Source: Bacteroidales bacterium (GTDB taxonomy: Bacteria; Bacteroidota; Bacteroidia; Bacteroidales; UBA3663). From it: 39,384 nucleotides of DNA. Positions 1 through 39,384 of the stretch are shown piece after piece (the stretch's first letter is position 1; every line of letters begins with the position of its first letter). The notes under the pieces were generated by a model, which saw nothing but the letters and a program-made list of their open reading frames with translations, searched no databases and was not told where the DNA came from. The translations under genes were made by a program, and so were the position numbers. The stretch is from assembly GCA_045642245.1 (NCBI GenBank), contig JAZUIL010000233.1:1-39384 (forward strand). The letters run 5' to 3'.

Positions 1-438
1 CCTGTCTATATGGAAGGCAAGGCTCCGAATGAGTTCCAGCAGGTCGCTATATATAATAATGTGGGAGAGTTCGCTCTTTGCACCTGCCAGTTGCCTAATC
101 ATTACTGCATGACCTGCGCAGATGAGAACTTTGCAGCTTGCAGCGCCAAGACATTCACCTACGTCATCGGTGGAACATACAAAGGAGGCAACGTGCCAGA
201 GGGCATGAACCTCTACCCTATCCCAAGTGGCCAGTGGCTGAAGATACATTTCGAAGGTGGTATGGCAGCCTTTCAGGATCAATATGCCTATTTCCATGAA
301 GTATGGCTCCGACAGCATCCAGAGTTCAAGATTGCTCGTAATAGTTGTATGATGGAGTGGTATGCTGGCACAGACATCCAAAGCCCCGATTACCAGTGTG
401 GAGTGATGTTTCCATTAGAAAACATTATAAACTCATGA
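1..438 (+). CDS. GyrI-like small-molecule-binding domain protein (5'-partial; possibly the effector domain of an AraC regulator)
   Basis: Frame is open from base 1. Segments such as YVIGGTYKGGNVPEGMNLYPIPSGQWLKIHFEG, FHEVWL and MEWY...GVMFPL resemble the GyrI/AraC effector-binding fold. Confidence 0.65.
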   Translation, partial: PVYMEGKAPNEFQQVAIYNNVGEFALCTCQLPNHYCMTCADENFAACSAKTFTYVIGGTYKGGNVPEGMNLYPIPSGQWLKIHFEGGMAAFQDQYAYFHEVWLRQHPEFKIARNSCMMEWYAGTDIQSPDYQCGVMFPLENIINS

Positions 439-941
439 ATAGATTTAGTGAAATTATCGAAGAAATACAAAACATCATTCTTCGGGAAGAACCCATTCTG
501 AGGTTTCTTTCCGAGGATATCATTACCTCTCGCTTCAATCAACAGAACCGCAGCATCAAGATGCTCGTCGGCCATCTGATTGACTCGGCAAGCAACAATC
601 ATCAGCGCATGGTTCGTTTGCAATACGCTCCTCGCTGTGGTCACTCCATGCCAAATACAGAAATGGGTATGCTTGTCTTCCCTGATTATACACAGGATAA
701 CGACCTATGGATCGAACTGCAGGATTATCAGCATGAAGATTGGGACACGCTTCTATCTCTCTGGAAGTACTATAACCTCCATATCTGCCAAATTATGAAA
801 TCTGTCGATGAGATGAAACTCAATAACTATTGGATTGATTATGAAGGCTGTCGCGTGACGTTACAGGACATGATCGTTGGCTACACCAATCATTTGAATT
901 TGCATTTGAGCCAGATTCATGAACTGATGCAGAAATGTTAA
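435..941 (+). CDS. DinB/YfiT family protein
   Basis: ATG at 435 overlaps the upstream stop (ATGA). SIKMLVGHLIDSASNNHQR and YTNHLNLHLSQI give the DinB His pattern. Confidence 0.85.
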   Translation: MNRFSEIIEEIQNIILREEPILRFLSEDIITSRFNQQNRSIKMLVGHLIDSASNNHQRMVRLQYAPRCGHSMPNTEMGMLVFPDYTQDNDLWIELQDYQHEDWDTLLSLWKYYNLHICQIMKSVDEMKLNNYWIDYEGCRVTLQDMIVGYTNHLNLHLSQIHELMQKC

Positions 942-1260
942 ATTTGAGTCAATTCAATTTCGATTTCGATTTCATTTCAATTTCGCTGAGAGGGGTAAAA
1001 CGGCAATTCATCCGTCAATCCACGCTCTCAACGGGAATTACTTAAAAATTGACCCTTTTCAGTTGAGGTTTTTTACTCTTCTATTGAGGGTTTTTAAGTG
1101 TCTGTAGACTAAATTTATATAGTAAATACTTATTTTTACTCTTAAATATATATAATTAGTGTCTATCTAACTACCTAACCCCGGCTACAGATAGCTACAG
1201 ACACGATTTTGACAAAAAAGAGGAGAAATCCTTCCCGCAAATCTGAAATTGAAATTGAAA

Positions 1261-1470
1261 TCATCCATTTTTCAATACGCAAATGTGGATTTCATCATCG
1301 TGGCATCCTCTTTTCGGTACTCAATTGTGGATGCCGTCATCAATTCATCCACTTTTCAGTACCGAAAAGTGGATGCCACGACGTAAAAAGGGCCGTCAGG
1401 AAATCAAAATGGACCATTATTGAGCGATAATTGCACTTTTTGAACTCAAAATGTCCTATTATTCCTCAAT
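1261..1470. repeat. 42-bp-period array of imperfect palindromes (CATCC..GTAC..GGATG units)
   Basis: CATCC at 1262, 1304, 1346; GGAT at 1287, 1329, 1371; TCAAAATG at 1404 and 1446. Confidence 0.85.
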
Positions 1471-1480
1471 AAAAGGAGGT

Positions 1481-1520
1481 AAAAAAGAAAAAGTCCTGAA
1501 GATATCACATCTTCAGGACT
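1481..1520 (-). terminator. Intrinsic terminator ending the fructan PUL transcript
   Basis: Perfect 12-bp stem AGTCCTGAAGAT/ATCTTCAGGACT (1492-1503/1509-1520) followed by a U-rich tract on the minus strand. Confidence 0.85.
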
Positions 1521-1664
1521 GAATCAAAAACACCTATTAATAACACCAAATCTATTACCTATTCAATAAAACACTATATACCTTAAAATAAACACGCGAA
1601 AAAGGAATCACATAAACATTACCTTTTTAATTATATTATATCGCACAAAAAGCATCAAAGAGTC

Positions 1665-2540
1665 TTATGCATTGAGGATCTCCTCAGGGAACTTAGGCAT
1701 AGCACCATTCTGTGTGCATACGAAAGCTGAAGCCTGAACAGCAATGCGATGTGCATCCTGGATAGACTTACCCTTGAGGTACTGAGCTACGAAAGTAGCA
1801 GTGAAAGAGTCACCAGCGCCTACGGTATCAGCTACCTTTACCTTTGGAGTAGCCTGATAGCTGGTCTCAGTGGTAGAGAATACATAGCTACCTACAGCGC
1901 CATAGGTGAGGATCACCATCTTGAGCTTAGGATAACGAGCCAGGATCTGACGGCACATATCCTCTTCCTTACCAGTAAGACCGAGAAGTTCTGCTACGAC
2001 TACGATCTCCTCCTCATTGAGCTTGAGGATGGTAGCGCGGCGAAGGCTGTCCTCGATAACCTCCTGGCTATAGAAATGCTGACGAAGGTTGATATCATAG
2101 ATACGCTCAGTATCCATATCCATGGCGTCGATGAAGCGCATGATAGTGTCACGGCTACCTGCAGAACGCTGAGCCAAAGAACCGAAGCAAACAGCCTTGG
2201 TATCCTTAGCCAACTTCTCGAGGTCCTCGCTCCAAGGGATGTTATCCCAAGCCACGTCCTCGCAAATCTCATAAGCAGGAATACCCTCGCCAGAGAGAGT
2301 TACCTTTACAGTACCGGTTGGCTGAATGACACGAGCAATGCGGTTGTCGAGGTTCACGCCACGGACGATGTCCATGATCTCGTCACCGAGAGCGTCATTA
2401 CCGACAGCAGAAACAACTACACTATGCCAGCCGAACTGACCTACATGATATGCGAAATTGGCAGGAGCGCCACCGAACTTACGACCTTCTGGGAGGCAAT
2501 CCCAAAGTGCCTCACCCATGCCTACGATGATATTTTTCAT
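1665..2540 (-). CDS. Fructokinase (PfkB family carbohydrate kinase)
   Basis: GMGEALWD, GGAPANFA, DINLR and DTVGAGDSF PfkB motifs; fructan PUL context. True start is MKNII at 2540. Confidence 0.93.
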   Translation of the reverse strand: MKNIIVGMGEALWDCLPEGRKFGGAPANFAYHVGQFGWHSVVVSAVGNDALGDEIMDIVRGVNLDNRIARVIQPTGTVKVTLSGEGIPAYEICEDVAWDNIPWSEDLEKLAKDTKAVCFGSLAQRSAGSRDTIMRFIDAMDMDTERIYDINLRQHFYSQEVIEDSLRRATILKLNEEEIVVVAELLGLTGKEEDMCRQILARYPKLKMVILTYGAVGSYVFSTTETSYQATPKVKVADTVGAGDSFTATFVAQYLKGKSIQDAHRIAVQASAFVCTQNGAMPKFPEEILNA

Positions 2541-2543
2541 AAA

Positions 2544-2708
2544 GACCCACCCCAACCCTCCCTCATAGGGAGGGGGCATTATAGTTAGTAATGTCTATCC
2601 GGGGGTGTCGCGGTTTTTTGTGTTTGTACTATATAAATAATAAGATTATTATGACCCACATAAGTAACTTTTATTCTCCCTCCCTATGAGGGAGGGTTGG
2701 GGTGGGTC
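2544..2708. repeat. REP doublet (REPIN/MITE-like) with 31-bp perfect inverted arms
   Basis: GACCCACCCCAACCCTCCCTCATAGGGAGGG at 2544-2574 and its exact reverse complement at 2678-2708; each arm has an internal CCCTCCC-N5-GGGAGGG hairpin. Confidence 0.9.
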
Positions 2709-3866
2709 CTATTTTTTCACTTTAGCAGTCAAGAAGCAAAGGTAAGCAGCACCGACAGCCATAACGAGTACAGCACCGATAGTACCCATAGCATCGCTCA
2801 TGAAGCCCATTGCGAGTGGGAAGAGTGTACCACCGAAGAGACCCATGATCATGAGACCAGAGATTTCGTTCTGATGCTTAGGATCGTGCAGCAAAGCCTG
2901 GCTGAAGCAGATTGAGAAGACATTAGAGTTGCCATAACCAACGAGTGCAATGCCGAGGTAGAGGAGCGCCTGTGAAGTACCTACTGAGAGGCAGATCATA
3001 GAAGCGACACACATAGCTGCAGAAATGCCGAGGAAAGCCTTGCCAGAAATCTTAGCCAAGATACCAGAGCCGGTGAAACAGCCGATGGTACGGAAGATGA
3101 AGTAGAGAGAAGTAGCGAATGCAGCCTCATCCAAGCTCCAGCCGAGACGCTCGATCAAGATCTTAGGAGCATAGGTGTTAGTACCTACGTCAATACCTAC
3201 GTGACACATAATGCCGAGGAAGCAGAGAAGGATGTATGGCTTGCCAAGCAATGCGAAGCACTCACCAATAGAAGAAGCCTTGCCTTCTGCCTTTGGCTCA
3301 TCGATACGAGTTACACCCAAAGCCAAAGCTGCGAGAATACCAATCACAGCATAGATTGGGAAGAGCACGCGCCAACCGAGGCCGAATGAAGGAATCACTG
3401 CTGTTGCACCCCACATAGCAATATAAGGAGCCAGGAACGAAGCGATAGCCTTAACGAACTGACCAAAAGTCATGGTCGAAGCCAGACGCGAGTCGTCAAC
3501 AAAAAGAGCAACGAGTGGGTTCAAAGAGGTCTGCATCAATGCATTGCCAATACCAAGCAAAGAGAAAGCGCAGAGCATCACACCGTATGAATCGCCTACG
3601 AATGGAACGAGGAGCGAAAGGATGGTTACGATGATTGAGAGGAGAACGGTCTTCTTACGACCGATCTTATTCATCAGCATGCCGGTTGGCACAGAGAAGA
3701 TCAGGAACCAGAAGAATACGAGCGATGGCATGATACCTGCCTGACCGTCGGTAAGGCCGAGATCTTTCTGAACATAGTTTGATGCAATGCCTACAAGGTC
3801 TACGAAACCCATCGAGAAGAAGCAGAGCATCACTGGCAGGAGGACTGCAATACTAGTCTTTTTCAT
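2709..3866 (-). CDS. MFS sugar (fructose) permease, FucP-like
   Basis: 385-aa hydrophobic protein with MGFVDLVG, KIGRKKT and QTSLNP; sits between GH32 and fructokinase as in Bacteroides fructan PULs. Confidence 0.88.
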   Translation of the reverse strand: MKKTSIAVLLPVMLCFFSMGFVDLVGIASNYVQKDLGLTDGQAGIMPSLVFFWFLIFSVPTGMLMNKIGRKKTVLLSIIVTILSLLVPFVGDSYGVMLCAFSLLGIGNALMQTSLNPLVALFVDDSRLASTMTFGQFVKAIASFLAPYIAMWGATAVIPSFGLGWRVLFPIYAVIGILAALALGVTRIDEPKAEGKASSIGECFALLGKPYILLCFLGIMCHVGIDVGTNTYAPKILIERLGWSLDEAAFATSLYFIFRTIGCFTGSGILAKISGKAFLGISAAMCVASMICLSVGTSQALLYLGIALVGYGNSNVFSICFSQALLHDPKHQNEISGLMIMGLFGGTLFPLAMGFMSDAMGTIGAVLVMAVGAAYLCFLTAKVKK

Positions 3867-5572
3867 TATTTCTTGCTTTTGTTAACTGTTAACTTGGTAA
3901 GAGGAGCCTGTGGGAACACTAAGTTGGTAAGACAAACCTCACCATTGTTGCCAAATACCTCGACTGAAGCATTGTCGACAATGACACGGATAGAGGTCAA
4001 TGGACGATGTACAGGAGCGGTGGTAGAAGCAGGGAAGTTAGAAGAGAAGCCCTGAATACCACTCTTAGTGCGAGTCACGGTAAGGAGACGAGCAGTATCA
4101 TCATAGATAATATCTACATGTTCACCGAACTTGTTGCTGAGTGTCCATGAACCGCTACCCTTGACATTGATCGTCTGATCAGCACCCTTCAGGACGTTAT
4201 TAAGTACACCATTGTCATACTCTGGAGAAGGACGACAACCAACATAGGTCATACCATGAGCCTCATAAAGGAAGAGGTCACGAGCGATGGAGTTAGAAGA
4301 ACGGAACTGCTTGGTAGGAACAGCGTCAGCATACTCCCAGTTAGACATCCATGCGATGACGGTCTTACGGCCGTTAGGAGCACCTGAGAATGAAACGGTA
4401 GCATAGTGATCCTTGCCGTAATCCATCCACTTGCTCTCGAATGCATTGTCCTCACAAACGAAACGATGACCATCGAATTCGCCTACGAAATACTGAGTAG
4501 CTGAGCCACCGAATGGGCCACCAGGGTTGATGTTGCAGATAAGTACCCACTTAGTCTTTCCGGTCTTCTTGCCATTAGCGTCAAGGACTTCGAGTTCCAT
4601 GAGATCTGGACACTCCCATACACCCTTGTGGTTACCATAACCGAGACCGAAACGAGACTCTTCCTTCCAGTCGATGAGGTTTGGAGAAGTGTAGATGCGC
4701 ATCTCCTGACCTGCAGCGAGGATAAGATTCCAAGCGTTGATCTTCTCATTCCAGAACATATTTGGATCGCGGAAGTCAGGAATACCTGCAGCGAGAACTG
4801 GGTTGCCAGCATAGTTGATGAAAGTCTTACCACCATCGGTGCTGTAAGCCAAGCTCTGACGCTGACTGTCACCTGCAGAAGTGTAGAGAGCGATGACTGC
4901 ACCCTTGCCGAAGCCAGCAGTATTCTCCTTATCAACGACACATGAGCCAGAGAAAATAGTACCCAAAGCATTAGGAGCAATAGCTACGCCTTCGTCCTTC
5001 CAGTTGATAAGATCCTTAGAAGATGAGTGACGCCAGGTCATGTTGTTCCACTTCGAATCGTATGGACCCCACTGATAGTAGAGGTTCCAGGTCTGAGTGG
5101 TCTCATCATAGAACATACCGTTAGGGTCGTTCATCCAAGCGTAAGGAGGGGTATGATGGAAAATAGGACGCCACAATTCAGTATTGCCAGTATCGAAAGT
5201 ATTTGAAAGGCAAATCTGATCTCTCCAACGAGGTTCTACACCATGTCCGATGTTATAATCAGCTTCGCGGATATCAAGCAGTACCTTGTGGCCCTTGAAA
5301 CCCTCGAGTTCGAGAGGCATATAATAATCTACGGCTTCCTGAGCGAGACGGACGGTGAAGGTCTGCTCAAGCTTGGTGTCGCACATCAGTCGAACGTGAC
5401 TTTCTGGAGCTTTTTCCTCGATTGGGAAGAGGAGATACTTGTAGTCATCAGAAACGCGAATCATGGCGTTGCGAGTACCTACGTTTTCGACTTTTACATT
5501 GGCCTGCTGTGCAAACAAAGAAGTTGCAGCGGTGGCTAACAATGCTAAGAGGGTAAGTTTTCTGGTGTTCAT
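3866..5572 (-). CDS. GH32 beta-fructosidase/levanase with N-terminal DUF4980-like domain, signal peptide
   Basis: WMNDPNG, FSGS, FRDP and WECPD motifs; SPI-type N-terminus; stop overlaps the permease start (TAATG). Confidence 0.93.
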   Translation of the reverse strand: MNTRKLTLLALLATAATSLFAQQANVKVENVGTRNAMIRVSDDYKYLLFPIEEKAPESHVRLMCDTKLEQTFTVRLAQEAVDYYMPLELEGFKGHKVLLDIREADYNIGHGVEPRWRDQICLSNTFDTGNTELWRPIFHHTPPYAWMNDPNGMFYDETTQTWNLYYQWGPYDSKWNNMTWRHSSSKDLINWKDEGVAIAPNALGTIFSGSCVVDKENTAGFGKGAVIALYTSAGDSQRQSLAYSTDGGKTFINYAGNPVLAAGIPDFRDPNMFWNEKINAWNLILAAGQEMRIYTSPNLIDWKEESRFGLGYGNHKGVWECPDLMELEVLDANGKKTGKTKWVLICNINPGGPFGGSATQYFVGEFDGHRFVCEDNAFESKWMDYGKDHYATVSFSGAPNGRKTVIAWMSNWEYADAVPTKQFRSSNSIARDLFLYEAHGMTYVGCRPSPEYDNGVLNNVLKGADQTINVKGSGSWTLSNKFGEHVDIIYDDTARLLTVTRTKSGIQGFSSNFPASTTAPVHRPLTSIRVIVDNASVEVFGNNGEVCLTNLVFPQAPLTKLTVNKSKK

Positions 5573-5612
5573 TGTGTTTATGTTTTTGTTGTGTTTATCA
5601 GTTTTGGTGCTG

Positions 5613-5620
5613 CAAAGGTA
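5613..5620 (-). promoter_or_regulatory. Bacteroidetes sigma-A -7 element (TACCTTTG) for the GH32-permease-fructokinase unit
   Basis: TAnnTTTG match about 40 nt upstream of the 5572 start. Confidence 0.7.
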
Positions 5621-5745
5621 GTATAAATAATATAATAGGTAGTAAAAAAATCGCTCAGGAGATAAAAAAAATGTTTCAACAATAGATTTATTATAGCAAA
5701 AATACGGATTTTCTATTTCCTGAGTGATTTCTGACCAAAACTTGG

Positions 5746-7293
5746 TTATTTTTTCCAGATACTATCCAGTGTACGGAACTTGACATCGGTTGCCGACGCT
5801 GGAACAGTAATCGTATTGTATATGCTTGTAGGGAAGACCAGATTGGTCATTGCCATAGTGCCATCAGCGGAGAAAATCTCCACAGAAGACTGATCGACAT
5901 AAATGTCAAGAGTTACTGTCGATTCGGTGGTGTAGATGTTGCCATCGACCGACGGAATTGAGAAGCTGCTGACCATAGCACCTGTGGCAGAAGTACGCTT
6001 GGCGCAGATCTGACGGAAGGTGGTGTTGGTCGTGAGTTCGTACTTCTCTTTATCCTCATTGCTAAGAACGATCGAACACTTCTCAGTAATAGGAATAGTG
6101 AGTTGCAGTTGATATGCTGCTGGAGCGCTCTCCATCACATAGCTGGTGCCAGAGATATCTTGCCATTTGCCTGCGATTTTATCAATCTCCTTGACTACGC
6201 GGCTAGCGATATATGGCTTTCCGTCAATGTCAACGAGTGTAATCTCACGTGGAAGAGTAAATGCAGAACGCCATGGAGTACAAGGGACAGCTCCGGAGTA
6301 CATCCAGTTGTTCATCCAGCCGATGAGAATCTTACGATCATCAGGAGCATTGCTCCAGGTTACACCCGCGTAATTGTCCAGACCAAAGTCCATCCACATC
6401 GGGTAGTCAAGTTTGTCAGCTGTAAAGGTCTTGCCGTCAAAGTCACCGACAAAGCCCATAACACCAGAACCTCCCTTAGGACCACCTGGATTGATGTTGA
6501 CGATAAGTACCCATTTCTTGCCTCCGTTATAATCAAGGCAGATGAGGTCAGGACACTCCCACTGACAGTTCAGACAACGCTTGATGTCGGTGGTAAAGGT
6601 GCTGGCATAGCTCCAGGAACGCAAGTCGCGGCTGGTCCAGAACTCGATACCACAGCTCCAGCCTAAAGCCAGAGACATCACCCATTGTTGTGATTCTTCA
6701 TGCCAGAAGACTTTCGGATCACGGAAGTCTGGTTTGTCAGAGTTAGCGATGATCGGATTACCGCTATACTTCGTGAAAGTCATTCCTCCATCGGTACTGT
6801 AGGCCATACTCTGCTGCTGGTGCTCGCCAGCACTGGTATAGAATGCAATCAAAGTACCCTTGCCAAAACCTGCTGTGTCATCTTTGTCAATGATGGCTGA
6901 ACCGGAGAAGATATCTCCCAGATCATCCTTCATCAGTGCGGTTGGTTGTTCCTGCCAATGCATCAAGTCAGTACTTGTAGCATGTCCCCAACTCATATTA
7001 CCCCAGTCATTGCCATAAGGATTATACTGGTAATAAAGATGCCAGGTTCCGTTCAGATAGACCATACCATTAGGATCATTGACCCAGTTACGTACTGGAG
7101 TATAATGGATCTGTGGACGGTAAAGCTCTGAATAAGCGCCTTGTGGTACAGGTTCTGGTGTTGGAGTCGGTGTAGGGGTTGGTGTAGGATTGGGCGTAGG
7201 CGTCGGATTGATAATCGGATCATCACTGCCACCTTCTCCACACGAAGCCACTACAAGAAGACCTAAGGTAAGGAGGAGGAAAGATTTTTTCAT
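5746..7293 (-). CDS. GH32 fructan hydrolase, lipoprotein with Pro/Thr linker
   Basis: Lipobox VASC, NPTPTPNPTPTPTPTPTPEP linker, WVNDPNG/FSGS/FRDP/WECPD motifs. Confidence 0.92.
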   Translation of the reverse strand: MKKSFLLLTLGLLVVASCGEGGSDDPIINPTPTPNPTPTPTPTPTPEPVPQGAYSELYRPQIHYTPVRNWVNDPNGMVYLNGTWHLYYQYNPYGNDWGNMSWGHATSTDLMHWQEQPTALMKDDLGDIFSGSAIIDKDDTAGFGKGTLIAFYTSAGEHQQQSMAYSTDGGMTFTKYSGNPIIANSDKPDFRDPKVFWHEESQQWVMSLALGWSCGIEFWTSRDLRSWSYASTFTTDIKRCLNCQWECPDLICLDYNGGKKWVLIVNINPGGPKGGSGVMGFVGDFDGKTFTADKLDYPMWMDFGLDNYAGVTWSNAPDDRKILIGWMNNWMYSGAVPCTPWRSAFTLPREITLVDIDGKPYIASRVVKEIDKIAGKWQDISGTSYVMESAPAAYQLQLTIPITEKCSIVLSNEDKEKYELTTNTTFRQICAKRTSATGAMVSSFSIPSVDGNIYTTESTVTLDIYVDQSSVEIFSADGTMAMTNLVFPTSIYNTITVPASATDVKFRTLDSIWKK

Positions 7294-7295
7294 AG

Positions 7296-7411
7296 AATTA
7301 ATAATGATTAATTAATAATGATTAATGAATTGAATAAGGGGGTTCCTGCCTATAATAAACCATAGTCCAAGAAGAGACCATTATTCATTATTCATTAATC
7401 ATTATTAATTC
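7296..7411. repeat. AT-rich inverted repeat built from short TAATGA(T/A) units
   Basis: AATTAATAATGATTAATGAAT (7310-7330) is the exact reverse complement of 7390-7410; the left arm is partly duplicated. Confidence 0.7.
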
Positions 7412-7416
7412 ATAGA

Positions 7417-8928
7417 TTATCGAGTCTTCAAATACTCAATGGCATTCTTAGCCATCTGCTCGATGTTGCTCTGGTAAACGTTGGTAGAAGGCTGCTTGAG
7501 AACGTCGAAGCTGCCGTCAGCCTGCTTGAGGTAGAAGTTACAACCACCGTTACCTACGCAGATGATAGTACCCTGGAACTCGGTGTCACCCTGCTGAGCC
7601 TCCCAGACGTTGAGCTGGCTTACCCAGTTGATCTGGCTGTCCCAAGTACCGAGTGGAATGATACCGTAGGTCTTGGTTACTACATTGTAGCAAGCCTCCT
7701 CCTGGTTACCGATACCGGTGAGTACTGATGGAATGTTGAAGAACAAGCAGTTGTGATCCTCTGTGAAAGCACCGTTCTTGAATGCGATGAGCTTGGTGTT
7801 ACCAGCAGGCTCTACGTCAAGACCCTTGAAGAGTGGGTGAGTAGAAGCATCCTTCATGAAGCGACCCTCACCTGGTGCGAGCTGTACAGCCATCTTCCAG
7901 GTATCAGGGTTGTTGTCGCCCCAGTAACCGATAGCATTGTCATTCTGCTTGAGCATGTCAAGTGGCAGACGGCCGAGGTGACCTACATAAGTAGTAGCGT
8001 GGCTCCAGAGGAGGAGGCTACCGCCATTCTTATACCACTCTGCAACGTATGGAGTAGCCTTGTTGACAACCTCAGGATAATCCCAAGCTGAACCAGAAAC
8101 GTCAGGATTGTCAATATCGCGCATGAAGAATGCTACACGATATGGCTCGAGAACATCAGCAGAAGTGATGCTGCTGAATGGAACGTAGGTACCAGTTGGA
8201 TAGTTCTCGTGGAACCAAACCCAGCCATAAGCCTCGTCGTCATCACCATTAGCGATGAGCTCCTCAGGAGTATCGTACATGCTGAGGTAAGCAACAGCGA
8301 GCTTACCGATACGGAGTGAAGAGTTGATAGGAAGTGAAGTACCCTCACCATTCTCTGCTACGAGAGTTACATTCCAAACCTCACCCTCAACTACGTCAGG
8401 AATAGTGAAAGTTGTCTGGTTAGCAGAGAGAGATTCCTTGATCTGACGACCACCACCGTTCTCTGCAATGAGGTTAACCTTAGTTGCATTGCTACCAGCG
8501 GTGCTCCACTCTACGGTTGCATCATAGCCACCAACCTTCTCAACCTGTGCCATAGCAAGGTTAGAGCACTTGCCAGCACCTGGACGGGTATACTCCTTGA
8601 TAACACCCTTAGAGAAGTTGCCGTTACCGTCAGCAAGCTTCAGGATGTACATATAGTTAACGTTGGTCTCAACATCGCGGTGAGTATATGAGTTACCGCT
8701 TACTACCTCAGAACCAGCCTTGTTGCCATTAGCGTATCGTGTAACCTGCATCTGGCCAGAAGTGCCAGACCATGTGAGCACGTAGTTGTCGCCCTGAAGG
8801 CTACCCTGAATGGCATTAGCATCAGGAGCCGAGAGGACAGGATCTGCGATCTCAATGTCCATATCAGCGTTGCAGGCAGTCATCATTGCGACTGTTGCAA
8901 ATGCTGCAAAAATATATTGGATTTTCAT
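7417..8928 (-). CDS. Surface glycan-binding lipoprotein (SGBP-B; FN3-like domains plus DUF4960-like C-terminus)
   Basis: Lipobox MTAC; directly downstream of susD; GDDDEAY, WYKNGGSLLLWSHAT and EDHNC resemble DUF4960 fructan SGBPs. Confidence 0.75.
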   Translation of the reverse strand: MKIQYIFAAFATVAMMTACNADMDIEIADPVLSAPDANAIQGSLQGDNYVLTWSGTSGQMQVTRYANGNKAGSEVVSGNSYTHRDVETNVNYMYILKLADGNGNFSKGVIKEYTRPGAGKCSNLAMAQVEKVGGYDATVEWSTAGSNATKVNLIAENGGGRQIKESLSANQTTFTIPDVVEGEVWNVTLVAENGEGTSLPINSSLRIGKLAVAYLSMYDTPEELIANGDDDEAYGWVWFHENYPTGTYVPFSSITSADVLEPYRVAFFMRDIDNPDVSGSAWDYPEVVNKATPYVAEWYKNGGSLLLWSHATTYVGHLGRLPLDMLKQNDNAIGYWGDNNPDTWKMAVQLAPGEGRFMKDASTHPLFKGLDVEPAGNTKLIAFKNGAFTEDHNCLFFNIPSVLTGIGNQEEACYNVVTKTYGIIPLGTWDSQINWVSQLNVWEAQQGDTEFQGTIICVGNGGCNFYLKQADGSFDVLKQPSTNVYQSNIEQMAKNAIEYLKTR

Positions 8929-8986
8929 TTTATTTTTTTATTATAGGTTGTATTTACTCCCCATTCTTCTTAAGAAGTTTTATTTA

Positions 8987-9035
8987 CACCCCCTCCCGAT
9001 TGCTTTGTATGAGAGGGGGATAAAAGGGGATAGGT
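8987..9035. repeat. Degenerate REP-family copy between susD and SGBP
   Basis: CCCCCTC...GAGGGGG hairpin followed by a G-rich tail ending GGTC, like the other copies. Confidence 0.55.
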
Positions 9036-9038
9036 CAA

Positions 9039-10787
9039 TTAATAACCCTTGTTCTGAGTATAGAGACCTGGAACGTAGAAGAGCTGCTGGTAAGGAATTG
9101 GCCAGTACTCGTTCTTGCCAGCCTGGAAGCTTGCAGCGTTGAGGTAACCAGCGTAGTCCATACCCTCGTAGTTAGAGTTCTTCTCTGCTGCAAAGTACTC
9201 GTTCATAGTCTTTGAAGCAAGACCCCAACGACGGAGGTCGAAGAAACGCTCTGACTCCATAGCCATCTCAAGACGCTTCTCCCAACGGAGATACATACGA
9301 GCGTCGTCCTTGTTAGCATCAGTTCTGTACATACCCAGGATACCGATCTTGTCAGCAGCGAAGTTGATGTACTTAGCAACAGACTTGTTAGCACGCTCAC
9401 GGAGCTTGTTGATGAGGTCAATACCATCAGCAACCTTGCCAGTCTCAATGAGAGCCTCAGCACGCCAGAGAAGAACTTCAGAGTAACGTACAACGTAATC
9501 GTTCATTGCAAAGCCCTGCCAGGTACCCTCAGTGTAGCTCTCACCCTTTGAACGCTGTGGAACCTCCTTCAAAGAAGTGAAGTAGCCATAAGAAGATGGA
9601 CAGCGAGCGTTCTTATCCTTATCGAGCATATACTCGCTCTCATACTTATAAGGATAGGTAGGAAGACCTACAGTGTGGAAGAGACGTGGATCCCACTTCT
9701 GAGTCTGAACTACGCCATTGAGAGGATAGATGTTGTGCTCCTTCTCATAGTCGTTGAACATTGGAAGACCATTATCATCAACCTTGAATGCATTTACGAG
9801 GTTCTGTGATGGCTTGTGGAAGTCCCAACCCTTTGACCAGATACCGTGGCAACCGTTAAGCATGTTGCTCCAGTTTGAACGACCGAACTTGGTGTTGTCA
9901 TCCTCATAGTTAGAGTGCTGAACAGCGAAGATTGACTCGCAGTTGTTCTTGTTGTTCTCCATGAAGAGGTCACCGAAGTCATCCTCCAACTTGAATGGAC
10001 CAGCCAAAACATCACCGGTGTACTTGATAACCTTTTCCATATCGCCAGAGTTAATGTGGTTATAGCCAGTATTAGCCTCATAACCATCACCGTAAGCCTT
10101 GGTCAAGTAGCACTTAGCCAACATAGCAGCTGCAGCATACTTGGTAACGCGGGCCTTCTCGCTCTGACGCTCAGGAAGATTGTTGTAAGCATACTCGAAG
10201 TCAGCGATGATCTTGTCCATCAACTGCTCATGGGTCAACTCGTCGTTACGAGTCTGCTCCTGAGTAGCATTAGCGAGGATCTCCTCGTCAATGAATGGAA
10301 CCTGATAGAAAAGCTGAGCCAGCTTGAGATAGAAGTGTGCACGGAGGAAGTGAGCCTCGCCATCGCGGCTCTTTGCTACCTCAGCACCGAGCTTATCGAC
10401 ACCCTTATCGCGTACAGCCATGATAGCACGGTTGCAACGAGAGATTGAAACATAGAGGTGATACCAGAGCTCATCCATATGACCGCCAGGGTTGGTAGAA
10501 GAAAGAGAACTCCAGATTTCTACTGCGTGATACTCAGTATCGCCAGTATCACCACCGCCTTTGAGAGCGTCATCGCTGGCCAGTGAGCCATAAGGCCAGA
10601 GGTTGAAAGGATATGTATACCAGTCAGCGCCGAGAGCTGCATAAGCTGCAGTCACCATTGCGTCTGGATCATCGAATGCAAGCTCCTCATCAACGATACC
10701 TGAAGGCTTTACCTCGAGGAAATCGTCGCAGCTGCTAAAGCTCAAAGTAGCAGCAAGTGCAAGGGCTCCGAAAATATATTTTTTCAT
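9039..10787 (-). CDS. susD: SusD/RagB family glycan-binding lipoprotein
   Basis: Lipobox FSSCDDFL; EAHFLRAHFY, RYSEVLLWRAEA, RFFDLRRWG, WPIP and terminal QNKGY. Confidence 0.95.
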   Translation of the reverse strand: MKKYIFGALALAATLSFSSCDDFLEVKPSGIVDEELAFDDPDAMVTAAYAALGADWYTYPFNLWPYGSLASDDALKGGGDTGDTEYHAVEIWSSLSSTNPGGHMDELWYHLYVSISRCNRAIMAVRDKGVDKLGAEVAKSRDGEAHFLRAHFYLKLAQLFYQVPFIDEEILANATQEQTRNDELTHEQLMDKIIADFEYAYNNLPERQSEKARVTKYAAAAMLAKCYLTKAYGDGYEANTGYNHINSGDMEKVIKYTGDVLAGPFKLEDDFGDLFMENNKNNCESIFAVQHSNYEDDNTKFGRSNWSNMLNGCHGIWSKGWDFHKPSQNLVNAFKVDDNGLPMFNDYEKEHNIYPLNGVVQTQKWDPRLFHTVGLPTYPYKYESEYMLDKDKNARCPSSYGYFTSLKEVPQRSKGESYTEGTWQGFAMNDYVVRYSEVLLWRAEALIETGKVADGIDLINKLRERANKSVAKYINFAADKIGILGMYRTDANKDDARMYLRWEKRLEMAMESERFFDLRRWGLASKTMNEYFAAEKNSNYEGMDYAGYLNAASFQAGKNEYWPIPYQQLFYVPGLYTQNKGY

Positions 10788-10838
10788 TGTTATCTTTTTT
10801 AATGATATATAAATATTGAACTTTCCCCATGATGGTAA

Positions 10839-10876
10839 TTACTCCCCTCCCTTGTGGAGGGGTCGGGGGAGGGTCC
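10839..10876. repeat. REP-family copy between susC and susD
   Basis: TTACTCCCCTCCCTTGTGGAGGGGTCGGGGGAGGGTCC, the exact 38-bp reverse complement of 27610-27647. Confidence 0.9.
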
Positions 10877-10880
10877 CTTT

Positions 10881-13800
10881 TTAGAATCCTATCTGGAGGC
10901 CGAAGCTTACAGAGGTTGAGATAGGATAAGCGAAGCCTGGGTTCTCAGGATCGGTGCAAGTCAAGCTGCTGCTCTTGATAGTAGCGAGGTTGTTGCCACT
11001 GAGATAAACACGAGCACTGCCGATGTTTGCCTTCTTGAGGAGCTTCTCTGGGAAGTTGTAACCTACCTGGAGGGTACGGAGCTTGAGGTAAGAACCATTC
11101 TCTACGAAGTATGTAGAAGCACGACCTTCGTCAGAGTTATTCATAGTTGAAAGCATTGGGATGGTGCTCTTCTCATTTACGCCTGGCAACCAAGCGTCGA
11201 GGAGACGACTACCCTTGCTTGAGTTAACGTCTACGAGACCGTAGAAGTCGGTCTGGAACTTCTGGCCGTTGTAAACATCCTGACCAGCAACACCCTGCCA
11301 GAACATCTGAAAGTCGAAGCCCTTATAGTCGAGGTTTACAGTAAGACCATATGAGAAGTCTGGTACTGGGTTGAAGATCCAAGTCTGGTCATCGCTGTTG
11401 ATTACGCCGTTACCATCGAGGTCAGCATACTTGATACCACCGAGACGTGCATTCTCCTGACCTGAAGCGAGAACTTCCTCGCGGCTGGTGAAGAGACCAT
11501 CAGCAACATAACCTACGCTCGAACCGTAAGGCACCTTAGCCTCGATGAGGTTCTGCTTAGAGGTGTGTGCATAAGAACCAGTAGTGGTCTCTGGCAACCA
11601 AGTTACACGGTTGCGGAAGAAGTCAACGTTACCAGAGATGTTGTAACCCATACCGAATGAAGTAGTGCCACGGTAGCCAAGGGTGAGCTCCATACCCCAG
11701 TTACGGAGAGATGGACCATTGAGCCAGCTTGCACCACCCTCACCTACAGAACCGAGGTAAGCAGGGTTGATAAGCATATCCTTTACGTCCTTGATATATG
11801 CATCGAAGGTACCATAGAGATCGTTGTTGAAGAAACCGAAGTCAGCACCGAAGTTCCACTGCTCAGCGGTCTCCCACTTGAGGTTATCGTTACCAGTACT
11901 CTGTACACGGTAGCCGCTGTTGAACTGGCCGCCGCCTTCACCCTTCATATCGTAAGCAGTACCGTCCTGACGGCCTGTACCGTAGTCAGCGATGAAGATG
12001 GTGTAACGTGCAGAGTTGTCGATAGCCTGGTTACCAGTCTGACCCCAAGAAGCACGGAGCTTCAAGTCAGAGAGCCAGTCGAAGTGGAGATTCTTAGAAA
12101 GACGATAACCGAGAGAAGCTGCTGGGAAGGTACCGTAGCGGTTGTTCTTACCGAAGCGGCTCGAACCATCTCGACGGATGGTGAATGATGCGAGGATCAA
12201 ATCCTGCCAGTTATAGTCGAGTTTGCCGAAGAAAGAAACAAGTGAGTAACCTACGTTAGCACCATAGAGGCGCTGTGTGCCAGTAGCAGCGTTAGGCCAC
12301 ATATAAAGCTGATTCTCAATAGCGAAGCCTTCAGCAGTACCGTTGATGTTTACGAAGTCCTGCTTGTAGAGCTCGAAACCAGCCAAAGCGGTGAGGGTGT
12401 GATCCTCTGGCAGTGGTACGAGGTAGTTAGCGGTGTTTGACCAGTTCCACTTCAAGTCGTTGGTCTGATCTACACTGGTCTTAGGAGTCTTCTCAGATAC
12501 GTTATCAGAGATGAAGGTGTAGGTCATGTGGTGAATGAAGTTGGCATTGTAGTCAATACCGAAGTTTGAACGGAGGTCAAGGCCCTTGATAGGCTTGATG
12601 TTGATGAAGCCGTTACCAAAGATACGCCACATCTTGAGGCGGTTATCCTTGTTGTAAGCGAGCTCGCGCATAGGGTTCTGACGGTCACGCATAGAACCAA
12701 CAGGACCACCGTAAGTTGTACCATCCTTCTCGAATACAGGGATGATAGCTGGCATCTTGAGTGCATTCTCAAGTGGAGCGCAGTCTACCTGATCACTGTA
12801 AGTAAGAGTGAAGTTCTCGCCTACGTTAATATACTTATTAATATTATAGGTAGAGTTGAGACGGATTGCGATGTTCTCGAAGTCAGTGTACTTCAAGACA
12901 CCTTCAGCCTTCTTATAACCGATGCTGAGCATCTGAGTGCTCTTCTCAGTACCATTGCTGATAGAAAGGTCATAGTTCTGAGTGATACCAGTACGGCTGA
13001 TCTCGCCGAGCCAGTCGGTATCGCTGAGCTGCATCTTCTGGCTGGCGTTGATAAACTCGCCATTGCCATAAGCACCAGCTACGGTGTAGTTGTTATACTG
13101 ACCAGTTGCAGGGTTGTATGCAGTGATGCCGAAGCCGCTGCCAGCGTTGAGGTTGAGACCATAATTGTAAGCATAAGCTACAGGATCCATACCGTCGTTG
13201 AGAGCAGCCTGTGCCATAGCTGTAGCGTACTGCTTAGCGTTGAGGAGCTTCATCTTCGACTGACCATTGTAGAAGTTAGCAGTTACAGCTGCATTGAAGT
13301 CAATCTTAACCTTACCCTCATTCTTCTTACCGCTCTTGGTGGTGATGATGATGACACCGTTAGCAGCACGTGAACCGTAGATAGAAGCCGAAGCCGCATC
13401 CTTCAAAACCTGCATTGACTCGATGTCGGCAGCGTTGAGAGTGTTGAGGCCAGAGGTGGTTGGCACACCATCGATAACGTAAAGAGGATCCTGGTTAGAG
13501 TTGATAGAGCCGATACCACGGATACGGATGGTAGCAGTACCTGCTGGAGAACCGTTGGTGGTGACGGTCATACCTGCAACCTTACCCTGCAGTGACTTCA
13601 TTGGGTCAGGGTTGCTGTTGGTCTTCATGTCCTTAGTAGAAACTACAGCTACCGAACCGGTGAGGTCGGCCTTACGCTGTACGGTATAACCAGTTACTAC
13701 GAATTCTTCGAGCATCTGGCTGTCTTCGCTCATCTCTACCTCCATCTTCTCCTGTGCAGGGAGAGTGACAGTGGTGTAGCCGATGTAGCTGAACTGAAGG

Positions 13801-14006
13801 GTAGCACCCTTCTGAACGGTGAGTTCGAAGTTGCCATCAAAATCGGTAACAGTACCGTTCTGAGTTCCCACTTCGAGGACGGTAGCACCCAGGACAGGCT
13901 CACCTAAGCCCTTGTCCATGACAGTACCGCTCACCTTCATTGTCTGGGCCAATGCCAGCACGGTAGTGCAGAGCATCATGGCTGCGATCAATAGGAATCG
14001 TTTCAT
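10881..14006 (-). CDS. susC: SusC-like TonB-dependent transporter
   Basis: VLKDAASASIYGSRAANGVIIITTK, PLYVIDG, LKWET, ENGSYLKLR, terminal Phe; start MKRFLL at 14006. Confidence 0.96.
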   Translation of the reverse strand: MKRFLLIAAMMLCTTVLALAQTMKVSGTVMDKGLGEPVLGATVLEVGTQNGTVTDFDGNFELTVQKGATLQFSYIGYTTVTLPAQEKMEVEMSEDSQMLEEFVVTGYTVQRKADLTGSVAVVSTKDMKTNSNPDPMKSLQGKVAGMTVTTNGSPAGTATIRIRGIGSINSNQDPLYVIDGVPTTSGLNTLNAADIESMQVLKDAASASIYGSRAANGVIIITTKSGKKNEGKVKIDFNAAVTANFYNGQSKMKLLNAKQYATAMAQAALNDGMDPVAYAYNYGLNLNAGSGFGITAYNPATGQYNNYTVAGAYGNGEFINASQKMQLSDTDWLGEISRTGITQNYDLSISNGTEKSTQMLSIGYKKAEGVLKYTDFENIAIRLNSTYNINKYINVGENFTLTYSDQVDCAPLENALKMPAIIPVFEKDGTTYGGPVGSMRDRQNPMRELAYNKDNRLKMWRIFGNGFINIKPIKGLDLRSNFGIDYNANFIHHMTYTFISDNVSEKTPKTSVDQTNDLKWNWSNTANYLVPLPEDHTLTALAGFELYKQDFVNINGTAEGFAIENQLYMWPNAATGTQRLYGANVGYSLVSFFGKLDYNWQDLILASFTIRRDGSSRFGKNNRYGTFPAASLGYRLSKNLHFDWLSDLKLRASWGQTGNQAIDNSARYTIFIADYGTGRQDGTAYDMKGEGGGQFNSGYRVQSTGNDNLKWETAEQWNFGADFGFFNNDLYGTFDAYIKDVKDMLINPAYLGSVGEGGASWLNGPSLRNWGMELTLGYRGTTSFGMGYNISGNVDFFRNRVTWLPETTTGSYAHTSKQNLIEAKVPYGSSVGYVADGLFTSREEVLASGQENARLGGIKYADLDGNGVINSDDQTWIFNPVPDFSYGLTVNLDYKGFDFQMFWQGVAGQDVYNGQKFQTDFYGLVDVNSSKGSRLLDAWLPGVNEKSTIPMLSTMNNSDEGRASTYFVENGSYLKLRTLQVGYNFPEKLLKKANIGSARVYLSGNNLATIKSSSLTCTDPENPGFAYPISTSVSFGLQIGF

Positions 14007-14123
14007 GTTTTGTGTTGTTAAAATAGGTTTGTAAATTATTATTGTTGTTTGATTTTTTTCATGGTGTTTTGCTTTCTGGTATTGGAATCCTCCACAATAC
14101 GAATTCCGACACATTTTGCGGTG

Positions 14124-14207
14124 CAAAGATATTCACCTTATTATAATTGAGCATCAAAGAATGTTGCGCGAAACAATATTTTTGTTGCAAATACACATTT
14201 TGCAACA
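14124..14207 (-). promoter_or_regulatory. susC promoter: -7 TATCTTTG plus upstream TGTTGC repeats (candidate regulator site)
   Basis: -7 at 14124-14131; TGTTGC at 14162 and 14183 (21-bp spacing); inverted repeat TGTTGCAAA-N7-TTTGCAACA at 14183-14207. Confidence 0.65.
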
Positions 14208-14297
14208 TATTTTCCATCAAATGAGCGAAAAATCTCACACTTCACTTACTTTTTTAGATGTTTCATTCCGAATTTTATCAAGACAAAGGTAGCATTA

Positions 14298-14490
14298 GAT
14301 TTCCTGAAGTGCATTTCTTGGTCATGAAAAGGACATCTGGATTTCATAAAGAACCTTTCTTGGTCGTGGCATCCTTATCACGGTACCGTGGAAAGGATGC
14401 CACGACGTAAAATAGGAACAAACGAAATCGTGACAGCACATTTTAAAGCATGGCATCCTAAAACGCGTACGGAAATTAGGATGCCATGGA
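14298..14490. repeat. Second 42-bp-lattice palindrome array (same CATCC..GTAC..GGATG unit)
   Basis: GATTTC at 14298/14340, TTTCTTGGTC at 14314/14356, CATCC at 14370/14454, GTAC at 14383/14467, GGATG at 14395/14479. Confidence 0.85.
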
Positions 14491-14645
14491 CAATAATATC
14501 AACACAATGAACAATGTGTTGACATTTTAAGCCTAGAAATGAAGAAAAACCTAAAAACAAGTAGTATTTGTATCATTTTCTTCAACATTTGTTGCGAGTT
14601 TTGTCTCATGAACGATTTGTTATATTGCTCTCCTAATTAAATATC

Positions 14646-14766
14646 TATCTTTGCACCGTCAAAACAATAGTACTTTTCGACATTGTGAATTTGGTAATAA
14701 TAAGGTATTATAGGTAATGTGAATGAAAAAAGGCCGAAGATGTGAATCTTTGGTCTTTTATTTTTT
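14646..14766 (+). ncRNA. Candidate ~105-nt intergenic sRNA with its own promoter and terminator
   Basis: TATCTTTG at 14646-14653; AU-rich body with three GGTA motifs; hairpin AAAAGGCCGAAGAT-GTGA-ATCTTTGGTCTTTT plus T tract. Confidence 0.55.
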
Positions 14767-14840
14767 ACCCTTATTTTCTCCTTATGTTGTTAACAATTGT
14801 AGCAAATTTCACCATATATCCATTGATTTATGATCGATAA

Positions 14841-14872
14841 TTTGGAGTTATAGCAGGAATCTCATACCTTTG
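14841..14872 (+). promoter_or_regulatory. Sigma-A promoter of the salvage operon
   Basis: TTTG (14841-14844), 20-nt spacer, TACCTTTG (14865-14872). Confidence 0.8.
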
Positions 14873-14915
14873 TAGCGCCTGTTAGTCATTACATCTTAAA
14901 ATATCAATACTATTT

Positions 14916-15533
14916 ATGAATTTCCTGGAAGAAAAGATCCTGCAGGATGGTGTCATTAAAGAGGGCAACATTCTCAAGGTGGACAGTTTCCTGAATCACC
15001 AGATCGACATCGACATCATGCGCCAGATGGCCTATGAGTTCAAGCGACGGTTCCGTGATGTGGAAGTGAACAAGGTGCTGACCATCGAAGCCAGTGGCAT
15101 TGCCATCGCCACACTTTTGGCACATCTATACGATGTACCTGTTGTTTTTGCAAAAAAGAGTCAGACGGCCAACAGTACCGATGACAAGTATGTTGCACAA
15201 GCCTATTCATTTACACACAAGAAGATGAACAATGTCTTCATCTCCAAACCTTATCTCAATGCAACGGACAAGGTGCTTATCGTTGATGACTTCCTGGCTG
15301 ATGGCGAAGCTGCTCACGCGCTCATCGACTTAGTGCATCAGGCAGGTGCTGAGGTAGCAGGTATAGGTATTGCCGTTGAGAAAGGACAGCAGAAAGGTGG
15401 CGGAGAACTGCGAGCAGAAGGGTACCGGCTGGAGTCGCTTGCCATCGTAGAATCGATGGATTGGCAGTCACAGACGATCAAGTTCCGCGAACAGCCTGCC
15501 GTGCCACTCCTGAATCCGAATCTGAAGTCGTAA
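14916..15533 (+). CDS. xpt: Xanthine phosphoribosyltransferase
   Basis: ILKVDSFLNHQID, LTIEASGI, YSFTH and the PRPP motif VLIVDDFLADG. Confidence 0.95.
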   Translation: MNFLEEKILQDGVIKEGNILKVDSFLNHQIDIDIMRQMAYEFKRRFRDVEVNKVLTIEASGIAIATLLAHLYDVPVVFAKKSQTANSTDDKYVAQAYSFTHKKMNNVFISKPYLNATDKVLIVDDFLADGEAAHALIDLVHQAGAEVAGIGIAVEKGQQKGGGELRAEGYRLESLAIVESMDWQSQTIKFREQPAVPLLNPNLKS

Positions 15534-15591
15534 GTATCGATTTCAAAGTTTATTCTAATTGCCTATTTATTATTCTAATCACCAGTTTGCT

Positions 15592-16893
15592 ATGGAGAAT
15601 CAAAAAAGTAACCTTTACCAGCTTGATGGGCGTGTACCTTTGACACAAGCTGTCCCGTTCGGCCTGCAACATGTGCTAGCCATGTTTGTGAGCAACATCA
15701 CTCCAATCATTATTCTTGCAAATATAGTGGGTATCGACCCGGCATTGAGTGCTGCTTTGGTGCAGAACTGTATGATCATCGCCGGTATCGGTACCCTTAT
15801 TCAGCTCTATCCGGTGTGGCGTATCGGTTCACGCCTGCCTATTGTGATGGGTATCAGTTTCACTTTCCTTTCTTTGGCTATAGTCATTGCCACCACTCAG
15901 GGAATGGGAACCTTGATGGGAGCCGTCATCATAGGCGGTATTGTGGAAGGTCTTCTTGGATTATTTCCAAACCAATGGACAAAGCTCATTCCTCATGTCG
16001 TGGCTGCAACCGTAGTTACTGCCATCGGCTTCTCGCTCCTCCCTATCGGAGCAAATAGCTTTGCCGGTGGTCAGGGTGCCGCAGATTTCGGAAGCGTAAA
16101 CAACTGGATTGTAGGAACTATCACGCTGCTGACATGCTTGATTACCCAAATCTTTGCCAAAGGATTCCTCCGCGCTTTGTCTGTGTTAGTAGGCCTCATC
16201 GTAGGTTATATTGTAGCACTTTGCATGGGTATGGTCGATTTCTCCGGCCTTAATAACGTCGATGTGATGGCATTTCCAAAGTTCATGCCATTTACTCCAG
16301 AATTCCATCTTGACGCTATTCTTGCCATTATCTGCGTCTTTCTCGTCTCGGCCACCGAAACAATCGGAGACACCTCAGCTCTCTGTTCTGGTGCCCTCGG
16401 ACGAGAAGTAAACAAAAAGGAAATGGGAGCTTCGGTAGCTTGCGATGGTTTTGTAAGCGTTGTAGCCGGCCTCTTTGGCTGTACTCCTATTACTTCTTTC
16501 TCTCAGAATGTCGGTTTGGCTGCTATTTCAAAGGTTGTCAACCGCTTTACCATTGCTACAGGTGCCTGTATCATGATTATTGGTGGTCTTTTCCCTGTAG
16601 TAGGAACACTCCTCACCTCCATTCCACAAGCTGTATTAGGAGGTTGCACCATCATGATGTTCGGTTCGATCATGTTTGCGGGTTTTGGCATGCTGGCTAA
16701 ATGTGGATTCTCTGATCGAAATATGATCATTGTGGCTCTTTCGCTCAGCATCGGCCTTGGTTTCACTCAGGCAACAGGCATGTTTGCCATTTTCCCGCAG
16801 ATTGTGCAAACCGTATTTGCAGAGAACTGTGTGGCTGTAGTCTTCCTTCTCGCTGTCATCCTGAATCTTGTATTACCTAAAGAAAAGAATTGA
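15592..16893 (+). CDS. NCS2 xanthine/purine permease (PbuX/XanP-like)
   Basis: GLQHVLAMF, ETIGD, SFSQNVG NAT signature, VLGG; follows xpt. Confidence 0.88.
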   Translation: MENQKSNLYQLDGRVPLTQAVPFGLQHVLAMFVSNITPIIILANIVGIDPALSAALVQNCMIIAGIGTLIQLYPVWRIGSRLPIVMGISFTFLSLAIVIATTQGMGTLMGAVIIGGIVEGLLGLFPNQWTKLIPHVVAATVVTAIGFSLLPIGANSFAGGQGAADFGSVNNWIVGTITLLTCLITQIFAKGFLRALSVLVGLIVGYIVALCMGMVDFSGLNNVDVMAFPKFMPFTPEFHLDAILAIICVFLVSATETIGDTSALCSGALGREVNKKEMGASVACDGFVSVVAGLFGCTPITSFSQNVGLAAISKVVNRFTIATGACIMIIGGLFPVVGTLLTSIPQAVLGGCTIMMFGSIMFAGFGMLAKCGFSDRNMIIVALSLSIGLGFTQATGMFAIFPQIVQTVFAENCVAVVFLLAVILNLVLPKEKN

Positions 16894-16894
16894 T

Positions 16895-18238
16895 ATGGAA
16901 TTCAAACCTCAAGAGGGTATCACTGATGCCCGTCAGTTAGGGTATGGTAAATACACCATACTAGGTGTTCAACATCTGTTTGCTATGTTTGGCGCCACCA
17001 TCCTGGTTCCAGCTCTCACCGGATTGCCTGTCTCGACCACCTTGCTCTTTGCAGGTCTTGGCACGCTGGTTTTCCATTTGCTCTCTAAGCGTACTGTTCC
17101 TGCTTTCCTTGGTTCCAGCTTCGCCTTCATCGGTGGTTATCTGTCGGTGAAGCAGATGGGTATGGAGTTAGGCATGAGCGAGTCACTAGCCTTAGGATAT
17201 GCATGTATGGGTGTCTTCTGTGCAGGACTTTGCTATTTCATTATGGCGGCACTGATCAAGTGGTTCGGCACACAGAAGGTACTGCGATTCTTCCCTCCAG
17301 TAGTCACCGGTCCTATGGTTATCGCCATCGGCCTGACGCTCTCAGGATCGGCTATCACCAACTGCACGAGCAACTGGCTGTTGGCCATCACGGCCATCGT
17401 CGTCGTAATCGGAGCAAGTACTTGGGGTAAAGGGATCATCAAGATTATCCCGATCCTCCTTGGTGTCGTCGTGTCGTATGCTTTAGCTGCAGTAATGGGA
17501 GAGGTTGACTTTACAAGCGTAGCAGAAGCCGACTGGTTCGGCTTGCCATTCAGTCGCGAGACCTCTGTCCTAGCCGTCTTCGATGACGTAAATACCACCT
17601 TGTTACTCAGCAGTATCATCGCCATTGTTCCGATTGCTTTTGCTACAATCATGGAACATATTGGTGATATGTGCGCCATCTCTTCTACCGTAGGAAAGGA
17701 TTTCCTGGAGAAACCAGGTTTGCATCGCACGTTGATGGGTGATGGCCTTGCTACAGCGTTGGCCAGCCTCTTTGGAGCTCCTGCTAACACTACTTATGGC
17801 GAGAATACCGGTGTACTGAACTTGACTCGTGTGTTCGATCCTGCTGTCATCCGTCTGGCTGCTTGCTTCAGCATCGTACTGAGTTTCTGTCCGAAATTCG
17901 CTTGTCTCATTGGTCTGATGCCAACGGCTACGATCGGTGGTGTGAGCCTGATTCTCTATGGTATGATTTCATCTGTAGGTGTCAGAAACCTAGTTGAATC
18001 GCACGTTGACCTCTCAAGTTCACGTAATGTTTTCGTTGCCGCTTTAATCCTCGTCCTGGCCATCGGTGTCAAATATGGTGCAGGAGATAGTGTTGCCATC
18101 GGCAGTATTCACCTCTCAGGTCTTGCGATTGCAGCTATCGTTGGCATCCTGCTCAATGGTATTTTGCCTGAAAAACTGGGTATGAAAGTAAAGAGCTTCA
18201 ACGGCAAGGAGAAGCATGATATTAAAGAAGAAATTTAA
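16895..18238 (+). CDS. uraA: NCS2 uracil permease
   Basis: GVQHLFAMFGATILVP, FLGSSFAF, EHIGD, NTTYGENTGV; upstream of upp. Confidence 0.9.
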   Translation: MEFKPQEGITDARQLGYGKYTILGVQHLFAMFGATILVPALTGLPVSTTLLFAGLGTLVFHLLSKRTVPAFLGSSFAFIGGYLSVKQMGMELGMSESLALGYACMGVFCAGLCYFIMAALIKWFGTQKVLRFFPPVVTGPMVIAIGLTLSGSAITNCTSNWLLAITAIVVVIGASTWGKGIIKIIPILLGVVVSYALAAVMGEVDFTSVAEADWFGLPFSRETSVLAVFDDVNTTLLLSSIIAIVPIAFATIMEHIGDMCAISSTVGKDFLEKPGLHRTLMGDGLATALASLFGAPANTTYGENTGVLNLTRVFDPAVIRLAACFSIVLSFCPKFACLIGLMPTATIGGVSLILYGMISSVGVRNLVESHVDLSSSRNVFVAALILVLAIGVKYGAGDSVAIGSIHLSGLAIAAIVGILLNGILPEKLGMKVKSFNGKEKHDIKEEI

Positions 18239-18278
18239 TCTCATTAAAACGAGCAAAAAATAACTTGGTATTTTTGCA

Positions 18279-18359
18279 TGTCATCCTGAGTGGAACGAAG
18301 GATCTCGTAAATAGCAAATATAGCAGCGTGTGAGATGTTTCGCTTTGCTCAACATGACA
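18279..18359. repeat. REP-like long hairpin (TGTCATCCTGAG..GAAGGATCTC / GAGAT..TTCG..CTCA..ATGACA type)
   Basis: Imperfect inverted arms at 18279-18306 and 18332-18359 between uraA and upp. Confidence 0.75.
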
Positions 18360-18398
18360 AGTGAAAAAACAAGTTTTTCACTCATATTTATATATACT

Positions 18399-19058
18399 AT
18401 GAAAGTAATCAATCTTAGCGAAAGCTGCAGCATCCTCAATACCTTCTTGGCAGAACTGCGAGATGTGAATGTGCAGAATGAACGTATGCGTTTCCGTCAG
18501 AACATCGTCCGTATCGGTCATGTGGAGGCCTATGAGATCAGTAAATTCCTTTCTTATAGCAAGAAAACCATCCATACACCACTCGATAAATGTGTAGTCA
18601 ATACCTGCGATGATGATGTGGTTGTTGGTACTGTTTTCCGCGCCGGACTTCCTTTGCACCAGAGTTTCCTCGATATTTTCGATGGTGCAGGCAATGCTTT
18701 TGTTTCGGCTTATCGCTACTACAAAGACCGTGAGATGAATGAAGTTGGCATCAAGGTAGAGTATTGCGCTTCTCCTTCGCTTGACGATAAGACACTGATT
18801 CTCGTCGATCCTATGCTGGCTACTGGTGGTAGCTTGGAACTTGCCTATGAAGCGTTGAAGACAAAAGGAACTCCTCGCAGATTAGTGATGGCTTGTGTTA
18901 TTGCTGCTCAGAGTGGTGTCGACTATCTGCAGAAGGTATTCCCATCAGATGATGTGGTTCTGGTTTGCGGTGCTATTGATCCGATACTCAATGAACACAA
19001 GTACATCGTACCAGGTCTTGGCGATGCAGGTGACCTGATGTATGGTGATAAGATCTAA
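18399..19058 (+). CDS. upp: Uracil phosphoribosyltransferase
   Basis: VFRAGL, DPMLATGGS, YIVPGLGDAGD. Confidence 0.95.
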   Translation: MKVINLSESCSILNTFLAELRDVNVQNERMRFRQNIVRIGHVEAYEISKFLSYSKKTIHTPLDKCVVNTCDDDVVVGTVFRAGLPLHQSFLDIFDGAGNAFVSAYRYYKDREMNEVGIKVEYCASPSLDDKTLILVDPMLATGGSLELAYEALKTKGTPRRLVMACVIAAQSGVDYLQKVFPSDDVVLVCGAIDPILNEHKYIVPGLGDAGDLMYGDKI

Positions 19059-19135
19059 TTTAATTCATAATTGAGAATTCATATTTTATAATTGGGATCT
19101 TTACATGAGATTTCATAAATCATAATCAATATCTT

Positions 19136-19834
19136 ATGAAAAAGTTTTTCTTCCTTTGCGCAATGCTGGTAGCCGGAGTTGCTGCCAATGCACAGAATAT
19201 CCAGGTACATTATGACTTCGGTCGTAACCTTTATAGCGATGAAGAGGCAGGTCGCCAGAATATCACTGCCACATTTGAGAAATTTTCTGCTGACGCTCTC
19301 GGTTCTTGGTACTATTTCGTCGATCTGGATATCAACCAACATGGTATGGCTGGTGCTTATACAGAGGTAAGTCGTGAGTTTAACGTTGGCCAAAAGGGAT
19401 TTGCTGCTCACATTGAGTATGATGGAGGCCTGAATCTGGGTACCAGCTTCCAGACCTCGGCTTTGATTGGTCCTGCATGGAACGGACATAACGAAGACTT
19501 CTCTACCACATACTCTGTACAGGTGCTTTATAAGCAGTTCTTTGGCCAGAATGGAAACAAGGCTTATGCCAGCGCTCAGCTCACAGGTGTATGGAGTACG
19601 ACATTTGCACAGGGCAAGTGCACCTTTGCAGGATTCATCGACTTCTGGCGTGGCCAGAAGTATAATGGCCATGGCCAAATGGTGATCCTCTCAGAACCTC
19701 AGCTCTGGTACAATGTGAATGATAAGATTTCGTTTGGCACAGAGTGGGAAATCAGCAACAACTTCATCTACAATGCTTTCAATGACAAGACCTTCTTTGT
19801 CAATCCTACATTGGCAGTCAAGTTCAATCTCTAA
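19136..19834 (+). CDS. Tsx-like nucleoside/nucleobase outer-membrane channel (DUF5020-like)
   Basis: Signal peptide then QNIQVHYDFG, EYDGG, SEPQLWYN; beta-strand-rich, aromatic; salvage operon context. Confidence 0.75.
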   Translation: MKKFFFLCAMLVAGVAANAQNIQVHYDFGRNLYSDEEAGRQNITATFEKFSADALGSWYYFVDLDINQHGMAGAYTEVSREFNVGQKGFAAHIEYDGGLNLGTSFQTSALIGPAWNGHNEDFSTTYSVQVLYKQFFGQNGNKAYASAQLTGVWSTTFAQGKCTFAGFIDFWRGQKYNGHGQMVILSEPQLWYNVNDKISFGTEWEISNNFIYNAFNDKTFFVNPTLAVKFNL

Positions 19835-19866
19835 ACTAGTTCTTACAATTTATCATTTCAAAAAAT

Positions 19867-21156
19867 ATGCTGTCTAAACTTTTCGGATTTGATCCAAAGA
19901 CCATGACTCTTAAAAAAGAGATCATGGGTGGCATCACCACCTTCCTCACCATGGCCTATATTCTGGCCGTGAATCCAAGCATCCTGGGAGATGCTGGTAT
20001 GGATCCTGGTGCTGTCTTTACTGCTTCTGTCGTATCTGCAGTTGTAGCAACATTAGTGATGGCAATCTATGCTAAGTTACCTTTCTCTCTGGCCCCTGGC
20101 ATGGGTTTGAACGCGTTCTTTGCTTACACGATTGTTCTCACCATGGGTTATACCTGGCAATTCGCATTGACGGCGGTATTCATCGAAGGTATCATCTTCA
20201 TCCTGCTGACTATCTCAGGGTTGCGTCAGAAGATCGTCGATTGCATGCCATTGCTGTTACGTCGTTCCATCTCTCCAGGTATCGGTCTTTTCATTGCATT
20301 TATCGGCTTGAAGAATGCGGGTATCGTAACTGCAAATTCTTCTACACTCGTCTCTTTAGGCAATCTGCATGATCCTGCTGTATTACTGGCTTGTTTCGGC
20401 ATCCTGCTTAGTGCAGTTCTTCTGGTTCGTAATATAACTGGAGCTCTTCTGATTGGCATCTTAGTCACTACCGTTGTAGGAATCCCATTGGGTGTCACCA
20501 ACTTCACTGCTGTTGTAAGTACCCCTCCAAGCCTTGCGCCAGTCTTCTGTCAGTTTGAATGGTCAAGTATCCTGAGCGTCGATATGGTGATCTGCGTCCT
20601 TACCTTCCTTTTCATCGATATGTTTGACACGATCGGCACACTCATCGGTGTGAGCCATCGAGCAGGAATGGTCGACGAACAAGGTAACATCCCTCGCCTT
20701 AAGGATGCCTTCATGGCCGATGCTATCGGCACTACCGTAGGTGCAATTCTCGGTACTTCTACAGTCACCACGTATGTAGAAAGTGCTTCAGGCGTCAATG
20801 TAGGAGGTCGTAGCGGTCTGACCTCATTCACCTCTGCCATCTGTTTCGCTTTGGCATTGTTCCTCGCACCACTTTTCCTTGCTATTCCTGGTCAGGCAAC
20901 AGCTCCAGCGTTGGTATTAGTAGGAGTTATGATGATGCACGATATCCGTAAGGTCAACTTCCAGGAGTACATTTCGGCGATTCCTTGCTTCATCTGTATT
21001 GCCTTCATGCCTTTGACCTATTCGATCTCTGATGGTATCCTGATGGGTCTCATTTCATGGGTTCTGATTCATGTCTGCAGCGGCAAATACAAGGATCTTA
21101 ATCTGGGTATGATCATACTATCAATTCTGTTCGTTCTTAAATACGCGTTCCTTTAA
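19867..21156 (+). CDS. NCS2 AzgA-type guanine/hypoxanthine/adenine permease
   Basis: GITTFLTMAYILAVNP, APGMGLNAFF, DMFDTIGT, TYVESASG, GGRSGLT. Confidence 0.92.
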   Translation: MLSKLFGFDPKTMTLKKEIMGGITTFLTMAYILAVNPSILGDAGMDPGAVFTASVVSAVVATLVMAIYAKLPFSLAPGMGLNAFFAYTIVLTMGYTWQFALTAVFIEGIIFILLTISGLRQKIVDCMPLLLRRSISPGIGLFIAFIGLKNAGIVTANSSTLVSLGNLHDPAVLLACFGILLSAVLLVRNITGALLIGILVTTVVGIPLGVTNFTAVVSTPPSLAPVFCQFEWSSILSVDMVICVLTFLFIDMFDTIGTLIGVSHRAGMVDEQGNIPRLKDAFMADAIGTTVGAILGTSTVTTYVESASGVNVGGRSGLTSFTSAICFALALFLAPLFLAIPGQATAPALVLVGVMMMHDIRKVNFQEYISAIPCFICIAFMPLTYSISDGILMGLISWVLIHVCSGKYKDLNLGMIILSILFVLKYAFL

Positions 21157-21197
21157 TATTAGAACGATTACGAGATATTCTATTTGATTACAAAAAC

Positions 21198-21252
21198 ATC
21201 GTCCCCTCATGCTAAGGTTGTCAAAACCAATCCTATTGCATGAGGGGACGAT
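21198..21252. terminator. Hairpin between convergent genes (probable terminator)
   Basis: Perfect 15-bp arms ATCGTCCCCTCATGC / GCATGAGGGGACGAT. Confidence 0.75.
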
Positions 21253-21270
21253 TAGATTATAATGCTTTGA

Positions 21271-21975
21271 TTATTTATTAATGGTCAATCCAAGTTGATA
21301 GGCCTCTTCCATGTAACGAGTACCTGCTACAGCACCTGGTCGACCCATAGAAATCGCCTTGACAGAACCTCTCTCAGTCGGATTTGGCAGACACATGACA
21401 AATCCACGAAAACCGTTCAGACACCATTCTGCGGTTTCATCTGCATCCTGTGCACAAGCTGTAATATAGTAATACTCCTTGTTGCCCATTCGCTCGTCTC
21501 CCCAAGCCAGGAAAGTAGCATCAATGAATGTCTTCATACGATCATTGACATTCATATAATAGGTAGGAGAAGCCATGCAAAGGACATCTGCTGCAAGAAA
21601 TTTCTCAACAAGCTGACCTGTGGCATTGTCTCGAGGTACGTCATGTGGCTTATTTGCGCCATCAGCTGTAAGGAACTCCAGATCTAAATCGGCTAAAAAG
21701 ACTTTTTCTACTTTGCCTCCAGCCTCTTGTGCACCTCGTACGAATTCGTCAGCGAGCAGATCTGTATTGCCACCACGACGGGGACTTGAACTGATTACCA
21801 ATACGTATTTCCCCTCTTTCTTATTGACCGTTACGTCGCTGTAAGGGATTCCTGAGACTTCTGCAAGAGAGGCGCCTTTCGCTGGTGCTGGAGCAGGACT
21901 CTCTTGTTGACCTCCTGTACAAGCAGAGAATGCACACATCAGAAGAATAGCAAAAGATGAAAAATTTACATTCAT
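21271..21975 (-). CDS. Flavodoxin-like / NADPH-dependent FMN reductase family protein with lipoprotein signal
   Basis: SSSPRRGGNT, ASPTYY, MKTFID motifs; N-terminal hydrophobic stretch with FSAC lipobox. Confidence 0.8.
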   Translation of the reverse strand: MNVNFSSFAILLMCAFSACTGGQQESPAPAPAKGASLAEVSGIPYSDVTVNKKEGKYVLVISSSPRRGGNTDLLADEFVRGAQEAGGKVEKVFLADLDLEFLTADGANKPHDVPRDNATGQLVEKFLAADVLCMASPTYYMNVNDRMKTFIDATFLAWGDERMGNKEYYYITACAQDADETAEWCLNGFRGFVMCLPNPTERGSVKAISMGRPGAVAGTRYMEEAYQLGLTINK

Positions 21976-22029
21976 AATATTAAGGTATTTTATTGTTGAT
22001 TGCATCTCAAAAGGGATGATAAGACAGTC

Positions 22030-24870
22030 TTACCCTTTACGCTTAACCAATTCGTTCGGATTCTCTCCAAAGTATTCCTTATAACATTTAGTGAAATAAC
22101 TTGGAGCCGTAAAGCCTACTGCATAAGCTACCTGTGCAATAGTCTCATCTCCCTGAGCCAACATCTGCTGAGCTCGCTTCAGTCGGGTATTACGAATCAG
22201 CTCGACTGGTGAATAGTTGGTCAAAGCCTTGCACTTACGATAAAGCTGTGCACGGCTCATGCCAATCTCATCACCTAATTGCTCTACTCCGAAATCCGGA
22301 TCTGCCAGGTTCTGATCAATCATTTCTCGCATCTTGCGAAGGAACTTATCGTCTAACGATGATTCCTTGATAGGAATGTTATTCTGCTGCTTTGATACTT
22401 TGGCAGAAGGTTGAGAAACCGAACCTTCGCTAAAGAAATCGCGAACCCTATCATGACTCTTAACCAAGACATCGAGCTGAGCAATAAGGACATCGCTGCT
22501 GAATGGCTTTGGGATATAGGCATCGGCACCTTCTTGATGACCTTGCACACGCTGCTCGTCAAGATTGCAGGCGGTAAGCATCAGTACCGGAATATGACAG
22601 GTATTGACTTCTGATTTTAGACGGCGACAGGTCTCCATTCCATCGATACCTGGCATCATCACATCGCAGATAATGATGTCTGGAACGAGTCGCATAGCTT
22701 TGCGGATACCTTCCTGACCGTCTGCAGCTGTGAATACATGATAATTTGGGCTCAGCAATGTACGTAAATACTGACGGATATCTGCATTATCGTCAATAAC
22801 CAGTACTGCTGGTTTTGGATCATCTTCTGCAAGTTCCTGAGGTTCGATAACCTCTGCCAACTCACTTTCAACCTGTGCCGCAGTGATATTGACAGCACGA
22901 CGCTGTTCCTTCTCTGCCAGTGACTCAGTAAGTTCGCGGATAGGTAATATGACGGTAAAGATGGATCCGGTACCCACACTCTGATTCTTTACATCGATAG
23001 TACCACCGTGCAACTCCACAAAGTTCTTGACCAGTGCCAATCCGATGCCAGATCCTTCATGGTGAGCGGAATCTATCTGATAGAAATTCTCAAAGATCTT
23101 CTGAATATGCTCTACATTGATACCTGGTCCTGTATCTCCAATACGAAGGATTATAGATGAAGAATCCTTAAGTCCTAATTCAACCTCGATACGACCATTC
23201 TCAGGGGTAAACTTGAAAGCATTACCCATGATATTAAAGAAGATTCGCTCTAACTTCGGAAGATCTCCCATGGTATGGAACGCTGTATCTGAGCAGTTTT
23301 CCTGTATATTCAAGTCGAGCTTAATATGTTTCTTATAAGCCAGTCCTCTGAATGAATCATACCATCCCTGTACAGCTTCCCTGAAATCAATGGCTTGAAG
23401 ATTGAGCTCCAATTTGCCACTCTCATATTTGCGGAAATCAAGAATCTGATTGACAAGACGCAACAATACCTGCACATTCTTATGAGCCAGTCGCAAAAGC
23501 TGCTGACGGCTATCTCCAGCAGTCAGGCCATCGGCATCTGCCGCATTCATCAACTGTTCGATAGGGCCATTGATAAGGGTCAACGGAGTGCGGAAATCAT
23601 GTGAAACATTGGTAAAGAACATCAACTTTGCTTTTGTTGCTTCTTCAAGCTGCTCAGAAAGGGCTTTAAGCTGCTCATTCTGTGTCTCAAGTTGATCTCG
23701 CTGCTCTTTAAGCTTATCTCGTTGTTCCTTGAGGGTCTTCTGCTGACGGGCAAGGCTTTCATTGATCATCTTCTTGGCATAATACTGACGATATAGAATG
23801 ATGATAAAGAAGATGACAATACCCAAAAAGGTTAGCATAGAATAAAGCAAAGCCTGCTCAAGATTATGCTGCTGCCAGAAATAATCGACACGGCCTTTGA
23901 GCATCTGCACCGTATCAACCTCACGAAGGACCTCCTGATAAATGTTGTTTATCATCGGAGCATTGACCGGATCAATGAGGTAAGTATTCAGCTCTGTATT
24001 TCGTTCAAATGGTTCTCCGTTGAGAATCTTGAATGCCGTCTGGATAATCTGATCGCCTCCTGTGGCATAGACAGCAGATGCTTCCATCCAACCATTGAGG
24101 ATAGCCTCTACTCCATTGCCAGGACCGGTAAGACCATCAACGCCGATCAGTTGGATATCATTATTTGGCATTTTTCGCTCAAGAGCAATATGTGCACCGA
24201 TAGCCATCTGGTCATTCTGAGCCAGAATCATCTTTACATCAGGATGTAGCAGAAGGAGACTGTCGGTAATGTGTTCTCCTTGCTCTTTAAACCAATTACC
24301 TACAGCCTGCACAATCTCATATTTATCGACCTTGTCTCCTAATCCCTTAATGAAACCTTCATGACGTAATTCGGCAGGAGTTGAACCTGGCAGACCAAGC
24401 AACTCAAATACTTTTCCTCCTTCAGGAAGCATCATGGTAAGTGACTGAGCCATCAGTTGACCTACCGCCAGATTGTCACCACCGACGAAAGCCGTATACT
24501 TCTCTCCTTCTACCTTACGGTCTGCTACAATGACTGGAATACCGGCATCATAAGCTTTAGAAACTGCCGGTGTAAGAACAGCAGCCTCATTAGGAGACAC
24601 GATGAGCAAATCGACTTTTTCGTTGATGAAATAATCGATATCTGCTGCCTGCTGATCATTGTCGTCATGAGCCGACCTGACTTCGAGAGAGATTTCAGGA
24701 TGGAAAAGCAATTCTCGCTGCATCTCCTCATTCAGCTTAGTGCGCCAAGCATCATCGCTACATTGAGACACTCCAAGTCTAAACGTTTTCTCTGTACCCT
24801 GTCGGCCACATGCAGATATTAGTACTGAAAACGTAATAAAAAGAAAGAGCTGAAAGAATTGTCTTTTCAT
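22030..24870 (-). CDS. Hybrid two-component sensor-regulator with periplasmic sugar-binding domain (BT1754-like fructose sensor)
   Basis: RbsB-like domain (GVSQCSDDAWR), TM helix, SHDFRTPLT HisKA, GSGIGL, receiver CDVMMP, AraC HTH. Confidence 0.93.
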   Translation of the reverse strand: MKRQFFQLFLFITFSVLISACGRQGTEKTFRLGVSQCSDDAWRTKLNEEMQRELLFHPEISLEVRSAHDDNDQQAADIDYFINEKVDLLIVSPNEAAVLTPAVSKAYDAGIPVIVADRKVEGEKYTAFVGGDNLAVGQLMAQSLTMMLPEGGKVFELLGLPGSTPAELRHEGFIKGLGDKVDKYEIVQAVGNWFKEQGEHITDSLLLLHPDVKMILAQNDQMAIGAHIALERKMPNNDIQLIGVDGLTGPGNGVEAILNGWMEASAVYATGGDQIIQTAFKILNGEPFERNTELNTYLIDPVNAPMINNIYQEVLREVDTVQMLKGRVDYFWQQHNLEQALLYSMLTFLGIVIFFIIILYRQYYAKKMINESLARQQKTLKEQRDKLKEQRDQLETQNEQLKALSEQLEEATKAKLMFFTNVSHDFRTPLTLINGPIEQLMNAADADGLTAGDSRQQLLRLAHKNVQVLLRLVNQILDFRKYESGKLELNLQAIDFREAVQGWYDSFRGLAYKKHIKLDLNIQENCSDTAFHTMGDLPKLERIFFNIMGNAFKFTPENGRIEVELGLKDSSSIILRIGDTGPGINVEHIQKIFENFYQIDSAHHEGSGIGLALVKNFVELHGGTIDVKNQSVGTGSIFTVILPIRELTESLAEKEQRRAVNITAAQVESELAEVIEPQELAEDDPKPAVLVIDDNADIRQYLRTLLSPNYHVFTAADGQEGIRKAMRLVPDIIICDVMMPGIDGMETCRRLKSEVNTCHIPVLMLTACNLDEQRVQGHQEGADAYIPKPFSSDVLIAQLDVLVKSHDRVRDFFSEGSVSQPSAKVSKQQNNIPIKESSLDDKFLRKMREMIDQNLADPDFGVEQLGDEIGMSRAQLYRKCKALTNYSPVELIRNTRLKRAQQMLAQGDETIAQVAYAVGFTAPSYFTKCYKEYFGENPNELVKRKG

Positions 24871-25035
24871 GAACTGATATTTATAAAGATAAACAGTATT
24901 CGTGCGCAAAAATACTAATTTCAAAGGAAAAATGCAACCCTGAAGCATTGTTTTTTTATTATTATAACCCGTTTTAATCGAAAAATACTTCAGAACTTCC
25001 CATATTACTTATATTTTGCACGTATCCTTGGTCAT

Positions 25036-25070
25036 AAAAATAGCACCCATCCGTCACAGATGAGTGCTAT
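25036..25070 (-). terminator. Intrinsic terminator of the 36-aa sORF
   Basis: Minus strand ATAGCACTCATCT-GTGAC-GGATGGGTGCTAT-TTTT. Confidence 0.75.
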
Positions 25071-25095
25071 GCTATTAATAATTACTATTTGCTAA

Positions 25096-25206
25096 TCAGA
25101 TGAATGGGTTGACACCCGCTTCATAACATGGCTTATAGAGCGAATACATATTGTTGCAATAGCTCTTAAACGCCTTTTTTACATACTTTCTAACATGCTT
25201 TGTCAT
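25096..25206 (-). CDS. Small protein, 36 aa (MTKHVRKYVKKAFKSYCNNMYSLYKPCYEAGVNPFI)
   Basis: Read manually (below the ORF-track cutoff); own -7 element TACCTTTG at 25276-25283 and own terminator. Confidence 0.7.
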   Translation of the reverse strand: MTKHVRKYVKKAFKSYCNNMYSLYKPCYEAGVNPFI

Positions 25207-25493
25207 AACACGATTCTTTTAAAATAATACCTAAAATAAACACTATAAAGCAAATATCTTGTCTTTTCGACGCTGCAAAGGTAGGGCTGTTTTTCTTTGT
25301 TCAAACAAAAACTTCAAAAAAACTCACTTACAAAACCTTTTCAGGGTCTGTTTGACAGTTATACTAGGCAAATAGCCTCGATTTTTGGTCTTTTTTTGTG
25401 TAAAAATCGTTCAAATAATGGCCGGAATAACAGTTCTCAAATGGCAAAACTGTACTTACAAAGAGTAAACATTAAACAAATCGGAATACTTAT

Positions 25494-25524
25494 TTTGTTA
25501 AATCAAAGTTATCTCTTATATTTG
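25494..25524 (+). promoter_or_regulatory. Sigma-A promoter immediately before the ThiD-AraC start codon
   Basis: TTTG (25494-25497), 19 nt, TATATTTG (25517-25524), then CAGCA-ATG. Confidence 0.7.
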
Positions 25525-25529
25525 CAGCA

Positions 25530-26615
25530 ATGAATACTATACTTTGCATCAACGGATCAGACAGCTCTGGTTTTTCTGGTATACAGGCAGACATTCGTAC
25601 CATCAAAGATCTTGGTGGCCATGCTGTTACTGCTGTCACTTCTGTCACAGTACAAAATAATACGAACATCCGTGACATTCACGAACTGCCATCAGATCTA
25701 GTGGCAGGACAAATATGTGCCATCTACGAAGACGAGCACCCAAAAGCCGTCAAAGTGGGAATGATCAACAATGCGGAAACCATCCGTATTGTAAGAAATG
25801 AGATTGTGGGTTGCAAACAAATCGTATGTTCTCCAGAGGTTCTCTCTTCTCATGGCGGTTGCCTGATGTCCAATGATGCCATCAAGGCCTTCAGCACGTA
25901 TCTATTTCCTATCTGCTCATTATTAATATTAAAATGCACAGATGCAGAAATAATATTCGGTCGAAGGATTACCACAGATGAGGATATGAAAATCGCAGCA
26001 CAAGAACTTCAGCAAATGGGAGCAGAATGGATCTTGCTACGTGGAGGAACATATATGGAAGGACGAATCAACGCCTTGCTTTTCGGCAAAGATTATCTTA
26101 GATTCTTCTCCTCAGTAAATATTGAAGGATGGCAGAAACATGGTGTTGGTGGTACCCTCTCTACCGCTATCGCTTCACGATTGGCTTTTGGTGATGAAGT
26201 ACCAGAGGCCGTATCTCATGCCCACGACTACCTTCATAGCCAGGTCGTGTATGCTGATACTTCTGCTCAGAATGCAAAATCCTTACAGCCACAACACCTG
26301 TATAACACATTTCTTTCTCTTGTGGCTGATAATTATCAAACAGCCCATGATGTGATGTTCTATGCTGAAAAGTTATCTATTTCAACGAGATATCTTTCGC
26401 AGATTACAGGATCCGTTGGAGGTCTCTCTCCCAAACAGATCATAGATAATTATCTTTTGCAAGAGATTGAAAAACTTCTTTCAAACACCACTATGACTAT
26501 TCAGGAAGTGGCTAACGCCCTTGGCTTTTCTTCCCAGATTACTTTTGCTAAGTTCTATAAAACCAAGAAAGGCTTGTCCCCTAGTGCTTTCAGAAATAGT
26601 CTTCAATTCAAATAA
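25530..26615 (+). CDS. ThiD/HMP-kinase-like domain fused to AraC HTH
   Basis: N-terminal GSDSSGFSGIQADIRT, VTVQN, AVKVGM; C-terminal YAEKLSISTRYLS...IQEVANALGFSSQITFAKFYKTKKGLSPSAFR. Confidence 0.88.
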   Translation: MNTILCINGSDSSGFSGIQADIRTIKDLGGHAVTAVTSVTVQNNTNIRDIHELPSDLVAGQICAIYEDEHPKAVKVGMINNAETIRIVRNEIVGCKQIVCSPEVLSSHGGCLMSNDAIKAFSTYLFPICSLLILKCTDAEIIFGRRITTDEDMKIAAQELQQMGAEWILLRGGTYMEGRINALLFGKDYLRFFSSVNIEGWQKHGVGGTLSTAIASRLAFGDEVPEAVSHAHDYLHSQVVYADTSAQNAKSLQPQHLYNTFLSLVADNYQTAHDVMFYAEKLSISTRYLSQITGSVGGLSPKQIIDNYLLQEIEKLLSNTTMTIQEVANALGFSSQITFAKFYKTKKGLSPSAFRNSLQFK

Positions 26616-26626
26616 ACGGCAACTAA

Positions 26627-26663
26627 AAAAGAGCTGGCTTCCAATTGAGAAGCTAGCTCTTTT
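26627..26663. terminator. Bidirectional terminator between convergent genes
   Basis: AAAAGAGCTGGCTT / AAGCTAGCTCTTTT stem with A/T tracts on both sides. Confidence 0.8.
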
Positions 26664-26666
26664 CCT

Positions 26667-27602
26667 TTATTCTGGCTTGATACGGAACAGAACCGTATTC
26701 TGATAAGTGATGGATTTGTTTCTCGAGAAGAAAACCATACCATCGCAAGGTGACATGACTTCTGCAACTAACGAACCATCATAAGGATGCATTATCCTTG
26801 CTATAATTTGACCTTTCTGAATTGAGGTTCCAGCATCAACAACATCTACTAAGATACCTGCATGCGAAGCCTGGATTGTCGGACACTGATCTTCATCAAT
26901 AATCTGAGAATCACATCCATCTGAAACCATCATCCCTAAAAGGAATCCCTGTGCAGACATAAAACGCAAGACACCATCAATGGCTTGCTGTGCAGTTTGT
27001 GGGTCGATCGTTTCAGTTGTTCCTGCATACAGAGAGAAGGCTTGTGTATCCCAAATCTGCCAGTTGTAATTGAGCAGAACCGTATCAAATGGAGCAGGCT
27101 TACGAGTGGAGACATAAGGGAATCCGAACAGCTTTCCTAAAGAAATATCGGTGGCTCCTGTTCCAGTATCAATTACTCGGACATGCGGTACAAAATTTCC
27201 AGGCAGATAGTATGACGCTAATTGAATGCCATACTTATATTCCTGGATAAACTCAAACAATCCTGCGGCGATACGCTGAGTAGTTTCTCCGAGATCATAG
27301 CCTGGAAACATGCGGTTGATATCCGTATTATCGAGCGCCCAGAAACGTTTCTCAATATTCATAGAGAAAGGATTGACCGACGGGATGACGCTGATAGACA
27401 CACCATCGGCTATCTGTCCGTTGGCCTCCAGCTGTTTCAGCTCATTGACCAGACGAGACGCAATATACTGCTGTTGCATCTCATCTCCTCGCATCGCACC
27501 CACAATGGCCAGCGTCTTAGCTCCCTGGCCAAACGTATAGGCTTTGATGCGGAAATCGTCACGATAAGGTGACGACATGGTAAATATGGTTTGGATTTTC
27601 AT
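26667..27602 (-). CDS. M14/succinylglutamate desuccinylase-aspartoacylase family protein with degenerate metal site
   Basis: DINRMFPG and C-terminal barrel-sandwich-like domain retained, but MRGDE, IQLA and LYAG stand where the paralog has THGDE, IDIH and AEMG. Confidence 0.82.
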   Translation of the reverse strand: MKIQTIFTMSSPYRDDFRIKAYTFGQGAKTLAIVGAMRGDEMQQQYIASRLVNELKQLEANGQIADGVSISVIPSVNPFSMNIEKRFWALDNTDINRMFPGYDLGETTQRIAAGLFEFIQEYKYGIQLASYYLPGNFVPHVRVIDTGTGATDISLGKLFGFPYVSTRKPAPFDTVLLNYNWQIWDTQAFSLYAGTTETIDPQTAQQAIDGVLRFMSAQGFLLGMMVSDGCDSQIIDEDQCPTIQASHAGILVDVVDAGTSIQKGQIIARIMHPYDGSLVAEVMSPCDGMVFFSRNKSITYQNTVLFRIKPE

Positions 27603-27609
27603 AAAAATT

Positions 27610-27775
27610 GGACCCTCCCCCGACCCCTCCACAAGGGAGGGGAGTAAAATGTTTTTTCAAAGAGAGGTGTTTTTAATTTTATTTTTAACTAATGAGGAAA
27701 TCACTCCCCTCCCTTGTGGATTTCTGCCCCCGCTGTTCGGGGGATAGAGGGGGTGCGGCCGGTTGAGGGAGGGTC
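27610..27775. repeat. REP doublet; right arm interrupted by a 40-bp second hairpin unit
   Basis: Left arm 27610-27647; right arm split into 27703-27720 and 27761-27775 around a CCCCCG-N5-CGGGGG-containing insert. Confidence 0.85.
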
Positions 27776-28698
27776 TGCTTGTATATTCGGGCCAACAGGC
27801 TTCCTTCATAAATAATCGGATAGGCGCGTATCGTAAACAACAAACCATCACAAGGCGCTGTGACATCACAAAGGACATCTCCAGTAAGCGGAGAAATGAT
27901 CTGTCCGATGCTTTGCCCCTCTTTCACTTGCACATCATTATGAATACCCGTAACAAAGATACCCGAAGTCGTAGCATTGACAAAAGCCACTGCATCAGCA
28001 CCCTGGCAGATTATACTCTCTTTTATTTTTGCCTGATCGGGAGCTTCTTTCCAGATACCCATGTGGTGCATCAGATTCTGAATGCCATCGACCAGATGCT
28101 GGCACATCGGACGATTGATACGACCACCCACACCCATTTCTGCCACAAGACATGGTGTGCCAGTGCTATTTAACGAATGTGCAAGTGTAGACTCAAGAAC
28201 CGTAGCCGCCTGATGAATCCAGATGAAATCAATACCCATCAGCTTGGCCGATGGAACCAGCTTTTCTGCAGTCATCTCAGAAATTCGCACCTGAGGAATC
28301 TCGCGCAAGAAGATGTTTGAAGCATGAATGTCGATGACCATGTCTGCACCTGAAAGGTCTGTATAAATGTCATGTGCCACCTTCTCCACCATCGAACCGC
28401 GTGGATTCCCCGGAAAGATTCTGTTCATATCAAGGTCAAATGCAGGAACTCCTCGCTGCATAGAATCAATACCTAATGGGTTGAGTGCCGGATAAATATC
28501 TACCGTACCTGTCAGCTTGTGCAAATTCTCACGAACCATTTTGGCGATGAGGAAACAGACATACTGACCTTCCAACTCATCACCATGGGTGCCGGTGACG
28601 ATGCAGATACGAGGTCCATGTCCGTGTGTAAGATGATTCTTGACGATGCGGAATTCCTCATCGACAGGCATCTCAAAGGATGTAACATTCTGAATCAT
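27685..28698 (-). CDS. M14/succinylglutamate desuccinylase-aspartoacylase family Zn peptidase
   Basis: GTHGDE, DMNRIFPG, IDIHAS and VAEMG all present; last ~30 aa are encoded by the REP doublet. Confidence 0.88.
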   Translation of the reverse strand: MIQNVTSFEMPVDEEFRIVKNHLTHGHGPRICIVTGTHGDELEGQYVCFLIAKMVRENLHKLTGTVDIYPALNPLGIDSMQRGVPAFDLDMNRIFPGNPRGSMVEKVAHDIYTDLSGADMVIDIHASNIFLREIPQVRISEMTAEKLVPSAKLMGIDFIWIHQAATVLESTLAHSLNSTGTPCLVAEMGVGGRINRPMCQHLVDGIQNLMHHMGIWKEAPDQAKIKESIICQGADAVAFVNATTSGIFVTGIHNDVQVKEGQSIGQIISPLTGDVLCDVTAPCDGLLFTIRAYPIIYEGSLLARIYKQTLPQPAAPPLSPEQRGQKSTREGSDFLIS

Positions 28699-28743
28699 TG
28701 TTACTATGAAAAATGTTATTTGTTAATTGTTGATTATTGTCGT

Positions 28744-29511
28744 TTATTTCCAGAGCGAACAAGTCACCGTCTGCTGCTCATTGGTCCAAGAATAGAATCT
28801 TCCACGGTTGGTCGGACAGTCATCAGCATCTCTGCCATGAGCAATCTTTATATACCCCCATTCGGGCTCTGTATCGTGAGTTGGATCAAACGGAAGCCAT
28901 ACATTGCCGTTTGAAACCTCTACCCAGGCATGTGTCTGACCTTCGCCAGCAATAAATCCGTTGGCATAACGTGCATGAATACCTAAACTGCGACAGAAGG
29001 CGATCATCACATGTGCATAATCCTGACAGACGCCACGAGGATCTGCAAAGACTTCCTGTGCCGTTGTCGTCGTAGTGGTATGACAAGGTGTATAAATGAT
29101 ATTATTATGCACCAGATGCATTAGACACCGTGCCACTTCAAAAGGATTACTGAGACCTTGTGTCTTATTCTGTGCTACACGACGCATCTTATCATTCCAT
29201 TCTGTCAGACGTGTGGCTGAGAGATAATACGGAGCAGGTAATCCATGAATAGCATAGGGTTGCCGCTGCAGGATACGACCTTCAGACACGACCTTAAAAT
29301 AATCGTGTGGAGTGTCGAACGAACCCCATTGCACAGCATTACCCTGTCCATCATAGCTATGACAGAGCTGGCAAGGTGGAGAAACCTCCAGTCTTGCTTC
29401 CTCTGTCCGCTGGAATTCATTGTTGCACGGAATGGCACGCAACTTAAAGAAATGCCATACTACGGCTGGCGAGAACGTCGATTCTGTAATATATCTGTAT
29501 CTATAGATCAC
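28744..29511 (-). CDS. Bacterial transglutaminase-like protein (N-terminal Bact_transglu domain plus core)
   Basis: Triad GVCQDYAH / THAWVE / FDPT; KIAHGRD; GTG start. Confidence 0.92.
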   Translation of the reverse strand: MIYRYRYITESTFSPAVVWHFFKLRAIPCNNEFQRTEEARLEVSPPCQLCHSYDGQGNAVQWGSFDTPHDYFKVVSEGRILQRQPYAIHGLPAPYYLSATRLTEWNDKMRRVAQNKTQGLSNPFEVARCLMHLVHNNIIYTPCHTTTTTTAQEVFADPRGVCQDYAHVMIAFCRSLGIHARYANGFIAGEGQTHAWVEVSNGNVWLPFDPTHDTEPEWGYIKIAHGRDADDCPTNRGRFYSWTNEQQTVTCSLWK

Positions 29512-29520
29512 GGGGGAAAA

Positions 29521-30219
29521 TCAAATAAGCACCAGGCCATTCAGATAATTGAGCATCTTGCTTTTATACTCCGGATCGTATTTCTCATACGCGTCCTTGT
29601 CAACTACCATTGCTCGTAATTTGGCGATCATCACTTTATCTACAAGAGTCGGATCGTCGGCTATGAATTTCTCAAGTACACCCATGGCCTCTTCGATGCG
29701 ATAATGATGATAATCAAAACGGATGTTCATATCGAGATGCTCTATGAGCTTACCCAACATCAGGAAGGTACGGGCCTGACCATAGACACGCTCCTGAATC
29801 GAACCCCAGAATGACAACAAAGCATCCGTAATAGGCTGCAGATTGGTAATATTCGTGTCTTTCTGAATGGACTTGACGCGAATCAGGTCACGACATATTT
29901 CAATATAGGAGAATGACTCTGTCTTAATCTCTGTACGAAGTACGATGGCATTGTCCATCATAAATTCGATGATAGAACGAAGCGACGTCACGGTCTCTGG
30001 ATTATAGAGCTGATCCATAATCTGGTAAGAGGTGTCGAGCGAACCATCAGTATAGACATCGAGCTTCTTCAGGAAATCACTATAAATAGGTGTTTCGCCT
30101 ACGGGCACATCCAGTACTTCATCATAGGCTTTACGCATCAGATGCAGAAAGAGATAGCCGCGCTCGGCATATCGTCCCAACCAGAACAGGCGGTTGGCAG
30201 TGTTGGCAGATAAAATCAT
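29521..30219 (-). CDS. Alpha-E domain protein
   Basis: ANRLFWLGRYAER signature; helical; between the CP-ATP-grasp and transglutaminase genes. Confidence 0.9.
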   Translation of the reverse strand: MILSANTANRLFWLGRYAERGYLFLHLMRKAYDEVLDVPVGETPIYSDFLKKLDVYTDGSLDTSYQIMDQLYNPETVTSLRSIIEFMMDNAIVLRTEIKTESFSYIEICRDLIRVKSIQKDTNITNLQPITDALLSFWGSIQERVYGQARTFLMLGKLIEHLDMNIRFDYHHYRIEEAMGVLEKFIADDPTLVDKVMIAKLRAMVVDKDAYEKYDPEYKSKMLNYLNGLVLI

Positions 30220-30307
30220 ATAAAAAGGGGAGTAAAATGTACTCTATTCCGCGGAGAGGTGCGGTTTATTGTTAATTATATATGTAATAATCTCTATTTT
30301 TTACTAA

Positions 30308-31624
30308 TCACTCCATCACCCAAGTATCCTTAAATCCTCCACCTTGTGAAGAATTGACCACAAAGGAATTTGGATTACGTGAGAAACGGGTAAGACCAGA
30401 TTTCCAGACCTTAGTCTCTTTGCCTGTGATTACAAAGGCGCGAAGGTCGCACTTACGAGGAGATGGTTTTCCTGTCTCATCGATGATATCAAGGTCAATG
30501 AAATCTACGACTTCCTGTGCAATCCAGCGTCGTGGATCCTGGATGATCAGCTGCTTTACTTCCTCCAGTCGCTCCGGAGTCATATCACGACCAAACATCA
30601 CACCATAACCACCAGCTTCGGCCACGTCTTTGATGACGAGTTTTGACACATTATTAATAATATAGTCAAAATCCTCCTTGAAGAATGGCAGATAGGTTGG
30701 AGCATTCTGCAGGATAGGCTCTTCGTTGAGATAGTATTTCACCATCTTTGGTACGAAATAATAAATACCTTTATCGTCGGCAACACCATTACCCAAAGCG
30801 TTGATTACTCCTACGTTGCCAGCGCGATAAGCCTCCATCAGGTTTGGTACACCCAGTAAAGAAGTTGGTTCGAAGGCCAGCGGATCAAGATATTCATCGC
30901 TTACACGACGATAGATAGCACCTACACGTTCCTTCTGCTTATAAAGTCCTACATAATAGACAATGCCATTCTCTACTACCATATCGCCAGGGAAAGCCAA
31001 GGTGGCGCCTGTCTGTTCGGCTAGATAAGAATGTTCGAAGAAAGCTGAATTATAACGACCCGGAGTCAAGATGACGTTTATGCCACGGCCATCGTTGATA
31101 TAATCCATCATCTCACGGAGCATCTCGCCGTAATTACGATTGTCTGCCACCAGATTGTCTCGGAAAGTCTGAGGTGCAGCCTTACGGGTCACCTTTCGTG
31201 CAATCATCGGATAACTTGCGCCTGACGGGATACGCAAGTTGTCTTCCAGAATCAGCCAGCGGCCATCCTTGGCCTGCACAAGGTCGATACCTGAAATATG
31301 AGAATAGACATTGTGTGTAGGTGTGATTCCCTCACATTCTGGCATATAGCCTTTACTCTCATACGTAAATTCCTTAGGTACGACACCATCTGCCACAATC
31401 TTCTTCTCATGGTAAATGTCGTATAAAAACATATTCAATGCCTTTACTCGCTGTATCAATCCGCGCTCAAGCATCTCCCACTCTTCTGCAGGAATCTGAC
31501 GAGGAATGGCGTCAAAAGGAAATAACTGCTCATTGAATACACCATTCTTATATACGCCGAATCGTACACCATATCGCTCCATCCAACGGTTAACGGAATC
31601 ACGACTTTTCAAAAGTTCTTCCAT
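30308..31624 (-). CDS. Circularly permuted type 2 ATP-grasp ligase
   Basis: FPFDAIPR, GLIQRVKALNMFLYDIY, LEDNLRIPSGASY, NSAFFEH, GNGVADDK, GGYG, DLRAF, VVNSSQGGGFKDTWV. Confidence 0.94.
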   Translation of the reverse strand: MEELLKSRDSVNRWMERYGVRFGVYKNGVFNEQLFPFDAIPRQIPAEEWEMLERGLIQRVKALNMFLYDIYHEKKIVADGVVPKEFTYESKGYMPECEGITPTHNVYSHISGIDLVQAKDGRWLILEDNLRIPSGASYPMIARKVTRKAAPQTFRDNLVADNRNYGEMLREMMDYINDGRGINVILTPGRYNSAFFEHSYLAEQTGATLAFPGDMVVENGIVYYVGLYKQKERVGAIYRRVSDEYLDPLAFEPTSLLGVPNLMEAYRAGNVGVINALGNGVADDKGIYYFVPKMVKYYLNEEPILQNAPTYLPFFKEDFDYIINNVSKLVIKDVAEAGGYGVMFGRDMTPERLEEVKQLIIQDPRRWIAQEVVDFIDLDIIDETGKPSPRKCDLRAFVITGKETKVWKSGLTRFSRNPNSFVVNSSQGGGFKDTWVME

Positions 31625-31677
31625 AATAAGGATACCTTTATTTAATATAACTATATCTTTTTGTTGTTTTTCTGTTG

Positions 31678-31881
31678 CAAAGATAAATATTTTCTAGCGG
31701 AATGCAAATTTTTCAATCATTTTTCTATTACAATTTATAGTTTTAAAGTATTTTGAAAGCAAAATTGCCGATTTTTGTAATATAATGATTGCAAAAACAC
31801 ATGGTTTAGAGAAAAAAGAAAGCGTTTCGCTGTATTTTATAGCAATTCTCTTGCTTCATTTAGACGTTTGCTCTATCTTTG
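31678..31881. promoter_or_regulatory. Divergent sigma-A promoters for the ATP-grasp operon and the peptide-amtB unit
   Basis: Minus: TTTG (31705-31708)-19 nt-TATCTTTG (31678-31685). Plus: CTTG (31850-31853)-20 nt-TATCTTTG (31874-31881). Confidence 0.75.
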
Positions 31882-31955
31882 CACCAGAAAACAAACAATT
31901 ATTATCATTTTTCTATTCAAAACATAGAAAATAAAACAAAAAGAAAGGTATTGGT

Positions 31956-32033
31956 ATGGAAACTTTAGTAGTTAAAGAGCTTGCAGCTGGCGAAGAAATC
32001 TCTTTGCTTTACAACATCTGCATTATTTGGTAA
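31956..32033 (+). CDS. Small peptide, 25 aa (METLVVKELAAGEEISLLYNICIIW)
   Basis: Read manually; first ATG after the plus-strand promoter, A-rich leader with AAAGGTA, more GC-rich than its flanks, followed by a hairpin. Confidence 0.6.
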   Translation: METLVVKELAAGEEISLLYNICIIW

Positions 32034-32138
32034 TTTTTCGCATGAAGTCATTCTAAGCGGAGTGAAGAAAATCGCCCACTCTCGTTTAGGATGACATTAC
32101 AGACAAATAGACAACATATTAATTTAAAAAGAATCATT

Positions 32139-33533
32139 ATGAAAGAGAAAAGATGGGTGGTAATGTCCGCCATTTTAGTAATATTTGCCATTCTTGGCTG
32201 TACACATGTCTATTCTGATGGACTTTGGGAACTGGCTCCAGGTGAGGAACTTCAATGGGCCAACGTAGCATGGATGATCACCGCTACGATCTTCGTCCTG
32301 ATGATGACTCCTGGTCTTTCATTCTTCTACGGAGGTATGGTTGGCCACAAAAACGTTATTTCTACCATTCTCCAGTCGTTCATCGCCATGGGTCTGGTTT
32401 CTATTCTTTGGGTGACTGTAGGTTTTTCGTTCAGCTTTGGTGAAGATCTCTGGGGACTTCACATTCTGGGCGACCCTCGCACCTTCTTCATGTTCGAAAA
32501 TGTTGGTGCGCATGAGGCTTCGATGAGCTCATCTGTAGAGGGTATCCGTCAGCTGGCTGCTGGTGGCGTGGCAACGACCATCCCTATTGCATTGTTTGCT
32601 CTTTTCCAGATGAAGTTTGCCATCATCACACCTTCATTGATCACTGGTTCTTTTGCCGAACGTGTACGTTTCTCCGGCTACCTGGTCTTCATGACCTTGT
32701 TCTGCTTCTTTGTCTATTTCCCATTGGCTCACTGGACCTGGCATCCTTCAGGCTTCCTCAACCTCTGGGGCGTACATGACTTTGCAGGTGGTATCGTAGT
32801 TCACGCTTCTTCAGGTGTTGCTGCGCTGGCTGGTGCTTTGTTCTTAGGTAAGCGCAAAGGTGCTTCGCACGAAGATCCTGCCAATATTCCTTTCGTCATC
32901 CTCGGTGCCGCTTTGCTTTGGTTAGGATGGTTCGGCTTCAACGGCGGTTCTTCTCTGGCTGCTGATCACATTGCCGTACTTGCTTTCCTTAACACCAATA
33001 CATCTGCTGCTACAGCCATGTTGGCTTGGATCTTCATGGACTGTCTGCGTGGCCGCAAACCTTCAGCCATGGGTGCTGCAGTAGGTTCGGTAGTCGGCTT
33101 GGTAGCCATCACTCCTATGGCCGATCAGGTTACTCCTGGTGAAGCCATCATGATCGGTCTCGTCACTACGATGGTCTGCAACACAGCATGTTACTGGAAG
33201 AATCGCACAGGACGTTTTGACGATGCACTCGACGTCTTCCCTACCCACGGCATGGGTGGTATCTTCGCTACCTTGCTCACCGGTTTCTTTATGTGTATCC
33301 TTCACGAGGATAATCCTGACTGGGCAGGAATGGGTCTCCACATCCTCGGTCTTGCCATCGTCTGCATCTATACTTTTGTTGTCAGCTTAGGCCTTTACTG
33401 GTTGACCAACAAGATGATCCCTATGCGTGTTTCTGCTAAGTCTGAGGCTTTGGGTCTCGACCTTTCACAGCACGACGAACATTACGGCTTCGCTGATCAT
33501 GCTGAGGCAGAATTGGAAGAAGCTTCAAAATAA
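32139..33533 (+). CDS. amtB: Ammonium transporter
   Basis: MTPGLSFFYGG, FQMKFAIIT, DFAGGIVVH, LWLGWFGFNGGS, GLVAITP, DDALDVFPTHG, GLDLSQH. Confidence 0.96.
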   Translation: MKEKRWVVMSAILVIFAILGCTHVYSDGLWELAPGEELQWANVAWMITATIFVLMMTPGLSFFYGGMVGHKNVISTILQSFIAMGLVSILWVTVGFSFSFGEDLWGLHILGDPRTFFMFENVGAHEASMSSSVEGIRQLAAGGVATTIPIALFALFQMKFAIITPSLITGSFAERVRFSGYLVFMTLFCFFVYFPLAHWTWHPSGFLNLWGVHDFAGGIVVHASSGVAALAGALFLGKRKGASHEDPANIPFVILGAALLWLGWFGFNGGSSLAADHIAVLAFLNTNTSAATAMLAWIFMDCLRGRKPSAMGAAVGSVVGLVAITPMADQVTPGEAIMIGLVTTMVCNTACYWKNRTGRFDDALDVFPTHGMGGIFATLLTGFFMCILHEDNPDWAGMGLHILGLAIVCIYTFVVSLGLYWLTNKMIPMRVSAKSEALGLDLSQHDEHYGFADHAEAELEEASK

Positions 33534-33543
33534 AAATAACGAT

Positions 33544-33572
33544 TAGGATGAGGTTGAAATAGCCTCATCCTA
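33544..33572 (+). terminator. Hairpin after amtB
   Basis: TAGGATGAGGTT-GAAAT-AGCCTCATCCTA; no strong U-tract on the plus strand. Confidence 0.6.
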
Positions 33573-33662
33573 CAAAATAAGAATTTGCGTCTATTTGTTA
33601 ATTGTATAATGCCGGTTTGTCCGGCTCAATGATTCTTTTCTTGTGTTTTTTAAGGTATGTGT

Positions 33663-33701
33663 AAGTTTGAGACCGTCGTGAGACTGGTCTCAAATTTCTT
33701 T
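33663..33701 (+). terminator. GTGA-loop intrinsic terminator
   Basis: TTTGAGACC-GTC-GTGA-GAC-T-GGTCTCAAA followed by TTTCTTT. Confidence 0.7.
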
Positions 33702-33800
33702 ATATATTCATTGGTTCAAATAAATCGCGAAAATAGATTGTAGTTTTATTGGTTATATCAAAATATTAGAGTACATTTGCAGCCAAATAATAGAATAATA

Positions 33801-34712
33801 ATGAAACTTAAAGGATATATTTTTGCTGCATTGGCAGCTGCAGCATATGGCACAAACCCGATTTTTGCTAAGCCATTGTATGCAGATGGAATGAATCCCG
33901 ATTCGGTTTTGCTATTCCGCTATCTTTTAGCATTGATCCTGATGGGAATAATGATGTTATGGAATGTCCTGAAAAAGCAAAAAGAAGGAAAGACAATCTC
34001 CGAGATGTTTCATGTCGGAAGACATTCTTTACCACAGCTGATTATTATGGGACTTCTGATGTCTGCCTCTTCGATTCTGCTTTTCATGAGCTATAATTAT
34101 ATGCCTGTAGGAATCGCCTCTACCCTTTTATTTGTCTATCCGATCATGGTCGCAGTCATTATGACGCTCTGTTTCCATGAAAAGATGTCATGGTTAGTGG
34201 TAGTTTGTTTGGCTTTAGCCTCTGTCGGAGTAGCACTATTATGTAAAACCAATGGCGAGACAGAAACTCTATACAATACAGATTCATTCATGATCGGTTT
34301 TGCATTGGTTATGGCTTCTTCATTGTCTTATGCCATCTATTTAGTAGGCCTCAACAAGACACGAATCCGTACCATCGCCTCTATGCCTGTCACATTCTAT
34401 GTCCTGCTTTTTGGCCTCTCAATCTATCTTTTTCGTATTGCTTTCGGCGTCCCTCTGGTTTTACCTCACTCCTGGTCAATGTGGCTTAACTGTATGGCTT
34501 TAGGTATTTTCCCAACAGTCATCTCGCTGGTATTTACCTCTAAAGCCATTCAATGCATCGGAAGTACCCAAACGGCTCTATTCGGAGCTTTCGAACCTGT
34601 AACAGCTGTCGCACTTGGAGTCATTATCCTTGGCGAGAAGATTTCTTTCCAAGAAGCCATAGGCATGATCTTAATCTTCATTGCTGTCTCAATGGTCGTT
34701 AAGAGACGATAG
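33801..34712 (+). CDS. EamA/DMT family transporter
   Basis: About 10 TM segments; YGTNPIF, LLFRY, GIASTLLFVYP, FEPVTA; -7 TACATTTG at 33772-33779. Confidence 0.9.
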   Translation: MKLKGYIFAALAAAAYGTNPIFAKPLYADGMNPDSVLLFRYLLALILMGIMMLWNVLKKQKEGKTISEMFHVGRHSLPQLIIMGLLMSASSILLFMSYNYMPVGIASTLLFVYPIMVAVIMTLCFHEKMSWLVVVCLALASVGVALLCKTNGETETLYNTDSFMIGFALVMASSLSYAIYLVGLNKTRIRTIASMPVTFYVLLFGLSIYLFRIAFGVPLVLPHSWSMWLNCMALGIFPTVISLVFTSKAIQCIGSTQTALFGAFEPVTAVALGVIILGEKISFQEAIGMILIFIAVSMVVKRR

Positions 34713-34772
34713 TAAATATACTCCTCAATAATCACTAAATATCAACAAATAAAATACAAAACAATAATCGCT

Positions 34773-36158
34773 ATGAAACAACGCTCTTTACTTTTATCCG
34801 CTCTTCTGGCCACCGGATTTGCTACCACCGTCGCACAGAATCCGTCTATTTCGGCCATGTACACTCCTGATCCTGCGCCTTATGTTCATGATGGCAAGGT
34901 CTATCTCTTCGTCGATCATGACGAGGATGACGCCGTATATTTCAAGATGAAGGATTGGGTGCTTTTCGGTACCGAAGACATGGTCAACTGGACCTATCTC
35001 GGTGCGCAAGTCAACACAGCTACATTTGAATGGGCTGCACAAGGTGACCGTGCATGGGCCGCTCAGGGTGTGGAGCGCAATGGAAAGTGGTACTGGTATG
35101 TCTGCTGTAACACCGCTGATGGCAAGGATGCTTTGGCCGTGGCTGTAGCCGACAAACCTACCGGACCTTGGAAGGATGCTATCGGTGGTCCATTGGCCGT
35201 CGGATTCGGATTCATCGACCCTACTGTTCTTATTGACAATGACGGCACTCCATACCTTTTCTGGGGAAACAAAGGCTTCTGGTATGGAAAGCTCAATGAC
35301 GATATGATCTCTTTTGCCAATGGTTATAAGGAAGTTCCGGGTTATACCGACCCTAAAGCTTTCGGTGACCTGCAGTCAAAGATGGATTGGAGCATCGGCA
35401 AGGAACGTATGATGACCCAGTATGAGGAAGGTCCTTGGGTAACACGCCGTGGTGACCTCTATTACGCCGTTTATCCAGCAGGCGGTGTGCCAGAATATAT
35501 GGCTTATTCTACGGCTCCTACGGTCGATGGTCCTTGGACATTCCGTGGCAGAATCATGGATGAGGCCGAGAATTCTTTCACCATCCATGGCGGAAACATC
35601 AACTACAAAGGCCACGATTATATGTTCTACCACAACGGCATTCTGCCAAATGGTGGCGGCTTCCGTCGTAGCACTGCCATTGAGGAGTTTACGTTCAATG
35701 CCGATGGTTCTATCCCATTTATACCTTTCACCAAAGAAGGTGTAAAGCCTGTCGGAACGATCAATCCTTACGTCCGCGTAGAGGGTGAAACCATGTCTCA
35801 GAGCTGGGGTGTGAAGCTCGATCGCCTTGCCGGAGAAGAACATTACGTCACTTCAATCCACAATGGCGACTGGGTAAAACTGCGTGAAGTAGATTTTGCA
35901 GAAGGCCTCAGCAAGACCACCATGACCGCCGGTTTCTGTAATATCAAGAATGAAGGCGTAGTAGATTTCTTCCTGGATCAACTGGATGGAAAACCTTTTG
36001 CTACGATCAGCGTAAACAAGACTTCTACAGAAAATCCTAATGCACCTCAATTCTCATCAGAGTTGAAAGCAGAGCCTCAAGGCAAGCATGATGTCTATAT
36101 TCTTTTCCGCGGTGGTGACGAAGAACTTTTCGACTTTGACTGGTGGATGATAAAATAA
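34773..36158 (+). CDS. GH43 glycoside hydrolase with C-terminal CBM6-like module (xylosidase/arabinofuranosidase-type)
   Basis: Signal peptide; TPDPAP, AWA, IDPTV, YEEGPW; C-terminal SIHNGDWV...VDF...HDVYILF...FDFDWW. Confidence 0.88.
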   Translation: MKQRSLLLSALLATGFATTVAQNPSISAMYTPDPAPYVHDGKVYLFVDHDEDDAVYFKMKDWVLFGTEDMVNWTYLGAQVNTATFEWAAQGDRAWAAQGVERNGKWYWYVCCNTADGKDALAVAVADKPTGPWKDAIGGPLAVGFGFIDPTVLIDNDGTPYLFWGNKGFWYGKLNDDMISFANGYKEVPGYTDPKAFGDLQSKMDWSIGKERMMTQYEEGPWVTRRGDLYYAVYPAGGVPEYMAYSTAPTVDGPWTFRGRIMDEAENSFTIHGGNINYKGHDYMFYHNGILPNGGGFRRSTAIEEFTFNADGSIPFIPFTKEGVKPVGTINPYVRVEGETMSQSWGVKLDRLAGEEHYVTSIHNGDWVKLREVDFAEGLSKTTMTAGFCNIKNEGVVDFFLDQLDGKPFATISVNKTSTENPNAPQFSSELKAEPQGKHDVYILFRGGDEELFDFDWWMIK

Positions 36159-36181
36159 ATTCACACCCCATATTTGTTTTG

Positions 36182-36246
36182 TCACAAATCACAAATCACA
36201 TTTTCAAAAATAGTGTACTCTATTTTTCTTTTTGTGATTTGTGATT
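36182..36246. repeat. Inverted heptamer repeats (TCACAAA)n/(TTTGTGA)n around a GTAC-centred palindrome
   Basis: TCACAAATCACAAATCACA ... AAAAATAGTGTACTCTATTTTT ... TTTGTGATTTGTGA. Confidence 0.7.
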
Positions 36247-36303
36247 CTGGTTAATTAAGTGCTTTCCAGACACTCAAAAATACCTAAATTGCCTTATTTT
36301 TTT

Positions 36304-36491
36304 AACATCGCGTCCACGTTGTTAAAAAAAACAAGTCCAAATACCAACATCGTGTACCTGTTGTTGAAATTCTATATTGATAATACCAACATCACGTACA
36401 CGATGTTGAAATCCAATACTATCAAAATAAACATCGCGTACGCAATGTTAACCTCAATTATTTGAGTTTTCAACACTGCGTACGCGATGTA
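36304..36491. repeat. Five 20-bp palindromes (consensus AACATCGCGTACGCGATGTT) at an exact 42-bp period
   Basis: Units start at 36304, 36346, 36388, 36430 and 36472, with 22-bp AT-rich variable spacers. Confidence 0.92.
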
Positions 36492-36770
36492 AGTATTTTT
36501 GTTTGATTACTTCTCCCTCATAAAGTTATACTTGTCACACATGTTCTTGGTTTCCATATGCATAATTCTAGTTCCTTAATATTGAACAACAAACTAACAA
36601 CAAACCTTAGGTAGTCATTAACCAACAATAAGTCGTAACTTGTCGCCAGATTAAAGTTTGGCAATCATTTTACGAGGATTCGATATGCCAAATATACATT
36701 AGTGCAACTAAAGTGTTTAGATGAAGTGACGATCTCTCTACATTACATACTCACATTAACAGTAATTCGT

Positions 36771-37202
36771 TTATTCAAACACCAAGCAATCTCTGTCGTG
36801 TAGAAGAAACACTCCATCCCAGAATTCAGCAGCATCAATGCACATCTCATAGCAATCATACATTTTTTTCTTAGCTTCTTCGGGACTATCCCCTTCTAAT
36901 ATCGATTTTAGACCAGAAATAGCAGCTAATTTGAATAGTTCATCATTAGTACCTACTGTAAAATTGTCCTTATAGCCAACAAATAAACGCACTCCGATTC
37001 GTTTAAGTTCTGGCCCAAGAGTCTTTCCACACAAACAAGAAACACTGTAAAAGACTTTTCCTTCTAACGCATAATTTGCAGTGCGATTACTTAAGATCTC
37101 TTCTTCTGCCTCATTGAGAATTGCATCATCAGTACCATGTGCCGCAATGAAGCAAACGGTGTTGTCTTCCATCGCTTCAATGACATTTTTATGATTTAAG
37201 TA
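36771..37202 (-). pseudogene. 5'-truncated gene, caspase/hemoglobinase-fold (peptidase C25-like) domain
   Basis: Frame is open up to the IS left end (YLNHKNVIEAMEDN...); FIAAHG and YSVSC suggest a His-Cys dyad. Confidence 0.5.
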
Positions 37203-37253
37203 TGTCTTGTACTGAAATAGGTTGACTCCATAATGAACTCAAAATGTTAAAAA

Positions 37254-37658
37254 ATGAGCAGAAGAGTCAACAAAAACGAGCGAGCCTTCAGGCGCTCAGT
37301 GGCCATTGAATATATGCAAAGTGGCCAGAATAGACAAGCAATTTGTCTGAAATACGGTTTGAAAAGTCAGCAAACACTATCAAATTGGGTTGTTAGTTAC
37401 CTGACCCCATACGAGATTGAGACAAAATGTGTATCTTTGCATCCGGAAGAACTATTCAATGGAGCAGATATGATACACCATTCAGAAGAAGGAGTCAAAT
37501 CTCAGACAGCCAAGATAGAGGCGCTGGAGAAACAGATCAAGGAACTTGAGGCGAAGCTCAAGAAAAGCCAGGACAGGAATCTTGCGCTGAATACCTTGAT
37601 CGACATAGCCGAGGAGCAAGGCATACGCATCAGAAAAAAATCTGGGGTCAAGCAGTAG
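37254..37658 (+). CDS. IS3 transposase OrfA (HTH plus coiled coil)
   Basis: ICLKYGL...LSNWV HTH, leucine-zipper-like segment, LIDIAEE...IRKKSG end. Confidence 0.85.
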   Translation: MSRRVNKNERAFRRSVAIEYMQSGQNRQAICLKYGLKSQQTLSNWVVSYLTPYEIETKCVSLHPEELFNGADMIHHSEEGVKSQTAKIEALEKQIKELEAKLKKSQDRNLALNTLIDIAEEQGIRIRKKSGVKQ

Positions 37659-38524
37659 AGCGCCTGTCCAGCACATTCGGTTATACCATCGAATATGCCT
37701 GCGAACTGTTTGACCACACCAAACAGGCGTACTACAAGAAAAGACGCGATGAAGCAGAGCAGGTGCGCCGCCTGATGCGCATCATAGATGCCGTCACGGA
37801 GATACGCAGGATGGATCCTGGCATCGGCTATTACAAGCTCTGGCTGATGCTGAAGAGGATGTTTGCCGAGGACTGGATTCCCGGGCGGGATGCCTTCCTG
37901 AATATCCTGCGCGACTTCCACATGCTTCAGCAAAGGCCTAAGCCTCGGCATACGACCAATTCCAACCATCGCTATCATATGTACAAGAATCTGATCAAGG
38001 GATTCATTCCTACGCAATCGAATCAGTTGTGGGTCAGCGACATAACATATATAGATCTGGTCGGAGGCTGCTGTTACCTACATCTTGTGACCGATGCCTA
38101 TTCCCACAAGATCGTCGGCTGGTGCCTGTCCGAGACGCTTGAGGCCATCCATACGCTCGATGCACTGCGAATGGCCATCTCGACAACTACGGCCGATGCA
38201 CTGAAGGGACTGATTCATCATTCCGACCGAGGCGTGCAGTACTGCTGCAATGCTTATACGGATGAGCTGAAGAAGTATCAGGTAAGCATAAGCATGACAG
38301 AGGATTACAAGCCTACGGACAATGCCATTGCAGAGCGGGTGAATGGTATTCTCAAGACAGAGGTCATCTATCGGGAACGCAGATTCAAGGACATCGACGA
38401 GGCAAAGTCCCGCATCTCGGGTTTCATCAGTTTCTATAACGAGAAGCGTCCGCACAGCAGCATTGGTTATAAGGTCCCTGATCAGGTGCATACCGAGACG
38501 GGACGACAGCGGCAATGCTGGTAA
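37640..38524 (+). CDS. IS3 transposase OrfB (DDE), probably reached by -1 frameshift
   Basis: WVSDITY, HHSDRGVQY, NAIAERVNGILKTE, YNEKRPH; the -1 frame is open from the A7 run at 37634-37640. Confidence 0.9.
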   Translation: MWGQAVERLSSTFGYTIEYACELFDHTKQAYYKKRRDEAEQVRRLMRIIDAVTEIRRMDPGIGYYKLWLMLKRMFAEDWIPGRDAFLNILRDFHMLQQRPKPRHTTNSNHRYHMYKNLIKGFIPTQSNQLWVSDITYIDLVGGCCYLHLVTDAYSHKIVGWCLSETLEAIHTLDALRMAISTTTADALKGLIHHSDRGVQYCCNAYTDELKKYQVSISMTEDYKPTDNAIAERVNGILKTEVIYRERRFKDIDEAKSRISGFISFYNEKRPHSSIGYKVPDQVHTETGRQRQCW

Positions 38525-38851
38525 AGGCTCTCGGGGGCTGTCTGCCCCCTGCCGCATGGCTTCCCCCGAGTGTTTTTCATAGTAAATACAATCGTCAACT
38601 GATTCAGTACGACGTCAACTGATTCGGTCGAAAAGTCAACTAAATCCGTACGATGTCAACTCCCTCAGGAAAAGCGTGAACTTTTTCAGGAAAGCGAGTC
38701 AACTTTTCCAGAAGCAATAGTTAACATTTCCAGTACTGATTTGTTAAAGTGTTAATTCCGAGTCAACCTTATTCAGGAAAAGTCAACATAACCACGTACA
38801 TCTTAAATAACATTTAATATTTAATAGTCCTTTAACCAGTTGAGGTTAATA

Positions 38852-38917
38852 GGCTCAATTAAATATTAACCTCTAACCCCTCCTTTAAGGGAGGGGTGGA
38901 GGATATTTAATTGAGTC
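38852..38917. repeat. Long hairpin containing a REP-family core
   Basis: GGCTCAATTAAATAT / ATATTTAATTGAGTC outer arms with inner CCCCTCC-N6-GGAGGGG. Confidence 0.65.
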
Positions 38918-38949
38918 TTCTTTTAACAGGTTATTATATAGGAAACACA

Positions 38950-38976
38950 AAGGGGTGTCCATTTTAGATACCCCTT
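38950..38976 (-). terminator. Probable terminator
   Basis: AAGGGGTGTC / GATACCCCTT stem downstream of the minus-strand ORF. Confidence 0.5.
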
Positions 38977-39107
38977 CGCTTGAAGATCATTAGCAGATAA
39001 AGTATACTCCAATGTCTAAGGTCTATTGTCTGAACATGGTATCAAAATCAACAGAGGCCGAGCTCAAAATTGAGCCGGGGTCAAATATTTTTTGTGCTAT
39101 TATCTAT

Positions 39108-39384
39108 TTATTCTAACGTAACCGAAGTAATAGTTATTAATCCTTGATGGCTTTCCCAATTTATTGTCAAAGCAGAAAGAGGTTGATTACTTTGGTTAAT
39201 TATCAAATTCTCTGTCAATTGAATTTCAATACTTAAATTACCCCCATTAACATGGGCCGAGTTTGATAATATTATATATCCTGCTGGATTAACAATATTT
39301 GTAATATTAAAATTATTACTTACCTCAAAATTGATTGTCAATTTTCTTTTTCCATCATTGTACAAATCTATAATTGTCTTTCCA
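39108..39384 (-). CDS. Hypothetical protein, 3' part (very AT-rich)
   Basis: Frame runs toward the window edge; no recognisable motif. Confidence 0.5.
   Translation of the reverse strand, partial: GKTIIDLYNDGKRKLTINFEVSNNFNITNIVNPAGYIILSNSAHVNGGNLSIEIQLTENLIINQSNQPLSALTINWESHQGLITITSVTLE

Follow-up and report, generated by a model that had tools for sequence, protein, structure and literature searches.

The locus described here raises the question of why a ligase operon that has long gone unexplained should stand back-to-back with its own copy of an ammonium channel gene, an arrangement that ties the ligase system to ammonium supply. It lies in a 39,384-nt stretch of DNA from a Bacteroidales bacterium (GCA_045642245.1, JAZUIL010000233.1:1-39384), the whole of which we call the window, and a Pfam search located all of the domains that an earlier note had placed between 26667 and 33533. 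We read the operon as encoding a cytoplasmic cassette for making and breaking amide bonds, tied in this lineage to the ammonium supply through the channel AmtB2, and give this reading a probability of roughly one half. It draws on the observed gene content, catalytic residues and conservation of the operon, and on the recurrence of AmtB2-clade genes and of genes for glutamine-amide enzymes beside it.

The operon comprises five minus-strand genes (26667-31624) in the order CP-ATP-grasp ligase, Alpha-E, transglutaminase-like enzyme, M14a and M14b. Relatives of the ligase number at least 595 among GTDB species genomes; of the best 80, which were fetched as related loci, 73 hold all five genes on one strand in an unchanged order, and in the remaining seven the contig ends no more than 521 nt beyond the last gene seen. 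Chance would hardly produce so regular an arrangement. The M14-type pair accompanies the ligase in every one of the 73 loci with room for M14 genes. The operon proposed in the earlier note is thus real, as are its divergence from a 25-aa open reading frame and amtB (31624 on the minus strand, 31956 on the plus strand) and the co-occurrence of M14 genes with the ligase elsewhere. Between the end of M14b and a convergent ThiD-AraC gene lies a bidirectional hairpin resembling an intrinsic terminator (26627..26663; 15-bp stem, preceded by an A-run and followed by a T-run), taken as the operon's 3' boundary.

The first gene (30308..31624, minus strand), the most conserved of the operon, encodes a circularly permuted ATP-grasp ligase matching CP_ATPgrasp_2 (PF14403) over its full length (2.4e-135). 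Directly downstream, a short form of Alpha-E (PF04168; 29521..30219, minus strand; 232 aa, 1.8e-15) matches Pfam profile positions 2-198 of 294. This short form is the rule in the lineage, with a median length of 232 aa across 75 orthologues. The ER motif is present, within a conserved W-x-G-R-Y-x-E-R stretch of which W13, G15, R16, Y17 and R20 are invariant in a 57-row alignment, and the predicted model is all-alpha (pLDDT 92). The third product (28744..29511, minus strand) is a transglutaminase-like cysteine enzyme with an N-terminal Bact_transglu_N domain followed by Transglut_core, and its Cys-His-Asp triad (C162/H194/D209) is invariant in all 76 orthologues.

In Proteobacteria and Cyanobacteria this triad of CP-ATP-grasp, Alpha-E and transglutaminase-like proteins goes by the name "Anbu operon"; it was reportedly treated by Valas and Bourne in 2008 and, as cited in PMC5666114 and PMC6376114, by Iyer et al. 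in 2009. The operon in the window shares with it the first three genes and their order, the ligase and the Cys-His-Asp protein both being intact, and a putative association with nitrogen limitation. It differs in that none of its five products matches an Anbu or other proteasome-family protein (PF00227 was likewise not found in the window's own assembly, which is 78% complete), in that a live/dead AstE/AspA-type pair stands in fourth place, in an Alpha-E about 80 residues shorter, and in the dedicated AmtB paralogue attached to it in this lineage. A second point of comparison is glutathionylspermidine synthetase/amidase, in which the bond made by an ATP-dependent amide ligase can be undone by an associated papain-like Cys-His amidase. 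The likeness, a ligase paired with a Cys-type bond-reversing enzyme, is an analogy that rests here on the name of structural-genomics entry 3n6x, deposited as "putative glutathionylspermidine synthase", which the ATP-grasp ligase matches at 2e-113; here, however, each activity has a protein of its own, the ligase being of the circularly permuted kind, and Alpha-E and M14-type parts are added.

The earlier note had counted two M14 peptidases in the operon. Two AstE/AspA-type proteins are indeed present, but M14b has lost its active site, which leaves M14a as the only one predicted to be catalytic. M14a (27685..28698, minus strand; AstE_AspA_cat 1.7e-22) retains an intact zinc and catalytic site, with H38, E41, H125 and E187 invariant in 73 of 73 orthologues and the HxxE...H zinc ligands and catalytic Glu evident in alignments to 3cdx and 2qj8. 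It shares the fold, these residues and the NRxFPG motif with the zinc deacylases AstE (succinylglutamate desuccinylase), AspA (aspartoacylase) and DoeB (N-acetyl-diaminobutyrate deacetylase), represented by PDB entries 3cdx, 2qj8 and 6twm. Since it scores far under every NCBIfam equivalog cut-off (70.9 bits vs 402.7 for DoeB, 17.6 vs 180 for aspartoacylase), its substrate would be none of those known for AstE, AspA or DoeB.

For M14b (26667..27602, minus strand; AstE_AspA_cat 1.8e-10), the longest open reading frame extends to a GTG at 27632 (26667-27632), but the start is most likely the ATG at 27602, given an invariant M1 in a 33-row alignment. In its orthologues R48 replaces the first zinc His (73/73), A139 the second (71/73) and Y202 the catalytic Glu (73/73), and an hhalign comparison of the two families (probability 99.9) pairs H38 with R48, H125 with A139 and E187 with Y202; a peptidase role for M14b is thereby ruled out. 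The substrate-carboxylate motif NRMFPG is retained, and its score against the DoeB equivalog is 40.3 bits (cut-off 402.7). A complex of M14a with M14b is weakly supported by structure prediction, with a score of 0.60 against 0.00 for the best control, a partner pLDDT of 92 and at least 75% of contacts common to the runs. Of 157 solved complexes 116 attain the mark that it passes, as do 2 of 215 mismatches; just 18 of the 157 solved complexes score 0.60 or lower, but both passing mismatches do, and solved homo-oligomers of the AstE/AspA family may explain the pass.

On the plus strand, amtB2 (32139..33533; TIGR00836, 1.2e-111) encodes a full-length Amt channel (373.5 bits vs a cut-off of 343.3). 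Its DFAGGIVVH and THGMGG motifs align with the same motifs of solved AmtB and Amt-1 structures, and we take the pore Asp and twin His motifs to be the functional residues of Amt channels. The start codon is placed at the ATG at 32139 rather than at 32091, because relatives do not preserve the reading frame of the 5' extension, whereas the conserved start lines up in all nine of nine loci. Phylogenetic analysis grouped 18 operon-linked AmtB sequences and one unlinked sequence in a single clade (100/99) apart from ordinary amtB, and we designate this clade AmtB2. Its sampled members adjoin the operon in 18 of 19 cases, in four different arrangements; the unlinked member (L094) comes from a 99% complete genome in which the ligase is absent. 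AmtB2 shares with the channel of the canonical glnK-amtB pair its full length and conserved pore motifs, yet it is only 30-45% identical to ordinary Bacteroidales amtB products, and a P-II (glnK) gene stands beside 14 of 17 other amtB loci vs 0 of 21 AmtB2-clade or sister loci. Instead of glnK it adjoins the ligase operon and, in one genus, also a 25-aa gene in a putative common transcript. No P-II gene was found within the window locus, and the sole P-II-like match in its assembly is weak and on another contig; a separate glnK-amtB pair is retained elsewhere in congener genomes.

The linkage of operon and amtB, for which the earlier note had suggested a neighborhood survey, recurs beyond the window. 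Among 466 flanking ORFs amtB is the commonest neighbor family: eight of the 80 fetched loci have it, or seven if only the 53 loci with 1.5 kb or more on each side are counted. It diverges from the operon in L003 and L046, closely precedes it on the same strand in L026, L028 and L052, follows it on the same strand in L002 and L022 and, in L024, is inserted within the operon between the Alpha-E and transglutaminase genes; gaps in tight same-strand adjacencies are 66-99 nt (L026, L093). Within the window's genus, 13 of 36 sampled congeners carry the ligase and nine of these have a linked AmtB2, so that all nine AmtB2 genes adjoin a ligase and none of the 36 genomes has AmtB2 without one. As 72 of the 80 operon loci have no amtB in their fetched flanks, and the other four operon-carrying congeners show no AmtB2, the channel is an optional partner of the operon.

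This pattern could also arise if the operon were not specific to nitrogen and amtB2 had become its neighbor by chance once in an ancestor, the pair then spreading by descent and horizontal transfer. Because every linked AmtB falls in one clade, the linkage may trace to a single ancestral juxtaposition; the low frequency of amtB at the fetched loci, their otherwise highly variable flanks, and the patchy occurrence of the operon (11 of 301 genomes sampled from the order, 13 of 36 congeners), as expected of a mobile accessory block, agree with such an origin. We nevertheless consider a chance neighbor unlikely, as the linkage has outlasted at least four local arrangements, including the insertion into the operon and the tight adjacencies, and the usual glnK neighbor has been lost in the AmtB2 clade. 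Two further lines of evidence speak against it. The first is the enrichment of glutamine-amide enzymes among operon neighbors: asnB in two loci (42 nt upstream on the same strand in L010, and in L037), carB (L020), purL (L047) and NAD synthase (L057) as other immediate neighbors, and two class-I amidotransferase-like neighbors (L008, L023). Glutamine-amide-type neighbors account for 7 of 76 annotated ORFs, these 76 being hand-picked from 137 with no formal background model.

The second is independent and published, and places a connection of the triad with nitrogen already in print for the Proteobacteria. A homologous DUF404/407-DUF403-transglutaminase cluster depends on NtrC and sigma-54 in B. 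cenocepacia (PMC5491218), genes of the Anbu operon are upregulated in nitrogen-limited P. putida (PMC5666114, PMC6376114), and PP2685-2687, which include a transglutaminase-like gene, rise 6.6-11.1-fold under nitrogen limitation (PMC3325844). The nitrogen link of the operon in the window, supported here by comparative genomics, is consistent with this induction of the homologous triad.

The reading of the operon as an amide-bond cassette suggests the following course. The ATP-grasp ligase and short Alpha-E would activate a carboxylate with ATP and join it to an amine or to ammonia, and the transglutaminase-like enzyme would then transfer or hydrolyze the resulting acyl or amide group. M14a would cleave an N-acyl-Glu/Asp-type linkage so that the pieces are recycled, while M14b, dead but with its carboxylate-binding motif kept, could act as a non-catalytic binding or regulatory partner. 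The cassette would in this way handle nitrogen taken up in the form of ammonium or kept in amide form, and the divergent control region common to the operon and AmtB2, which has no GlnK, makes it probable that both units are induced together when fixed nitrogen is scarce. We infer write/erase chemistry on Glu/Asp-type bonds, and likewise that the two units are co-regulated, which way flux runs and what the substrate is; our literature search found no substrate or product for any member of the triad. For a Yersinia operon, the ATP-grasp protein has been reported to liberate phosphate from ATP (PMC6376114).

The same parts could instead serve a cyanophycin-like nitrogen-storage peptide or polymer, extended by the ATP-grasp ligase and dismantled by the transglutaminase-like enzyme and M14a when nitrogen runs short. 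A ligase with hydrolases, the link to ammonium uptake, and a family for M14a that cleaves N-acyl-Glu/Asp-type bonds would all fit, but the operon has no primer, carrier or second ligase domain, a literature search found no polymer reported for any carrier, and the published induction of the related triad under nitrogen limitation fits scavenging better (PMC5491218, PMC5666114, PMC6376114). Storage therefore seems to us quite unlikely. We hold a role in recycling or editing cell-wall or other D-Glu/meso-DAP-type peptides, with nitrogen involved merely indirectly, to be highly unlikely. The fold families of the operon proteins include enzymes acting on such peptides, but none of the five translations shows an evident signal peptide or membrane segment at its N-terminus, no murein-recycling genes occur among the 76 annotated neighbors, and M14a has AstE-like proteins and DoeB as its closest relatives with a name.

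The 25-codon gene pep25 (METLVVKELAAGEEISLLYNICIIW; 31956..32033, plus strand) had been put forward in the earlier note as a peptide linked to the ligase. With pN/pS of 0.03-0.53 at pS of 0.26-0.92 it is a genuine gene under purifying selection; its association with the ligase, however, did not hold up. Protein or peptide tagging is among the hypotheses published for the triad (PMC6376114), and pep25, whose product would then be a RiPP-like or Pup-like substrate or tag, is real, conserved, Glu-rich (E2, E8, E13, E14) and 330 nt from the ligase start. Yet it is found in nine loci of the window's genus alone, and a search at E<=50 of the remaining 78 operon loci, all outside the genus, did not detect it, so that the conserved precursor-peptide gene expected beside an ATP-grasp RiPP ligase is lacking; JGI metagenome contigs gave no matches to a longer pattern and seven chance matches to a shorter one. 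Its position follows amtB2, upstream in the window and downstream in four congeners (four upstream and four downstream in all); in one genome (G333) it lies beside a pfkA-like gene on a contig other than the operon's, and it was not found in two AmtB2-carrying congeners. pep25 thus goes with amtB and not with the ligase and, being confined to one genus and lying on either side of amtB, is a poor candidate for a ligase substrate, which makes tagging by the 25-aa product very improbable. It would rather be a genus-specific accessory of AmtB2 outside the core system.

A more far-reaching version of the amide-bond reading, which we regard as improbable, would make AmtB2 and the cassette a second route of ammonium capture that needs neither GlnK nor glutamine synthetase. 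The ATP-grasp ligase would use ammonia from the channel as its nucleophile and amidate a small acceptor at a Glu/Asp-type carboxylate; the transglutaminase-like enzyme would hand on this amide nitrogen or set it free when required, the acceptor would be restored by the live/dead M14 pair, and the 25-aa protein would be a channel micro-regulator replacing GlnK.

The control region between the two units carries two putative promoters. One is a Bacteroidetes-type -7 box (TATCTTTG; 31678..31685, minus strand) that precedes the start of the ATP-grasp gene by about 55 nt and for which we take TAnnTTTG to be the consensus; the GCAAAGATA block is conserved in congeners. A second box (TATCTTTG; 31874..31881, plus strand), conserved upstream of amtB2 in most congeners, would serve the putative pep25-amtB2 transcript. 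Contigs from RNA libraries derive from relatives at 90-99% likeness and cannot show transcription, strand or level. Midway between the promoters, a conserved imperfect palindrome (TTTTGTAAT-N6-ATTGCAAAA; 31773..31796) is a candidate operator; it is the sole strong match in the window's own assembly, where no second strong copy was found that could point to a regulon common with other nitrogen genes. Between pep25 and amtB2, a predicted RNA hairpin (32047..32095, plus strand), followed by no U-tract, lies in a region (32031-32145) with a minimum free energy of -27.4 kcal/mol (z -5.3), and three of its stem pairs are altered on both sides relative to two related loci (L085 and L086).

The five open reading frames on the minus strand at 26667–31624 bear the domains that the earlier note had assigned to them: Pfam identified CP_ATPgrasp_2 in the ligase (2.4e-135), Alpha-E in the next protein (1.8e-15), Bact_transglu_N and Transglut_core in the transglutaminase-like protein, and AstE_AspA_cat in the two paralogues M14a and M14b (1.7e-22 and 1.8e-10). 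The window is an entire contig (39.4 kb), and its source is a metagenome-assembled genome of 2.6 Mb, 78% complete. From the ligase to M14b the intergenic gaps are 88, 9, 45, and ~82 nt, and a bidirectional terminator-like hairpin of 15 bp (26627–26663) closes the operon against a convergent gene. A 515-nt spacer separates the operon from a 25-codon open reading frame on the plus strand (31956–32033; pep25) and an Amt-family gene on the same strand (amtB2; TIGR00836, 373.5 bits), which ends at 33533. Eight congeneric loci, when aligned, place the start of amtB2 at the ATG at 32139; the reading frame is not preserved over the sequence beginning at 32091 in two related loci (L003 and L086).

Scanning GTDB with one genome for each species yielded 595 relatives of the ligase, the best 80 of which were fetched with their flanks. 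All five genes lie on one strand and in identical order in 73 of these 80 loci, and the remaining seven (L006, L019, L025, L027, L039, L053, and L076) reach a contig end at most 521 nt past the last gene seen, so the operon proposed from the window alone is conserved wherever the contig is long enough. The flanks of the cassette are otherwise variable among the fetched loci. Its distribution is patchy: among 301 genomes sampled evenly across the order, the ligase was found in 11 (seven copies at 67–100% identity and four, of a different type, at 43–46%), and it was found in 13 of 36 sampled congeners. PF14403 had no match in the control genome of Bacteroides thetaiotaomicron. Cultured gut and rumen Bacteroidales with the cassette include Prevotella sp. 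P6B1 (locus L052), Prevotella sp. P5-92 (L047), and a strain of Parabacteroides distasonis (L035), so that its function, which bears on ammonium handling by gut anaerobes, is directly open to experiment.

The cassette was also seen on nine fetched contigs with labels outside the Bacteroidales (L019, L043, L060, L061, L073, L074, L079, L080, and L081; ligase 67–74% identical to that of the window). These metagenome-assembled genomes of Firmicutes, Spirochaetes, and Proteobacteria are labeled Oscillospiraceae, Succinivibrio, Enterobacterales, Pseudomonadota, Lachnospiraceae, Treponema, Anaerotignum, and Ruminococcus, and reflect either horizontal transfer or mis-binned contigs. Two genomes of the order sample (G167, contig C139, and G199, contig C15) encode, a few kb from a 43–45% copy, one more ATP-grasp that is only distantly related (29% identity) and lies inside an open frame of ~860 aa; this is probably a fused ATP-grasp–Alpha-E form of another system type.

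The locus represents a variant of the ATP-grasp/Alpha-E/transglutaminase system, which is known but unexplained. This triad has been known since 2008–2009 and is widespread, and none of the papers compared gives a confirmed function for it. Homologous triads are described as NtrC/sigma-54 dependent in Burkholderia cenocepacia (PMC5491218) and as induced in nitrogen-limited Pseudomonas putida (PMC5666114, PMC6376114, PMC3325844), and in marine metagenomes the triad covaries with urea-metabolism domains (PMC3597751). One triad ATP-grasp frees phosphate from ATP, with no confirmed physiological role as of those papers (PMC6376114). In contrast to the Anbu-type triad of Proteobacteria and Cyanobacteria, the operon of the window contains no Anbu gene, nor was any proteasome-family gene found in its own assembly (78% complete); instead, a pair of one live and one dead AstE/AspA-type protein takes the place of Anbu, the Alpha-E protein is shortened, and a dedicated AmtB clade is attached. 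In the literature compared, which did not extend to Iyer et al. 2009, we found no description of this variant; no paper joined succinylglutamate desuccinylase, transglutaminase, ATP-grasp, ammonium transporter, and Bacteroid-, and none since 2019 joined Anbu, operon, and ATP-grasp. To the known system the window adds an AmtB2 clade that has lost GlnK, four arrangements of linkage, and a gene for a 25-residue protein.

Of the two M14 peptidases previously proposed, one retains its active site and the other does not. The zinc ligands HxxE...H and the catalytic Glu of M14a (H38, E41, H125, and E187) are kept in 73/73 orthologues, and the protein aligns over its length with solved members of the AstE/AspA family and with DoeB. 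M14b is ~23% identical to M14a, and a profile–profile alignment of the two families (probability 99.9) places R48 at the first His, A139 at the second His, and Y202 at the catalytic Glu; R48 and Y202 are found in all 73 M14b orthologues and A139 in 71. As these sites are replaced while E51 and the NRMFPG motif are retained, M14b is a conserved pseudo-enzyme. The predicted M14a–M14b complex scored 0.60, against 0.00 for the best of three controls, with a partner pLDDT of 92 and at least 75% of contacts common to the runs. Of 157 solved complexes 116 attain the mark for such scores, as do 2 of 215 mismatched pairs, and scores of at most 0.60 are found for just 18 of those 157 solved complexes and for both mismatches that passed. 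Complex prediction thus gives weak support to an association of the two proteins; the pass could be explained by their likeness to solved homo-oligomers of the family.

The remaining three operon proteins seem intact. The transglutaminase-like protein has C162, H194, and D209 in 76/76 orthologues and, like the ligase and M14a, an intact site. The sole structural match of the ligase is the structural-genomics entry 3n6x. Alpha-E is of a short form, its 232 aa being also the median length among 75 orthologues, and its W-x-G-R-Y-x-E-R motif is conserved. Although its model is confident (pLDDT 92, pTM 0.90), Foldseek returned no PDB match at E ≤ 0.001, a sequence search of the PDB gave none either, and a wide VIA search found generic helical bundles alone, the best of which (Z 11.3, rmsd 3.2 over 122 residues) spans only residues 1–151 and lies below the level that would mean more than a common bundle.

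We propose that the cassette would drive an ATP-dependent cycle in which an amide bond is formed and hydrolysed on a Glu/Asp-type carboxylate, that it would be switched on together with AmtB2 when ammonium is scarce, and that M14b would act as the noncatalytic partner of M14a; we put the probability of this reading at about one half. One active hydrolase together with a conserved dead copy narrows the chemistry, and loss of M14a should lead to accumulation of the ligase product. Two other functions were weighed: synthesis of a storage polymer, which we regard as decidedly unlikely, and recycling of cell-wall peptides, which seems very improbable, no export signals being visible in any of the five operon proteins.

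The part of our proposal that concerns AmtB2 draws on the company the operon keeps. As the 11 ligase carriers among the 301 genomes of the order sample are too few for an order-wide statistic of the distance to amtB, linkage was assessed in the genus sample and in the 80 loci fetched. Genes of the amtB family are the commonest neighbors among 466 flanking open reading frames and occur in the fetched flanks of 8/80 loci (7/53 among loci flanked by at least 1.5 kb on each side). They are divergent from the operon in L003, L046, and the window, directly upstream on the same strand in L026, L028, and L052, downstream on the same strand in L002 and L022, and inserted between the Alpha-E and transglutaminase genes in L024. 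Among the 36 congeners the channel is 92–98% identical to that of the window in eight and 65% identical in one, and all nine channels adjoin the ligase on the same contig. The linkage suspected from the window alone thus recurs in relatives. Four further congeners encode the ligase and not this channel, and in none of the 36 was the channel found without the ligase. That amtB2 hitch-hiked beside the cassette by chance is a reading to which we give little weight, the pair recurring in four arrangements.

In a maximum-likelihood tree of 38 Amt proteins the 18 operon-linked channels form one clade (support 100/99) together with an unlinked channel, L094, whose genome is 99% complete and lacks the ligase. 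Ordinary Bacteroidales amtB fall outside this clade and are 30–45% identical. A P-II gene adjoins 14 of 17 ordinary amtB loci and none of 21 loci of the linked AmtB2 clade and its sisters. Four congeners (G316, G305, G320, and G307) encode a separate glnK–amtB pair elsewhere; in the incomplete assembly of the window the linked channel is the only one found. AmtB2 retains the DFAGG..VH and THG motifs in alignment with solved AmtB. These patterns mark AmtB2 as a dedicated paralogue, whose clade has lost the usual GlnK partner and stays attached to the cassette, which suggests that the system deals in ammonium or amide nitrogen.

Other neighbors suggest a similar trend toward enzymes that use glutamine amide nitrogen. 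These are asnB in L010 (42 nt upstream, same strand) and L037, carB in L020 and a family of four loci, purL in L047, NAD synthase in L057, and two class-I amidotransferase-like genes in L008 and L023. Such enzymes make up 7 of 76 annotated immediate neighbors, which were hand-picked from 137 adjacent open reading frames with omission of amtB genes, families already annotated, near-duplicates, and most short frames.

The Bacteroidetes -7 consensus is TAnnTTTG, and two octamers in the spacer match it, which we take to be -7 boxes: TATCTTTG at 31874–31881 on the plus strand, for the pep25–amtB2 transcript, and the same octamer TATCTTTG at 31678–31685 on the minus strand, ~55 nt before the ligase start. 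Both are conserved, as is an imperfect palindrome between them, TTTTGTAAT-N6-ATTGCAAAA (31773–31796). A weight matrix from eight copies of the palindrome scored 32.8 for the site itself and 21.8 for the next best in its own assembly, where no comparable second site was found and several next-best matches lie inside open reading frames; this looks like a local operator, and the scan of that assembly showed no connection to other nitrogen genes. A sigma-70-type promoter scan is uninformative for Bacteroidetes.

One public RNA-library run matched a tenth of the sampled words. Its contigs, which come from relatives (50, with 90–99% likeness), cover 24 of 30 bins of 26600–33600 and overlap the operon and amtB in part, as well as the region between them; they may include DNA, and strand, ends, and level are not readable from them. 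One contig runs across the start of the ligase gene into 260 nt of the spacer, which is no proof of transcription.

The small open reading frame at 31956–32033 is a genuine gene. Homologues were found in nine loci, all in or beside the genus of the window; they are equally long, begin with Met, and end in Trp before the stop. Pairwise comparison of seven sequences gave pN/pS of 0.03–0.53, mostly below 0.3, at pS of 0.26–0.92 (near saturation). The small gene precedes that of the channel in the window, L003, L085, and L086, and comes after it in L087, L089, L091, and L092, the flanks not being alignable between the two groups; in L091 a typical terminator hairpin with a T-run follows (read from alignment). 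These two placements rule out a position-dependent leader. A copy 92% identical is found in G333, contig C74 (locus L121, 522–596, minus strand), 52 nt past a 6-phosphofructokinase-like (pfkA-like) gene, and no amtB lies within that 2-kb locus, so that pep25 can persist away from the channel; conversely, G314 and G303 encode the channel without pep25.

Nor is pep25 a conserved substrate of the ligase, since the search of the remaining operon loci did not find it, and it goes with the channel. Given this absence and its varying position, pep25 is a genus-specific small protein gene, apparently cotranscribed with AmtB2 in either order, and it offers a newly recognized handle for experiments. A tagging system that uses pep25 would draw on its place beside the cassette in the window and is, with the same absence from other loci, hardly to be expected. 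Searches of JGI metagenome contigs gave no matches to a long pep25 pattern and seven to a short one, all in unrelated frames. Derivation from the AmtB2 N-terminus (shared ELAxGEE) and from the N-terminal hairpin of M14a were both rejected, local alignments not exceeding shuffles (158/2000 and 832/2000).

A strong, conserved RNA hairpin lies between pep25 and amtB2 (32047–32095, plus strand; MFE -27.4 kcal/mol, z -5.3). Compared with L085/L086, three of its stem pairs in the window are changed on both sides (read from alignment); it has no U-tract and is present only where pep25 lies upstream. An Rfam scan of 24000–37000 at E ≤ 1 returned nothing near this leader, the best matches being far below gathering scores.

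Beyond amtB2 lie an EamA-family transporter (33777–34712, plus strand) and a GH43+CBM6 glycosidase (34773–36158, plus strand), probably outside the module since neither was found after amtB2 in the loci of congeners. The gene convergent with the operon (25530–26615, plus strand) is a single open reading frame in which Phos_pyr_kin (7e-57) is fused to an AraC-type HTH (HTH_18, 1.9e-19); it was not seen beside the operon in other loci, and this phosphomethylpyrimidine/pyridoxal kinase–AraC fusion may be a vitamin-sensing regulator. Farther on, a hybrid two-component system with a periplasmic sugar-binding domain and AraC output (22030–24948, minus strand) looks typical of polysaccharide-utilisation regulation and unrelated to the operon.

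Follow-up and report, generated by a model that had tools for sequence, protein, structure and literature searches.

Does a frame of only 25 codons, lying between an operon of ligase-type enzymes and an ammonium transporter gene, encode a protein, and if it does, on what would this protein act? The question arises from a window of 39,384 nucleotides, the whole stretch of DNA analyzed here, in a genome designated G000 (other G numbers denote the genomes of its relatives). The genome belongs to Ca. Liminaster, the genus UBA3663 of the GTDB order Bacteroidales, whose source is given as mammalian guts in the accessible part of the published description (PMC8957277). The unannotated frame occupies positions 31956-32033 of the plus strand, between the minus-strand five-gene ligase operon and the plus-strand amtB, and its product is METLVVKELAAGEEISLLYNICIIW. 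Genes this short escape annotation. A sequence-only reading had proposed a clean open reading frame of 25 codons at this site, and comparison with the relatives establishes it as a real gene with a conserved frame, a bias toward synonymous change, and homologues in 9 of the 39 genomes of the genus, every copy having 25 codons. In the nine coding sequences, the variable columns number 10, 4, and 22 at the first, second, and third codon positions, and the uncorrected values over 36 pairs (pN 0.109 and pS 0.699) give a pN/pS of about 0.16. The frame is open in all nine copies, and each of the other five frames has a stop in eight or nine of them. The mean identity is 0.78 in the coding sequence versus 0.40 and 0.27 (ungapped) in the 40-nucleotide flanks. 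Judged by this pattern of change, the gene is shown to be under purifying selection as a protein. Its start codon is the first ATG 3′ of the promoter box at 31874-31881, and the start context is of the Bacteroidota type (A at −12, a purine at −3, and T at −1) in 9/9 copies.

Scanning 185,579 species genomes for a sequence pattern gave 72 matches, of which 10 were microprotein loci, eight of them in genomes already found. A profile search of 1.84 billion representative proteins gave five further members together with three repeat-protein artefacts. All five members end in LLYNICI(I/V)W, and four of the five representatives were mis-called with false N-terminal extensions. M1, L4, G12, E14, L17, Y19, N20, I21, C22, and W25 are invariant in the 15 aligned sequences, and the stop position is fixed in 15/15, following LLYNICIIW in the window. 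The C-terminal half (G-E/D-E-I/L-x-L-L/I-Y-N-I-C-x-I/V-W) is near-invariant and has a free end, whereas the acidic N-terminal half tolerates change. The microprotein contains no Gln, and Lys7 is replaced by Asn in G005 and P0004.

We found no match to the microprotein in Pfam, NCBIfam, or the PDB sequences, and no usable match in the atlas. None of the 10 microprotein sequences looked up in a 15-billion-protein collection was present as such, and viral contigs, plasmids, and phages contained no match. Four weak matches were obtained in 400 genomes of the order, none of which is a corresponding small open reading frame, and a less sensitive 72-column model detected no distant homologue, apart from the centre genomes, in two other families represented by 350 and 250 genomes. 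In the literature searched, with subscription journals and supplementary small-protein catalogues outside its scope, the microprotein is described neither as such nor under the genus, small proteins of AmtB, the operon, or nitrogen control in Prevotella. The microprotein is real and new and belongs to none of the listed families, and its own family appears to be restricted to one genus as far as these searches extended. On a gyrB tree covering 30 of the 39 genomes (G000 is without gyrB), its carriers require at least four changes.

The peptide is bipartite, as had been recognized beforehand, with four Glu and one Lys and a hydrophobic run formed by the last 11 residues (Kyte-Doolittle mean of 1.96 versus 0.18 for the first 14). 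Its net charge is −3 to −4. The hydrophobic run comprises only 11 residues (the best 19-residue hydropathy mean is 0.75-1.23), fewer than an ordinary membrane span requires. AlphaFold2 gave one helix with a pTM of 0.34 and a pLDDT of 63-79 over five models, which is uninformative. One RNA run, in which the locus was partly present as the contigs of a relative with near-zero cover over the microprotein, is uninformative on expression either way. A likeness between ELAAGEE in the microprotein and ELAPGEE at the N-terminus of AmtB was dropped because it scores 1.8 bits. The microprotein may also resemble SET-domain, CaaX, and Agr motifs.

The amtB gene of the window (32139-33533, plus strand), the start of which is fixed by homologues, encodes an ammonium transporter of 464 amino acids (PF00909) that we designate as the island type. 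Island-type amtB (at least 91% identity) is present in nine of the 39 genomes, seven of which carry the microprotein. In all seven loci that hold both, the two genes adjoin on the same strand at a distance of 18-105 nucleotides, and this layout suggests that they are co-transcribed. The position of the microprotein relative to amtB is free. It lies upstream in G000, G017, and G021 and directly downstream in G022, G007, G005, and G029, where it closes the unit. The remaining two of the nine contexts are that of G032, in which a deletion has left only the first few codons of amtB, followed by an intact microprotein, and a copy located after pfkA. In G022, short tandem repeats are located directly 3′ of the microprotein (L044 7078-7300).

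In the amtB tree, the three microprotein-first loci form one clade (100/99), which is nested among the downstream loci. The plus strand of the window also retains what is left of the start of an ancestral amtB (31937-31947); this decayed start reads CAAAATGAAAG in the amtB-first loci and CAAAAAGAAAG here and lies 15 nucleotides 5′ of the microprotein ATG. In an alignment of eight promoters, it lines up in register with the amtB start codons of G007, G022, G005, and G003 and with the remnant in G032. The nested clade and the decayed start indicate that the microprotein-first order of the window is derived and arose by rearrangement. G003 and G014 possess the ligase and island-type amtB without the microprotein, and their nested position among the carriers in the amtB tree indicates that the microprotein can be lost.

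The predicted housekeeping promoter of the microprotein and amtB contains the box TATCTTTG at 31874-31881 on the plus strand, which we take to be a Bacteroidota −7 box, with a start site predicted near 31888. Its TTTGCA core is invariant in eight aligned island promoters. The divergent promoter of the ligase operon has a matching −7 box on the minus strand (31678-31685), and the two regions share an inverted similarity of 25 nucleotides (31874-31898 and 31685-31661). Between the two promoters lies a palindrome, TTGTAA-N8-TTGCAA (31775-31794), which is a candidate shared nitrogen operator. The pattern TTGYAA-N8-TDKCAA occurs at 10 of the 14 ligase or amtB loci, from which the pattern itself was drawn, and its 20 genome-wide matches indicated no other nitrogen genes. 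We regard the palindrome as a candidate site for a Bacteroidales nitrogen regulator.

The hairpin behind the microprotein had been placed correctly in its arms and described correctly as having no U-tract, but its stem is longer than proposed (32047-32064 and 32077-32095). The whole stem-loop (32047-32095, plus strand) is a degenerate member of a REP-like family, and its left arm has 21 copies in G000 at four or fewer mismatches. It is kept with a changed stem in G017 and G021, and G032 has the same loop with a different stem. This retention with altered stems fits an mRNA-stabilizing role, and the stem-loop is probably a stabilizer or processing site of the mRNA and not an attenuator. Rfam gave nothing near the gathering score in the leader region. 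The REP-like family is seen as the inverted repeat GTCATTCTGAGCG...GGATGAC at 21 sites of G000.

At its other end, the amtB transcript carries a conserved 3′ element (33581-33707, plus strand) that consists of GCGTC, a U-rich stretch, and a terminal covarying, terminator-like hairpin with two-sided changes in 8 of 14 pairs. The element, for which Rfam also gave nothing near the gathering score, is a candidate 3′-derived small RNA. By layout alone, it resembles the FopS-type small RNAs of Bacteroides as they appear in the available text of PMC11697453. It is single-copy in G000, where its unpaired part is antisense to three other intergenic sites. Of the eight microprotein-bearing island loci, six have the element and two (G022 and G029) do not; G003 and G014 are also without it.

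The pfkA-linked copy, found in G034, is located behind the second pfkA of that genome, and the 2.3-kb contig bearing it has no amtB. This contig is near-identical in G034 and G436, and two shortened near-copies of it are present in G000, whereas a 93%-like pfkA locus in G062 is without the microprotein. The copy in G437 is 97% identical to that of G032, but the gyrB of G437 is only 64-66% like that of the genus. G034, G436, and G437 were therefore discounted as independent cases in which microprotein and ligase occur together, owing to the recurring near-identical contigs and the gyrB mismatch. G032 and G437 differ at 0/78 sites in the coding sequence and at about 2% in the flanks, a comparison that is uninformative on selection after the loss of amtB. 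The pfkA locus, which is 76% DNA-identical to the genome's own pfkA, was observed as short contigs in four assemblies (G000 contigs C81 and C95; L043, L045, and L223). This recurring locus is probably contamination or a shared transferred block, and the host of the pfkA-linked microprotein copy is uncertain.

The minus-strand operon on the other side of the microprotein encodes a circularly permuted (CP) ATP-grasp ligase (30308-31624; PF14403), an alpha-E protein (29521-30219; PF04168), a transglutaminase-like protein (28744-29511; PF01841 and PF08379), an AstE/AspA-type (M14) hydrolase with an HGDE motif (27685-28698), and a second AstE/AspA-type protein (26667-27632), in which RGDE replaces the HGDE zinc motif and which is probably inactive. 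It is an intact member of the Anbu-operon type with an AstE/AspA pair. In the accessible parts of PMC6376114 and PMC5666114, CP-ATP-grasp/alpha-E/transglutaminase systems of this type are proposed to tag or make peptides, the Anbu of a related operon is induced by nitrogen starvation in Pseudomonas, and no small peptide is mentioned.

The ligase is present in 14 of the 39 genomes, and the microprotein is found in 9 of these 14 (8/13 once G034 is dropped) and in none of the 25 ligase-less genomes. Eight of the nine independent microprotein contexts flank the ligase operon. Among ligase-bearing genomes, the microprotein is at the locus in 7/9 with island-type amtB versus 1/5 without it (G032), and no sampled genome has island-type amtB without the ligase operon. 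Whether the microprotein tracks amtB or the ligase had been proposed as a check; both could be counted, but co-occurrence cannot choose between them, because the microprotein and amtB lie in physical linkage with the operon and the genomes are related by descent. Fisher tests were set aside as support on the same ground, kin and linked genes being non-independent.

The microprotein was not found in the ligase-bearing genomes G003, G014, G009, G028, and G036. Beyond the genus set, the same operon was present at 80 ligase loci from metagenomes and at 16 from the order (flanks of 1.5 kb for the 16 and short ones for some of the 80), in several cases with amtB adjoining the ligase, but these loci showed neither a homologue of the microprotein nor any other recurring family of small open reading frames. 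The microprotein is at most a genus-level add-on to the Anbu-type system. An authentic precursor would be expected to accompany its enzymes from locus to locus, and the microprotein has no Gln and no fixed Lys. The earlier suggestion of a precursor or substrate for the adjacent enzymes is weakened accordingly by the 96 outside loci and the five genomes, and as the precursor of the operon the microprotein appears unlikely. For the double-glycine leader test, the C39 peptidase domain PF03412 was not detected in the 78%-complete G000 genome. At 10 metagenome loci (L088, L096, L100-L102, L106, L108, L109, L130, and L131), the ligase operon contains, or is directly followed by, a gene for a protein family of about 235 amino acids (cluster c5).

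Our best reading, to which we assign a rough probability of 0.4, is that the microprotein may be a trans-acting, nitrogen-regulated modulator of Amt-type transport that works via its invariant C-terminal half; target, binding, expression, and function are all putative here. Shortage of nitrogen would induce the microprotein promoter together with the divergent ligase operon, with the palindrome at 31775-31794 possibly co-regulating both units, and the microprotein would be made along with AmtB. Its short hydrophobic end may dock on the inner membrane face of an Amt-type transporter, with the acidic half in the cytoplasm. Docking would alter the activity or stability of the transporter or the access of GlnK, comparable to sP36 in Methanosarcina and MgtR/MgtU in Salmonella. 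The microprotein would be an accessory, non-essential part.

The Amt-type transporter is ranked first as the target because of the adjacency on either side, the second amtB in G032, and the above precedents. The microprotein adjoins amtB on the same strand in seven of the nine genomes with the island type (three upstream and four downstream), and this adjacency survived the rearrangement recorded by the nested clade and the decayed amtB start. The 7/9 versus 1/5 distribution points in the same direction, and G032, which has lost island-type amtB, retains a glnK-amtB operon elsewhere. On the other hand, the microprotein is intact in G032 although the adjoining amtB is deleted, the pfkA-linked copy has no amtB on its contig, and G003 and G014 carry island-type amtB but lack the microprotein. 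The tracking with amtB may be mere linkage in one transcript, and the hydrophobic run is too short for an ordinary span. Complex prediction with AmtB (alignment of 11) and the microprotein (alignment of nine) scored 0.00 in two runs, in which the controls were not folded, and is uninformative either way.

A small AmtB modulator was also the best of the three functions proposed in the sequence-only reading. It is putative, and the supporting argument that no glnK is adjacent proved weak, since a canonical glnK is present elsewhere in seven of the nine microprotein-bearing genomes. For the same reason, the idea that the peptide replaces GlnK was rejected. G000, at 78% completeness, shows just a weak PII-like gene.

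The closest known systems share only some of these features. In the available text of PMC10714827, sP36 of Methanosarcina mazei is a protein of 61 amino acids that binds AmtB1 and GlnK1. As described there, sP36 is like the microprotein in being small, acidic-surfaced, and tied to an ammonium transporter and nitrogen status, but it differs in length (61 versus 25 amino acids), in being a soluble hexamer, and in being mainly archaeal. The two were compared by description only, and sP36 was not among the eight profile matches from the 1.84 billion proteins. MgtR (30 amino acids) and MgtU (28 amino acids) are produced alongside the transporter that each controls, according to the accessible part of PMC10710835. 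The microprotein is likewise laid out with a transporter gene, on the same strand and 18-105 nucleotides away, in 7/7 loci. MgtR, MgtU, MgtS, and AcrZ are single-span membrane helices, from which the microprotein differs by its 11 hydrophobic residues (versus about 18-20) and acidic head, and it matches no Pfam or NCBIfam family. If control of Amt is true, the microprotein would be a bacterial counterpart of archaeal sP36 in a phylum with little-studied post-translational nitrogen control. The impact is limited by the narrow range of one uncultured genus and by the putative nature of the target.

It is possible, though we consider it rather less probable, that the microprotein is nitrogen-regulated but has another target among enzymes and regulators of nitrogen or carbon metabolism (glutamine synthetase, GlnK, or glutamate synthase) and resides beside amtB only for the shared promoter. 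Small inhibitors of glutamine synthetase, IF7 and sP26, are precedents. The retention of the microprotein behind the amtB promoter after the loss of amtB in G032 is consistent with such a target, as is the copy at an unrelated locus after pfkA, the 93%-like counterpart of which in G062 is without it. However, the analysis, which stopped short of whole-genome profiling of the relatives, linked no gene elsewhere to the microprotein by co-occurrence, and the pfkA copy cannot be assigned to a host with confidence.

Association with the ligase operon in another form, as a lineage-specific substrate, acceptor, or inhibitor of the CP-ATP-grasp/alpha-E/transglutaminase/M14 system, for example via a conserved Glu or the free C-terminal Trp, appears unlikely. 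It would explain why eight of the nine independent contexts flank the operon, why carriers are confined to ligase-bearing genomes (9/14 versus 0/25), why the microprotein was retained beside the operon after the loss of amtB, and why the stop position is fixed in 15/15 sequences. Glu14, Tyr19, Asn20, Cys22, and Trp25 are invariant in 15/15. Against it stand the 96 outside loci and the five ligase-bearing genomes that lack a homologue, the location on the strand opposite to the operon, and the confounding of co-occurrence by linkage and kinship. Moreover, the lack of Gln and the Asn at position 7 in two sequences leave no fixed transglutaminase site. As a cheap, synthesizable candidate, the microprotein is nevertheless of value for an enzyme system with no known substrate.

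It is improbable that the microprotein is unrelated to nitrogen control and rides in the island, for example by pairing with the 3′ RNA element as a weak toxin or a membrane-active peptide. The gene moves as a small unit, and the distribution of the 3′ element (six of the eight microprotein-bearing island loci and neither G003 nor G014) would suit such a pair, but the element lies on the same strand as the microprotein gene, with no complementarity to it, and G022 and G029 do not have it. In addition, an acidic peptide with a short hydrophobic run is unlike type I toxins, and phages, plasmids, and viral contigs gave no match.

We give little credence to a combined scheme, in which the microprotein would serve the ligase system as its physiological acceptor or switch and link that system to ammonium uptake; the ligase would tag it reversibly and the hydrolases would remove the tag, depending on nitrogen status, with the tagged state gating AmtB. 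If true, it would provide the first defined substrate of the CP-ATP-grasp/alpha-E/transglutaminase/M14 system.

Least credible of all is a cis-acting leader peptide or attenuator controlling amtB, which had been proposed beforehand and would fit the window, G017, and G021, where the microprotein is first in the transcript and a conserved hairpin follows, but which is contradicted by the 3′ position in four of the seven loci holding both genes, the derived nature of the upstream order, the retention in G032, the free variation of the codons at third positions, the downstream structures that vary from locus to locus, and the identity of the hairpin as a genome-wide REP-like repeat without a U-tract. 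TnaC and TrpL are types of leader and arrest peptides, with which the microprotein shares its length and, in the window, its upstream position; by contrast, its position is variable and is downstream or unlinked in 5/9 contexts. Elsewhere in the window, at 36771-38557, we observed an IS3-like element with HTH and integrase-core open reading frames.
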